This document shows positions 1-64,000 of a stretch of DNA of 64,000 nt, in pieces. Below the pieces are notes generated by a model, which had not been told where the DNA came from, made no database searches, and saw only the letters and a program-made list of their open reading frames with translations. The position numbers and the translations under genes were made by a program. How positions within the stretch are numbered: position 1 is the first letter of the stretch; the number at the start of each line of letters is the position of its first letter. Location of the stretch: contig NW_027362761.1 in NCBI RefSeq assembly GCF_046119375.1, forward strand, positions 424,514,001 through 424,578,000, written 5' to 3'. The stretch is from Phyllobates terribilis. Its lineage: Eukaryota.

Positions 1-3000
1 GCAGAGGGTTGATCCTCCTGTTCTGCTTGTGTGGAGTCTTGTGCCTCCTGGACCGGCTGCTCTTCCATCTCTTCCTGTTGCTCCGTAGGCACTTGGGATG
101 CTGGTTGGAGGAACGTGAGGACGGGTACCACAACTGCACCATTGACTTGAGTCCAGGACCGAGGGAAGTCTACGAGCACAGTACTAACCATATCTTCCCT
201 TTCCTCTACGGGTCGATGGTCTTCTTGTTCCTCTTCAGGGTTCCGTAGCTGTTCAGGACACTTCTTCAGGTGATCCCGGGATACAATGGCTATGGTCTCC
301 CCTCCGTCTTTACTGATGGTACAGACTTTCGGGTTCTCGTGGCTTGAGGGCAGTACTGTGTACGGGTCCTTCTCCCACTGGTCGTCCAACTTGTGGAGCC
401 GTCTTTTCCTCTTCAAGACCTGCTCTCCGGGTACCAGGGGAACAGCGGGAGCATACTGGTTGTAAGTTTTCTCTTGTCTTTCCCTAGCCTGACAGAAACT
501 TCGCTCCACGCTCTCCTGTACTTTCCGGTACTGCTGCTGCCTCTCTGTGTCCCAGTCTGCTTCTGGTGAAGTGTCCTCGGGTGTCAGGACTCCCATTTCC
601 AGGTCAACAGGTAACTTACCAGTTCTCGCCCTCATTAGGTAAGCCGGGGTACAGTTGGTGGAACCTACCGGGATGTGGTTGTATAGGTCCACTAGATCGG
701 GCAGCTTCTCAGGCCACAGACTGCGTTCTTCCAGGGGCAACGTTTTCAGGAGATCCATTACCACCTGGTTCATTTTCTCACAAAGTCCATTAGTTTGCGG
801 ATGATAGGGTGTCGTCCTTATCTTCCGGCAGCCATACAGATTGCAGAATTCCCGGAAGACCTCCGCTTCAAAGGCAGGTCCCTGGTCCGTCAGCACTTGG
901 TCCGGGTACCCGTGTGGACGGCAGAAGTGCTGCTGGAAGGCTCTAGCTGCTGTTTGAGCCGTTAAGTCCTTAACGGGGACGACAACCAAGAACCGGGAGT
1001 AATGATCCACAATGGTTAACGCGTAGACGTAGCCACTTCTGCTTGGGGTCAGTTTTACATGATCCAAGGCTACCAGTTCCAACGGCTGCCGGGTGACGAT
1101 GGACTGCAGGGGAGTCTTCTGGCTGGCACGGTCCTTCCTTCTTAGGTTGCACGGGCCACAGTCTCTGCACCACCTCTCGATGGTTCCCCTCATGCCTACC
1201 CAGTGGAACCGCCCACGCAGCAGGAACTCCAGCTTCTTCCATCCGAAGTGTCCAGCCCCGTCGTGGTATGCTTCCATCACCATGGCTGCGTCTCTCCGTG
1301 GCACCACTACTTGCCAGATTAGTTCATGCGTCCGGGAGTTAACCATTCTGCGGCACAACTTCCCCTTGTAAAGGAACAGTCGACTCTTCTCAGCCCACAG
1401 TTGCTTGGCTTCCTCCGGAGCGTCTGGGTCAAGGCGAGCCTCTGGCCGAGTCAGCATCTCCTTCACCAGCCGGACGGCAGGGTCACTGTCTTGCGTTTCC
1501 TCCCAGTTGTAGTGAGGCAAGAGGTTAAACGTAGCGGCTTGCTTACTCCTTACCCGATGAGAATACTGGATAGTCCCATGACGGTGGAACGCGGGGAGTT
1601 CGACTTCTTCCAGTCCCTCTGGATCTTCTCCTACGTCCGGTAGGTTTGGCATCCTGGACAGGGCATCCGCGTTGGTATTGGAGCGTCCTGCCCGGTATTT
1701 GATTGTGAACTCGTAGTTGGACAGACGGGCCATCCATCTCTGCTCTAGGGCACCGAGTCTTGCAGTGTCCAGGTGTGTCAACGGGTTGTTATCCGTGTAC
1801 ACAGTGAACCGGGAAGAAGCGAGGTAGTGCTTAAAGCGTTTGGTGACTGCCCACACCACTGCCAGGAACTCTAGCTTAAATGAGCTATAATTCTCAGGGT
1901 TTCTTTCGGTGAGTCGCAGTTTTCGGCTGGCGTAAGCGATTACTCGTTCTTTCCCCTGCTGGATCTGGGACAGCACGGCTCCTAGCCCGATGTTACTTGC
2001 GTCGGTGTAGAGGATAAAGGGCTGGCTGTAATCAGGGTACGCCAGGATTTCATCCCCCGTGAGGGCCATCTTCAGCTGGCGGAAGGACTCTTCTTCTAAC
2101 TTCTCCCATCTGAAGGGTGGCTTCTGGTTCTTGGCCTTCCGGGACTGGCCTATCAGGAGGTCCTGCATAGGAGCTGCCTTTTTGGTGAAACCGGGGATGA
2201 ATCTGCGGTAATAGCCTACCAACCCGAGGAACTGCCGCACTTCCTTTACACTGGAGGGACTTGGCCATTCCTTAATTGCGGTGATCTTATCAGGGTCGGG
2301 AGCCACTCCATCAGCGCTCACCACGTGTCCCAGGTACTGCACCTTTGGTTTCAGGAGGTGACACTTGGAGGGTTTCACCTTTAGGCCGTAGCTTGCCAGA
2401 GCTTCGAACACTTCCGCCAGGTGTTTCAGGTGGTCCTCATACGTCTTGGAATATACGATGACATCGTCCAGGTACAACAGGACCGTCTCAAAGTTTCTGT
2501 GGCCCAGACAACACTCCATTAATCGTTGGAAGGTTCCTGGTGAATTGCAGAGTCCGAACGGCATGCAGGTAAACTCGCTAAGTCCCATCGGGGTGGTGAA
2601 TGCGGTCTTCTCCCGGTCCGCCTCTGCTACAGGAACCTGCCAGTACCCACTAGTGAGATCCAAGGTAGAGAAGAAGTTAGCAGATCTTAAAGCAGCCAAA
2701 GACTCCTCTATCCTTGGTAAGGGGTACGCATCCTTGTGTGTGATACGGTTGATTTTCCGGTAATCTACACACATCCTCATGGTGTTGTCTTTCTTTTTGA
2801 CTAAGACTAGTGGAGCTGCCCAGGGGCTACAGCTATCCCTGATCACCCCAGCCTCCTTCATGTCTCTAAGCATCCCCTTGGCGTGTTGGTAGTGTGCAGG
2901 GGGTACGGGTCGATACCTCTCTTTTATGGGAGGATGGTCTCCCGTGGGGATGTGGTGTTCTACCCCCTTGACTCGCCCGAAGTCTAACGGGTGTTTACTA

Positions 3001-4094
3001 AACACTCTCTCGTACTCTTGCACCACCCGATAGACTCCCTGTTTCTGGTGTGAGGGAGTGGAGTCAGTACCCAAATGTAGTTGCTGACACCAGTCCTCCA
3101 TTGTTTTCTGGGAGCCGTTACCTTCCTCCGGGGAAGATGGAGGCAAGGGTTCTACGGACTGTATGGAATCTTGATTGATGGTATACAATTTGGCTAGCGT
3201 GGCATACCGGGGCAGGTACACTTCCCTCTTCCCGATATTTATTATGCGAACGGGCACCCTCCCATGGCGTACATTGACCACCCCCCGTGCTGTCAAAATG
3301 GTGGGCCTACTGTCTGAGTAAACTGGTTCTACCATTGCCTGGTAATCTCTACCTCTCAGACCAATAGCTGCCCGGCACCAAATCATCATTTCACTTTTCG
3401 GGGGCATGGCAATAGGGAAAGGGTCACACATTCGCACGCTACCAATCTCACCACCGGAGAGTTCTAGCTGTTGCCGTCGCATCAGTGCCCGGATCTCTTT
3501 CTGGAGCACTCGCTGCTGGCCGGAGCTGGCGTTCTTGGCAACCTGCTGTAAAAGGAAAATCACCTCTGCAAGACAATTTTCAATTACATTAGTTCCTAGA
3601 GTTATCTTTGGGTGACTCTCGTGTTTGTCAATGTCTACAATGATCAGTCCCTGTGCTGCCAGTTCGACTCTACCGATTTTAATGGTCACCTCTTTAAATC
3701 CAATCTGTGGCACGGGCTGACCATTGCTGGCGATGATACTCAAGTCGTCGTCAGGGTAGCGGGTGATATCCGAGTCATTCCAGTACTGCTTGAAGAGCAC
3801 GTACGGGATGGTGGTGACCTGTGACCCGGTGTCCAGTAGGGCACTCATAGGAATGCCATCCAGTACCACGGGTAAGACTGGACGTCCTCCCACATATTTG
3901 TCGCGCCAGTTCGATGGGCCTGGTGATCTTTTTCCTGGGGGTTGGCCCTCTACCCCAGGTTGTGCCAGTTTAAAGGACAGTACCTTGCCATATGTCCGGG
4001 TTGATTGCAGCGGCGGCAGATGGGTCGTCCGTCCTCGTTGTATCGGTCGCTGGGTCTTCCTCTGGCCGGTGGGGTCCTCCTTGGTCAACGCCAC
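1..4094 (-). CDS. pol: Gypsy Pol polyprotein (PR-RT-RNaseH-IN), partial, runs off the left edge
   Basis: Same motifs as the intact copy (DTG, YLDD, IN core). The ORF track lists no stop-terminated ORF in this frame, which fits an open frame leaving the window. Not checked codon by codon. Confidence 0.8.
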   Translation of the reverse strand, partial: MALTKEDPTGQRKTQRPIQRGRTTHLPPLQSTRTYGKVLSFKLAQPGVEGQPPGKRSPGPSNWRDKYVGGRPVLPVVLDGIPMSALLDTGSQVTTIPYVLFKQYWNDSDITRYPDDDLSIIASNGQPVPQIGFKEVTIKIGRVELAAQGLIIVDIDKHESHPKITLGTNVIENCLAEVIFLLQQVAKNASSGQQRVLQKEIRALMRRQQLELSGGEIGSVRMCDPFPIAMPPKSEMMIWCRAAIGLRGRDYQAMVEPVYSDSRPTILTARGVVNVRHGRVPVRIINIGKREVYLPRYATLAKLYTINQDSIQSVEPLPPSSPEEGNGSQKTMEDWCQQLHLGTDSTPSHQKQGVYRVVQEYERVFSKHPLDFGRVKGVEHHIPTGDHPPIKERYRPVPPAHYQHAKGMLRDMKEAGVIRDSCSPWAAPLVLVKKKDNTMRMCVDYRKINRITHKDAYPLPRIEESLAALRSANFFSTLDLTSGYWQVPVAEADREKTAFTTPMGLSEFTCMPFGLCNSPGTFQRLMECCLGHRNFETVLLYLDDVIVYSKTYEDHLKHLAEVFEALASYGLKVKPSKCHLLKPKVQYLGHVVSADGVAPDPDKITAIKEWPSPSSVKEVRQFLGLVGYYRRFIPGFTKKAAPMQDLLIGQSRKAKNQKPPFRWEKLEEESFRQLKMALTGDEILAYPDYSQPFILYTDASNIGLGAVLSQIQQGKERVIAYASRKLRLTERNPENYSSFKLEFLAVVWAVTKRFKHYLASSRFTVYTDNNPLTHLDTARLGALEQRWMARLSNYEFTIKYRAGRSNTNADALSRMPNLPDVGEDPEGLEEVELPAFHRHGTIQYSHRVRSKQAATFNLLPHYNWEETQDSDPAVRLVKEMLTRPEARLDPDAPEEAKQLWAEKSRLFLYKGKLCRRMVNSRTHELIWQVVVPRRDAAMVMEAYHDGAGHFGWKKLEFLLRGRFHWVGMRGTIERWCRDCGPCNLRRKDRASQKTPLQSIVTRQPLELVALDHVKLTPSRSGYVYALTIVDHYSRFLVVVPVKDLTAQTAARAFQQHFCRPHGYPDQVLTDQGPAFEAEVFREFCNLYGCRKIRTTPYHPQTNGLCEKMNQVVMDLLKTLPLEERSLWPEKLPDLVDLYNHIPVGSTNCTPAYLMRARTGKLPVDLEMGVLTPEDTSPEADWDTERQQQYRKVQESVERSFCQARERQEKTYNQYAPAVPLVPGEQVLKRKRRLHKLDDQWEKDPYTVLPSSHENPKVCTISKDGGETIAIVSRDHLKKCPEQLRNPEEEQEDHRPVEEREDMVSTVLVDFPRSWTQVNGAVVVPVLTFLQPASQVPTEQQEEMEEQPVQEAQDSTQAEQEDQPS

Positions 4095-4930
4095 GGGATG
4101 TCCTCCGGTCCGGATGCCAGCTGGATCTTCCCTGGAGTGGAAACCTGTAAAGACTGCACAGTTCGGGTTAGCGCAGCAACGCTTTTAGCTAGCTCTTGGA
4201 CCTGATGGTGCAGGTCTGGAGCCGGGTCATTGTTCAAATCCTGCGCATCAGCTCCCACAGGCCCTGCCGACAAGGGCGCCGCCTCCTGGTGGTAAGTGGC
4301 AGTGGGGCGTCTGGGGGTCACAACGCCACCTGGTGCCGGTTCTCGAAGCACCCGGATGGCTCTGTCCTTGAACTGTGCAAATCCCAGATGAGGGTCCTGT
4401 AAGGCCATTGCCCGCAACTGGGTTCGGTGGGCATTGCAATATAAACCCTTTATAAATTGTTCAGTCAACAGCCTGTCTTCGTCTCCCACGCCGTCAGGGT
4501 CGGTCTGCTTAATGGCTCTCAGGGCCTCTTGTAGGTTCAGGGCATAGTCCCTTATACTCTCATGTGCCCGCTGTTTGCACCCGTAGAATCTAAGCTTTAT
4601 CTCGGCTGAGGTGCGGGTATCAAAGGTGTCCCTCAGCCGGGTTAGTATCCCTGCGACAGTCCTCCCCCCAGGTGGCCAGGACTTTACCTCCCTTTGGGCT
4701 GCTCCGGTTAATTGGGCCACCAGGATGCTCACTTTTTGCTCCTCTGTGAGGGGGTACACCTGGAAGAGGCTATCCAGCTTTTCTCTAAAGTCATGCAGGG
4801 TATGTGACTCCCCTGAGTAGTGGGGTAGCCAGGCTGCCCCCGGGATATAGGGCATGGTGAAAGGCATGACCGCAACAGCGGTGGCGCTGGGGGGGGTTGA
4901 AGCGGTGAAGCTCTCCTCCGTATCCGACAT
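3950..4930 (-). pseudogene. gag: Gypsy gag with premature stop (TGA at 4087-4085, CGA in the intact copy); 281 of 326 aa
   Basis: ORF 4085..4930 matches 19402..20382 apart from about 6 aa differences and ends DIPWR*, before the CCHC knuckle. Confidence 0.9.
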
Positions 4931-5347
4931 CCTTCTCCCCCCTAGTGGACCGTGGCCTACCTTGCGATGATCCTCTTCCGTAGGCCGCGGCTCCGCAGTG
5001 GATCGTCAGGGTTGAGGACCTTCCGTCGCGCTCCTGTGACGTCGGCGTCTGCTGGGCTCCTTCCAGGACCTTACGCAACGTCCGGACGTGAGGCGGGGCT
5101 TCAGTTCTCGCGCGCTTTCGGAGTCCACGCCCCTCTTCTTCCCGCGCGGCGTCCTCAAGATGGCGTCCAATGGCGGGAAAACTCCACGTATGGCGGGAAG
5201 AAGGCCGAAGATGGCGCCGGATGGCGGGAAAACTCCACCGATGGTGGGAAGGAAGCGGAAGATGGCGCCGGATGGCGGGAATCTTCACCACAGGTAAGTT
5301 TGAACAGTCTTTTTCAGGCACGCAGTACCCGGTGGTTGCGGGCACGA

Positions 5348-5366
5348 AATCCTGCCGACTACGCCA
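5348..5366 (-). other. Primer binding site, tRNA-Ser (AGA/TGA type)
   Basis: TGGCGTAGTCGGCAGGATT, 5 nt after the LTR end; complementary to the remembered vertebrate tRNA-Ser 3' end (...AATCCTGCCGACTACG-CCA). Confidence 0.85.
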
Positions 5367-5371
5367 AAAAT

Positions 5372-6370
5372 TGACGCGCCCCTGGGCCTGTGTCGCGCTC
5401 CTGTTGCGCATGCGGGAGCTTACCCGGAGCCGGATCTCTTGAGGGTTGTAGTCTCGTGGCGGTGATCCGGTCCGTGCCCAGGGAGTCAGACTAAGTGGCG
5501 CTGTATTAGCGGTAGATGTTGGACGACTACGCCACCCATTGAGTACAGCTAAGGAGCTGCTGCTGCAGGGCAGACCGCTGAGGCCGGTGGTAGGATTGTG
5601 CAGCGTGATAGTATAACCCCCAACAGGAGGGGTATGGCCTCAGGGCAGCCGACGTGGATGATGGGGGTAGCAGGAACCACTCAGAGACGGTACGGTGTAG
5701 TTCAGGGTCTTTACTGGTGACAACGATAGACCCTCCCGGAGTACTGGCTAGCGATTGGGGCCTGGTCAGTCCTTGAGCAGATGGGATCTCCCCTGGCCAG
5801 GCGGAGTTGTAGGCCTCCCAAACTAACGATACTCTTCTGGCTACCTTGCTAGAAGCGGGTATAAGTAGCCCACGTCCCTGAGTGTACCGTGTGGTGCTCA
5901 CCCGTATGGCCGGTGACTCGGGGCCTTCTAGTAGCTTCCGCTTCACGACGGCGGTGCTGGTCCCACGCGTGTGACCGTGCCTTCGGGTTTCTGGGCCAGA
6001 GGACCTGCAATCCCCTGCCGGTCGGTTTCTGCTGCTGGATAGGAGTTAGTCCCCACAGCCTCGGACTCCAGGTCCGGTGATAACTTCTCAGTCAGGGCGA
6101 GCTCTGCAGCTGCCAGCCCCTGACTCCTTGTAGCACTGCTCCCACAGAGCTCCTGATGTTCTTTCCTATATCTGCTTCTCTTCTCTGTCTCTACTTCTTC
6201 TCTACTCACTAACCCTGCCTCAGCCCTAGGTTTATATAGGGGAAGTTCTTCCCCTCCCAGCACTGGGCAGGAGGTGTGGCATGCACAGGATCCCTGACCA
6301 AGAGACCTCCCACCTGCTCTCAGACATAACATTGCCGTTACTGTGGAAACCAGACCCCTGGGGTGCCACA
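5372..6370 (-). repeat. 5' LTR of Gypsy copy 1 (999 bp, TG...CA)
   Basis: Homologous to the 995-bp LTRs at 17957 and 24856, with small indels including an extra AGAAG. Confidence 0.93.
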
Positions 6371-8276
6371 CATCGACAGGACAAGAGGTGCCAAACTGCC
6401 TCTTAATAAACTTGGCACATTTTACTGCCACATTTATAAAACAAGAGCAAATCTGGAACATTTGTAAAATTACTTATGTCTTAGTAAATTTCCATTCCCT
6501 GTAAAGGTATATTATATGGAGGTCACCATCATCACTCTGACCGTTTTCAAGATTGAAACCACTGATTGATCTGCTGATCACTGAAAATACAGTTTCAGAG
6601 TCATATAGCCTATCGATTATTTGGCTGGAGAAGTCATACAATTTATAGCAGCAACCAAACAAATGGTGGCTATATACTAGATAAATGGGTTGGGTCTATG
6701 AAAGTGATTCTTTTTGGTAGCACTGTCAAATGATTAATGATTAACCACCTGTATACCTTGATAGGACATATGAAAAAATAACTTGTCTTCTTTCTACAGT
6801 CTCTTTGAGGGACAAGTATATTGCAGACATTTTTGCAATTTTCTGTCCAATTTATCAGAATAGATTTTTCAGAAATCCATGCATATGGAGCATAAACAGC
6901 CCCGCTAAGGGAAAAGGAACTGATTTTCAGTTGCAGAAATTTCCACAACAAATCTGAAATGTCCAAATATACCTTAATGCTTCTGGTACTTGCCCATCAA
7001 CAATCATTCTAAATAGTACTGCAGCATGGGCAGGTGGAGATATTGTTGTAAACCGCACACAGTAGTTTCTACCAAGAAGATATTTGAGAGATGAAGATAT
7101 ATATTACACTGCTTATGAAGACTTATTTTTATCGTTTTAATAACTTTCTATACAATCTTTGACGTATGAGAAGTCATAAAACTAATAGAGCAATTTTGTT
7201 ATTAATAATAAAGATATTAGATACAGTCCCAATGTGGACTTTTCTTTCTCTTTAGTTGCTAAATAAGTTGTATATAGTTATGAAAATGTCTGCAAAATAT
7301 AATTTGCTGGTAATTGCCTCTTGTGTGCCCTGGATTATGGAATGGGAATCTCACTCCCATAGCTGTCACTTTTGATGATTAGCTGGGAGCTTTAATTAGG
7401 TGAGATGTTTGGGGGATCAATCACACAGGACGGAGCAGTGATACAGAGTAGGTTTCGCATACATTGGAGTCCACTTTACTGCCCACAGCAATTGTTACTT
7501 ACGTCCTGTGTTTACTTCATTAGGAAAACATTTTCTGCATGTCTGGAATGATCTGCAGACATTTTGCTGAGAGTAAAGTTTAGCCAGTGGCAAACATGGA
7601 CAGTTAGGTATAAAACAGGAAACTGTCTATGCAGATGAAGTATTTTCTGAAAAATAAAATAAAGAAAACCCCAAAAACTGTCCTTGTGTAAAATAAAAAT
7701 GAAGACATGCTGTATATTACTATTCTATTACAGAATTCAATAGTTTCTCCTTACCTATCTTCATGTATAGGTCATGTAGTTTAGAACTAAGCAGAAAACT
7801 TCTCTCTAGCTTATTATAAATATGCATGTTATTCTTGCAGTGGAATTAACATAATAGCACAATTTACAGGTTTTGGTTATTTAATATCTGCTAGCAGAGA
7901 GCTAAAAGGTGTGATGGCGGAGGTGTAGAAATTTAAATTTCTTTGGACTCCATTACATTCTGAGGAAATAATGGCACGAGATAACAGCACTCGTTATTAG
8001 TATGCACAGTGCACACCTTTAACTTGTCAAATCTGTATTCAGGTCATAGCTGAAGTTTTGTAAAACGCTTTGTGCAATTTGTCTTTCAAAATGTATATAG
8101 TTTTGTATAATGCTAGGGAGATCAAGCCACTGAATTCTGTTATTTCCTTATTTCTATTAGTAATTGTGACTGTATTAAGACAAGACTAGGTATTATTAAG
8201 ATTAGGTATCTGTTCCATCACTTCAGTGTGGGAATCTTGAGCCCCAGCTAACACGGCTGTTACTTCATACCTCGTC

Positions 8277-8313
8277 TCTCCCCTGATGAGTCAATGACGA
8301 AACACGTTGTGAG
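8277..8313 (+). ncRNA. Degenerate minimal type I hammerhead ribozyme motif, probably from a Penelope-like repeat terminus
   Basis: CTGATGA (8283-8289), stem II GTC-AAT-GAC, GAAAC-AC-GTT, and stem I with CTCCC pairing to GTGAG at 4 of 5 positions. Confidence 0.5.
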
Positions 8314-9095
8314 TATTAAGGAGCATTCTTTTTATTGATCCCTGGGAGATTTATTGTGGGGGAATGTGTGGCTTTTTTTGTGACAATGCCCCCCTCCTTC
8401 TATCTAGCATATAGACTTTGATCTATCCAACAAAAAGGATCTGACCTGGTTCTACCTCTATTGGACACCACTCAATCATACGGTGAGATTTTTCCTATTA
8501 TTTCTTTATACCGAATTTTTACATCACCTAGGGTGATGGTCATTTTTAAGCTATTGTGCGTTTTTTTGTATATTGCATATCACGAGCCTTAGGCCTTTTA
8601 ATAATTTGAATTAAAAGTTATATTTTATTAGTACTCCCTACCTTGCTGACAGTGAATTTATTAAGATATACCGAGCACAAACTGGTTGCTACTTAAAGAG
8701 ATAATGCGCTTAATTCTACTGCATGCAACAGAGCAAACTTGGGAATTGCGCTACTAATAAGAAGGTGGAAACACTTTATCCTAAAATATAAGTATATAGG
8801 TATTTTTGTCCCCTGTGTTAATGACTAGAAAAGTGACAAGCATAATGCCGAGGCACAAATATAGTTATAGCAGCTGTTTTTGCCCTTACTCTATATCAGG
8901 GGTCCCCAACCTGTGTCTTTGTGGCCTATGAGGTGTGGCTCGTGGCTGTCTGCAGCTTGGTGCATCAGCACCAGTTCTAGCAAGCACCTATGAACAGCAG
9001 ATCTCCAGATAGTGACTATTGTGAGTAGACACGAACAGAATAGCAGATCTGGATGCTCATATACTGGCCTTGGGGTGAAGAGATAAATTAAATAT

Positions 9096-9657
9096 AGTAA
9101 TCTGGAAACAGGATGACACTGAGGGGAAAAGGGGGGGGGAGCCCCTTAACTAGGGAAAGAGGGTGTGAGGACCCCCTAAGTAGATCTTACAACACCCTGC
9201 CTTCCCTATCATCCCTAAATAGGTTCCTCACCTATCGCCGAACAGGATACCTAATCCCTACTAACCCTAAAGCTAGGCCCTAGGTAGGGAGGGGAAGGGG
9301 TGAGCACTAGTCAGCCCCACTGCAACTAAAGACAAACAAGGTAAACAGACAAGGGGATACACTTAGCTTTGAGAAGACACCAGAGTGATCACGACAACGA
9401 TCACAATGGAACTCCAAGAAGAAACTAGCCGACTGCGAGAACTCCAGGCCTGAACAGAGGAAAATGCTTCTATCACCAGCGATTCTCTGGAGAGACTGGG
9501 TGTGTTGAGTCCAGCAAGGGTGTGTTAATTAGCAGCAGAAAGGAGAGCTCACCACTAGGTCCTAGAGAGGCGAGGATGGTGAAAGGATCAAGAAGGTGTC
9601 TGCAAAGCCAAGCGCAGTACCCTTCTACAGCTGGATCCGGAATGACTCTCTGTAACA
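9096..9657. mobile_element. Probable degraded solo LTR
   Basis: GC-richer island ending ...TGTAACA that interrupts a CAGGGGTCCCCAAC (hAT-like) repeat; no clean TSD found and the left boundary is approximate. Confidence 0.35.
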
Positions 9658-12600
9658 CCCGACACACCCGTGAAAGAGACTGCCAGTTGGAGGAGGTGCC
9701 TGAAGCTCAATGTCATAGTGTGGTTGGAATGCTTGGTGCCCAAATACTAAATCAGGTCAAATATACAAGTTTATTGAGAAACATGGACAACATATAAAAC
9801 CATTTAAAACCAAGTAATCACCATGTAGCAACCCCTTAGGCAGTAATAAGCCAAATATAAACACTGCAGTATACAAAAGCAAGTATAGTGAATAGATTAC
9901 CTACTGTATATTATAATACAAACAGCAATTATATCTTCAAATATCAATAATGGAGCAGAATCATACACATGATGGGTGTGTAACCATGCAACAATAATAT
10001 CTAGAAACCTGATAATGGTATATATAATCAAAAGGCATATATCAAAACACAAGCCAATGTGTCATGCGTGTTATTAGAACCTCCTGGTATGTATAGTAAT
10101 GGAGCAGAAGAAAGGGTAAACACCCAAATGAAGCCCAAGGTTAGTATATAAAATAATATACTTAACTTATCAATCTAATACAGAATAAGGTGCAAGAGGT
10201 ATAAAATAAAGTAGAGTAGTTATGCCATAGTATAGTATAGACTCCCTCTATAACTTATAGGTAAGAGATAGATGGTATAACAAAGGAATAGAAATGTGAC
10301 CTAAATCTCTAGCTAGAGAATGGAGCCCGGCCGGCCAATACCTAGAATAGAGAGGGGTAGCGGTATACCTACTGGCACCTATAGCAACATTACCCAGGAG
10401 GGATACTGTGAGAGCTATGGGGAGCACAGGAAGAGCCCCACGTGTATCGCTGTGGCACACACAGCTTTGTCAGGGAAATATAGTCCATAGAACACAAAGT
10501 CTATATATACGTAGTTTAATGAGCAAAATACATACCGGTGATGGGTGGCGTGTGGTAGCTAATCACAAGGACCAGGAGGAGTCATGACCTGTGACCCCTG
10601 TAAAGACAGCATTCACCTGCCGTTGTTAGATGGCGTCCGTGTGCACCTCATGAAGTGCGGGGAGGAGGCAAGCCGCCGCTTGATGGAAGTCATGATTGAT
10701 GCCGTGATTCTCAGCGTCAAGTCTTTCTGCTAAATTTATACATTATTGTATTCATGGGCTCTACAGAAATCCACTAACTTTTACTTTCTTTTTTTCTGTA
10801 AAAATTGAATTCATTAGTTTTGAGAAGAAGTACAGTATATTTGCGCTTTTGGACTCCAATGAATGGCGATTGCCCATGAATATTTTTAACTGGCGAAGGT
10901 TCCTGGTCCCTGGATACACAATGCCTATTTACGCATCTTTCTTCTTAGTGTATTCCATGCTGCATTACTTGTATTATGATGGTTTAATCCGTCTAAGGAT
11001 GTGAACTCCAGTTTTTATTCCAAGCACAGTTGGCGTTCTGCTTCATGGTAAGGGTTTGCACTAGAAGCTCTGGCACTGAATATTTGAATCAATTATTGAT
11101 GATCTTTTTCTGAAATGCAGCTTCACAGCCAGTTTTTTACATTTCACATTCTAGATGTACTATGAATAGCTAAATCATTACAGTAGCTGTATGATCATGA
11201 AGGTTAGATAAATTGAGATATCCATTATTTAATCATTGCAGTACAGACAGACTTTCTGCGCTACATAATGGGACATTCCTCTTGTGTTAACCCTTCTGAT
11301 TCTGCCCTCTGCGTCCACCGACATTCACAATAAAATATCACTACTGAGTTAAAAAGGCAGCGCGGCTAAATCGATCCGTATAAAAGCATCGGTTGCGTCA
11401 AAGGTTTTAATTCAAAGGGCAATTTACAGTAAATGCACATGAAAGCATTAAAAGTGTCCTCCAATTACTTTCTTCGTGTGAAATAAACATTAACCCGGAA
11501 AATAGTTTTATAATGATTAAAAACTAATTATCAGTCACACCCGCTCTAAAGGGAATGGGATGTAGTAGATAAAACATTACATGGCAGTGTATGTAAGAAC
11601 AGGGCTCGAAATAATGGGCAAGTGGAGGCAGCTGCCTAGGGTGACATTCATGGCCACTACCCTGCTTTAAAATGTCTTTTTACAATTAATTGATTGCTGT
11701 TTCTAAGCCGGTGGTAAAGATGGTGTGATGCACATGTACTCCAGTGGTGAGGAAATGGCATGTGTTGTCAATCAGAATTTCTCCGTAGAATATACGATAT
11801 AAAGTAAAGAAGAGGAGCTGCAGCAGCTGGCTGCAAATATGTGGAGTATTTGATGAGACATATACTATCATCATAAATGGTGTGGAAATTGGATAAATAC
11901 TTTTCCTTTTGGTAGCTTTGGCGCTGAATTTCAATGGCTAAGGGTGGAGGAGGCATTCTGCAACCCCTTTCTTGGGCACATATGGCCATATTCATTGCCC
12001 TGATTTCGATACCAACTGATCGAGGACAGTCTGAAAACAGTCTAAGTCCAAGTAAGGTTGGGATATTTGGATTCTTACATAGTTAGCTTTTCTCCATATT
12101 TTACCAATTAAACATCTCAACAGGGAAGATACACTGCACGTAGTTTATCTATTCCCTAGTCGTCCCTTGTATTTCTTTGCTGTGAGCATTCTGTATCTCC
12201 TGTGATTTGATATGCACATTATGAGTTCTAGTTGGCAGCTGTATATTCTTTTAATGTAATGAATTCTCTTTTTAATGAAACATACTCATCCATATTCACT
12301 TTGTGATAAATCATTTTTAAAGGTCCCTAGAAATGAATTTAAGACATTAAGAAAGAAAATGACTGATGTACTGAGAGCTATGAATAGTCTCAGTATCATC
12401 ACAGTGCCGAAATGTGACCTCCTTTAGTCCTTTCATAGGTTATTAAGTGCCAACTATCTTCAGTTCATTTATCTGCTATAGAGACAGAATACTAATCAAT
12501 AATGTCTATTTTACCACTCACATTAATAAGACAATTTAATAAGGATATTAATACTTACGTGATATCATCTTTAGACAACTTTAAGAATCATATTCAGTTT

Positions 12601-12956
12601 GCCATAAAATATGGTATATTGGTCATTGTGTCTCTATATTTCTGATATCACTATATAGTTAGGATACCCCCCCATAATTAGGACAACCTAAAGTTATGCA
12701 GAACTCAAAGCAAGAGCTACTACTATGTGTTCTGGAGGTCAGTCCGCAACCATTGACATTAGTCAACACCCACTGAGTTTTTGGATGCTCTGTATTGCTT
12801 CTTTTTTCTCTATAATCAGGTCCCCCAAACGTCCCCCAATTGCCATTGTAAGGTTAAATTGGCCATTTAATGCATAACATCAAAGTCCCTGATGTCTTAC
12901 ACAAATGTTTCTTTGTTTAGAAAAAAAAAAATTTTTTAAAAGTGCAGCTAATAAAA

Positions 12957-13163
12957 AAAAACACAAAATTTGAGTTTAGTTTACGTTGGTATACATGCAG
13001 CACATAAATGCATGTTTCACAATGGCCATGAATCAGAAAAACCTACAAGAAGCAAAATGAACAAAAACCCTGCTGTAAATAAATAAAAAGCATGTCCATT
13101 GAAACATGCATTTATGTGCTGCATGTATACCAACTTAAACCAAGCTCAAATTTTGTGTTTTTT
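12957..13163. repeat. Hairpin inverted repeat (about 63-bp arms, about 80-bp spacer), MITE-like
   Basis: AAAACACAAAATTTGAG...GCATGTTTCA and its reverse complement TGAAACATGC...CTCAAATTTTGTGTTTT. Confidence 0.7.
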
Positions 13164-13439
13164 CTTTGTATTTTTTGCATTCTGTGCAAACCTGGGTGTG
13201 GCCTCCCTTCCTAGAGCAGGATAATACATTTAAACCTTCCCTAGGCTGGTGTTCTCAGTTTGGGACTCAGTCCTTTGTCTGCCCTTATTCACACATTGAG
13301 GTCAACTTTGACACATGATAAGGTTTTAATTATTAGACAGTGAAGGACCGTCCCGACCGGGTTCACCTTGTCGATGGTGGGATGGCGTATATACTATTTT
13401 TATCAAAAACAGTATTACTAAGAACCCTATTTTATTTAA

Positions 13440-14730
13440 CCCCTTTCTGACAAGGTCAGTAATAGTACGCACCTGGTCGGAAAGGCCGGTTCAGCGGGGG
13501 CTCCGGCGCTGAGCCCGCACTGAACCGGGCACATGTCAGCTGATTCTTACAGCTGACATGTGCCCGCAACAGCTGCGGGTGGAATCGAGATCCACCCGCG
13601 GCTGTTAACATGTTAAATGCCGCTGTCAATCTCTGACAGCGGCATTTAACTCGCGCTTCCGGGAAGCGCGTCCTAAGCCCCGCCCATCGGTGACCCCGTC
13701 ACGTGATCGCGAGTCATCGATGGGTGGGCATGACAACCCAGGGTCTGCAGCAGACCCCTGTGGTTGTCATGTCTCAATTGCTATGAGCGCCACCTAGTGG
13801 TCGGCGCTCATGGCACACGAGCATTTCTGCTGCATACAAGCGATCTGCTCATCGTCTGTATGCAGTAGAAGCAATCAGACAACTGCTGCTTCTAGTCTCC
13901 TATGGAGACTATTGAAGCATGCAGTAAGTGTAAAAAAAATGTTTTAAAAATATTAAAAAGATAAAAAAAATATAAAAGTTTAAATCACCCCCCTTTCGCC
14001 CTATTCAAAAATTCAAAATAAAATAAATTAAAAAAAACAATCACATACACATATTTGGTATCGCTGAGTTCAGAATCGCCCGATCTATCAATATAAAAGA
14101 AGAATTAATCCGATCGGTAAACGGCGTAACGAGAAAAAAATTCTAAACGCCAGATTTACGTTTTTTTGGTCGCTGCAACATTGCAATAAAATGCAATAAC
14201 GGGCTATCAAAACATCGGATCTACCCCAAAATAGTATCAATAAAAATGTCAGCCCGGCATGCAAAAAACAAGCCCTCACCCGGCCCCAGATCCCGAAAAA
14301 TGGAGACGCTACGGGTCTTGGAAAATGGCGTCTTTTTTTTTCTTTTTTTTTTAAGCAAACTTTGGATTTTTTTTCACCACTTAAATAAAAAGAACCTGTA
14401 CATGTTTGGTGTCTATGAACTCGTAATGACCTGGAGAATAATGATGGCAAGTCAGTTTTAGCAATCAGTGAACGTGGTAAAAAAAGGACCCAAAAAACAA
14501 CTGTGGAATTGCATTTTTTTTGCAATTTCACCGCACTTGGAATTTTTTTCCCGTTTTCCAGCACATGATATGGTAAAACCAGTGATGGCGTTTAAAAGTT
14601 CAACTCGTCCGGCAAAAAATAATCCCTAGTATGGCCATATTGAACGAAAATTAAAAAAGTTCTGGCTCTGGGAAGAAGGGGAGCAAAAAATGAAAACACA
14701 AAAACAGAAAGACCCATGGTCGTTAAGGGG
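13440..14730. mobile_element. Non-autonomous piggyBac-like DNA transposon
   Basis: TTAA|CCCCTT ... AAGGGG|TTAA termini, TTAA target duplication, no ORF. Confidence 0.65.
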
Positions 14731-15050
14731 TTAAATGCACTTGCTTTTTATTTATTTACAGCAGTGTTTTTGATCATTTTGCTTCTTGTAGGTTATACTA
14801 ATTAGCCTGAACTTGTCCAGACTGGCTTCTTGTGCCCTTCTAGCCGTGATTGACATCCTTTCCTGCTGCGAATGTTATTTAGCACCACTGCGGCTTCCTG
14901 GACATGCGCAGATGAAGCCATGCAGGTTGCACACGGGTCGACTATGCATGCTTGGATGGTATGCTGTGCATTTGCACAGTGCTGGAATGAAGTGTTCTGC
15001 AGGTAAGGATGGGTGAAGTCATGAAAAACTAGTCCTGGCTAATTAGGATA

Positions 15051-15386
15051 GGGGTCCGTGCCCACGATGCGTTTTTCAAGCGTTAATTTGTGCTTGGGAA
15101 ACACTTGGTAATACTTCCCCCATTGTCCCCAATGAAATTCCGCACTTTCAATGCCCATGCTGAGGATTTTTCCACAGCGTTTTTGATGCGCTCAAAAATC
15201 CGCAGCATGTCCATTATTTGTGCATTTACGCATGCCATCTACAATGCATTAGAAAACGCAAGGCAATTCCGCATGTGCAAAACGCGCGAAAAACGTGTCA
15301 AATTCCGCACGCGTTTTTCCGGGCAAGGAGATGCAGAAATGAAGCAGAAATTTTCTGCTTCATTTCTGCACTGTGAGCACATAGCC
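15051..15386. mobile_element. PIF/Harbinger-like MITE (same family as 58228-58601)
   Basis: GTGCCCACGATGCGTTTTTCAAGCG...CACATAGCC|TAA; internal similarity to 58228-58601. Confidence 0.55.
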
Positions 15387-15679
15387 TAAGACGTGCTGCA
15401 CTTTTAAAGTTCTTTTCTAATAATAAGGAAATATTTGTGTACATTGTATTGGACATCAATGCAATGTAATAATAGGCAGTTTATCCTCATGTTGGTGGCT
15501 TGGGAGGCTTGGTGGACACAACAAGTTTCCTTTACAGGGGCTTTCCCAGACATTTAAATCTTGTCAGGGATTGTGACAAGCTCAATCCTTACAGTATGTA
15601 TTGTATACTACTCATAGTCAGGTTTCCCACTCCCGGCACTCTTATTTGAAGCCAATAAGAAAACTGCAAGATAAATAGT

Positions 15680-16140
15680 TGTTTTCTTTTGGTTTTCTTT
15701 AATGGCCTTCGGCTTGATCTCGAGCCATGGCAACTTGATGGATAAACGATCTGTAGGAAGATCGATCTTGTGAAAGCCTAGATAGGTCCACCAGGGTCTT
15801 CTCTGCCATTATCTTGTTAGTATAAAGCCATCAGGTTGCTGGTCTTCCTCTTCGCCTTGTACTTTATATTCTTCCTACCATGAAGTCCTGCAGTGATTGC
15901 TCTCTTTGTATGATGTGTCCAAAACAGGGAAAGTCGTAACTTGGTGATCCTTGCTTTGAGTGACATGTCTGTCTTGATTTGTTCCAAAATTGATTTTTTG
16001 TTCATCTTGCCATCCATAGTATTGATAACATCCTTCTCCAGCACTACATTTCGAAGACGTCAATTTTTTTTCTGTCTTGTTTCTTTATCGTCCAGGTTTC
16101 ATCCACATGTAAACCGGTCAGTACATGATCATAAAAATGG
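15680..16140 (-). mobile_element. RTE-clade LINE, 5'-truncated 3' fragment (decayed RT C-terminus)
   Basis: Frameshifted translation ETWTIKKQDRKK...FEM*CWRRML...SLKARITKLRLS-FGHII...RRRGRP matches the remembered RTE C-terminal consensus; simple-repeat tail. Confidence 0.7.
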
Positions 16141-17141
16141 CATGTTACAAGCACCGGGTGTTTTAAGTAGAACATAATCCTAAAACTTTGTACATTGCAC
16201 AATGTTAGGTTTCAGTAAGTTGCAAATTTTATACATGTCCTGGACAACCACTTTAAAAGTGGACATTTATGTGGGACAAAAAAAAATCTATTGGGGATTT
16301 TACAGCAAGATCCATGTGTTATACGTGCAGATTTTGCTATGAATTAGACACTGATTTTACTATGTGTCTTGCAATGAGTAAATTTCATAATAAAAATATG
16401 CAGTATGAAATTACTTGATGTGAGTTTGAAATCCACATGTCGAATTAAGCGGGAATATTTTCCTGCAGTGCATGGATGAGAGTTAATCAAATCTCAACCA
16501 TGTTGCTACGACTGTGATACACAGGAGACTTTCTGTCTGCAAATGTAGAATGTAGCCTGAGACTAAACATGACAATAAATAGGATTAGAGAATATGTCCT
16601 TTGACAAGTGATCAACTTTTTCCAATATAATAAAGAACTATTTAACAGGAGCTTAAACTTGTTTGGGGGAACAAGGTGTCTGATCTGGCAGTGTGATGGT
16701 ATAGAGCAGAAGGAGCTGATCAGATTGACCGTTTTGTGAGAAAAGATTTACTACTGACAGCTGTCAATCAAGCAGTCTCTCCTCCCACTAGACCACTATG
16801 CTGAGGATCAGCAGAGAGTTAAAGTGAGTCTGTCAATCCCAATACTCAAATTAAACCATCTATTTATATACAGAACTTAGCCCCTATAAAACTCATACTT
16901 GTGGTTCAGATTATAATTATTTTGTTTTATGTAAAATCAGTTTTATTACATATGTAAATGAAGGGGCTTCAGTGCACCCTTAGGGAGGCGAAGTGCTGGG
17001 TGCACCGTTCCGCCCCCTCAATTTCCATCCTCTTCCTGTCCCTTTCTGATGATTGACAACACTCCACACAATGTTAGTATGTGCGGACGCCCACTGAAAC
17101 CCCCTTGTATTGTCTACAACTCGCTAATTACGGGATTGCAG

Positions 17142-17594
17142 TGTTATAGCAGAAGATGGAGTCCCTCAAGTTTAAAGGCCCCATCTATGCTATATAAGTC
17201 TGACAGTTATTTTAGGTAAAAAAACAGCAAGCTGAAATGTTCCTTCTTGTATCAATAGCGTGTCCTTGCTAAAAAGATAACGTGTTCTCCCTGGCCAGAT
17301 GTTTCTTCTTGTAGCAATAATGTGTTCTTGCAAGAAGATAAAATGGCCTTGCTAACCAGATAAGTCTAATTAAATATTTTAAAGCATACAGAAACTAGCT
17401 TTTTTCGCTTGTTCAGCTAAACTGTATAATCGAACCATATATGGAAAATCCGTTTCCTGCCTTCAGGGTGTATATTAGCCCTGTGTTTTGTAATAAAGGT
17501 TAGAGTATGTTTAGACACAAACATCCTGTCCTGTGTCTTCTTCTTTCCGATATCGTAATCCAAAGGATAGAAGACCAAGAATGCAGTGACGACA
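17142..17594 (+). repeat. Putative ERV 5' LTR (left boundary uncertain)
   Basis: TGTTAT...ACGACA termini; AATAAA near 17492 followed by a GT/T-rich tract; directly precedes the PBS. No second LTR is available to confirm it. Confidence 0.5.
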
Positions 17595-17596
17595 GC

Positions 17597-17615
17597 TGGC
17601 GCCTCAAACAGGGAC
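17597..17615 (+). other. ERV primer binding site, degenerate tRNA-Lys(UUU) type
   Basis: TGGCGCCTCAAACAGGGAC versus the canonical Lys3 PBS TGGCGCCCGAACAGGGAC; 2 nt after the LTR-terminal CA. Confidence 0.7.
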
Positions 17616-17956
17616 CTTGAGTTAATCTACCCAGGGGTGCTCGACCGGTCCGAGACGTGGGACGAGTGAAGCTCTCTGTTGGTGATATATACAGCGCTGA
17701 GGTAAGAATAACTGTTATATTCTACCTAATTATATCACTGCATAGAAGAGACTCCCTCACCCCCGAGCGGTCGGCTCCCCAGGTAATTCACAGATTGTTG
17801 TCTGGCTCAGGTCCCTTTGAACCAGTAGAATCCCCTCAGATCAGTCCTGCCTTCTATCCTTTGGAGAATTTAAGAATGAAAGTATGGATCCGATGATTGT
17901 GTTGTGGATGTGTCCCGGGATTGATGTTTTTGGTCTGTTTTTCTGGCTGGCGTATA

Positions 17957-18951
17957 TGTGGCACCCCAGGGGTCTGGTTTCCACAGTAACAAGCAATGTT
18001 ATGTCTGAGAGCAGGTGGGAGGTCTCTTGGTCAGGGATCCTGTGCATGCCACACCTCCTGCCCAGTCCTGGGAGGGGAAGAACTTCCCCTATATAAACCT
18101 AGGGCTGAGGCAGGGTTAGTGAGTAGAGAAGAAGTAGAGACAGAGAAGCAGATATAGGAAAAGAACATCAGGAGCTCTGTGGGAGCAGTACTACAAGGAG
18201 TCAGGGGCTGGCAGCTGCAGAGCTCGCCCTGACTGGAAAGTTATCACCGGACCCGGAGTCCGAGGCTGTGGGGACTAACTCCTATCCAGCAGCAGAAACC
18301 GACCGGCAGGGGATTGCAGGTCCTCTGGCCCAGAAACCCGAAGGCACGGTCACACGCGTGGGACCAGCACCGCCGTCGTGGAGCGGAAGCTACTAGAAGG
18401 CCCCGAGTCACCGGCCATACGGGTGAGCACCACACGGTACACTCAGGGACGTGGGCTACTTATACCCGCCTCTAGCAAGGTAGCCGGAAGAGTATCGTTA
18501 GTTTGGGAGGCCTACAACTCCGCCTGGCCAGGGGAGATCCCATCTGCTCAAGGACTGACGAGGCCCCAATCGCTAGCCAGTACTCCGGGAGGGTCTATCT
18601 TTGTCACCAGTAAAGACCCTGAACTACACCGTACCGTCTCCGAGTGGTTCCTGCTACCCCCATCATCCACGTCGGCTGCCCTGAGGCCATACCCCTCCCG
18701 TTGGGGGTTATACTATCACGCTGCACAATCCTACCACTGGCCTCAGCGGTCTGCCCTGCAGCGGCAGCTCCTTAGCTGTACTCAACGGGTGGCGTAGTCG
18801 TCCAACATCTACCGCTAATACAGCGCCACTTAGTCTGACTCCCTGGGCACGGACCGGATCACCGCCACGAGACTACAACCCTCAAGGGATCCGGCTCCGG
18901 GTAAGCTCCCGCGTGCGCAACGCAGCGCGACACAGGCCCAGGGGCGCGTCA
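17957..18951 (+). repeat. 5' LTR (TATATAAA at 18090, AGTAAA candidate polyA signal at 18609)
   Basis: TGTGGCACCCC...GCGCGTCA; five substitutions seen against the 3' LTR. Confidence 0.95.
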
Positions 18952-18956
18952 ACTTT

Positions 18957-18976
18957 TGGCGTAGTCGGCAGGATTC
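18957..18976 (+). other. Primer binding site, tRNA-Ser (AGA/TGA type)
   Basis: TGGCGTAGTCGGCAGGATTC, 5 nt after the LTR. Confidence 0.88.
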
Positions 18977-19401
18977 CGTGCCCGCAACCACCGGGTACTG
19001 CGTGCCTGGAAAAAAAAAAAAAGAGACTTTTAAACTTACCATCGGTGAAGATTCCCGCCATCCGGCGCCATCTTCAGCCTTCTTCCCGCCATCGGTGAAG
19101 ATTCCCGCCATCCGGCGCCATTTTCAGCCTTCTTCCCGCCTTCCGTGGAGTTTTCCCGCCGTTGGACGCCATCTTGAAGACGCCGCGCGGGAAGAAAAGG
19201 GGCGTGGACTCCGAAAGCGCGCGAGAACTGAAGCCCCGCCTCACGTCCGGACGTTGCGTAAGGTCCTGGAAGGAGCCCAGCAGACGCCGACGTCACAGGA
19301 GCGCGACGGAAGGTCCTCAACCCTGACGATCCACTGCGGAGCCGCGGCCTACGGAAGAGGATCATCGCAAGGTAGGCCACGGTCCACTAGGGGGGAGAAG
19401 G

Positions 19402-20382
19402 ATGTCGGATAAGGAGGAGAGCTTCACCGCTTCAACCCCCGCCAGCGCCACCGCTGTTGCGGTCATGCCTTTCACCATGCCCTATATCCCGGGGGCAGCC
19501 TGGCTACCCCAGTACTCAGGGGAGTCACATACCCTGCATGACTTTAGAGAAAAGCTGGATAGCCTCTTCCAGGTGTACCCCCTCACAGAGGAGCAAAAAG
19601 TGAGCATCCTGGTGGCCCAATTAACCGGGGCAGCCCAAAGGGAGGTAAAGTCCTGGCCACCTGGGGGGAGGACTGTCGCAGGGATACTAACCCGGCTGAG
19701 GGACACCTTTGATACCCGCACCTCAGCCGAGATCAAGCTTAGATTCTACGGGTGCAAACAGCGGGCACATGAGAGTATAAGGGACTATGCCCTGAACCTA
19801 CAAGAGGCCCTGAGAGCCATTAAGCAGACCGACCCTGACGGCGTGGGAGACGAGGACAGGCTGTTGACTGAACAATTTATAGAGGGTTTATATTGCAATG
19901 CCCACCGAACCCAGTTGCGGGCAATGGCCTTACAGGACCCTCATCTGGGATTTGCACAGTTCAAGGACAGAGCCATCCGGGTGCTTCGAGAACCGGCACC
20001 AGGTGGCGTTGTGACCCCCAGACGCCCCACTGCCACTTACCACCAGGAGGCGGCGCCCTTGTCGGCAGGGCCTGTGGGGGCTGATGCGCAGGCTTTGAAC
20101 AATGACCCGGCTCCAGACCTGCACCATCAGGTCCAAGAGCTAGCTAAAAGCGTTGCTGCGCTAACCCGAACTGTGCAGTTTTTACAGGTTTCCACTCCAG
20201 GGAAGATCCAGCTGGCATCCGGACCGGAGGACATCCCGTGGAGTCGACCAAGGAGGACCCCACCGGCCAGAGGAAGACCCAGCGACCGATACAACGAGGA
20301 CGGACGACCCATCTGCCGCCGCTGCAATCAACCCGGACATATGGCAAGGTACTGTCCTTTAAACTGGCACAACCTGGGGTAG
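19402..20382 (+). CDS. gag: Gypsy Gag (capsid plus CCHC nucleocapsid), 326 aa
   Basis: Intact ATG-to-TAG ORF; capsid-like KQRAHESIRDYALNLQEAL; zinc knuckle CRRCNQPGHMARYC. Confidence 0.93.
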   Translation: MSDKEESFTASTPASATAVAVMPFTMPYIPGAAWLPQYSGESHTLHDFREKLDSLFQVYPLTEEQKVSILVAQLTGAAQREVKSWPPGGRTVAGILTRLRDTFDTRTSAEIKLRFYGCKQRAHESIRDYALNLQEALRAIKQTDPDGVGDEDRLLTEQFIEGLYCNAHRTQLRAMALQDPHLGFAQFKDRAIRVLREPAPGGVVTPRRPTATYHQEAAPLSAGPVGADAQALNNDPAPDLHHQVQELAKSVAALTRTVQFLQVSTPGKIQLASGPEDIPWSRPRRTPPARGRPSDRYNEDGRPICRRCNQPGHMARYCPLNWHNLG

Positions 20383-23300
20383 AGGGCCAACCCCCAGGAA
20401 AAAGATCACCAGGCCCATCGAACTGGCGCGACAAATATGTGGGAGGACGTCCAGTCTTACCCGTGGTACTGGATGGCATTCCTATGAGTGCCCTACTGGA
20501 CACCGGGTCACAGGTCACCACCATCCCGTACGTGCTCTTCAAGCAGTACTGGAATGACTCGGATATCACCCGCTACCCTGACGACGACTTGAGTATCATC
20601 GCCAGCAATGGTCAGCCCGTGCCACAGATTGGATTTAAAGAGGTGACCATTAAAATCGGTAGAGTCGAACTGGCAGCACAGGGACTGATCATTGTAGACA
20701 TTGACAAACACGAGAGTCACCCAAAGATAACTCTAGGAACTAATGTAATTGAAAATTGTCTTGCAGAGGTGATTTTCCTTTTACAGCAGGTTGCCAAGAA
20801 CGCCAGCTCCGGCCAGCAGCGAGTGCTCCAGAAAGAGATCCGGGCACTGATGCGACGGCAACAGCTAGAACTCTCCGGTGGTGAGATTGGTAGCGTGCGA
20901 ATGTGTGACCCTTTCCCTATTGCCATGCCCCCGAAAAGTGAAATGATGATTTGGTGCCGGGCAGCTATTGGTCTGAGAGGTAGAGATTACCAGGCAATGG
21001 TAGAACCAGTTTACTCAGACAGTAGGCCCACCATTTTGACAGCACGGGGGGTGGTCAATGTACGCCATGGGAGGGTGCCCGTTCGCATAATAAATATCGG
21101 GAAGAGGGAAGTGTACCTGCCCCGGTATGCCACGCTAGCCAAATTGTATACCATCAATCAAGATTCCATACAGTCCGTAGAACCCTTGCCTCCATCTTCC
21201 CCGGAGGAAGGTAACGGCTCTCAGAAAACAATGGAGGACTGGTGTCAGCAACTACATTTGGGTACTGACTCCACTCCCTCACACCAGAAACAGGGAGTCT
21301 ATCGGGTGGTTCAAGAGTACGAGAGAGTGTTTAGTAAACACCCGTTAGACTTCGGGCGAGTCAAGGGGGTAGAACACCACATCCCCACGGGAGACCATCC
21401 TCCCATAAAAGAGAGGTATCGACCCGTACCCCCTGCACACTACCAACACGCCAAGGGGATGCTTAGAGACATGAAGGAGGCTGGGGTGATCAGGGATAGC
21501 TGTAGCCCCTGGGCAGCTCCACTAGTCTTAGTCAAAAAGAAAGACAACACCATGAGGATGTGTGTAGATTACCGGAGAATCAACCGTATCACACACAAGG
21601 ATGCGTACCCCTTACCAAGGATAGAGGAGTCTTTGGCTGCTTTAAGATCTGCTAACTTCTTCTCTACCTTGGATCTCACTAGTGGGTACTGGCAGGTTCC
21701 TGTAGCAGAGGCGGACCGGGAGAAGACCGCATTCACCACCCCGATGGGACTTAGCGAGTTTACCTGCATGCCGTTCGGACTCTGCAACGCACCAGGAACC
21801 TTCCAACGATTAATGGAGTGCTGTCTGGGCCACAGAAACTTCGAGACGGTCCTGCTGTACCTGGACGATGTCATCGTATATTCCAAGACGTATGAGGACC
21901 ACCTGAAACACCTGGCGGAAGTGTTCGAAGCTCTGGCAAGCTACGGCCTAAAGGTGAAACCCTCCAAGTGTCACCTCCTGAAACCAAAGGTGCAGTACCT
22001 GGGACACGTGGTGAGCGCTGATGGAGTGGCTCCCGACCCTGATAAGATCACCGCAATTAAGGAATGGCCAAGTCCCTCCAGTGTAAAGGAAGTGCGGCAG
22101 TTCCTCGGGTTGGTAGGCTATTACCGCAGATTCATCCCCGGTTTCACCAAAAAGGCAGCTCCTATGCAGGACCTCCTGATAGGCCAGTCCCGGAAGGCCA
22201 AGAACCAGAAGCCGCCCTTCAAATGGGAGAAGTTAGAAGAAGAGTCCTTCCGCCAGCTGAAGATGGCCCTCACGGGGGATGAAATCCTGGCGTACCCTGA
22301 TTACAGCCAGCCCTTTATCCTCTACACCGACGCAAGTAACATCGGGCTAGGAGCCGTACTGTCCCAGATCCAGCAGGGGAAAGAACGAGTAATCGCTTAC
22401 GCTAGCCGAAAACTGCGACCCACCGAAAGAAACCCTGAGAATTACAGCTCATTTAAGCTAGAGTTCCTGGCAGTGGTGTGGGCAGTCACCGAACGCTTTA
22501 AGCACTACCTCGCTTCTTCCCGGTTCACCGTGTACACGGATAACAACCCGTTGACACACCTGGACACGGCAAGACTCGGTGCCCTAGAGCAGAGATGGAT
22601 GGCCCGTCTGTCCAACTACGAGTTCACAATCAAATACCGGGCAGGACGCTCCAATACCAACGCGGACGCCCTGTCCAGGATGCCAAACCTACCGGACGAA
22701 GGAGAAGATCCAGAGGGACTGGAAGAAGTCGAACTCCCCGCGTTCCACCGTCGTGGGACTATCCAGTATTCCCATCGGGTAAGGAGTAAGCAAGCCGCTA
22801 CGTTTAACCCCTTGCCTCACTACAACTGGGAGGAAACGCAAGACAGTGACCCTGCCGTCCGGCTGGTGAAGGAGATGCTGACTCGGCCAGAGGCTCGCCT
22901 TGACCCAGACGCTCCGGAGGAAGCCAAGCAACTGTGGGCTGAGAAGAGTCGACTGTTCCTTTACAAGGGGAAGTTGTGCCGCAGAATGGTTAACTCCCGG
23001 ACGCATGAACTAATCTGGCAAGTAGTGGTGCCACGGAGAGACGCAGCCATGGTGATGGAAGCATACCACGACGGGGCTGGACACTTCGGATGGAAGAAGC
23101 TGGAGTTCCTGCTGCGTGGGCGGTTCCACTGGGTAGGCATGAGGGGAACCATCGAGAGGTGGTGCAGAGACTGTGGCCCGTGCAACCTAAGAAGGAAGGA
23201 CCGTGCCAGCCAGAAGACTCCCCTGCAGTCCATCGTCACCCGGCAGCCGTTGGAACTGGTAGCCTTGGATCATGTAAAACTGACCCCAAGCAGAAGTGGC

Positions 23301-24494
23301 TACGTCTACGCGTTAACCATTGTGGATCATTACTCCCGGTTCTTGGTTGTCGTCCCCGTTAAGGACTTAACGGCTCAAACAGCAGCTGGAGCCTTCCAGC
23401 AGCACTTCTGCCGTCCACACGGATACCCGGACCAAGTGCTGACGGACCAGGGACCTGCCTTTGAAGCGGAGATCTTCCAAGAATTCTGCAATCTGTATGG
23501 CTGCCGGAAGATAAGGACGACACCCTATCATCCGCAAACTAATGGACTTTGTGAGAAAATGAACCAGGTGGTAATGGATCTCCTGAAAACGTTGCCCCTG
23601 GAAGAACGCAGTTTGTGGCCTGAGAAGCTGCCCGATCTGGTGGACCTATACAACCACATCCCGGTAGGTTCCACCAACTGTACCCCGGCTTACCTAATGA
23701 GGGCGATACCTGGTAAGTTACCTGTTGACCTGGAAATGGGAGTCCTGACACCCGAGGACACTTCACCGGAAACAGACTGGGACACAGAGAGGCAGCAGCA
23801 GTACCGGAAAGTACAAGAGAGCGTGGAGCGAAGTCTCTGTCTCGCTAGGGAAAGACAAGAGAAAAATTACAACCAGTATGCTCCCGCTGTTCCCCTGGTA
23901 CCCGGAGAGCAGGTCTTGAAGAGGAAGAGACGGCTCCACAAGTTGGACGACCAGTGGGAGAAGGACCCGTACACCGTACTGCCCTCAAGCCACGACAACC
24001 CAAAGGTTTGTACCATCAGTAAAGACGGAGGGGAAACCACAGCCATTGTATCCCGGGATCACCTGAAGAAGTGTCCCGAACAGCTACGGAACCCAGAAGG
24101 AGAGCAAGAAGACCCTCGACCCGTAGAGGAAAGGGAAGATATGGTTAGTACTGTGCTCGGAGACTTCCCTCGATCCTGGACTCAAGTCAATGGTGCAGTT
24201 GTGGTACCCGTCCTCACGTTCCTCCAACCAGCATCCCAAGTGCCTACGGAGCAACAGGTAGAGCTGGAAGAGCAGCCGGTCCAGGAGGCAGCAGACTCCA
24301 CACAAGCAGAACAGGAGGATCAACCCTCTGCTCATAGTGAGCCTGCCATACCCCTAGTGAGCCAAAGAGCCCGTAGACAGCTGCCCAGTTTATCCTTGAT
24401 AGCTCCTACACCCTGTAGTTCAGGGCCAGACAGTCAGCTCCGTAGGTCCACTAGGGCCACTAGAGGCCAGTTACCCGCACGTTGGAGGATTTGA
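20238..24494 (+). CDS. pol: Gypsy Pol (PR-RT-RNaseH-IN), -1 frame to gag; probably entered by frameshift near 20364
   Basis: LLDTGS protease, YLDD at 21858-21869, RNase H LYTDAS/VYTDNNPL, IN zinc-binding H...H...CGPC, DDE core, C-terminal GPY/F-like module; no chromodomain; no internal stop. Confidence 0.95.
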   Translation: MESTKEDPTGQRKTQRPIQRGRTTHLPPLQSTRTYGKVLSFKLAQPGVEGQPPGKRSPGPSNWRDKYVGGRPVLPVVLDGIPMSALLDTGSQVTTIPYVLFKQYWNDSDITRYPDDDLSIIASNGQPVPQIGFKEVTIKIGRVELAAQGLIIVDIDKHESHPKITLGTNVIENCLAEVIFLLQQVAKNASSGQQRVLQKEIRALMRRQQLELSGGEIGSVRMCDPFPIAMPPKSEMMIWCRAAIGLRGRDYQAMVEPVYSDSRPTILTARGVVNVRHGRVPVRIINIGKREVYLPRYATLAKLYTINQDSIQSVEPLPPSSPEEGNGSQKTMEDWCQQLHLGTDSTPSHQKQGVYRVVQEYERVFSKHPLDFGRVKGVEHHIPTGDHPPIKERYRPVPPAHYQHAKGMLRDMKEAGVIRDSCSPWAAPLVLVKKKDNTMRMCVDYRRINRITHKDAYPLPRIEESLAALRSANFFSTLDLTSGYWQVPVAEADREKTAFTTPMGLSEFTCMPFGLCNAPGTFQRLMECCLGHRNFETVLLYLDDVIVYSKTYEDHLKHLAEVFEALASYGLKVKPSKCHLLKPKVQYLGHVVSADGVAPDPDKITAIKEWPSPSSVKEVRQFLGLVGYYRRFIPGFTKKAAPMQDLLIGQSRKAKNQKPPFKWEKLEEESFRQLKMALTGDEILAYPDYSQPFILYTDASNIGLGAVLSQIQQGKERVIAYASRKLRPTERNPENYSSFKLEFLAVVWAVTERFKHYLASSRFTVYTDNNPLTHLDTARLGALEQRWMARLSNYEFTIKYRAGRSNTNADALSRMPNLPDEGEDPEGLEEVELPAFHRRGTIQYSHRVRSKQAATFNPLPHYNWEETQDSDPAVRLVKEMLTRPEARLDPDAPEEAKQLWAEKSRLFLYKGKLCRRMVNSRTHELIWQVVVPRRDAAMVMEAYHDGAGHFGWKKLEFLLRGRFHWVGMRGTIERWCRDCGPCNLRRKDRASQKTPLQSIVTRQPLELVALDHVKLTPSRSGYVYALTIVDHYSRFLVVVPVKDLTAQTAAGAFQQHFCRPHGYPDQVLTDQGPAFEAEIFQEFCNLYGCRKIRTTPYHPQTNGLCEKMNQVVMDLLKTLPLEERSLWPEKLPDLVDLYNHIPVGSTNCTPAYLMRAIPGKLPVDLEMGVLTPEDTSPETDWDTERQQQYRKVQESVERSLCLARERQEKNYNQYAPAVPLVPGEQVLKRKRRLHKLDDQWEKDPYTVLPSSHDNPKVCTISKDGGETTAIVSRDHLKKCPEQLRNPEGEQEDPRPVEEREDMVSTVLGDFPRSWTQVNGAVVVPVLTFLQPASQVPTEQQVELEEQPVQEAADSTQAEQEDQPSAHSEPAIPLVSQRARRQLPSLSLIAPTPCSSGPDSQLRRSTRATRGQLPARWRI
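20358..20416 (+). promoter_or_regulatory. -1 programmed ribosomal frameshift signal (T TTA AAC plus predicted pseudoknot)
   Basis: Slippery heptamer in the correct Gag phase, 8-nt spacer, stem CCTGGGG/CCCCAGG, loop GGGCC able to pair with downstream GGCCC. Confidence 0.75.
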
Positions 24495-24847
24495 AGTGTT
24501 TAAATTGTTTTATTTGTGGTCACCTGTCTGTTACTTGTAAATAATTATGTGTTTCTAGTTATTTTTAGGAGTCCTTGGTGGATTTACCGGGAATCCTTGT
24601 ACAATTGGTTGGAGCGTAACCCAGGAATGGACTAAAAGACTGTTAAGGACTCGGGGCAGGACAGACCCCTACCTGGTTACGTCTCCCTGTTTTGGTGAAA
24701 TGGACACCTTTGTTTTCTTCAAAGACTGCACCCGGTTGCGGACACGCCGTAACCATCTTTATGTGTTTTTCCTATTGTATTATTATTGTTTATACCTTGT
24801 TATGTTTTTCTAAAAATATGTTTAGTCCCGGAGTACTAAATTTCACT

Positions 24848-24855
24848 AGGGGGAA
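24848..24855 (+). other. Polypurine tract
   Basis: AGGGGGAA directly before the 3' LTR TG. Confidence 0.8.
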
Positions 24856-25850
24856 TGTGGCACCCCAGGGGTCTGGTTTCCACAGTAACAAGCAATGTTA
24901 TGTCTGAGAGCAGGTGGGAGGTCTCTTGGTCAGGGATCCTGTGCATGCCACACCTCCTGCCCAGTCCTGGGAGGGGAAGAACTTCCCCTATATAAACCTA
25001 GGGCTGAGGCAGGGTTAGTGAGTAGAGAAGAAGTAGAGACAGAGAAGCAGATATAGGAAAAGAACATCAGGAGCTCTGTGGGAGCAGTACTACAAGGAGT
25101 CAGGGGCTGGCAGCTGCAGAGCTCGCCCTGACTGGAAAGTTATCACCGGACCCGGAGTCCGAGGCTGTGGGGACTAACTCCTATCTAGCAGCAGAAACCG
25201 ACCGGCAGGGGATTGCAGGTCCTCTGGCCCAGAAACCCGAAGGCACGGTCACACGCGTGGGACCAGCACCGCCGTCGTGGAGCGGAAGCTACTAGAAGGC
25301 CCCGAGTCACCGGCCATACGGGTGAGCACCACACGGTACACTCAGGGACGTGGGCTACTTATACCCGGCTCTAGCAAGGTAGCCGGAAGAGTATCGTTAG
25401 TTTGGGAGGCCTACAACTCCGCCTGGCCAGGGGAGATCCCATCTGCTCAAGGACTGACCAGGCCCCAATCGCTAGCCAGTACTCCGGGAGGGTCTATCTT
25501 TGTCACCAGTAAAGACCCTGAACTACACCGTACCGTCTCCGAGTGGTTCCTGCTACCCCCATCATCCACGTCGGCTGCCCTGAGGCCATACCCCTCCCGT
25601 TGGGGGTTATACTATCACGCTGCACAATCCTACCACCGGCCTCAGCGGTCTGCCCTGCAGCGGCAGCTCCTTAGCTGTACTCAACGGGTGGCGTAGTCGT
25701 CCAACATCTACCGCTAATACAGCGCCACTTAGTCTGACTCCCTGGGCACAGACCGGATCACCGCCACGAGACTACAACCCTCAAGGGATCCGGCTCCGGG
25801 TAAGCTCCCGCGTGCGCAACGCAGCGCGACACAGGCCCAGGGGCGCGTCA
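24856..25850 (+). repeat. 3' LTR (995 bp)
   Basis: Direct repeat of 17957-18951, followed by the TATA TSD. Confidence 0.95.
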
Positions 25851-25966
25851 TATAAGTCCTAGAGAGGCTAGTAGTGGAATGGTTCAGAAACCTTTGTGGC
25901 CCATTGTCTAAGTGACCATTGTCTAAGTGACTGAGGAGTCTCTTCTAGGTGAGGAGAACCGAAAAA

Positions 25967-27269
25967 ATGGGGAACGAAAATGCCAAGGAAGGCATTATAG
26001 CCAAAGACTTAGTAGTACGCAGAGAAGGGAAACAAAATATTGTGTAAAGCGGGAATGAATGAGAATGGAGAGATGAATGGAGAGATGAATGGAGAGAAAT
26101 GGAAATACTTCTTTAACTCCTATCATGGATGGCTGAAAGATAAGGGTCTGTTAGGGACAGTAGATGTATGGATGAATGCATGCGCTTATTTTGAAGGAAA
26201 GATTGAAGAACTAGGAGACGGACGTTACAGACTGACAAAAACCGGAATGATAGATTTTCCTCCCTGTCCGCTCCCGACGTCACCCCCACCCCAGTATCAG
26301 AATTCCCAGGAACCTAAATGTTGGGTTTGCCCCAGATGTGGACAGCAGAACCCCTTGCCAGTAGACATCTGTGTGGCATGTGGAGGACCGAGACCCCACC
26401 CAGCTAGTCTATTCCCAATGAGGACGGTAGTTGTGCCAGGAGCATCAGCAGCAGCAGGAGGGGGGGATGCAGTGGTTCCAGGTCAGGAAGCTCGTACAAT
26501 GTTAATGTATAGACCATGGAGTCCTTCAGAGCAGTTGGCACTGATCTCCCAGCTGCCAGACCCATCCCAGTCCCCTATGGGTTTCGCTAGAATGATCACC
26601 ACCATACAGGATACGTACCATGCCACTAGAATAGATCTGCAGGGGGTAATTAAGGGAAAATTGGCAGATGAAGCCCGCTATGATAGGTTGATAGATGAGA
26701 CAAAAAAACAGTATGCCAATAGGACCGGACCCGTAGATGCAGAATCTAATGATGCAGCAGCTGGAGTCCTATTCGCAGCAGTGTTGGTAAAAGCATGTCA
26801 AGACAGGCAAGCAGAAAAGAAAGTTACACTAGAAGATAGAGTGCAAGGGAAGGAGGAAGATCCTAAGGATTATTTCTATGCACTAAAGAAAACCTGGTCA
26901 GAAATGGGGTTCAACCCCGGGAATAAGACTAGTGAGAGGGTATTAGCAAGTGCTTTCATGAATGGACTAAAGAAAGAGATTGCAGAGAAGGTAAAAGCAA
27001 GTAGACCGGACTGGAGATCAGTGAAGGCAGAAGATTTAGCTAGAATAGCTCAGGGGGCACAACATGACATAGCGCAGGCAAAAAGAGCTGCCAGAATACA
27101 TATAGTAGAGACGACCCCCAGAAACAACAGAGGCGGAGGACAGACTGAAGGAGGAGGACAGAAACTGTGTTACGGATGTAAAAAGCCAGGACATTTTAGA
27201 AAGAACTGTAGGACCAAATGCTCAGAGTACGGGTCCTCCAGCCGACCAAACAACGCCCCCATAGGATGA
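25967..27269 (+). pseudogene. gag: ERV gag (Met-Gly start, PPxY, RanBP2-type zinc finger, MHR, CCHC) with one frameshift near 26035
   Basis: ATG GGG AAC at 25967 (MGNENAKEG...) stops after 26 codons; removing one A from the CAAAAT run joins it to ORF 26040..27269. QGKEEDPKDYF (MHR); CYGCKKPGHFRKNC. Confidence 0.85.
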
Positions 27270-27270
27270 G

Positions 27271-30200
27271 GGTAGCTTGCACATGAACCCCCTCATCTCC
27301 TTACCCCCAACTCCCAGTTGTATAGTGCAGGTGAACCTACCAGGGGGACATGAAATCGATTTCCAAGTAGATACGGGGGCCGACAATTCAGTAATTACGC
27401 AAGGTGATTGGCCATACACTGACACTGATTTTTCACGTCATGTCATTGCCACCCCCTTCAATTCCCTGTCTGTCCTGCTCCCTGTCACTAAAAGAATTCA
27501 AGGAGCTACTGTACATAGCCAGCTCATGGTATCGCCCCGAGGCCAATGTAATCTATTGGGAAATGATGTGTTGTCCCAATTACAAGCACATATTGAGTAT
27601 CATCCCGATGGCACTGTGACCATGACCCCAGGTTTAAAACCAAGTACCCTTTGCAAAATTATGTCACTAGATATTGCCACCATAGAAGAGACAAATGAGT
27701 TTCCCCTGATATTAGAGCAGGCTGTGCCACATGATTTTTGGGCCTCAGACAAAACAGATGTTGGTAGGTTAAGAGTTCAACCAGTGATGGTGAAATTAAA
27801 ACCAGGAGCAATCTTACCTCAACAGAGGCAGTATCCCCTTAGCTCGGCTCAGGAGAATGCCATAGCCCAGCAAGTCCAAAAATTACTACAGAGAGGAGTC
27901 CTAGTCAAAACCCAGTCCCCTTGCAACACTCCCCTGTTCCCAGTAAAGAAAAAGAGCGTGCCAGGACAACCAGCCGCATATAGAATGGTCCATGACCTCC
28001 GGTTGGTTAACAAAGCCACAGAACTTCTAACACCAGTTGTGCCCAACCCTCATACTCTCCTGTCACAGATACCTTCTAACTCTCTTTGTTTTTCAGTGGT
28101 CGATTTGGCAAATGCATTTTTCAGTGTACCATTACATCCTGACTGCCAGTACTTGTTTGCTTTCACATTCCAGGGCAGTCAATATACATGGACAGTGTTG
28201 CCACAGGGTGCCCAGAATTCACCCACAATGTACACTGCAAGTCTGCAGGAAATACTGGAGGGATGGTCTGAACCACATATCGTTGTTTTGCAATATGTCG
28301 ATGACCTGCTCATTTGTGCCCCCTCCAGGAAACAATGTCATAGTGCAACTATATCACTTATGTTGTTTCTCTATCGCGCTGGCTGCAAGGCATCGAAAGA
28401 TAAGCTTCAGTTTTGTAAATCTTCAGTCACCTTTTTGGGACACTGCATTACACCAGGAGCTCGTCATTTGACAAATGCACGTAAACAAGCAGTACAGGCA
28501 TTCACCGTCCCCATTAATGTTGCAGCCCTCAGAACTTTTCTTGGACTTGTTTCCTATTGCAGACAGTGGATTCATGCCATCTCTGTTTTAATGCAGCCCC
28601 TCTATGACTGTCTTACTCCAACACCTTTTGTACTAACACCAGAGGCACAAGACTGTTTTTATTCTCTCAAAAAACGTATTTTGGCCGCTCCAGCTTTGGG
28701 TACCCCTAATTATGAGCTCCCATTTACTCTGTACCTTCATGAACAAGCTGGACATGCAGCAGGAATTTTAACTCAAACACACGGTGATAATAAGAGACCT
28801 GTTGCCTACTTTAGTGGCAGATTAGATGCGGTAGCCAGAGGTGCACCATCCTGCGTACGTGCTCTGCATGCTGTTGGACTATTACTCCATAAATCCGCAG
28901 ACATTGTTCTAGATCATCCGCTCACCGTGCTAACACCTCATGATGTCTATACTATATTGAATCAAGTGCAACCCGCTCACCTCTCAGCAGCACGTCATCT
29001 TAGGTTACAATGTGCACTGTTAATGCCTCCCAATGTTTCTTTACAGAGGTGTACTACCCTGAATCCAGCAACTTTGTTACCTCTCTCGGATCTAAAGGAG
29101 GGGTCAGGTACTGTGCTTTATAAGGAAGATCCAAGAGAGGAAGTTCCTCATGACTGTGTACAAATGATGGCACAAGAAACGGCAGGTTTACCTACTGTAT
29201 TTGAACATGAATTACAAAATGCAGATTTTGAATTTTTTGTAGATGGATCCCGTCATCAGGACGATTCAGGTACCTTCCATACTGGATATGCAGTTGTCTC
29301 CCTCAATGCAGTAATCAAGGCAGAACCAATGCTCCCACACCAATCGGCTCAAGAAGCTGAACTTAGGGCCCTAACCGAGGCCTGTAAACTAGCGGAAGGT
29401 AGTATTGTTAACATTTACACAGATTCTAGGTACGCATTCGGTATATCGCATGATTTTGGTCCCATATGGAAGTCAAGAGGTTTCCTGACGGCAGCAGGAC
29501 ACCCCATTAAGAATTCTGATGCGGTCCAGCAGTTAATTGATGCGCTACAACTACCCAAACAAGTAGCTGTCATAAAGGTAAGAGCACATACCAGACGCAC
29601 CGACCAGGTAAGCAGAGGTAACGCGATGGCAGATGCAGCGGCAAAAACAGCAGCCTGTAAGCCGCAACAAGGGTCAACAGTACGTCAGTTAAGTGCCCCT
29701 AAAAACCCCTTTGTGTCGGAGGACATCTTATCCCAAATGCAGGCTCAGGCTCAAAAGGAGGAGGTTGATAAGTGGTTACAGGAAGGTGCATGCCTGAATG
29801 AAGCAAATGGGGTATGGGGGAAAGGGACACGATGATGCCTTCCAAGGGCACTGTACCCAGCAGCTGCCCAGATACTACATGGGCCGACACACCAATCTAA
29901 AACGGGTGTGATGAGTGTGATGCAGAAACATTGGGTGGCACCAGGATTCTCCACCTGTATTGAAAACCTGGTACAAGGGTGCATGACATGTGCTACACAT
30001 AATCAGGGTAGAGTAGTTAAAACACCACCCAAACACACCCCCCGGCCCCTCTATCCATTCCAGAGACTGCAAATTGATTATATTCAGCTGCCAAAGTCAG
30101 GATCATGGGAATATGTGTTGGTCTGTATTGATTTGTTCTCAGGATGGCCAGAGGCTTTCCCGATTGCCAAAGCCATGGCTGCGGCAACCGCAAAGAAACT

Positions 30201-30742
30201 GCTTGCGGAGGTGGTCTGCAGGTATGGGGTACCAGAGGTAATTGAGAGTGACAGAGGTACACACTTCACAGGTGAAATAATGAATGAAGTCATGTCAGCT
30301 CTAGGAATTCAACAAGCATTCCACACCCCATATCACCCACAAAGTAGTGGTAAACTGGAAAGACTGAATGGGACATTGAAATTAAAAATTCAGAAAGCCA
30401 TGGCTGAGACAGGAAAACCATGGCCGGACTGTTTACCACTTGCTCTGTTTTCAGTAAGATACACGCCCAATAGAAAGACTGGACTCTCCCCATATGAGAT
30501 ATTGTTTGGCAACGTACCCAGCCTAGGGTGTTTCTATCCGCAAGCATTAGAAATGAACAACCATGTGCTAAGTTCCTACGTGAGGGCTTTACACAAAAAG
30601 ATTAAGCAAGTACATGATAATGTCTTCAGTTCTCTTCCAGATCCAGATCAAGACTCTAGCAGCCATACGCTGCAACCTGGAGACTGGGTGGTTATAAAAA
30701 GACACGTGAGGAAAAGCCTAGATCCACGGTTTGACGGACCCT
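27271..30742 (+). pseudogene. pol: ERV pro-pol (PR, RT, RNaseH, IN) with an in-frame TGA at 29833-29835, truncated in the IN C-terminus
   Basis: VDTGAD and NLLGND protease; LPQGAQNSP and YVDD (28294-28305); FFVDGS/IYTDSRY RNase H; HGPTH...CMTC; QIDY...SDRG...ERLNG. ORFs 27277..29835 and 29908..30972 share one frame. Confidence 0.9.
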
Positions 30743-31562
30743 CCAAAGATTTTCTATTGTGTCAGGTCTCTTCCTTCAATACGGTGCAGTCGTTCTTTCC
30801 CCTTTGCAGAAAAAAGTATGATGGTTGGGACAGTGTTCTTGGGGTTGTACTCATCCTTCTTCTTCCTCCAAACATGGCGAGTGGAGTTGATACCAAAAGT
30901 TCTATTTTGGTCTCATCTGACCACATGACATTCTTCCATGCCTACTGTGGATCGCCCAGATGTCATTGGTGAACTTTAAACGGGCCTGGACATGTGCTGG
31001 TGTAAACAGGGGGACCATGGGTGTCCTGCAGGATTTTAATCCATGGCGGCGGAGTGTGTTACTAACTGTAATGTTTTATACTTGGGTCCCAGCTCATTTC
31101 AGGTCATTGACCAGGTCCTCCCATGTAGCTCTGTGCTGATTCCTGACCTTTCTCAGAATCATCCTTACCCCATGAGGCGAGATCTTGCATAGAGCCCCAG
31201 ATCGAGGAAGATTGACAGTCATCTTGTGTTTCTTACATTTTCTAATAATTGTGAAAACAGTTGTTGCCTTCTCAACAAGCTGCTTGCCTATTGTCCTGTA
31301 GCCCACCCCAGCCTTGTGCAGGTCTACAATTTTGTCCCTGGTGTCCTTAGACAGCTGTTTGGTCTTGGCCATGGTGGAGGGGTTGAAGTGTGATTGATTG
31401 AGCGTGTGGACACTTGTCTTTTATACAGGTAACGAGTAGAAAAGAGGTGCAATTAATACAGGTAATGAGTGCAGAGTAGGAGGGCTTCTTAAAGAAAAAC
31501 TAAGGTCTGGGAGAGTCATAATTCTTGCTGGTTGGTAGGTGATCAAATACTTATTTCATGCA
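30743..31562 (-). pseudogene. Tc1-like transposase remnant (family 1), internally deleted and lacking its 3' end
   Basis: [22 protein letters not shown]...RSGA paired-like HTH (31372-31094), later WSDETK-like and IENLW-like pieces, and an inner DR GAAATAAGTATTTGATC. Confidence 0.85.
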
Positions 31563-31975
31563 ATTCTTGAATTTCCTTAGATCGCCGCATGATATCTAGC
31601 TTTTGAGGATCTTTTGGTCTACTTCACTTTGCCAGGCAGGTCCTATTTAAGTGATTTCTTGATTGACAACAGATGTGGCAGTTATCGGGCCTGTGTGTGG
31701 CTAATGAATGTGAACTCAGCTTACCAAAGATGTGATAAGCCACAGTTAATTTTTGTTTTAAGGGGTGGGATCACTTTTTCACACAGGGCACTGTAGGTTT
31801 GGATTTCTTTTTCCCTTAATAATAAAGACCTTCATTTAAAAACTGCATTTTATGTTTACTTGTGCTATCTTTGTCTAATATTTACATTTGTTTTGTGATC
31901 TGAAACAATTAAGTGTGACAAACATGCAAAAGAATAAGACATCAGGAAGGGGGCAAACACTTTTTCCCACCACCG
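31563..31975 (-). mobile_element. 5' terminal IR/DR, promoter and first codons of a second Tc1-like family
   Basis: TA|CGGTGGTGGGAAAAAGTGTTTGCCCCC terminus, inner repeat TGTGTGAAAAAGTGATCCC, then ATG CGG CGA TCT AAG GAA ATT CAA GAA at 31590. Confidence 0.7.
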
Positions 31976-34900
31976 TATATATTTTTATATTATTTATTAT
32001 TTATTTACATATATTGTCATGGATCATAAAAGATCTTTGGAGGACACATTTTGCATCTTTTCCACTGTACATGGGGCAGCCTAGGAGTCCCAGATCCCGA
32101 GAATACAGCCAGTAAGAAGCCATTTGCAGAGCTGATCTGGGTGAGCTAAGACCCGGCAGCTCTGCAATATTAGGCAGATTCCCGGCTGACAAGTGACCGC
32201 TCAGTCTAACTGAAGCATCGGCAGTGCAGTGGGGATTCTGAAACAAAGCATCATAAAAAAACGGAAGTGGGTAAAAAAAAAATTGAGCAGTTAGAGAAGG
32301 AACGGTAGGGAATCTTTAATTAAAGTATATTAGAAAAACAATTAGTTTATTACAATACATAGACATTTAGGATTAAAATCAATATTAGTTTCAGAACACC
32401 CCTTTAAGGTTGTGGAATACATAACTCTCAATACTATTATAAAAAAAAACATTTTATGGGATTACTCTGAAGCACAATTCCACTCAGTGTGTTACATATT
32501 ATATTCCATGCCATGAAAAGTCATTTTTCTTCAAGACATAGTTTAACGCCCCCTTTTGGAAGAAGCCCAAGGCGAAACGGCGTCGTCGGGGTAAAGACCA
32601 GCACCACCATCCACTCTCTGATATTGTTAATCTGTAGGTATACCTTTCACATTAATACTCATACTAATGCTAATACGGTAGAAATACTAATGAAAGACCC
32701 CAGTTTGACTGCGGGATAATTGATTACTCCATGACTGAGATTGGAATAGAGTTTGGCACTTGCACTTTATCCATATACGGAATAATTATTATTATTATTT
32801 ATTTTTATAAGAGGGGTATAAAAGAGTTATTGAGAACCTGGCATTTGCACTTTGTAGCCTATTGTACCTTTGATATGGGGATAGGTGCAATAAAGTATTA
32901 GAATATTAATTGATGGAGTATTAATAAATTCAGTTTGTGGCTGGTGGTGGTTGTAATTTAAAAGTACCTGGAATTTTAAATATTGATTTTAAACTATCTT
33001 GAAATAAAAAATATTCATTTTTAAATTAATGTTGGCTATTCTTGTATCTTCCTGCTCTTGAAATTGGTGCAATAGCACGCTAGTTTCTGATTGTGGTTAT
33101 ATTATGATTAGGAAGCAATTATTGTTGGGCCTTATTGGAGTGTATAGTTTAATGCTAGTAGAATACAAAGCAGAATACCATTTCCACTTAAAGTGAAACA
33201 CCGACAGAGAGATATGAAGTCTCCTCTTCAGGAAAAGAACAGTATCAGAATATGCAAGAATAGTCAGTAAAACAAGCCAAGGTCAAAACAGGAAACAATG
33301 ATAATATACAGGAGCAGAACAGACACGACTAAACCAGAGGAGCACAAGGGTACATCTGGCAGCTTCAGGCAGTAAGCTGGAAGCTTAAGTAGGGTGTGGT
33401 GCCCTCCAATTGGCTGGAGGAGGGAACTGAGAACTCCAGCTGGACATCAAACACATCCATATTTTCATCATGGACAGCACTGCAGGACCCAGTCACCCTA
33501 ATCTTAGTGGCTAGACAGAGCTTGCACCATCCAGATCTCCTGTTTCCAATTTCTCTTCTATCACCAGCGTCGCCTGAAAAATGACTACAGTGGCACCTGG
33601 CAATAGGAGCAGATGCCACCGGACCAGGAACTGATGGAGATGTGACAGTTACATGCAAATTTTCCTCTGGATTTTCTTGCAAGGGGTGAATTCTGTGCTG
33701 AATGCACACAAAGAATTGATTTTATAATTCGTATTGCTGGGACTTCAGTGACCGAGGGATGAGGACTGCATTTTGGAATTCAGTTCCTTTGGTACCAAGG
33801 CAGCTTGTACAATCTCTATCTTCACAAAAGATCAATATCAGCTGAATCACATCTGAAAGTCTTTGGCCAGATCCAGTCTTGGTTCTGTAACCAACTGATC
33901 CAGGTCAGACTGAGAACAGTCAAAGTGTAAATATCGTTGGGATATTTGGACATTTACAGAGAGGGTTATGATTTTTCTATAATACAACAGGTCGATCGAT
34001 ATCTGTGCCTGAATTTTTATCAACGTGCAAATGAGATTTGCTGGAATCTCTTTTACTTAGGTGGTATTAAATTATGCTGTGGATTTTCTGCACACTTGCC
34101 TGTGGGGAAAATGCTCAACTATATCAAATATACAACGTGTAAACCTAACATGGATGACCAGTCAATATTTTTCATTTTGCCTCCCCACATTTCAGCAGCT
34201 ATAACTTTATTTTTATTAATGTGGTTAGATGAGGCCTGTTTTTTCCACAAGGGAATTTCTATTATTTTTGGAGCTTTTAAGTGTGCATTATAATTACACT
34301 TTTGTTTTTTGAAAGCGAATCTGGGGAAAAAAAAAGCCTTTTGCCATTTTGTTTATTTTTATGCTATTCAGCGTTCACACTTAACAATCTATTGAACTAA
34401 TTCTACAGGGTGTTACTGTCATACCTGACATAAGTGAGATTATTTTATTTTATGCAATGTATGTGTTATAAAACACATTTTTATACTGATTGTATGCAAT
34501 AAATAACCAGTTTTTTAGGGGAACATGTTTATTTTTATTTTTCTAACTTTTTTTTATTCCATTTTCGTATTATATTTTAGAATCATTTAGATTTTTTACA
34601 TGTTTCCAAGATCAAAAAATATATCTGTGAACATTGTCTTTTTTTTCTATAATTATGTAGCTTTAATTTTAAGCAATTATGTAGTTTTTCACTGTAGCTG
34701 GGGCATCTTTAGGTAAATCAGGCCCCTGCCATAAAACATTTTATTGACAGAAGTGATCTGGGTCTGCATTTCTTCTATTCTGAGCAGACACCAAGCGATC
34801 ATGTAAGTGCCAGAACCAATAGATGATTCGGCACTGGCGATACTTATAGGGAGGGCACAGACAGCAGAGGACCCCTGTGCGATAATAATACATGGGCCTA

Positions 34901-35043
34901 TTGAGGTCCAGTAGCTCATCATAATGCACAATTTCACCTGCTTTGGAGGTAGCAGTGGGCTGCCTTACCTCTTGATAAATGTCTGTTCTTTGAGGTCCCA
35001 GAGCTAGAACTCATTTTATTGAAAGATGATGCCCAGTACCTTA

Positions 35044-35342
35044 GGGTACTTTCACACTGCGTTTTGGCACCCGTTTGTTGGTCCCATCGGGGCTTACATC
35101 TGAACCCCCCCCTCCCTCCCCCGCAAAACAGGATCTGGGCATATGCGCCGATGAGGCCATTGACTATAATGGTGCCGAGAGGGCAAACGTGTGCTCTGAC
35201 GTGCATCATTTTCGGGCGTGCACGCCTACTGGAGACAGACACTCAGATGTAGTAGACTGAATCCCGTTTTGCGGGGGGGGGGTCGGATGTAAGTCCAGAC
35301 GGGACCAACAAACGGGTGCCAAATTGCAATGTGAAAGCACCC
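35044..35342. mobile_element. PIF/Harbinger-like MITE with long inverted arms
   Basis: TTA|GGGTACTTTCACACTGC...GCAATGTGAAAGCACCC|TCA; internal GGCACCCGTTTGTTGGTCCC inverted repeat. Confidence 0.65.
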
Positions 35343-36913
35343 TCAGCCTTTGCATGAAATGTGACTGTGGTAAAAGCTGATCTGTAGTACTCAGAAGTGG
35401 CCACTTAACAGTGTCCGAATTGGTGGTGTTTGCCCCATACATGGTATGGGTTTCGGGTGTCATCCCTTCACTGATCTGATATTGACAACCTACCTTTAGG
35501 ATAGGTCACATATCATTCCAGTGGACAATCCCTTTAACATGAGTGGGTTTATTATTGTTTCTGAGCACATTTGTACATGATTTAATTCTCAAGAAAGCAA
35601 AATTACCAGGCAGGCAAAATTTAATCTCTCCTGCAATTTTTATTCCCAACATCAAACACCAGGAGACATTGTGGCAACCCTCATAGACTTAAGATTGTAA
35701 ACAGATCGTGTCTAAATCATATCAAAGAAATCTGATGACCCTTGTAGTAATCGGTAAATATGGTCTTCAGATCTCCATAAGTAACACAGGCTTCATTTAT
35801 CAATACTTAGAATCAAACAGAAACCTGAGTGTGTACACAGTACACCGTACACAATGCTATAGATACTGTGCAATCCTTATTCTTTTATTCTTATCAACCA
35901 AGTATCAAACCGCTCTGTGCATCTACCCCAGTCCTGCCCAAGTAATCCTGCAAAATACACAAGATTACACAACATGCTCAAATAGCGTATCCACAACATT
36001 GTAATGACCGAGTCATGTCGCCTGCTCAGACAATAAGTAATAATAGAAATTTATGTTAATACACTTATGATGAATGCAGATATAATCTGTGTGTGATTAC
36101 TATTAGTCCAAAGTATTTACACACTCTTTCACTCTGTTTACTAACACTGTCATACATCTAAAGTGACCTTTACAGCATTCTTCTTCTACAACTGGTTATA
36201 CTCACTTCAGTCATTATCAGATCAATGGAAACAAGTTTAGTTGTACCATATATTGTGTCTTAATTTTATATATTCGAGCATAGTGCATAACTGCACATAC
36301 AAGACACTGGAAAGAATTTATTTAATATAATATATGTTTTACTTATTGTTGATTATAGCAACAAATTGCATAAAAAAATTGAGCAATTCAGTGATGTTCT
36401 TAATTTTATTAATCTAAAGCTCGACATCACTTTCTGGAGGATTTTCATGTGGTCGCTTTGGTTTAGAAGCTGTCATGTAACTAACGTTTTTATGACTGTC
36501 TATTTACACCATTGGGCATACAGTTGAGATCAGAAAAAACGCCGGCCACTTCATGACAACAAAGTTGCATATTCCTGCCATTACTTTTCATTGTGAAAAC
36601 ACATACCTTAACGTATCCTTTTTTTAACCCCTTAGTGATAGAGCCAATTATGTCCTTAATGACCAGGCCAAATTTTAAAATTCTGACCACTGTCACTTTA
36701 TGAAGCAATAATGAACGCTTCAACGGATTCCGCTGATTCTGAGACTGTTTTTTCGTAACATATTGTACTTCATGATAGTGGTAAAAGTTCTCCGATATGA
36801 CTTGCATTTATTTGTAAAGAAAATGGAAATTTGGCGAAAAATTTTGAAAATTGTGCAATTTTCAAACTTTGAATTCTTATGCCCTTAAATCACAGAGACA
36901 TGTCATACAAAAT

Positions 36914-37256
36914 ACATAGTAACATAGTTTTTAAGGTTGAAGGAAGACTAAGTCCATCTAGTTCAACCCATAGCCTAACATGTTGATCCAGAGGAAGGCA
37001 AAAAAAAAACATGTGGCAAACACTAAGCTCCACATTGGGGAAAAAAATTCCTTCCTGACTCCATACAACAATCAGACTAGTTCCTTGGATCAACGCCCTA
37101 TCAAGGGATCTAGTATATATAACCTGTAATATTATACTTTTCAAGAAAGGCATCCATGCCTTTCTTAAATTTTAGTAGTGAGTCGCTCATAACAACATCA
37201 TGCGGCAGAGAGTTCCATAGTCTCACTGCTCTTACAGTAAAGAATCCCCGTCTGTT
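36914..37256 (-). mobile_element. CR1 LINE 3' end
   Basis: Reverse complement ends with a CR1-type 3'UTR (GGTTGAACTAGATGGACT...TCTTCC) and an (ACTATGTT)n tail. Confidence 0.75.
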
Positions 37257-38280
37257 AATAAATAACAGTTTCCACATGTCTACTTTACATCAGCACAATT
37301 TTGGAACCAAATTTTTTTTTTCTTAGGAAGTTATATGGGTTAAAAGTTGACCAACGATTTCTCATTTTTCCAACAAAATTTACAAAACCATTTTTTTAGG
37401 GACCACATCACATTTGAAGTAACTTTGAGGGGTCTATATGACAGAAAATAACCAAAAGTGACACCATTCTAAAAACTTCACCCTTCAAGGTGCTCAAAAC
37501 CACATTCAAGAAGTTTATTAACCCTTCATGTGCTTCATAGGAACTGAAGCAATGTGGAAGGAAAAAAATGAACATTTTACTTTTTTTCACAAACATTTTA
37601 CTTCAGACCCCAATTTTTTTATTTTCACAAGGGTAACAAGAGAAAATGGACCACAAAATTTATTGTGCAAGTACGCTGATACCCCATATGTGGGGGAAAA
37701 CCATTGTTTGGGTGCACAGCAGGGCTTGGAAGGGAAGGAGCGCAATTTGACTTTTTGAGCGCAAAATTGGCTGGAATCTAGAGCGGACACCATATCACGT
37801 TTGGAGAGCCCCTGATGTGCCTAAACAGTAGAAACCCCCACAAGTGACCCCATTTTGCAAACTAGACCCCTCAAGAAACTTATCTAGATGTGTGGTGAGC
37901 ACCTCGAACCACCAGGGTGCTTCACAGAAGTTTAGAGAGCCAAAATAAAAAATCTAACTTTTTCCACAAAAATTATCTTTTAGCCCAAATTTTTTTTATT
38001 TTCACAAGGGTAACAGGGGAAAATAGACACCAAAAATTGTGCAATTTCTCCTGAGTACCCCAATACCGCATATGTGGGGAAAAAACACTGCTTGGGCGCA
38101 CGGCAGGGCTCGGAAGGGAAGGAGCAGCGTGTGACTTTTTGAATGCAAAATTGTCTGGAATCGAGAGCGGATGCCATGTCACGTTTGGAGAGCCCGTGAT
38201 GTGCTTAAACAGTGGAAATCTCCCACAAGTGACCCCATTTTGGAAACTAGAACCCTCAAAGATTTTATCAAGGGGTATAG

Positions 38281-38657
38281 TGAACATTTTGAACTCAGAA
38301 GTACGACACAGAATTTGATAACATTAGGTCATCATATTGAATACATCGTCATTAGTGTTGCTTGCTACTTGAGTTTCCATCAGGTGCTCGGGTATGCACT
38401 GAGTATCGCGGGTGCTCGAGTGACATGCTCAAGTATCCACCTCGCATGTTTTGCGGCTGTTAGACATCCAAAAAAAAACATACGGGGATTGCGCGTGTAT
38501 GGCGCGAAACTTGTGAACTCGAGCACCCGCAATACTCGGTGCATACCCGTGCACCTGATGCAAACTCAAGTAAAAAGAAACACTAATGACGACGTATTCA
38601 ATATGACGACCTGATGCTATCAAAATCTGTGTCGTACCTCTGGGTTCAAAATGCTCA
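38281..38657. repeat. Long imperfect inverted repeat (arms about 130-140 bp)
   Basis: TGAACATTTTGAACTCAGAAGTACGACACAG...GGGTGCTCGAGT mirrored by ACTCGAGCACCC...CTGTGTCGTACCTCTGGGTTCAAAATGCTCA. Confidence 0.8.
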
Positions 38658-38712
38658 ACACTACTTGTCATATCGTCATTATTTTATTATTCTTTACTTT
38701 TTTAAAAATCCC

Positions 38713-39054
38713 AATCCTAACTCCAACCCTAACCCCAACCCCAACACAACCCTAACCCCAACCCAACCCTAACACAACCCTAACCCTAAACCAACCCTAA
38801 CCCTAATCCTAACACAACCCTAACTCTAACACAACCTTAACCCTAACACACCCCTAACCCTAATACAACCCTAAACCTAACACACCCCTAACCCTAACAC
38901 AACCCTAATCCTAACCCTAACACAACCCTAACCCTAATCCTAGCCCTAACACAACCCTAATCCTAACACAACCCTAATCCTAATCCTAGCCCTAACACAA
39001 CTCTAATCCTAACCCTAACACAACACTAACCCTAACCTCAACCCTAAGCCTAAC
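38713..39054. repeat. Degenerate telomere-like (CCCTAA)n array interleaved with CACAA
   Basis: Directly visible tandem CCCTAA/CCTAAT/CACAACCCTAA units over about 340 bp. Confidence 0.9.
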
Positions 39055-39619
39055 AGCAAACAATGGGTGACAAAGGAGTTGACAAAGGGGGATTTGATTT
39101 ACTATTTTTTTGCTTTTGATCACTGTGATAGGGTGATCACAGTGATCAAATGGAACCAATAGGGAAAATTCCCTATTGTTGCCGGGTACCTGCCGCAGAT
39201 CTCAACGGGCGTGCTGCGCATGCGCCCACCATTTTTTTTCCCGGAAGATGACGGAGGGCCAGAGCAGGAGATCAGGGCGACGGCGGAGGTACTGGGGGAA
39301 CTCTGGGGGCATAATTTCTCTCTCCTCTGACATGTACGAGAGGAGAAATATCATATCATGTCAGAGGACATTGCAACTGCGGGCACAGGGGTTTTTTTGA
39401 TCGGGGACCGGAAAAACTGGCCCTGATCATGTTCTCCGACTCTGGGGGGCGCTACAGCCTTATACCCGATGGCCATTTTAAAATGGCAATAAGGGAATAA
39501 GGCCCCTTAACACCCGCCGTTTTAATGTGCATCGGCGGTCGTTAAGGGGTTAAGTGTCCTATATGAGGTGGGACACACCTCTTAGTCATTGAATTGTGTA
39601 CACTATCCAGCTCCTCGCC

Positions 39620-40870
39620 ATGCAGTCTGCCTTTACAAATATTTGTAAAGGAATGGCTCTTTCTAAAATACTCACTGAATTTAGAGCGCAGTTCTGTAAT
39701 AGGACAAGCGCCATTGTGACAAGTCAGTTTGTAAAATTTCTTCCCAGCTAAATCTGAACTGAGTGGTAAAAAGTAGAAGTATTTAGGAACCACGGCAAAG
39801 CAGACATAAAGTGGCAGACTGGAGGAGGTTACAAAGATGGGTCTGAGTGCTGAACAAAAATAGAGGTGCCTCGCAGCACTCCAACTTTGGACAATGACAA
39901 AGGGCACATAGGCTCAAAGAGCACGTTCTAAGGAGTTCACTTGGAAAAAATTCAATAGAAGGAAGAGACAGCATCCAATTTAGGTGAAAAAAACCTTCAA
40001 GGGTCTATTTATTCTGCCATAGATGCGACGTTTTGACCAGCCAAAGGTCGTTTTGTCTTTTTCAAGCAGGGTCTGAGTGTTGAGTCGCATAGTTCATAAA
40101 GTCATCAACACTCTGCTGACTAAGTAAATGCACAGTTCCAAACCTCCACCGGCTTTAACATCCCCGCGAAGACTGTGTGCTAGAAGCTTCATGGCATGGG
40201 TTTTCTTGACTTCTTGACTGAGCAGCTGCATGCAAGTCTTACATAACCAAGCACATTGCCAAGTGTCAGATGGAGTGGTGTAAAGCACACCGCCACTTGA
40301 CAATGGAGCAGTGGAGCATGTTTTGTGAAGTGACTAATCACGCTTCTCTATCTGGCCGACAGGTGGATGACTCTGGGTTTGGCAACTGCCCGGAGAACGA
40401 TACCTGCCTGACTGCAACGTGCCAACTGGAGGGAGGGATGTGATATTGTTTGTGTTGGCCTATGCTCCTTAATTCTAGTGAAGGGAAGTCTCATTGCTTT
40501 AGTATACCAAGACATTTTGGAAAATTCGGTTTCTAACTTTGTGGGAAGTTTGGGGATAGCCCTTTTCTGCTCCACTATATGCCCCAGTGCATAAAGCAAG
40601 GTCCATAAAGGCATGGTTTGGTGAGTTTGGTGTGACATTACATGACTGGCCGCACAGAGCTCCGACCTCAACCCCATTGAACAATTTTGTGATGAACTAG
40701 GACAAAATGTCAGTCCCACATCAGTGTCGGACCTCAGCAATTTCCATAGACGAACTCCAAAATCTTGTAGACAGTCTTCGCAGAAGCTGTTATAGCAGCA
40801 AATGGGGGACCATCTCCATATTAATGTCTATGGATTTAGAATGAGAGGTGTAATATGTAGGTGTCCCAAT
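39620..40870 (+). pseudogene. Decayed Tc1-like transposase with an unrelated insert near 39860-40270
   Basis: N-terminal HTH-like piece near 39630-39860; catalytic-domain remnants (WSDES-like, HKARSI, SPDLNPIE-like GCTCCGACCTCAACCCCATTGAAC) at 40270-40870. Confidence 0.7.
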
Positions 40871-41711
40871 ACTTCTATCCATGTCATGTATGTCACAGAA
40901 TACGCTTGGATTCTTTGATAGGAAGCACATATCCTTTGGGCATAGACCATACATGTCATGTGAACAGAGCATTACTCAAGGCATCATTTGACTGCAACCT
41001 GAGCAGGATCAGACATTGTCATTCATCATTCAAATCCCAGAAAAATAATGGAAAGCATCACACAACAGTATTCACAAATATTACAGGGGCAGATTTATTA
41101 AAACGGTCTAAAAGAATAGCTTTCTGTGCTGCCCGTTGCAACCAACTGCAGCACAACTCTCATTTTACCACAGCAGTCTAAGAAGTGGAAGTCGAAACTC
41201 TGATTGCTATGGGCAACAACAGCTATTATTTTAAACATGAGGCTCAACTGACAGCTACACGAAAGTTACATCGTACAAGTTGCTTTTTTTGCCAAGGATA
41301 TGAACTGACCAAAAACTCAGTTGGGTTCCCGGCCCTTTTTCACATTTCATGTAATTACACCCCAAGAAAGTATGATAAATAAAAGGAACAGCAAAGTTAA
41401 TTATTTTGCAAATATTCTGCTTTTATTTTCCACTGCATGTTAATTTATTTAATTTATTCCCTAAATGCTTTCATTTGCATAACTTCAAAGCAGAAAAAGA
41501 AATTTGATTAAAAAGAAATAGGACAGTAATTAATCCGATAAATACAGCGCTGCTAAAGTAGTACAGTAATGTAATTTATGGGACCAAGTCACTTGGACAG
41601 AAGGAAATATCCAATTACTACCAGCCTTGTTACTAAAAACACCAATAAAAAACTTACCAGTAAATTCCAAATGTAATTTGTGTGCATAGAAGAACTGGAA
41701 AGAGAACCTAA

Positions 41712-42104
41712 AGGGAACTTGTCACCAGCAAAAACGTTATTAACCTGCAGATATCGGGTTAATCAGCAGTTTCATAGTGTCATTATGCTGCCCGGCGCCT
41801 GCACTTAGCCGAATGCAGCGGGGAGAAAATTAACTTTATTCTCCCTACCAGCATTCAGTTTCAGTCCCCAGCATTAGAACCGGCTGTCAGCCAGGGCCAG
41901 GTGTGCGGTTACAGCCACCGCTCTGGTGACTGAACCTGAGCAGGTGCCGCTCAAGTGACTGAAGCGGGAACGCTGCCGGGAGAATAAAGGTAATTTTCTC
42001 CCTGCAGCGTTAGGCTATGTGCAGGCGCCGGGCAGCATAATAATGCTATGAAACTGCTGATTAACCCCATATCTGCAGGTTAATAGCATTTTTTCAGTTT
42101 CCCT
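41712..42104. mobile_element. Kolobok/T2-like MITE
   Basis: AGGGAAC...GTTTCCCT|TTAA with long internal inverted arms (TTAACCTGCAGATAT / ATATCTGCAGGTTAA). Confidence 0.65.
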
Positions 42105-42973
42105 TTAAGGTTTCATTCAGATGTCTGTGATTTTTCACTTATGCAAAAAATTATATGAGTATCATCAATGTTTTCTCGGTGTCAGATTTTACTATCAGTG
42201 TTTTTCACGCATGGAAAAATAAATAAATAAAATGTTAATTACGGACAGCAAATAGATGCCATCCATGTGCTTCCAGTAATTTTCACGGACTCTTGGATTT
42301 GAATCGCTACTTTTCATCCATGATGCTGATAACAAAACAGTCCCACGGACGATAATAAGTGTGTGACACTTGCTAAAAAAACGGATTTAAATACCTTCTA
42401 AAAATACCACAGCTCCCCTGATTCTGCCCCTTTTTTTCATTGCACCATTGCAGAAATATTCACATTTATTGCTTTTAGAGAGCAAGATGTGAAATCTCTG
42501 TTTGTAGAGCAACTGGGCTTTTCTTCAGGGTCTTCTCTGTGGGTGGTGTGCGTTACAAGGCTTGGCATTCACGCATTCTACATGATTTAGCTATAGTAGA
42601 TATAGAAAACCAGCTTAACAAATATAGTGAATATTGAGATGATGTCAAACAGTTTATAATTATGGTTATACAATATTTATTGCAACATAATTATTATTGT
42701 TTCAATAAGGATTTTTTTCTACAAACTGAAGGATCCCTGACAAGGTCAAAGTTTATGTTGCATGGTGGGAGAAGAACTTCATCTACGCTGGTATAACCCA
42801 TATATGCCCTCTTCAATATGGTATGGTCACTTTATAGACAACATGTTGGTAGTTTGGGGAGATAACCAAACTATTTTTTTTTACTTTTTAGAATATCTCA
42901 GTAACAACAAGATGAATCTGAAATTTACACGAGCAGTCCATCAAGATACAGCCAACTTATTGACATACAGTTA

Positions 42974-43931
42974 GGCCACGGCCCCACTATCAGTATTTGG
43001 TCAGTATTCGGTCAGTATTTTTCCTCAGGAGTGGAAGCCAAAACCAAGTGAAGAACAATGAGAGAAAAGGTATAATAGAAACTGTTATGGATCCGGGTGG
43101 TGGAACCTCTGAGCTGTGATACAAGGAGGGACCAGAGGGGCGTAACTAAGTGCTTACCCAGGCCGACCCTGGCCACACGGTGGCTTAGTCGACTCAGTGA
43201 ACCAAGGAGGGACCGGGAAGGTGAACCAGGTGCCACTCTGGGACCGACCTTGTGTGAGAGCAGGCGACTCCCACGGGACTGATGGCCAAAGCCGACAGGC
43301 ACAGCAGATGAGCACGGCTGGTAGACAGGCAGGTGATGCAGGTAGACAAGCAGACGGGCACAGCAAATAGACAGGCAGGCGGGCACGGCTGATAGACAGG
43401 CAGGCGGGCACGGCTGATAGATAGGCAGGCGGGCATGGCTGATAGACAGGCAGGCGGGCACGGCTGAGAGACAGGCAGGCAGGCACGGCTGATAGACAGA
43501 CTGGCGGGCAAAGGAACCTGAGGGCTGAGGAGAGTGTTAGCACACAAACAACAACCTTGCACAGGCACCTCCATTTTGGAGGAGGTGCCTAATATAGGAG
43601 CAGTCCTCCGGCCATCGGCCGAGGACTCTTTAGGACGATGCGCGCGGCCCCTTTAAAAGGGGGGGAGCGGGTGCGCCCTAAGTACAGTGCCCGGGGAACT
43701 GCGCGTGGTGCGCGCACCCCGGGCAGATGCAGCAGGGGAGCTGGAAGATGCCAGACCGGGAACGCGGCAGTCTGGGGATTGGCATCTCTGCCCGGCAGGA
43801 GGCAGAGACGCCGACGCTACAGAAGCAAGTCACCAATTCTGCATTTATCACCCACTCCTGGTTTTGGCTCCCACTTCTGAGAAAAAATACTGACCGAATA
43901 CTGACCAAATACTGATAGTGGGGCCGTGGCC
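42974..43931. mobile_element. PIF/Harbinger-like MITE
   Basis: TTA TSD on both sides; about 50-bp TIR GGCCACGGCCCCACTATCAGTATTTGGTCAGTATTCGGTCAGTATTTTT. Confidence 0.85.
43083..43821. mobile_element. Solo LTR nested in the MITE, containing a 24-bp tandem repeat (GCAGGCGGGCACGGCTGATAGACA)n
   Basis: TGTTA...CTACA termini; 5-bp TSD GAAAC/GAAGC with one mismatch. Confidence 0.7.
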
Positions 43932-44641
43932 TTAAATAGATATACTGTACAATAGAGATACAAGCAGGTGTGGTTAAAACAGCCATTTATCGCAAGCACT
44001 AGGCAGGAAACAGTATCTTGAGAGCGTATATTTCACGCCCAAAACATATTATAAAGTTATCAATACCAATAGATGAATATACCCGTGTTAGAAGAGCTTG
44101 CTCAGACTCTGTGCCAGGAAAATGACAACAGACTGCGGAAATGAGGTACATATGAAGGATAAAACACTTCAGTCTTTATTTTTTTTATTATTAATGCCAA
44201 AATATAACTCAGTTAAATACTAACCTGATCAATATAACATTTACTACAGCATTAATTACATACAAATCTCTAACAGTGAACAGATATTTACCAGTTATAA
44301 ATCAGAATACAATATTGGAAGATAATTAAAAAATGGCATGTGTTCTGTAGCCAAAAGGGGCAAAACAGTTGACAGTAAATATCACCCAATGTATAAAAAG
44401 AAAATAAAGCCCAAAAATATGCAGAGGGAACCGCTGTAATGTGTGTACATGTACTAAAAAAATGATGCATTACAGATCTCAGAGAAAGAAATATGAGTTC
44501 AGCTCCTTTATGAATTGAGATATCAAAAAAATATTGTACAATATGTTACAGAGTGCTCTCTTTGTAATCTAAATATGTCAGACGCATAAAGAGAAATCTA
44601 TAAAAAAAAAAGCATTGCAGAAGACTTATATGATATCTTAA

Positions 44642-45053
44642 AGAAGCACTCCCATGATTTTTTTCTAAATCTGTGTAAATGTGCATGTAGCGTACTGTGA
44701 GTGTATTAAATTACTCACCTATCGCCGCCTTCTCCGGGATCCAGTGCCGTTCTGATCCTCATCTGAGTGACATAACCGCTCTTCAGACTCTTGGGGTCAT
44801 GCTGCGCTCTGTGGCTTTTAAAATATAAGGCAATGGAGTGTCAGAAAGAGACTCCATCGGCTTACATTGTAAAAGAGACTTCCGGCTCATTCATATAGCG
44901 TAGAGTGATCCGGCTTGTCTGAGGAACGGTGATGTCACTGAGAAGAGGAGCAGAAGGGAGCTAGATACCTGAGAAGGTGAGTATATTAACACATATGCTT
45001 CACTATATACACATATACACAGATTAAAAAAAAATCTTTGTGGGAGGGATTCT
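44642..45053. mobile_element. Kolobok/T2-like MITE
   Basis: TTAA|AGAAGCACTCCCA ... TGGGAGGGATTCT|TTAA. Confidence 0.6.
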
Positions 45054-45466
45054 TTAAATAAAAAGAAAAAAAGAGGACCTAAACATTAATATGCATAGTA
45101 GAAATCTAGATGGTTTCTGTTTTTTTACAGTACTGAACATATAAATAAACCTTACTGAGGTAGCAATTGGAATAAATAAATTGCAAGTAGATGTTTGCTG
45201 AATATACTATAATAGAATGTTACAAGATGAATACACTGAATATAAAATGGAATTTTTAGAATTAATGGCACAGGTGATATGTGACGTGCGAGACCGCACG
45301 TGCTTGTAACCTGGCTGACACTTTCCCACAAATTGGGTGAATCTATTATTTTGGTTTCTGACTCAAAATAGAGTACTGGGTCTGTGAACTGTTATTATTC
45401 GGAATTCGGATCATAAGGACCATTGTACCATGTTTTTAAAATTACACTAATAAAGGAAGAATGTAT

Positions 45467-45986
45467 AGGGAATCTGTCAGTGGGATCAACCCTGCTAAGC
45501 TGTCTATATGGGCATGCAGGGAATAGGAAGCTGAATAAAATGATAGCTTAATATCTGAGATCTGATATCTTGTTCCAGAGAAATCCACACTTTTGTTAAT
45601 ATGTAAATGAGCTGTTAAGATCTATGGGCTGGACATAAATCTCCCAGAGAATCTGCCCCCAAAGATTATTTTAAATAAAAGGGGGCGTTTCCAGTAAGTC
45701 TGTAGATCACAAGAGAAGACCGTCAGTCATTACATGTCTCACACTGGTAATGCCCCTACCACCTTCCACACCTCTTACATTTAAAATAAGTTCTTAAAGG
45801 CAGATTCTTCAGGAGATCTGGGTCGGGCCCATAGATCTTAACAGGTTTACATATTAACAAAAATGTGAATTTCTCTGGAATAAGACATCAGAACACATAT
45901 ATCAAGGTATCATTTTATTCAACTTCTTAAGACCTACATGCCCATGAATGTGGCTTAGGAGGGTTGATCTTGCTGACAGATTGTAT
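45467..45986. mobile_element. Kolobok/T2-like MITE with long inverted arms
   Basis: AGGGAATCTGTCAG..GATCAACCC ... GGGTTGATC..GCTGACAGATT, with arms of about 150 bp. Confidence 0.6.
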
Positions 45987-48749
45987 TTAAGAGCGTTAAC
46001 AAAAATTAATGCTCCTGCAACTTTTGAGAGGAAAGTATTTTCTGAAACCAAACACAAAAGAAACTGCAATCAAATTTTAAAATGTAACACTCATAACAAA
46101 ACACCTACAAATAGCTCAATGTGAAAAGGCAAAAATGGTCACAAAGATGGTGCAGGCCAGGGAGAATTGCATGTAAGGTTGGAGAAGGAAGAAGAGTATT
46201 TCCTCCAGCTAAGTAAAAAAGGTAGTGGAACATAGTCAGAGATTATATTTTTGGTGCAAAACCCATCACAGAGAAATTGTGTTCAGCCATAACAATGTAA
46301 GAGATGATGTCTGCCCTGATGTGCCATAGTGGAAGATGTTGGGTAAGTGTGAAGATAACCTGAGAAACAACACTTATTGTAGCCATAAAATTGTCCCCCT
46401 GTGAAATTTTCCTAAAAACCCCAGGCTCAGGAAGTCAGATTTTTCAATTTTAATTTATTTAAGTCTAGCCTTGGATAAATCTTGCCATGGCCACCATAGT
46501 GGGATGTTTATGATAAACTGTGTTTTTTGTATGAAAGTAAAAAATTGCACCCACAGGGTTCTTACTGCTCCTAGTAGCAGCTGGACAAATTGGAAAGCAC
46601 TTAGACGCCCAAAAATGTATGTGACCCCACAGTCCCACTACCACTCTATAGAAATAACAGGGCCCAACAATGGCCACTCAACTAAAGCTACTGGCAGAGC
46701 GAATAATACATTTTGTGCTAAATGGTTGAGTGTCTCACACTGACTGATGTCAGCCCAGAGGCAGCCTCAAGCCACCCTGGTTGAACGTTGTAAATTGTTC
46801 CGGTAATTGGGATGATGTTTTTTTTACATTTGCTGACATGATTTTCTATCACTGTTTGTTGTCAAACTATTGCACAAAGCATCTGCAGCCCCTAATAAGA
46901 CAAGGGTAGAGTTGGGAGAAAGTGCCTGGCTTCTTTCAATTACTCTCATAGTCTTTTCCTGTTCCTTCTGACAAACTGCCTTAATTCTGAAAAGTCTTTT
47001 TCGTGGTTTGAATCAATAAACTATTTCTATTGTCTCATATTATAGATTTAGTAATGTTTTCATACATTGTGTCTGAACATTTAGCCAATACGTGTAATTA
47101 CTACAAGATTCCCTTTTAAATATAGATGCTACAAACATAATTCTACTATTATTTCATCTGAGAGAATAGCATAGTGCAAAGGTCTAATGTCTTAGTCATT
47201 GTATATCAGAAAATAAGGGACGTGTGCATATCATAGCATAACATACCATTTTTTATGACAACCTACTCTACAAAGAGTGTGTAGCTAGGAATTTATTGCA
47301 ATTTGCACCCCTAACCCCTTCTCATATACTGTGTACATACTGCGTAGACTAGCCCTCCAGTTTAAGTCTAAGGCTAGGGTCACACCAGCATATATCGCTC
47401 ATCTGAGATAATCGGGCCGATTATTCTAATCACACTGATCACAGTTTCATCAGAGTGTGATCAGAGTGTGATCTGATTCTCTTGAATGAGGAGAAGATTC
47501 AGAAAAAAAAGTACTCTATCTTCTCCATTCTGTGAGTCTGTGGAAATCGGACTGCACTCAGATGTTATCCATGTGAAGTCCAATGTTTTCCATGGCCTCA
47601 TTGACTTGCATAATAATAATCGGATCCAATGTGGGCATGCCGCGATTTTTTCCTTGGACCGTCTCGGTCCGAGGCAAAGATTGGACATGTGTATGGCCCC
47701 ATAGAATAACATTGATCAAAGTGGGATCCAATGTTTTGTCGGGTCACAGCCGGACCGAAAATACGGCCATGAGCACGAGCCCCTAGTGTGACTTTTTAAA
47801 CATTGCAGTTACCATCATTATCAGTGACACTGCAATGTAAATGGCATCAAATCCCGTAGAATTACTAATAGGATCAAAAACCCTAGCATTTGCTACAGTA
47901 ATTATACAAAGGTATTTACTTACAATGACTAAGTTCCCAATTTCCCTGCTGATGACAAGTTTGTTTATTGTGTTATTACATACTGATTCTATGTAGCTGT
48001 CAATAATTTATATATATAAAAAAGACGTAAAATCATCTTTATGAAAAAAGCTAATTTCCCATTAACCTTTGCTATTTACATCCAAGCCAAAGCACGACAC
48101 AATCTCTCCAGTGTAAAACATATTATTATTGATCATTATTATTGTTATAATATTATTATTACAACCCTTTAAACAGCGAGTGCACAGAACATATGTACAG
48201 ATATGTCTTCCCTGTTCCAAATCAATTGATGAGTGACCTCAACAAGGTGGAGACAACATCTGATCTCCAACAGGGGCAACAAGATTAATCCTATGCATCC
48301 ACCTGCTGTGCAACAAGATACAATCACAGCATAATGGCTTATATGTATCATCTGATGGAGGCAGCACAGCACACAGCTCCATGTCTGCTCGGGCAGACCT
48401 ATGTGTAATAGCTTATTAACAGGTAGACTGCAGCTCCTGGGCAGATCCTTGGCTGCTGTCCTGTGATGTGGTGTGAATAAGAATGCATGGTGTCTCCAAA
48501 GACTTGTGTAAGAATGGGATGGCATTATTATCATCCATGCTGGTGATGATCAGCACTGTACCAGCCCAGCCCCTGGCATCCACACATCTCCCTTCTCCTT
48601 TCTCATTCATAGGAACATAAAGGTTGAGCTATTGATCATGCCAGTAAGTGAGTGTGGACTGAGACCCCCAGCTGCTGTGTGCAGGGGCAGGGGAGATGCC
48701 AGGGCAGAGGACCACTGTGCATGCACTAGACATGATCTGCTCCACTTAC

Positions 48750-48916
48750 CGTCCCAGTTCGGACTCCAGCTCATAGTAATGGGCCAAGGTGTCCTTGTTG
48801 GAGCCATCGATCCAGTAATCCGGTGCAGTGCTGCCAGACCTGGAGGAAGAGGAGGAGGTAGAGGAGGATGCTGAGGAAGACGACGAGGACGAGGAGGGGA
48901 GAGTGACTTTCAGCAT
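48750..48916 (-). CDS. camk4: Calcium/calmodulin-dependent protein kinase IV, coding exon 1 (55 codons plus 2 nt, phase-2 donor)
   Basis: MLKVTLPS...APDYWIDGSNKDTLAHYYELESELGR matches the remembered human CaMKIV N-terminus MLKVTVPS...VPDYWIDGSNRDALSDFFEVESELGR; the exon ends CG|GTAAGT. Confidence 0.95.
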
Positions 48917-49230
48917 CTCGGGGAGGTAGAGGAGGACAGGGCTGCCAGGAGGGGGAATGAGACACAGGCACTCAGCTCTGCTCCTCAATCAATAGAGCAC
49001 AGAGCCCAGCCAATGGGGCAGCAGCAGAGGAAGGAGGCAGGCTCTGTGTGTGCCCAGGATAAGAGACCCTGCTGCTCAGGGACTGGCACCCAGTGCCCAC
49101 AGTTTGGCTGGAGAGGGCAGCCTTGGGCAGTGTTCACATAGATGTGACTGTAAGGCTGTCCCTGCTCCTTTCAGCACCCAGTGATTGCCAGCCCTGCAGA
49201 TAACACAGTGGAGAGGTATTTATAGGCACA
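48917..49230 (-). promoter_or_regulatory. camk4: Candidate camk4 5'UTR and proximal promoter
   Basis: AGCCAAT box at 49008-49014, TCAATCAAT at 48985-48993, TATAAATA on the gene strand at 49224-49217. TSS unknown. Confidence 0.4.
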
Positions 49231-50199
49231 CTTGGAGTTTGTTTAGTTGATTTGCTGCCATCACTACCACTGTGTAAATCTATGAAAATTTCCTTCTCTT
49301 TATATTATGAAAGAAATATGAAAAAAAAAAAATTAAAATACATAACTGCTTAGTTCATTCATTAAAATGTATAATGAGATGTAGGCAATGCAACCTCAAT
49401 GCACAGAAATAACCATTCACCAGGGAGATGTCAGCAGAGTGGATAGGCTCAGAGACAGGAGATCAGAACACTGTCCTTCCATCAAACTGCCCTTCAAGGG
49501 GTTAACATGAATAATAGAACAGACAGGGAGGGAAGGAAGTAAATCCCTGCTGCCAGGACTAGCTCCCTATCATTACTATCCCTCTATGGATGAATGGAAA
49601 TCACAGCTACAACTAGTAATGCCTCGGCCGCCCTGTCCCTGGATTCACTCTCCATGGGAGATACTCTATTTAATCTCGGAGCAGTCTGTACTCTACAAAA
49701 TCATAAATTATTATTATTTTTTTTTAAGAACGTGACCAATCGGGGTGATACACAACCCAAGATCACAGCTATATACTCCGCACAACAGCATATGGACGTG
49801 ATGTCTAGCCAAATGCACCTGCACAGATGCTGAGTATTTATGAGCAGGGCACCTCCTATGTTACCAGCCCTCAGCCCAGCTCCAATATTCTTCCTCCACG
49901 TCAGCACCCTACATTATGCTAACTAGAGGGATCCTCAACCAATTGAGGGGGCTGCCTTGCCCCCCGTTTCCAAGGGGATTTTCTATGTGCAAAAAGACGC
50001 TGGTTGTCAATAGATCAGACATCGGCTTCATGATGCTGAGGGGATCACACGTGAAATGCACTTACTACGAGGGAAAATCTGTTGTAGAAATTTCTGTGAC
50101 TGAAAATCAGTTTCCAAACATCTGAATGGGGTTGGCTCAGCTAGTTCAGGTCTGCGGTCCATATAGTAAAAAAAAAACTAGAGTACAAGGGGGGCCTGG

Positions 50200-50420
50200 A
50201 TGTCTTCCTTGAGATTTAAATTACAGGTTATGAGTACTACATTTTAGAGGGAGGATGTTGATCCAGGTAAAAGTCTGATTGCCGTATGTAGAGTTTGGAA
50301 GGAATTTTTTCCCTAATATGGGGCAATTAACATCTGCCTCATAGGGTTTTTGCCTTCCTTTGAATCAATGGGTTAGGCTGAACTTGATGGACTTATATCT
50401 TCTTTCAACCATAAAACTGG
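50200..50420 (+). mobile_element. CR1 LINE 3' end
   Basis: GGAAGGAATTTTTTCCC...GCCTTCCT...GGCTGAACTTGATGGACT...TCTTTCAACC, same family motifs as 36914-37256. Confidence 0.65.
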
Positions 50421-50479
50421 GAAACTAAATTCACAAGAATGTCCTGGCAAAATGAAATGTACTGGCACAGGTTATTGTG

Positions 50480-51110
50480 ACTGTATTACTATAGCATACG
50501 AACAATCAGGGAACAGGAGTGCAGGTGGGTCAGATAGGTGCTGGTGGGGGGCGGGGGGGACTCCATTATTAGGGGAACAGGCAGGGCAGTGTGTCACAAA
50601 GAATGGGATCGTTGAATGGTGTGTTGTCTTCCTGGCGCTCAAGATTAACACATTGCAGATTGGGTTGATAGATTATTGGGAGGGGCTGGTGAGGAACCAA
50701 TGGTTCCTCACTGAATGGTCATGGTGCACATCGGCACCAATGACATAGTTAGAGGTAGGTTGAAGGTCCTTAAGGGTGATTTCATGGAATTAGGCTATAA
50801 GCTTAAAGCAAGGACCTCAAAGGTTGTATTCTCAGAAATACAACCTGTATCATGTGCCACATCAGAGAGGCAGTGGGGGATTAGGGAGCTGAATAAGTAG
50901 CTCAGGAATTGGCGTAGGAACTGGGCCGGTGAATAAGTAGCTCAGGAATTGGTGTAGGAACAGGGTCAACTTCTTTGTTGGCTACAGGCTCTAGGGTAGA
51001 GGTGGGCTGCACCGCAATGGGTAAAGAGCAGCTGTGCTGTTGGAAAGAATAGCTAGAGGGATTGAGTATTGTTTAACAAGTTACTGGGGAAGAGAGCAAT
51101 TACTGTACCG
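50480..51110 (+). pseudogene. CR1 ORF1 SGNH-esterase remnant
   Basis: GDSIIRG..., MVCCLPGA, VMVHIGTND, LKARTSKVVFSEI, IRELN motifs with frameshifts. Confidence 0.75.
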
Positions 51111-51165
51111 TAGGTCATGACAGTGTAGATAATGACCTGCGCCAAAGTAATAAAAGTAATCATGG

Positions 51166-52469
51166 TGTAGCGCCCCGAGGACTCGGTCGCTACAGAGGTA
51201 TTACACCTCATCCAGAGGTGTGATATCCCACTCCCGGGTAAGGATGGGGTATGGATCAAGGCTCAGTAGGCTGCATACAGCACACACACCCCATTTCCGA
51301 GGGACAGCTCAACGGTGCTCCCACTAGACAGAAGTGCAGGCACGACAGCATCTGTCCCTGGCTGGAGTGGGGAGGGGGGTGGAATACCCAGTGCTGTAGG
51401 GGCAGATAGGGGTTGGTTCCTGAGCATAGGAAGGAGCCCATTGGTTGCTAGTCACCTGGGCTCATGGTCAGAGGGAGGTATAAAAGGTGGGCACCATCTT
51501 AGCTCTGGGGGAAAGAAGAAGAAGTTCAGTGTGTGAGGAGAAGTGGAGAAGGCAGGGAGCAGGGCTGCTGCATGGGCTCTGCTCCCTGGGCAGGCATAGC
51601 ACAGAGGCCGGGGCCAGAGAGAGAGAGAGAGAGGAGAAGGAACAGTGGAAAGGAAAAGGGAACAAGACCAGAACAGAAGTAACAAGTGAAACAGAAAGGC
51701 TCAGGAACGAGAAGGAAGAGAGAACCCTAAGGACCCAGGAGATTGCGGGTGACGGGTTGGCAGAACAGGGTACCGGATCCCAAACTGGTGGAAGCAAATC
51801 ATCTTCAGCCAAGAACCGGAGGTCGTGACCAGCCCTTGGTGCGACCCCTCGCTACACCTTGCTAGGAAGGCATACCATAGCGGGTCAGGTACGTGGGCAT
51901 GTAGCCCCCCCTAAGAGAAGGCCCGCGGGAGCTGGACATAAGCTTGGTCACTGGTGGGGCACGAGCCAGAGAAAGGACGGAAAGGAGCTTTGAGACATAC
52001 TCCAGAAAGACCTGGGAGGTGACCGAGTCCCTTGCCTGGTGGACGCAGCACGGCTTGGGTGGTCACTGCTTCGCGAGAGTGACCTGGAGAATACAAACTG
52101 TGAGTAAAGGACATTGGATTGCAACACATTGTCTGTGACTTCTTGCTCCTCCAGCACTATTGGTATTGGGGCTATCTGCGCTATCACCCCCACCATCCAC
52201 GACACTGCCCTGGGGCTGTACTCTTCCCGTGGGGAGTCACACTACCTAAGCTGCATACACCATCTGCCCCAGCGGTCTGCCTTGCAGCGGCGGTCCGCAC
52301 TGACCGCATTCCACGGGTGGCGTAGTCGGACTATTATCTCACTAATAAGACTGCCACTGAATTGACCACCCTGGGCATGGACCGGGTCAGCGCCACGGAA
52401 ACTACAACCCTCAGCGATCCGGCTCCGGGTATTCCCCGCACGCACAACACAGGCCCAGGTGGCGCGTCA
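51166..52469 (+). repeat. Family B 5' LTR (TATAAAA at 51479, AGTAAA at 52103)
   Basis: Direct repeat with 53975-54675 outside a 603-bp block. Confidence 0.9.
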
Positions 52470-52473
52470 ACTT

Positions 52474-52498
52474 CGGCGTAGTCGGCAGGATTCAAACC
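52474..52498 (+). other. Primer binding site, tRNA-Ser (AGA/TGA type)
   Basis: CGGCGTAGTCGGCAGGATTCAAACC, 23 of 25 matches to the remembered tRNA-Ser complement TGGCGTAGTCGGCAGGATTCGAACC. Confidence 0.82.
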
Positions 52499-52902
52499 AA
52501 CCCGTCACCAGCAGGTATTGCGTGCCTGAAAAAGACTTTTGTACTTACCTGTGGTGAAGTTTCCCGTCGTCTGGAGTCGCTTCCCGCCATCGGACGCCAT
52601 CTTGGGTCGTTTCCCGCCATCTTCTGCCGTCTTCCCGCCATCGGACGCCATCTTCGGGACGCCGCACGGGAAGAAGAGGGGCGTGGACGCCGAAAGCGCG
52701 CGAGATCCGAAGCTCCGCCCCACGCACTGATGCTGCGTAAGGTCCTGGAAGGGAGAGGGAGCGACGCTGACGTCACAGGAGCGCGACGCAAGGTCCTCAA
52801 CCCCGACGATCGACTGCGGAGCCGCGGCCTACGGAGGAAGATCATCGCAAGGTAGGCCACGGTCCACCGGGGGGGAGGAAGACATCGGGAACGGAGAGCA
52901 AG

Positions 52903-53409
52903 ATGGCGGACCGGCAGCAGACTAAGCTGCCCAGCATCGGCAGTGCCCCAGTCGTCGCCGGCCCCGACCAGCGCCAGGAGAAGACGCGTGACGCAGGAGT
53001 GGTCGCGAGAGCAGGTAAGAGGAGTCTCCCTGTCCCGGACGCTGCCAGCGTCAGCCTGCTCCCGGGCCCCCTGGTGGAGCCGCCGATCCCGGGCGCTGCA
53101 GACACCGATCTGCTTCAGACCCCGCAACAAGGCCTGCAGCCGACCCCTCCAGCCCTGGGCACCGCCACCACCAGCCCGCGCCCAGGCCCAAAGTCGCACC
53201 CTCTGACCCCGGGTGTCATCAACAGCGGCCTTCTCCAGACCCCGCCGCAAGGCCTACTGCACAAGGGTGCCAAGGGACAGTACGCCCTCCACGTTCACCG
53301 GCTCACGGAGGAGAAGCTGCAGTACCACCAGTACGATGAAAGCCAAGAGGACCCGGACGTGTCTGAAGACTACCCTCAGGAGGGAGCTCAAGGAGGACAT
53401 AGCTATTAA
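52903..53409 (+). CDS. Orphan 168-aa ORF inside the non-autonomous element (coding status unproven)
   Basis: ATG in AAGATGG context, about 20 nt after the position of the family A gag start; Pro/Gln-rich with a repeated LLQTPxQGL; no recognised domain. Confidence 0.3.
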   Translation: MADRQQTKLPSIGSAPVVAGPDQRQEKTRDAGVVARAGKRSLPVPDAASVSLLPGPLVEPPIPGAADTDLLQTPQQGLQPTPPALGTATTSPRPGPKSHPLTPGVINSGLLQTPPQGLLHKGAKGQYALHVHRLTEEKLQYHQYDESQEDPDVSEDYPQEGAQGGHSY

Positions 53410-53974
53410 AAGAAAGTAGCGTGAGTAAGGAACTGTACAAAGTTACCCGTCAGGGTACAAGGACTGTTTTCCTTTTGAACTGTTAATAAGTGTGGGCCCC
53501 TTTGGGACAGCTAAAAGACTGTTACCCGTTTCCAAGATACCCCCTTCCTTACCTGGCTGAGGACTGAGAACAGCCATCCCCTTCCCTACCTGGCCGAGGA
53601 CTGGGAGCGGCCATCCTGTAAATAGTTGCGCTTCTTAAAGCGCCCCCTACTGGTTTTATAATGAAACTGCACCTCTACCTCAAGCACCTTTGAGACCAGT
53701 GAATACCTGGTTGCCAGTTGCACAGCGGCCAGAAGTCAAGAATGTATTTTTGAAGAATGTTTTACTTGCAAAAGTTTTATAATGTGTCTTATGGTAAAAG
53801 AGTTCCGGAAGTAATAACCAAAAGTGTTTCATCAAAGTGTTTCCCATGAAGGGAATTGTACAAGTGTGTCTGTTTCCTGATGTAAGCAGTTATTGAAAAA
53901 GTTTTTGCATACCCATTTGAATCGTTTTTGCTCTGTTCCAGCCCGAGGACGTGCTGTGCTTTACCAGGGGGGAA

Positions 53975-54675
53975 TGTAGCGCCCCGAGGACTCGGTCGCT
54001 ACAGAGGTATTACATCTCATCCAGAGGTGTGATATCCCACTCCCGGGTAAGGATGGGGTATGGATCAAGGCTCAGTAGGCTGCATACAGCACACACACCC
54101 CATTTCCGAGGGACAGCTCAACGGTGCTCCCACTAGACAGAAGTGCAGGCACGACAGCATCTGTCCCTGGCTGGAGTGGGGAGGGGGGTGGAATACCCAG
54201 TGCTGTAGGGGCAGATAGGGGTTGGTTCCTGAGCATAGGAAGGAGCCCATTGGTTGCTAGTCACCTGGGCTCATGGTCAGAGGGAGGTATAAAAGGTGGG
54301 CACCATCTTAGCTCTGGGGGAAAGAAGAAGAACGTTGTCTGTGACTTCTTGCTCCTCCGGCACTATTGGTATTGGGGCTATCTGCACTATCACCCCCACC
54401 ATCCACGACACTGCCCTGGGGCTGTACTCTTCCCGTGGGGAGTCACACTACCTAAGCTGCATACACCATCTGCCCCAGCGGTCTGCCTTGCAGCGGCGGT
54501 CCGCACTGACCGCATTCCACAGGTGGCGTAGTCGGACTATTATCTCACTAATAAGACTGCCACTGAATTGACCACCCTGGGCACGGACCGGGTCAGCGCC
54601 ACGGAAATTACAACCCTCAGCGATCCGGCTCCGGGTATTCCCCGCACGCACAACACAGGCCCAGGGGGCGCGTCA
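53975..54675 (+). repeat. Family B 3' LTR lacking 603 bp
   Basis: Identical offset to the 5' LTR for 358 nt, then jumps to the equivalent of 52127. Confidence 0.9.
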
Positions 54676-55099
54676 ATGGCATGGCATTATGCTGCTTGTA
54701 TAGATGGGCCAGCATATGCAGCATTGATTTTCATTGTGTTCGACTATCGCACATCAGACAGCGCTAAGGCAGATGATTCTGCGTTGATGCCGTGCTTCAC
54801 CACGTAAGAACAGTTAAAATGCCCAGACACTTTCATGGGCATGGCCACCAACCTTCTTCAACTAGAAAAATTCATTTTTGTGCATCATGCAGGAACGTGG
54901 GTTACTTTGCACAAACATAGTGCATTATTGCTGCTCAAAACATAGATCTAGTGAGCTGTGAAAGACGTATCTCTGTCTGTAATCACTGCTCCAGGTATTG
55001 ACAGCGCAGTGCATTTTAGGGCTTAATACCAAATTTATTGAGTGAACCACATTCTTTTACACATGAGAGCACACAGTGGACACCTCTTTATGCGATAAA

Positions 55100-56142
55100 T
55101 GTGGCACCCCAGGGGTATGGTTGCCACAGTAATAGGAATATTACGTCTGAGAGCAAGTGGGAGGTTTATCTGGTCAGGAGCCCTTAAACAAGCAACACCT
55201 TCCTGCCCAGACCTGGGAGGGGAGGAATCTGCCCTTATAAACTGGGTCTGGGGCGGGATTAGACAGTCAGAGTCAGAGCCTGGAGAGGGAAAGTTACAGC
55301 AGGAGCTCTGTAGGAGCTAGGAGCAGAAGACCTGGGGCTGGAAGCTAAGCAGAGATATAGCTCGCCCTGGCAGAAGAATCTGATAACCGGACACCGGAGT
55401 CCGAGGCTGTGGGGACTGATATCCACCCAGCAGCAGAAACCAGCCGGCAGGGGATTCCAGGTCCTCTGGCCATAGAAGCCCGGAGGCTCAGTCACAAGGA
55501 AGGGACCAGCACCGCCATCCAGGAACGGAGGCTAACAGAAGGCCCCAAGTCACCAGCCATACGGGTGAGCACCACACGGTATACTCAGGGACCTGGGCTA
55601 CTTCTACCCACTTACAGCAAGGTAGCCAGAAAGAGTGCAGATAGACGGGGAGGCCTACAACTCCACCTGGCCAGGGGAACTCCTGTTTGCTCGCAGACTG
55701 ACCAGGCCCCTTATGCTAGCCAGTACTCCCGGGAGGGTCTGCCTTGATATCACCAGTAAAGACCCTGAACTGCACTGCAAAGACTCTGAGTCGTTCCTGC
55801 TCATCGCCGCACCAGCACTACTAGTGCTGGGACGCCCGCGCACCATCACTCCCATCATCCACATTCCCTGCCCTGAGGCCATACTCCTCCCGTGGGGAGT
55901 TATCCCATCCTTTGCTGCGCACACCACACCAGCCTCAGCGGACTGCCTCGCAGTGGCGGTACACCCTGACCGCAATCCACGGGTGGCGTAGTCGGACAAT
56001 TAACCTAAAACCCCTAAAAGACCGCCATTGGCCTGACCACCCTGAGCCATGGGACCGGGTCGCCGCCACGGAGACTACAACCCCCAGAGACCCGGCTCCG
56101 GGTATCCCACACACGCCCACACTAGGCCCAGGGGGCGAGTCA
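55100..56142 (+). mobile_element. Solo LTR, Gypsy family C (diverged relative of family A)
   Basis: TGTGGCACCCCAGGGG...GGCCCAGGGGGCGAGTCA, TAAA TSD on both sides; shares blocks with the family A LTR (CACCACACGGTA, AGTAAAGACCCTGAACT). Confidence 0.9.
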
Positions 56143-58227
56143 TAAATAATGGATCATCATCATCAACCTTTACTTGGCTGACAGTTGTCTCAGTGTGGGA
56201 AATATCCTAAACTCTTTGTCCCCCACCCCAGCTCTCTGGATTACCACTTGTAGATGTGGACTGAATGAGAGTGCCATTACCACTTTGGCTGTCATTGCCC
56301 CTACTGACAGAGTCACAGACATAGCACAACACAGCTAGGCATTTGAATCATGCTCCACCACCTGTGTCTCCATCTCATTCGAGACCAAACACCGAGTATT
56401 CATCTCATCCAATACATAAACTTGAAAAAGATGTTGTTAAATATCTTCCTTAGCTCCCGGAATGATATCCTAGAGGCAGAAAAAAAACAGAGGTGTCATT
56501 GATGGAATGGAAATGAAGGGGGGACCAGGGCCGGTTTGCTGAGGGCCAGAACCAAATTCTCTTTACCCTGAAACACCTCTTCTAAACAGAAATTAGAGTG
56601 GAGTGTGTTGTGCTGGAGAGTTCTTTCTTTACTCACTTGTTGCACGGGAGTCCTTGTTACCTCCCCATCCATGGGGCCGGTTCTGGCTACAGACACGACA
56701 GGAGACCTTGTGTCTGGGTTAACAGGTTTAGTTTTACTGTGCAATTTGGTTACACATGGCTGCAGCATACAGATTAAGACAGTCTCTTTTAGTGATGTTC
56801 CTTTTGTTCTATGTCGCATCAGTCCTTGGCTCTGTTCTGCCCGACCTGTTCCCAACTCAACTGCTTCTGCTTACCCTAGGGACTCTCCTTCGGACATAAC
56901 AGCCTCCCTGAAGACCATCATCCTTCCCTTCCTCTGCGACCCGGCCGACATCTTACTCACAGGGGAGACAGAGATAAGACACTCAGTACCTCTTCTAGGC
57001 CTCAGGCCCAAGACCTCCGTCCAGATGGAGCTTCAGATGTGCCTTCATGCTGTTAGGAGACTTGAACTGATAGAACTCCTTCAACTCTGCTGCATCCAAT
57101 TTCTGGAACCTGTTTCCTCTGTGATGTCAAGTCTTGCTTCTGCACTTCCCTCTCCTTCACTGACTAGTCTACACTCCACCTTAAACTTGAATTTGAACTA
57201 ACTAACTAGGAAAAAAACTTTTCTATAGAAACTGTCTGACCCCTCCCAAACTGTGGGCTAATCCCAACACTGTTAACTATCTACTGTCCTGTGTAGTGCA
57301 AACTATATCCCTATGTTCTGTATGTTTCCCCTAATGGACAGACGTCCCGCATTCCCAGGGACGGTCTTAAATCAAAGCCTAGAAGGGAACCGAAACACAC
57401 AATGGCCATAGGGATAAAATACTACTTTTTTATCACACATATAAATAATCACACATCAACATCAATATATCAAACTACTAACAGCATCATGTCAACCCCT
57501 CTGTAGCCACTATGTCTGTCTTCATCATCCCTTCCACCTCCCTTCAGAAAGCTTATTATGTAAAAGATTACCTGTTATGGTGGTGGAGAATGAGGACTGT
57601 GCAGAACACTGTCTCAAATGGACAATGTTACTGTCAGAGGTAACATAATTCTGCATGAAGAATTAAAAAAAAATGTGTAATTGAAATACAGCAGCTGTAC
57701 TATAATCACTGTTGTGATACATCACTGCTGCCTGTTCTCTCTTTTATTCAGAGTACACTAATATTCTTCACTACTGCTGTTATACAGAACACTATCTGAA
57801 GAATTGTCCACTGTTTATGGCTTTTTTCTCCCTATCTCTATTTCAAAGCTGTGAGCTGTGACATCTTCTCACTATGCAGAGTCATCCAAACTCGCTGCTT
57901 CATTCCTTGCCTTAACTTTTATACAAACTATGATGGTCCATTTGATTGGCTGCGGTATACCATGTAATGTGATAGCTGCAAGGCAATATGGGGAACATGG
58001 CCCGTATGCTCCCAATGGTATGTGAGTCTTCACTGGCTGATGGAATATTATACATTGTGCAAAATGGCAACTAGCATTTTTGGTGAGCTGGACAAACTGG
58101 GTCTAACGAACTCCATAAAATTCAACTCAAATTCGATTAGTATCAAATCAATTCGCTCATATTTAAGAGAGACCTAGTAGGTGACACATATTACCATCTA
58201 CAAATTACCATATTTTTCAGACCATAA

Positions 58228-58601
58228 GGCTGCGTGCCCACTATGCGTTTTTCAAGCGTTTTAGATGCGGAATTTCCGCAGCAGAAACGCTTTAAAAATG
58301 CTTGGTAATACGTGCCCCATGGTCCCCAATGAAAATCTGCATGTTCTGTGCACATGCTGCAGAATTTTCCGCAGCGAATTTTCAGTGCGGAAAAATCCGC
58401 ATCATGTCCATTATTTGTGTGTTTCTGCATGCGGATTTGAGGTCCCAATGCATTTGAAAAACGCAAGTCAAATCCGCATGTAAAAACGCTGCAAAAACGC
58501 TTAAAAACGCATGTAAAATCCACAAGCTTTTTTACTGCCAAGGACATGCAGAAACGCTGCGGAAATTTTCTGTTTCAATTCTGCATCGTGGGCTCATAGC
58601 C
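58228..58601. mobile_element. PIF/Harbinger-like MITE
   Basis: TAA|GGCTGCGTGCCCAC...GTGGGCTCATAGCC|TAA. Confidence 0.7.
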
Positions 58602-60489
58602 TAAGAAGACGCACTTTTTTCCTCCCAAATTTGGGAAGAAAATGGGGGGTGCGTCTTATGGTCCGAACGTAACTTACCGGTGGTGCGGTGGTGGTGGAGC
58701 GAGATCGAAGTACCTCCGCTCCTTCCCTCCATCAGGAAGGAGGCGGCGCATAATGTAGCGCATAATGTATCCAGCAGGGCCGGACTGGGACTAAAAATCA
58801 GCCCTGGCACACAGACCTCACCAGCCCACATACCATATTGCCCCCCCCTACTCCTACATCACAAAAAATGTTAACACCACTCCTTTCAAAGGGGCTGTCC
58901 ACAACTCTGACAACCCTTTCTCAATCAGCATGTTTTCCCCCATTAAAATAACACTTATACTGACGTCCGACGCCATTCCAGCGGTGTTGGCACTCGCCCT
59001 CCCGGGGCTCACATGGCACTATGTCACACGAGCCCACTGGCCTCTCTTCCCGCCTTTCGACTAATCAATAATCAAGAGGAAGTCAGAACTGCTGCTGGCT
59101 GCTAACTTCCTCATGATTACTGATTTGTCCGAAGGCGAGGAGAGAGTTATCAAATGAAGCCTGGAGCCGCATATGTAAAATTTCTTCTCTGCCCTCTCCT
59201 CCTCTCTGGTGTTGGAGTAATGGTGCACTGAGCACTTAGCGACACCAAGGGTGCACCAAAATCCCCTCATTTGCATTTGAAGTAAGTTATTTTCTCATTC
59301 ACTGTACCACAATTGTGCTAGTATGTTTTTTTTTAGGGGATCAGTCCCCTGTATAACTAGTGCAGTAATATGCAATCTGGGGTGATCAACTCCCTTTAAA
59401 TATGTAAACCCCGCCATCCTCACAAGTTGAACAGTACGTGTGGGATACACAGTTTGTCCATTTGGGGCATTTATGACAAATTGAAAGGATATGCCGTATA
59501 GCGTATGTCCGATAAATGCAGGTCCCACTGCTGAATGGAAAGATTGGGGACCCTTTGGTGGTTTCCTCACTTGTCTTTGTTAGTGAAAACTTGTATTTCC
59601 TATGAAACAATTATGGAGCATTACTTTTTTTTTTTTTTTGCATTGTGGCATTCCTCAGTTATTCCTCCTGGAAATATATGAATAAACTGACATATAGCTG
59701 CTACCAGTCGTGTGTCCCTACCCAGTCTAACCTTGACTAATCATTGCTGGCAGTACCAGACTGTGTAGGTGAGAAGGAGAATGGTAACCCTTAGTTGACA
59801 GTACGGCCTGGGATGCTAATTTCGCAACGCTACTAATTGACAGCTGCAGTTCTGAGAATTACATGTACTCTAGGAGATGGCATTGTACATCAGCTGAAGC
59901 CATATAGGTAAGATCAGGTAGTTGTGACTCTGATTACACCAGATGCTATACACACATTTCCAGGAGTAACAACAGAGGAACTGCACAACACTGAGTCCAC
60001 AGGCATTATACATTAAGTATCAGAACGTCATAATTCTGTACATGATATGCATGAAAGACAATCAAAGAAGAAATACTTGTTAGAAATAAATATCATTATC
60101 AACAGAAAAAACGCCATGATATTGACCTATACGTTATACCTCTAATAGTCTACTAAAATAAAAAGGAGACATCAGCCACCCATATAGAACTTACATGACT
60201 CAATCAGCAAGGACCCTAAACCCAGACTCATCACTGAACCTTTATAATGTGATCGCGGTCACGACTGCATGCACTATTAGGTCAATCGCTAGAATGACCA
60301 TCAGGCTACGTTCACTCGATCAGTGTTTGGTCAGTATTTTACATCAGTATTTGTAAACCAAAACTAGATTTTGGCTTGCAAATACTGATGTAAAATACTG
60401 ACCAAATACTGAACGTGTGAACGTGGTCTAAAAATAAATATGTGAATGCAGAGCTATTGAATCATGTATGAGCCTTTAGGCGATGTTTA

Positions 60490-61876
60490 TGTGGCGCCCC
60501 TGCGGGTCCAGTCGCCACAGAGGTACTGCATCTCAGCCAGAGGTGTGGTACCCTACTCTCGGGAGGGAGCACTACCCGGGACCCACACACCCACATCCAA
60601 CACCACATCACTCCAGTAGGGAAGGGCGAGATTGCTCCTGAGGGAGAGCACAGTCCCTGTCCCTGTCTGGAGGAGGGAACTAGGGGTAGAGGAGGTGGGT
60701 GGAGGAAGTAGTTTAGGTGAGCACACAAGGAAGGACTGAAGGTAGAGGGGACCACGTAGAGTGACAGTTAGTGACGTGGGTGACATGGCAGACAGTATAA
60801 AAAGACAGGTAGAAACATCTAGAAGGGCCCAGTGAGTGAGGACCGTTGAGGAGTAGGGTCCAGACAGAGTGAGGACCCAGTCAGAGGAGTCCAGTAGAAG
60901 AGAGAACGAGAGGAGCGAGGGAGTTAGAGAAGGGCTCCAGAGACAGAGAAGTGATCTTAGGGGCACGGGAAGTGCGGAGTCCACCCGTGCGCCCGAATTC
61001 ACACCGACCGTAGTCGGGAGAAGGGATCAGGTCGCAGTAGGGGACCGGCCCCAGACTAGTGGAGGACTGCAAGTCTCAACTAGCAAAGCGGAGGCTGCGG
61101 TATCTCTGTTCCGTAGCCAAAACCGCACACATTCGCTGAAAAGGTGGCCATATAGGACCAAAGGGACCGTTGAGGAGTAGGGTCCAGACAGAGTGAGGGC
61201 CCAGTCAAAGAGGCCCAGTAGGAGAGAGAACGAGAGGAGCGAGGGAGTCAGAGAAGGGCTCCAGAGACAGAGAGGCGATCTTAGGGGCATGGGAAGTGAG
61301 GAGTCCACCCGTCGCCTGACAAGGCCCGCGGCCACTGGCTCGGGACACTGTTTGTGAGGCACAGGGCAGGAGGGCGAGAGCCAGCTCAGAGAGAGACGAC
61401 TCGGGAAAGGTACACAAGAAGGAGGTCCCGATCAAGTGCACCCAAGTTATCTGAGAATTGGCTGGATCACTTTCCCGGAGGACACAGGACTCAGTAGGCT
61501 GTTATAACCTGCTGGTAGTTGTAACTTGGAACATCATAAGAACTGTGAGTAAAAACTTGAAGACTGCACCCCGCTGTGTCCTTGACTTAATTGCTGCGTC
61601 ACCTGCCTTGCACTACACCAACAACAAAGCTACCTCTTTAACTGCCTTGGGGCCTAGCTCTACCCGTGGAGAGCTGAACCATCTCTGCTGCGTCACCAAT
61701 GGCCCCAGTGGATCTGAACTGCAGCGGCGGGTGGCGTCACAAAACTTTATCCCCAAAACTTTATACCCTCTGTTATTGACCACCCGGGGCCACGGACCGG
61801 GTCACGCCACCGTGACTATCCTAAAAGAACCGACCGGCTCTGCGCCAAGTACTCCACGGCCCCAGGGGGCGCGTCA
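60490..61876 (+). mobile_element. Solo LTR, Gypsy family D (1387 bp) with an internal direct duplication of about 147 bp
   Basis: TGTGGCGCCCC...GGCCCAGGGGGCGCGTCA, TTTA TSD on both sides; 60841-60990 is repeated at 61166-61312. Confidence 0.88.
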
Positions 61877-64000
61877 TTTACACAGTGCTTTTTTGCAGCA
61901 TTTTTTCCTGCACAAAAAACAATGTTGGCAGGAAAAACGCTGCATACATTATGTGCTTTTTTTGATGCATTCATTTAAGTAGGTAAAAAATCTAGCAAAA
62001 AACGCTGAAAGAATTTAAAAACTGCGGTTGTAAGATGAACGCATAGTAGCTCAAAAACGCAAAGAAGAAGAAACTGTAAATGAAATTTTAGAAATCACAT
62101 TTTTTTGCTACTATTGTAAAATGCTGCATTTTTTCAAATGCAAAAAAAGCATGGGAAAAGCAGCAAAAACGCTGTGTGAACAATCTCTCATTAGGATTCC
62201 AGGTATCCGAATACTGTTGTCTGATAACCCAAGACCACGGGCTCCTACCCTGTCCCTAACGTTAGGGGTGCCCTAGCTATCCCTGCTCCCCATGTTACTT
62301 CTGATGGTGAAGATGCTGGGGCCATGTACCTTTCTGTATTCCTGAATCAACCCTTATCTGTCCCCTCCCCCCCCCAGGGAAGTGGGGAGGAATAGTGCAT
62401 GTAAATACACAAACCAGATAAGCAAGGAAAATACCAAACATACAAAATATGCACTCACAGACAAGGGATGGAAGCGCTGAAGGGATTAAGAGGGAAAACA
62501 AAAATAGAAGATAAAGGGACTATGCACACAGCCAAAATACCAAGAAACAGTCACAGTACAATTCTCCTTATATGCTTCTACTGAACAACGAATCCTCCAC
62601 TCCTCACCAGGTGGTACAAGACTTAACACTGGCAATCCAGATTGCCAGAGCAGAGACTATATAGGAGGGGGAAGTGGTTGATACTGCACAGCTGAGAACT
62701 TCCAAGAAGGAAGCTACAGAGACTGAAGGTTGAGCAGTTTAACTCCTGCACTGCTGAAAGAAGCCAGCAGCATTTAATAAGAGGGAGAAGTGCTTTTATT
62801 CAATCCAGGAGTACGTGAACTCAGGTGCTGGGGTCTTCTGGCTCTTCTCTGTCGCGGTAAACCAGTGAAACCAGGTTTGTTTGTATTTTAAAGATGATTG
62901 TAGAAAACACAGTAAAAATTTCATATAAATTGGCAGCATTTCTTACACCAAAAATGTTACTCCAGTCTCTGACTGAAGTAACATTTCTGGCAAGGTGAAC
63001 AGAGGTACCTCAGTAAATGTGCCAAATTCAATAAGTGTCTTGTGCCTCTTAAGGAATTTTGCACATCTTATTACTTCACTCCCCTCATTAAGGCTAGCAG
63101 CAAAACACCAGTCTTAATGAATTGGGGCCTTTATATGAAATAGAGTACTATACTAAGCTATTACAAAACACAAGAAAAAAATTAAAATACAGTAAACCAG
63201 AAAAATCAGGACAAAAGTACATCCTTTTTGTCTCTGTTTGTTGAGTGGAGCCCTAGGCAGGGGCGTAACTCCAATTGGTTCAGGGGTTGCAGTCTCATGC
63301 AGGCCATGGAGTCTAAGGGGCCCAAACGGTCCTTTAAGCCCATATGAGAAAACCAATACTATTACAAGCCCATGATTGCTAGGGGCCATGTTGGAGATTT
63401 TGCATTGGGGCCCCTGAACTTCAATTTATATCACTGGTCCTATGGATATATTTAGTGTGGTTGATAGCTTGTATGCCAAAAATACTCCTAAGTGAAGACC
63501 ACTAGCTTGATGTTAACATCACCTAATTTCTGAGCCCATCATCCACAAAATTAAAAGGCCATCTCAAATTGCAACTGCCATGAGCAAATATCAATAGGAG
63601 CGTCTCAGCCCGTCACCTTGTCACTTCTGGTACCCCTGCCAACTGACCATAGTTCAGAATTGCTTCATGGACACTCATTTTGGGACCACATTACTATTTT
63701 TCCAGTAAATACTGCAGGAGGTTGGCACTTATATACCTGTGTGAATGTCTGTTCTGATAATGATGAACTTCAGGGCAAACTCTGCAACCAGGAGCATTAG
63801 AAGCTACTAATTAGTGCACGATATAGGAGACCTGCTTGTCAAATCTGTGTCCAGATACTTTGTGGAGTGACCTTTCTAAACTCTTAGACCACTGAGTTGT
63901 CCAGTCATTTTGTTTATTTATCTTCCTTAAAGATAAGTAGATGAACAGATGACCTCAGACTCCACAGAATGCAGGACTCACTGCTACACAATGGTACAAT

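Follow-up and report, generated by a model that had tools for sequence, protein, structure and literature searches.

In the window, the whole 64,000-nt stretch of Phyllobates terribilis DNA analysed here, the LTRs of four related Ty3/gypsy families (A, B, C and D) carry two short sequences that are complementary to the two acceptor strands of a tRNA-Ser. Site M repeats, in A, B and C, the sequence with which the primer-binding site (PBS) starts, and site S, further downstream, matches the tRNA's 5′ end. Both complementarities are conserved, and both change together in family D. Judging from these sequence relations, we put at about even the chance that the two sites together make up an auxiliary tRNA-Ser-binding cassette within U5, which would be kept by selection and would follow the isodecoder of each family. 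The cassette is seen only in the four frog families, and the arrangement is undescribed in the literature searched, a full-text search with most subscription papers and Repbase outside its coverage. The features on which the argument draws are the following.

17957-25850 (+): element A2, a full-length Ty3/gypsy element with a 4-nt target-site duplication (TSD), TATA
17957..18951 (+): 5′ LTR of A2, TG...CA, 995 nt, 99.5% identical to the A2 3′ LTR
18090..18097 (+): TATA-like box of A2; there is one per family, the others at 51479 (B), 55236 (C) and 60796 (D), all (+)
18609..18614 (+): AGTAAA, putative poly(A) signal of A2, which sets the placement of U5; there is one per family, the others at 52103 (B), 55755 (C) and 61548 (D), all (+)
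18790..18800 (+): M in the A2 5′ LTR, complement of the 3′ 11 nt of tRNA-Ser including CCA, equal to the PBS start
18823..18830 (+): X, a short block in A, B and C, able in folding models to pair with either M or the PBS
18836..18951 (+): long predicted U5 hairpin of A2, closed by the LTR-terminal GTCA, with S in the apical loop
18864..18876 (+): S in the A2 5′ LTR, complement of tRNA-Ser nt 1-11 with a 2-nt purine bulge
18957..18976 (+): true PBS of A2, 20-nt complement of the tRNA-Ser 3′ end
19327..20382 (+): gag frame of A2 with a CCHC knuckle; the match to PNMA is weak and under the curated cut-off
20148..24494 (+): pol frame of A2, in the order RT-RNaseH-integrase
24856..25850 (+): 3′ LTR of A2, full length, with M at 25689-25699 and S at 25763-25775
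5372..6370 (-): 5′ LTR of a second family-A copy, with M at 5524-5534 and S at 5448-5460, followed by the PBS at 5348-5366
51166..54675 (+): short element of family B, TSD ATGG, PBS at 52474
51166-52469 and 53975-54675 (+): LTRs of the family B element, the second one shortened by an internal deletion; M at 52318 and 54524, S at 52392 and 54598 (3-nt bulge)
55100..56142 (+): solo LTR of family C, TSD TAAA; M at 55984, S at 56065 (3-nt bulge, offset 81)
60490..61876 (+): solo LTR of family D, TSD TTTA; M at 61732..61740, S at 61806..61816

Element A2 has the hallmarks of a Ty3/gypsy retrotransposon, with TG...CA LTRs, a TSD, a PBS and a purine tract, a pol of the order given above and a CCHC gag; a gene model of Phyllobates terribilis shows 98% identity to its pol. 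The gag frame matches PNMA with an E value of 6e-4, below the cut-off, and the RT groups with fish elements carrying PF14893 in a tree that included no named Barthez reference, which bears on any placement in the Barthez (PNMA-related) lineage. PNMA has been linked to Barthez elements in the account given in PMC3670739. The family D solo LTR represents a fourth family that had been overlooked in the earlier, sequence-only reading of this DNA. Over the last 320 nt of the LTR, A, B and C are 65-78% identical to one another and D is 57-63% identical to them, and a profile built from the four U5 ends matched the seven known LTRs and nothing else in the window. In family B, the 3′ LTR (53975-54675) is missing about 600 nt including AGTAAA and retains the TATA box, M and S; the interior (52470-53974) is just 1.5 kb long, has only its first 430 nt in common with family A, and the short element looks non-autonomous. 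The family D LTR contains a 149-nt internal duplication (60840-60988 and 61164-61312, 93%).

For A, B and C, the sequence-only reading had reported a motif identical to the PBS start some 150 nt ahead of the LTR end, and this was confirmed: TGGCGTAGTCG is exact in 6/6 LTRs of these families (one copy in each LTR listed above) and lies 152-162 nt from the LTR end. The same sequence begins the PBS at 18957 and at 5356-5366 (-), and the family B PBS at 52474 has it with one mismatch. This PBS starts with CGG instead of TGG; both M sites of family B keep TGG. A 16-nt block containing M is the longest invariant run in an alignment with one LTR per family (A, B and C), with a column-permutation P of ~0.001 that overstates the significance, because U5 has conserved stems and the null is therefore too generous. 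The second-longest conserved run, a 13-nt hairpin arm at 18891, is almost as well conserved as the M block. The 11-mer has a probability of 2e-4 of turning up in a shuffled U5 of 320 nt. The further claim that the motif is identical in every LTR of the clade does not hold, since the solo LTR of D reads TGGCGTCAC at 61732, where only the first 7 nt of M agree with A, B and C; the core GTGGCGT is invariant in 4/4 families. M lies downstream of the AGTAAA of each family and hence probably in U5, so that this part of the earlier placement stands. The other part, a position near the RNA 5′ end, has to be given up: M is 700-940 nt downstream of the TATA box and would thus be in the 5′ copy of U5 but far from the RNA 5′ terminus.

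The A2 PBS (18957-18976) is the exact 20-nt complement of a human tRNA-Ser as printed in PMC3299991 and PMC7449687. At S, families A, B and C read GCCACG followed by 2-3 purines and ACTAC (ATTAC in one B copy); minus the bulge, this equals the last 11 nt of antisense tRNA-Ser, i.e. the complement of tRNA nt 1-11. The bulged pattern occurs six times in the window, every time at the S position, and its shuffle frequency in A is 1.3e-3 for a motif chosen post hoc. From M start to S start the offset is 74 nt in A, B and D and 81 nt in C. In all four families, S is the best site of the whole LTR for the 5′ 11-mer of the cognate tRNA and M is the best site for its 3′ strand. None of seven short motifs complementary to the T, V, anticodon or D arms was found in A2, B, C or D.

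For S of family D, tRNA-Ser(CGA) was the isodecoder suspected in advance. This site, GCCACCGTGAC at 61806..61816 (+), is complementary over all of its 11 nt to the 5′ end published for mouse tRNA-Ser(CGA)-2, which is the start of tRF5-20-SerCGA-2 as given in PMC11551137; the sequence of this fragment is also tabulated as a tRF-5 in PMC7330628. M of family D is a 9-nt complement of the tRNA-Ser(CGA)-2 3′ strand, as deduced by pairing from the published mouse 5′ end, with a mismatch at position 10. The shuffle frequency of S in D is 5e-5, again for a motif chosen post hoc, and with GCCAC shared among the families, the six free positions give 1/4096 per candidate tRNA by simple arithmetic. Moreover, the duplex energies form a diagonal matrix in which the cognate tRNA pairs more stably than the non-cognate one in 8/8 site-by-family comparisons, for example at S of A, B and C (-15.4 to -16.3 vs -10.3 to -13.5 kcal/mol), at S of D (-23.0 vs -13.0 kcal/mol) and at M of D (-17.2 vs -9.0 kcal/mol). 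The joint change of M and S would amount to a single switch event, seen in a solo LTR without a PBS of its own in the window. A protein-level search for the translated LTR and PBS in relatives returned no matches for the family-A frame and none among 25 candidates for the family-D frame, and a PBS-derived peptide was absent from 120/120 pol homologues.

Folding with ViennaRNA predicted, in 4/4 families, a similar long U5 hairpin that is closed by the terminal GTCA of the LTR and has S at its tip. S would be exposed there, and the base of the hairpin would adjoin the PBS. Opening S in A, B and C costs 1.5-1.8 kcal/mol against medians of 5.4-8.0, whereas S of D falls in a local hairpin with an opening cost of 6.7 against a median of 6.3, and only its first 6 nt are open. 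As a cassette, the two sites could work as follows. Annealing of the 3′ 18 nt of the primer to the PBS would open the acceptor stem, and S could then capture the freed 5′ strand of the tRNA (nt 1-11), so that the initiation complex would be stabilised or positioned. M might catch the tRNA 3′ end first and pass it to the stronger PBS by strand exchange; such a hand-over would be favoured because the PBS:tRNA duplex reaches -41 kcal/mol and the M:tRNA duplex -20 to -25 kcal/mol. Alternatively, without tRNA, M might occupy S and X and leave the PBS free. Under either option M would not normally be used for productive priming. The cassette would act like a multipartite primer site, but the defining T-, D- or anticodon-arm pattern is absent, and it is not a full second PBS.

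The proposal of a two-site tRNA system in the sequence-only reading has gained from the finding of S and from the match of both sites to another tRNA-Ser in D; as regards M, an intramolecular role is a live rival. According to this competing explanation, which we consider unlikely on balance, M and S are purely intramolecular: the M arm would pair with X, S or other parts of U5, for instance drawing X off the PBS, and the likeness to tRNA would be a legacy or a by-product of pairing with PBS-like sequence. M and S are indeed complementary to each other because the strands of the tRNA acceptor stem are, and in A, B and C the M:S duplex (-13.9 to -16.5 kcal/mol) has roughly the stability of tRNA:S, with M:X at -12.5 to -15.1 kcal/mol. 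In the folding models M finds a partner nearby in every family. The block X can take either M or the PBS as its partner in A and B; in C its partner is M. The X:PBS pairing in A has a probability of ~0.85. No equivalent of X was found in D. Furthermore, each change in S of D can be read as an extension of the local hairpin or of the M:S helix. However, the predicted partner of M shifts with the family and with the length of sequence folded, and M of A, B and C pairs with S of D as well as with its own S. The order of the halves of S is colinear with the tRNA 5′ end and not with M or the PBS, and pairing within the RNA gives no reason to expect the exact 11/11 match of S in D to an actual tRNA-Ser end. 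Two other arrangements were set aside: a pseudoknot with both M and S fully paired is sterically unlikely, by reasoning only, and self-priming of the Tf1 type does not fit since M is identical, not complementary, to the PBS.

We judge it very unlikely that M and S are functionless fossils of an old PBS or of a whole-tRNA cDNA taken in at an extension of the LTR, with their conservation due to chance or to exchange between families. That PBS capture happens is indicated by tandem end-plus-PBS units in a relative, locus L012, which looks, however, like a collapsed assembly. The M-S offset of 74 nt, which equals the offset in an 85-nt antisense tRNA-Ser, would also fit a fossil, as would a CA found 4-5 nt upstream of M in A, B and C, the spacing of the real LTR ends of A and B. 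On the other hand, M is the best-conserved block although U5 has diverged between families, the interval of about 60 nt between M and S shows no similarity to tRNA, and the tRNA switch in D would be unexpected unless D had captured a copy of its own.

A role of M as an alternative priming site, giving short LTRs or regulating yield, is in our view highly improbable. M pairs fully with the CCA end of the tRNA over 11-12 nt at the energies given above, the title of one paper reports dual initiation from two PBSs in engineered HIV vectors, and the CA upstream of M in A, B and C means that priming there need not lack an att-like end; the earlier claim that it would yield non-integrable DNA is thus unsupported as stated. 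But of the seven LTRs in the window, a small sample, none stops at M, and the 3′ ends of both complete elements are full-length, so that there is no sign of productive priming at this site. The complement to the tRNA 3′ end at M falls short of 18 nt: families A, B and C have 11-12 nt of it, and family D has 9 nt. In addition, a CA is missing within 5 nt of M in D, and S would be left unexplained. M has what we take to be a resemblance to CACCC/KLF-like or CRE-like sequences. A DNA-level protein site, or a target of tRNA fragments or PBS-binding repressors, is the least probable reading of all: the core of M is invariant and 3′ tRNA fragments target the PBS, as described in PMC12853362 and PMC7472051, but neither S nor the joint change in D would be explained, and a second silencing target should be lost, not retained.

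As for the origin of the proposed cassette, a more far-reaching scenario, which we hold to be rather improbable as a whole, is that an ancestor captured a complete reverse-transcribed tRNA-Ser primer into U5 by read-through past m1A58. Its middle would have been overwritten by structure, and its ends would have been kept as a clamp that pries the acceptor strands apart, loads the primer before the PBS and is re-tuned when the isodecoder changes. Plus-strand synthesis is described in PMC13191261 as copying the unmodified tRNA to its 5′ end, so that capture of a whole-primer copy would be possible. The offset match to antisense tRNA-Ser was counted by eye and noticed post hoc, and it counts once because the four families share ancestry. 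Both ends are in exact register, as in a tRNA gene, in 3/4 families and the middle is unrecognisable; ARAGORN, Rfam and seven short-motif searches revealed no tRNA similarity in the ~60 nt between M and S. A tRNA gene or tRNA-derived SINE was rejected, as there was no cloverleaf or covariance-model match; no tRNA gene was found in the window, and Rfam gave no tRNA at the two regions scanned. An alternative route, by analogy with L012, would be duplication of the PBS combined with extension of the LTR.

The comparison with relatives covered 64 loci (L001-L064), of which 24 have a readable LTR and PBS; several of these are copies of one family and none is in the RT clade of the frog element. M was present in 0/24 of these distant Gypsy elements, including two with the same PBS, and no match to the PBS start exceeded 6 nt; a clade-wide feature at depth was therefore rejected. 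No consistent S was found in 27 elements, the profile of the four U5 ends gave nothing significant in the 64 loci, and there was no tRNA-Ser in the 60 of 64 loci scanned. Nine loci fall inside the frog RT clade and comprise three distinct elements with a readable PBS region (L012, L029 and L038). L029 and L038 each have a single PBS and no upstream PBS-like match over 5 nt. L012 groups with the frog element with a support of 1.0 and carries six tandem end-plus-PBS units 3′ of its 5′ LTR, with one unit recurring where the 3′ LTR ends; its two LTRs share only 81% identity, and the contig may reflect a collapse in assembly. In the units (L012:704-885 and 6809-6848), an ACA end is followed by two bases and then by a PBS-like sequence that differs among the six, and the units are possibly a multi-primer array, a type of tandem array that is undescribed in the literature searched. 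L012 resembles the frog elements in its RT clade and in PBS-like units that follow a CA, including one at the end of the 3′ LTR. It differs from M and S in that its six PBS units are near-full, lie close together and vary in sequence, and no S-like site was found. L031, with one PBS-like unit after the LTR and then apparent coding sequence, was set aside as a probable tandem element. Gypsy retrotransposons of eukaryotes turn up in many bacterial and archaeal bins of the genome collection, in some cases as complete copies with their LTRs, a sign that host DNA contaminates these bins.

Primer selection and unfolding in LTR elements are known chiefly from yeast Ty elements and retroviruses. In HIV-1, a sequence in U3-R similar to the tRNA-Lys3 gene is said, in work attributed to Piekna-Przybylska in 2010, to aid reverse transcription. 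Both this sequence and the frog sites are complementary to the primer inside an LTR, and the frog sites may share its tRNA-gene-like character; the HIV-1 sequence lies in U3-R and acts at minus-strand transfer, whereas the proposed frog cassette is in U5, is recognisable at its two ends only and apparently follows the isodecoder. Additional tRNA contacts outside the PBS are described as established for Ty1, Ty3, HIV, RSV and Drosophila gypsy (PMC5371799, PMC3592414, PMC13191261, PMC1635307). As in Ty1 and Ty3, where segments of the element RNA beyond the PBS are complementary to the primer, such segments are present here by sequence. The Ty elements are presented in PMC5371799 and PMC3592414 as having a short PBS (10 nt in Ty1) and extra boxes that pair with the T and D regions; by comparison, the frog elements have a full PBS of 18-20 nt, and what their extra sites match is nt 1-11 together with the tRNA 3′ end. 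The U5 of ASLV, which contacts the T arm (PMC13191261), is likewise complementary to a part of the primer freed by PBS annealing. The retroviral U5 contacts outlined in that source involve the T arm or the anticodon and include no PBS duplicate, unlike the acceptor 5′ strand and the duplicated PBS start matched in the frog. Drosophila gypsy, with two sites for tRNA-Lys2 (PMC1635307), offers a parallel as a Ty3/gypsy element with a second, 11-nt, GC-rich, non-priming site, which in the frog is predicted. By the description in PMC1635307, its second site lies close to the 3′ end of the RNA, has the anticodon and T stems as pairing partners, and binds tRNA while being dispensable for cDNA synthesis. 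In the frog families, both extra sites instead lie within U5, upstream of the PBS, and correspond to the two acceptor strands, one of them duplicating the PBS.

If the cassette reading is true, a U5 cassette that tracks isodecoders would offer a natural series for the study of primer choice and switching, and it could show how LTRs grow through uptake of primer-derived sequence. Changes to the HIV PBS revert or weaken the virus, according to a review. Moreover, solo LTRs of this group would keep a record of the primer and carry a target for tRNA fragments; in the account of PMC12853362, such a target is normally missing from solo LTRs.

Several other features were observed in the window. Directly 3′ of the A2 3′ LTR, 26016-30972 contains stop-interrupted, retrovirus-like gag, protease-RT-RNaseH and integrase frames, with an integrase C-terminus matching the MLV type; no LTR pair for these frames was found in the window. 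MITE-like inverted-repeat elements are present at 60303-60429, 38281-38657, 41730-42093, 45471-45982 and 42973-43932, and the first of these has sub-threshold matches to miRNA precursors in Rfam. The leader 3′ of each PBS contains a cluster of three copies of CGCCATNTT (19066, 19116 and 19167; 52595, 52615 and 52646; 5165-5267 on the minus strand), which we assume to resemble YY1 sites. Finally, the first 30 nt of each LTR (17957-17986, 51166-51195, 55100-55129 and 60490-60520) look by eye as if they could fold into a hairpin whose stem varies between families in a compensatory way: A and C have TGTGGCA/TGCCACA, B has TGTAGCG/CGCTACA and D has TGTGGCG/CGCCACA.

Follow-up and report, generated by a model that had tools for sequence, protein, structure and literature searches.

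A RanBP2-type zinc finger between matrix and capsid of a frog endogenous retrovirus Gag is kept by purifying selection

Results

The retroviral copy in the window

The window, a stretch of 64,000 nucleotides of contig NW_027362761.1 of Phyllobates terribilis, contains a truncated copy of an endogenous retrovirus (ERV), all parts of which lie on the plus strand. The 5′ LTR (17142..17594) is 92.8% identical to the LTR of another copy of the family, L031, and is directly followed by a primer-binding site (17597..17614) that occupies the same place in other copies and that we take to be tRNA-Lys-like. A likely splice donor is present in the leader at 17700..17706, where the letters form a donor context and where loose contig ends carry leader letters up to the site. 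In runs X1 and X6, which come from two studies and whose RNA status is guessed or unknown, such ends joined 17701 to 29046 and 30640; both positions are AG acceptors with pyrimidine tracts, one of them inside pol. They hint weakly that other members of the family give rise to spliced transcripts; a look-up for expression listed no RNA data set that contains the sequence.

The leader is interrupted at 17957..25850 by a Gypsy-type LTR retrotransposon in plus orientation, which is not a part of the ERV. The insertion is delimited by a pair of 996-bp LTRs, 99.5% identical, and a 4-bp target duplication; it contains an RT/RNase H/integrase ORF at 20148-24494 with an open pol frame of 1448 codons, and comparison with other copies showed that the ERV sequence resumes on its far side. 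The Gypsy element is young, and related LTRs are found at about 52,000-56,100 of the window.

Downstream of the insertion, the gag start and matrix region occupy 25967..26258. The zinc finger described below does not share the frame of the ATG at 25967; that frame is open for only 26 codons, a frameshift lying about 26 codons past the ATG. A putative p12-like peptide of about 52 residues (26259..26414) is bounded by two aromatic/Pro candidate protease sites and is followed by the capsid domain (26415..27110, the end being approximate), which, judged by the model of the related protein P0001, starts with a Pro and a predicted beta-hairpin. A second frameshift lies after the nucleocapsid knuckle, and the Gag C-terminus of the window copy is unlike that of other copies. 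Pro-pol extends downstream of a TAG from 27265 to 30742, and its frame is interrupted by a stop codon at 29833. Near 30742 the element is cut off: the integrase end, the env remnant and the 3′ LTR are missing, and no second LTR of the family was found within the 64-kb window. With its frameshifts, pol stop, Gypsy insertion and 3′ truncation the window copy is dead. Just beyond the break point, a minus-strand ORF (31094-31420) may represent the start of a Tc1-type transposase.

A RanBP2-type finger in Gag

The open gag frame at 26016-27269 holds a PPxY late-domain motif (26286-26297), a RanBP2-type C4 zinc finger and a single CCHC nucleocapsid knuckle (27168-27209), the last recognized both by Pfam and in the sequence. 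The finger core, from Trp to the fourth Cys, lies at 26322-26381, and its signature begins 12 codons downstream of the PPxY. The frame thus reads as the first-pass annotation had described it, with an exact RanBP2-type signature near a PPxY and in addition to the CCHC knuckle. That annotation had taken the ORF as Gag, which is right for the frame of the finger and does not hold for the whole of gag, as the ATG at 25967 lies in another frame.

The pattern W-x-C-x2-C-x3-N-x6-C-x2-C matched once among 127,996 six-frame positions of the window, at the Gag finger itself, and was obtained in 0 of 200,000 shuffles of the Gag ORF, which rules out a chance origin. A host exon read in frame with viral DNA was also ruled out, because the finger sits within an uninterrupted gag frame in many copies. 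The RanBP2-type signature is given as W-x-C-x(2,4)-C-x3-N-x6-C-x2-C (PMC12383448), and the window finger fits it exactly. Among Pfam families zf-RanBP (PF00641) was the best match, as the earlier reading would have it; the score of the window, 19.6 bits (E 5.6e-4) when the ORF was searched and 24.7 bits (E 1.3e-5) for a piece of 57 aa, stays under the curated cut-off of 27, which five relatives pass (P0002, P0005, P0025, P0026 and P0081; 27.5-34.9 bits).

A single-sequence AlphaFold2 model of the window finger had a mean pLDDT of 86, with only 2 of 5 models above 80. The model superposed on the fingers of Nup153, RanBP2, TRABID and MDM2 with an rmsd of 0.4-0.8 Å over 25-28 columns, none of the matches having an E below 0.001. 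In a VIA structure comparison the top 18 rows were all RanBP2-type fingers (Z 2.8-4.8), and a search of the ESM Atlas gave no usable match. The finger is therefore predicted to have the two-hairpin zinc-ribbon fold of the RanBP2 type, like Nup153 and NZF fingers. One finger residue is a Pro that is private to the window copy; of 30 loci, the 29 others all have Thr at this place.

Position of the finger within Gag

P0001 is an NCBI protein of Phyllobates terribilis that one genomic copy encodes letter for letter. Its structural model shows, in order, a helical matrix (residues 11-88), a linker (86-118) that is rich in Pro and disordered, the finger and then the capsid, which opens with a beta-hairpin and has the MLV capsid 6hwx as its best solved match (E 8e-6). 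A Pro downstream of the finger and a later Asp are invariant in all 12 finger-bearing Gags compared, a pair that we assume to form the salt bridge of the mature capsid N-terminus. Both residues fit such an N-terminus, and the predicted hairpin supports a protease cut downstream of the finger; the upstream aromatic/Pro site is guessed from the letters. About 11 residues separate the end of the finger from the capsid Pro, and the finger forms the C-terminal half of a PPxY-bearing insert between matrix and capsid (MA-CA insert). Its placing in a p12-like slot beside a late domain, proposed from the window alone, was borne out, and a search for a p12 Pfam match in the window Gag found none. The finger and the PPxY vary independently: P0002, P0009 and P0078 have a finger without an upstream PPxY, and P0100 has a PPxY without a finger.

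In the structure search with the Gag model, row 2 (E 8e-8), ahead of lentiviral Gags, was V5NX06, named 'ICP4c', of chelonid alphaherpesvirus 5; on the basis of the models this protein may hold a captured Gag-like domain.

The repeat family in the genome

A genome search scored 150 of 5150 candidates, all of the scored ones being 93-100% identical over the region, which gives at least 150 matches in the genome. Equating 150 matches with 150 insertions was rejected in part, as all four tested copies on unplaced contigs have one common flank; many matches thus probably repeat a single amplified locus. These copies (L039, L041, L043 and L045, on contigs C111, C131 and C74 of G000) have 5′ flanks that are 99.8-99.9% identical; the same flank-sharing unit is probably also present on C135, C196, C274 and C334, and on contigs of this kind the matches are spaced about 100-150 kb apart. 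The pattern points to amplification of one ERV-bearing unit into a very large tandem array, or to an artefact of the assembly.

Without interruption a copy measures about 6.2-6.8 kb and consists of LTR, gag, TAG, pro-pol, env remnant and LTR, with a Gag of about 440 aa. The TAG is present at the gag/pro-pol junction in 25 of 26 long loci, and pol is in frame with gag in unbroken copies; this arrangement, with an amber stop between two genes of one frame, is that of the frog epsilon-like (RMERV) clade. Env is cut to about 134 codons in all 24 of these 26 loci that have the region in view, in both subfamilies. The env remnant (L031:7150-7551 and 23 other long loci) begins like a signal peptide, contains a CxxC and ends like a membrane anchor. 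Of 24 copies, 4 keep it open throughout, and the others are interrupted at scattered positions. A search for env with pieces of three PF00429-annotated proteins gave matches to Pol instead. Between RNase H and integrase, in-frame stops in pol fall on two neighbouring codons in two copy groups, comprising the window copy (29833), L031 and L033, and L039-L045; other copies are open there.

The LTR pairs are 95.7-99.6% identical, with a median of 98.5 (23 pairs, four of which represent one locus). An LTR pair of 98.0% identity in Dendrobates has been dated to about 2 My (PMC12690878). Set against this dated pair, the LTR identities indicate a young family with insertions of the order of a few million years old.

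Selection on the finger

Pairwise pN/pS was calculated for 36 of 65 copies, after removal of 29 near-identical rows, from pairs that are not independent. It was 0.04 for the finger, 0.14 for the capsid, 0.32 for the matrix and 0.54 and 0.36 for the linkers. Variants shared by two or more copies were counted in 33 copies, after three more near-identical rows had been removed. The 26 finger codons contained 0 non-synonymous and 7 synonymous shared variants (p 3e-5 under neutrality), and singletons were 7:4 non-synonymous to synonymous (shared vs singleton, p 0.013). For the flanks the shared counts were 13:13 (finger vs flanks, p 0.027), and for the remainder of gag they were 84:133 (finger vs remainder, p 0.047). 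The net divergence of the finger between the two subfamilies (11 and 14 copies) was 0.236 for pS and 0.000 for pN. The finger is under purifying selection and, by that test, functional; its extra constraint over the rest of gag is borderline, and windows within the capsid are likewise free of shared non-synonymous change.

The PPxY showed no shared amino-acid change across the 33 copies, and Gly2 was kept in 33 of 33. Of the 30 loci in a second set, 27 retained the four Cys intact and four had a stop just past the finger; such Cys losses and stops are as expected from decay after insertion. The constraint on the finger likely acted after env was lost, because both subfamilies are without a full env. 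Loss of env cannot separate early from late roles of the finger, as Gly2 and PPxY are kept too and budding was possibly selected.

Distribution among frogs and lineage of the ERV

A HMMER search with P0001 gave 77 matches, of which 12 were finger-bearing Gags, with identities of 27-46% (the query itself aside). The finger is located at the same Gag position in nine frog genera, and the hosts named were Phyllobates, Ranitomeya, Anomaloglossus, Rhinoderma, Ascaphus, Engystomops, Lithobates and Bufo, together with the cane-toad virus RMERV. UniProt automatically labels an Engystomops Gag as RanBP2-type domain-containing. In 12 Gags chosen for having the finger, with a mean column identity of 27%, nine columns are invariant and six of these are finger residues, two others being the Pro and the Asp downstream of the finger. 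The Trp, Asn and four Cys are thus conserved in related ERVs, which together with the pN/pS of 0.04 upholds the module first read from a single copy. The Gag finger is real, functional by selection and widespread among frogs.

A quick, midpoint-rooted tree of Gag capsid-nucleocapsid with long branches (50 of 53 rows, the label P0009 being wrong) placed all 13 finger rows in one clade of 31 rows (SH-aLRT 98). Within this clade the MA-CA region could be scored in 15 rows: 13 have a canonical finger, one a decayed finger and one another C4 spacing. None of the 19 rows outside the clade has the finger, eight of them having long N-termini. The simplest reading is that the finger was gained once at the base of the frog clade and later lost in places. 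It is dispensable in some lineages, because a Xenopus laevis Gag-Pol has a PPxY and no finger and a Pelobates Gag has a decayed finger, along with four PPxY repeats. The Pelobates case and two Gags that have, at the place of the finger, C4 motifs without the Trp and Asn are represented by P0003, P0017 and P0039/P0083. Finger Gags may also occur outside frogs; word-index searches gave only 2 and 3 proteins.

Two further kinds of domain were seen next to Gag sequences. A Macro domain (Pfam E about 1e-25) precedes the capsid in Gags of RMERV and Ascaphus (P0006, P0012, P0084 and P0023 together), and follows the finger in three of those four. Macro ORFs have been described in fish epsilon-like ERVs (PMC4977317). 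A TRIM RING/B-box/coiled-coil is fused to Gag capsid-nucleocapsid in three gene models (Anomaloglossus, Dendropsophus and one more) and AKAP95 to Gag in one (P0015, P0016, P0050 and P0054 together). In P0015 the Gag portion has 88% identity with a plain Gag from its own species; these fusions may be annotation artefacts or young fusions.

In a quick RT tree of 47 rows, for which 45 of the 120 listed matches were used, the window RT fell into a clade of 18 rows (SH-aLRT 97) composed of 16 named frog rows, the window and one other row. It is sister to an element of Ranitomeya; WEHV1 lies outside the clade, and the frog clade is apart from fish epsilonretroviruses and bird gamma-like ERVs. The Gag of RMERV (AWS20966.1 / A0A2U9K508) is homologous to that of the window family (E 1e-19) and was the best BFVD match. 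The RMERV-like clade is described as anuran-specific (PMC12690878). From these sequence comparisons the ERV appears to belong to the known RMERV-like, epsilon-like frog clade of class I ERVs, the link to RMERV coming from Gag. An undescribed amphibian retrovirus lineage, as the first-pass annotation had suggested, is not what the window contains: its Gag has a relative in the Gag of RMERV, a described virus with the same finger, and its RT falls among frog elements.

Ligand signatures of the finger

RanBP2-type fingers are known as binders of ubiquitin, RNA or Ran, and the residues of these ligand surfaces were compared in 17 Gag rows, which include four near-duplicate pairs. The hydrophobic pair after the second Cys of nucleoporin fingers contacts Ran; the Gag rows have Gly there in 12 of 17. 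Ubiquitin-binding NZF fingers carry Thr-Phe/Tyr after the second Cys (PMC11372445), and this pair is present in 0 of the 17 rows. Fingers that bind ssRNA have an aromatic residue at position 17 and Arg at 19/20 (PMC6384913). When these positions were mapped onto the residues after Asn through an alignment with RBM10, Pro followed the Asn in the window, as it did in 12 of 17 rows, an aromatic residue followed it in 2 of 17 (one cluster), and the Arg-Arg pair was absent in all 17. The net charge of the finger ranges from -3 to +2. The earlier remark that the finger is without both the TF pair and the usual RNA-binding residues holds across all these rows. Nucleoporin fingers occur in arrays of 4-8, and Ran-binding fingers are preceded by an extension of about 10 residues that includes a Phe/Leu (bioRxiv 10.1101/2021.10.26.465790); the window Gag has a single finger, near whose N-terminus only the Tyr of PPxY is found, the spacing from PPxY to finger being 12-31 residues across rows.

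Fingers of nucleoporins, RBM5/10, TRABID and archaeal eL40 score alike against the Gag finger. Naming one donor gene failed because these scores tie; the capture of a host module, as first proposed, is plausible.

Discussion

A proposed module on a p12-like peptide

We tentatively regard the finger as an accessory module for protein binding that would serve core trafficking or integration, carried on a p12-like peptide which is likely freed beside the capsid; we hold this to be a possible reading, at somewhat less than an even chance. The finger would likely bind zinc, and the viral protease would likely excise it together with the PPxY as one small p12-like protein. It would then probably act as a protein-docking adaptor that helps the viral core to reach or hold a nuclear target. 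The early step, core trafficking or integration, is suggested by analogy with gammaretroviral p12 and by the position of the finger. A protein ligand is favoured because the ubiquitin and RNA signatures are absent and the charge is near neutral. The constraint on the finger persists in a family whose env is cut to about 134 codons. Because its surface residues vary from lineage to lineage, the finger may not have one partner that is conserved throughout.

A fuller version of this reading is rather unlikely as a whole. It states that a captured RanBP2-type finger replaced a disordered p12 tether throughout the clade, from tailed frogs to ranids; that its ligand is of a class other than ubiquitin, RNA and Ran; that through it incoming cores dock on a nuclear or chromatin protein of the frog and that it remained essential after env loss; and that the MA-CA region is a cassette for host modules such as finger and Macro.

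The main rival to the adaptor reading is a helper in budding, in which finger and PPxY together would recruit ESCRT- or NEDD4-pathway proteins without a TF site, in the manner of Vps36 NZF-N and Vps28. We consider it unlikely, though it has several observations on its side: the PPxY lies 12-31 residues upstream of the finger in 12 of 17 rows, Gly2 and PPxY are both kept in the window family, the one Gag with a decayed finger (Pelobates) repeats the PPxY four times, and the weak matches include the Vps36 NZF-N/Vps28 structure. That match (Z 2.7) is weaker than many others, however, and nearness to PPxY says little, as every MA-CA insert of gamma/epsilon-type Gags adjoins one; moreover, finger and PPxY were lost independently, and TF/TY is absent in the 17 rows (motif: PMC11372445). 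A purely structural role, the finger being a folded spacer or a Gag-Gag or capsid contact that stabilizes the core without a host ligand, would agree with the invariance across lineages of structural residues only, with varying surface positions, and with the about 11 residues between finger end and capsid Pro. It is quite improbable, since within the window family the surface residues are frozen too (0 shared changes in 26 codons), suggesting a defined binding surface, and the finger-capsid distance is hundreds of residues longer in Macro-bearing Gags.

Two other roles have still less in their favour. Non-canonical RNA selection, or a counter-defence in which the finger, alone or with Macro, neutralizes a restriction factor, is very doubtful: RBM10 and RBM5 fingers are among the matches and a Macro domain follows the finger in three Gags, but an aromatic residue after Asn is found in 2 of 17 rows, Arg-Arg is absent and the charge is neutral to acidic (criteria from PMC6384913), Gag already has a CCHC knuckle, and most finger Gags are without Macro. 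Least probable of all is mimicry of the nuclear pore, with the finger binding Ran-GDP like Nup153/Nup358 and so aiding nuclear entry. Fingers of Nup153 and RanBP2 are the top sequence and Foldseek rows, with up to 42% identity; their scores nevertheless equal those of other finger classes, Gly replaces the nucleoporin hydrophobic pair in 12 of 17 rows, the second-knuckle residues common with Nup153 are not conserved across frogs, and nucleoporin fingers stand in arrays of 4-8 (bioRxiv 10.1101/2021.10.26.465790).

The docking module that we prefer would, if real, provide a new ligand for a well-studied finger family. A folded module of 26 residues, frozen by selection and present clade-wide, offers a small and testable handle on the step from core to chromatin. 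To our knowledge, this route is largely unknown for class I retroviruses other than MLV. The surprise is moderate, as a preprint has already recorded the presence of such a finger in a frog Gag, and the copy in the window belongs, as a dead one, to a repeat family.

Comparison with known systems

The bare presence of a RanBP2-type finger in a frog Gag is already known, as is the lineage. AnERV9 of Gastrophryne carolinensis has two RanBP2-type fingers in Gag and an epsilon-like Pol (bioRxiv 10.1101/2024.07.05.601823, section 3.4.1). The first-pass annotation had tied the novelty of the Gag finger to its being unreported in epsilon-like Gags, and with AnERV9 that novelty is reduced. The sections of the preprint consulted give two sentences to the fingers, and in these nothing on position, distribution, selection or function. 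This was the only report on a finger or Macro domain in Gag found in the literature searched; in a word search of the text available, 'RanBP' was absent from PMC12690878, PMC4131045 and PMC13709493. No account of clade-wide conservation, position, selection or function of the Gag finger came up in the papers searched. By description, AnERV9 resembles the window family in being a frog ERV with an epsilon-like Pol, one CCHC knuckle and RanBP2-type Gag fingers; it differs in that its fingers number two, a myristoylation signal is not predicted and its env is complete. RMERV has the same finger, 14 residues after the PPxY. Its Gag is 873 aa long, with Macro between finger and capsid, whereas that of the window family has about 440 aa and env is deleted.

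The cellular RanBP2-type fingers, namely NZF, ZRANB2/RBM5/FUS, Nup153/Nup358 and MDM2, are like the Gag finger in signature and predicted fold. They differ in that the window Gag finger is without ubiquitin or RNA ligand residues and is present as a single copy in a viral polyprotein.

The closest functional parallel is MLV p12, likewise a short PPxY-bearing MA-CA insert, which is bounded by aromatic/Pro-type sites (PMC3492146) similar to the candidate sites of the frog Gag and the C-terminal part of which tethers cores to chromatin (PMC6021111; PMC3492146). The C-terminal residues of MLV p12 are basic (PMC3492146) and the protein is unstructured (PMC2277328), whereas the frog finger has a net charge of 0 in the window family, and half of the frog insert is a C4 finger with a predicted fold. 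The mechanism of MLV p12 is thus not directly copied, being basic and unstructured there and neutral to acidic and, by prediction, folded in the frog Gag; the frog insert may work like p12 but is not a p12.
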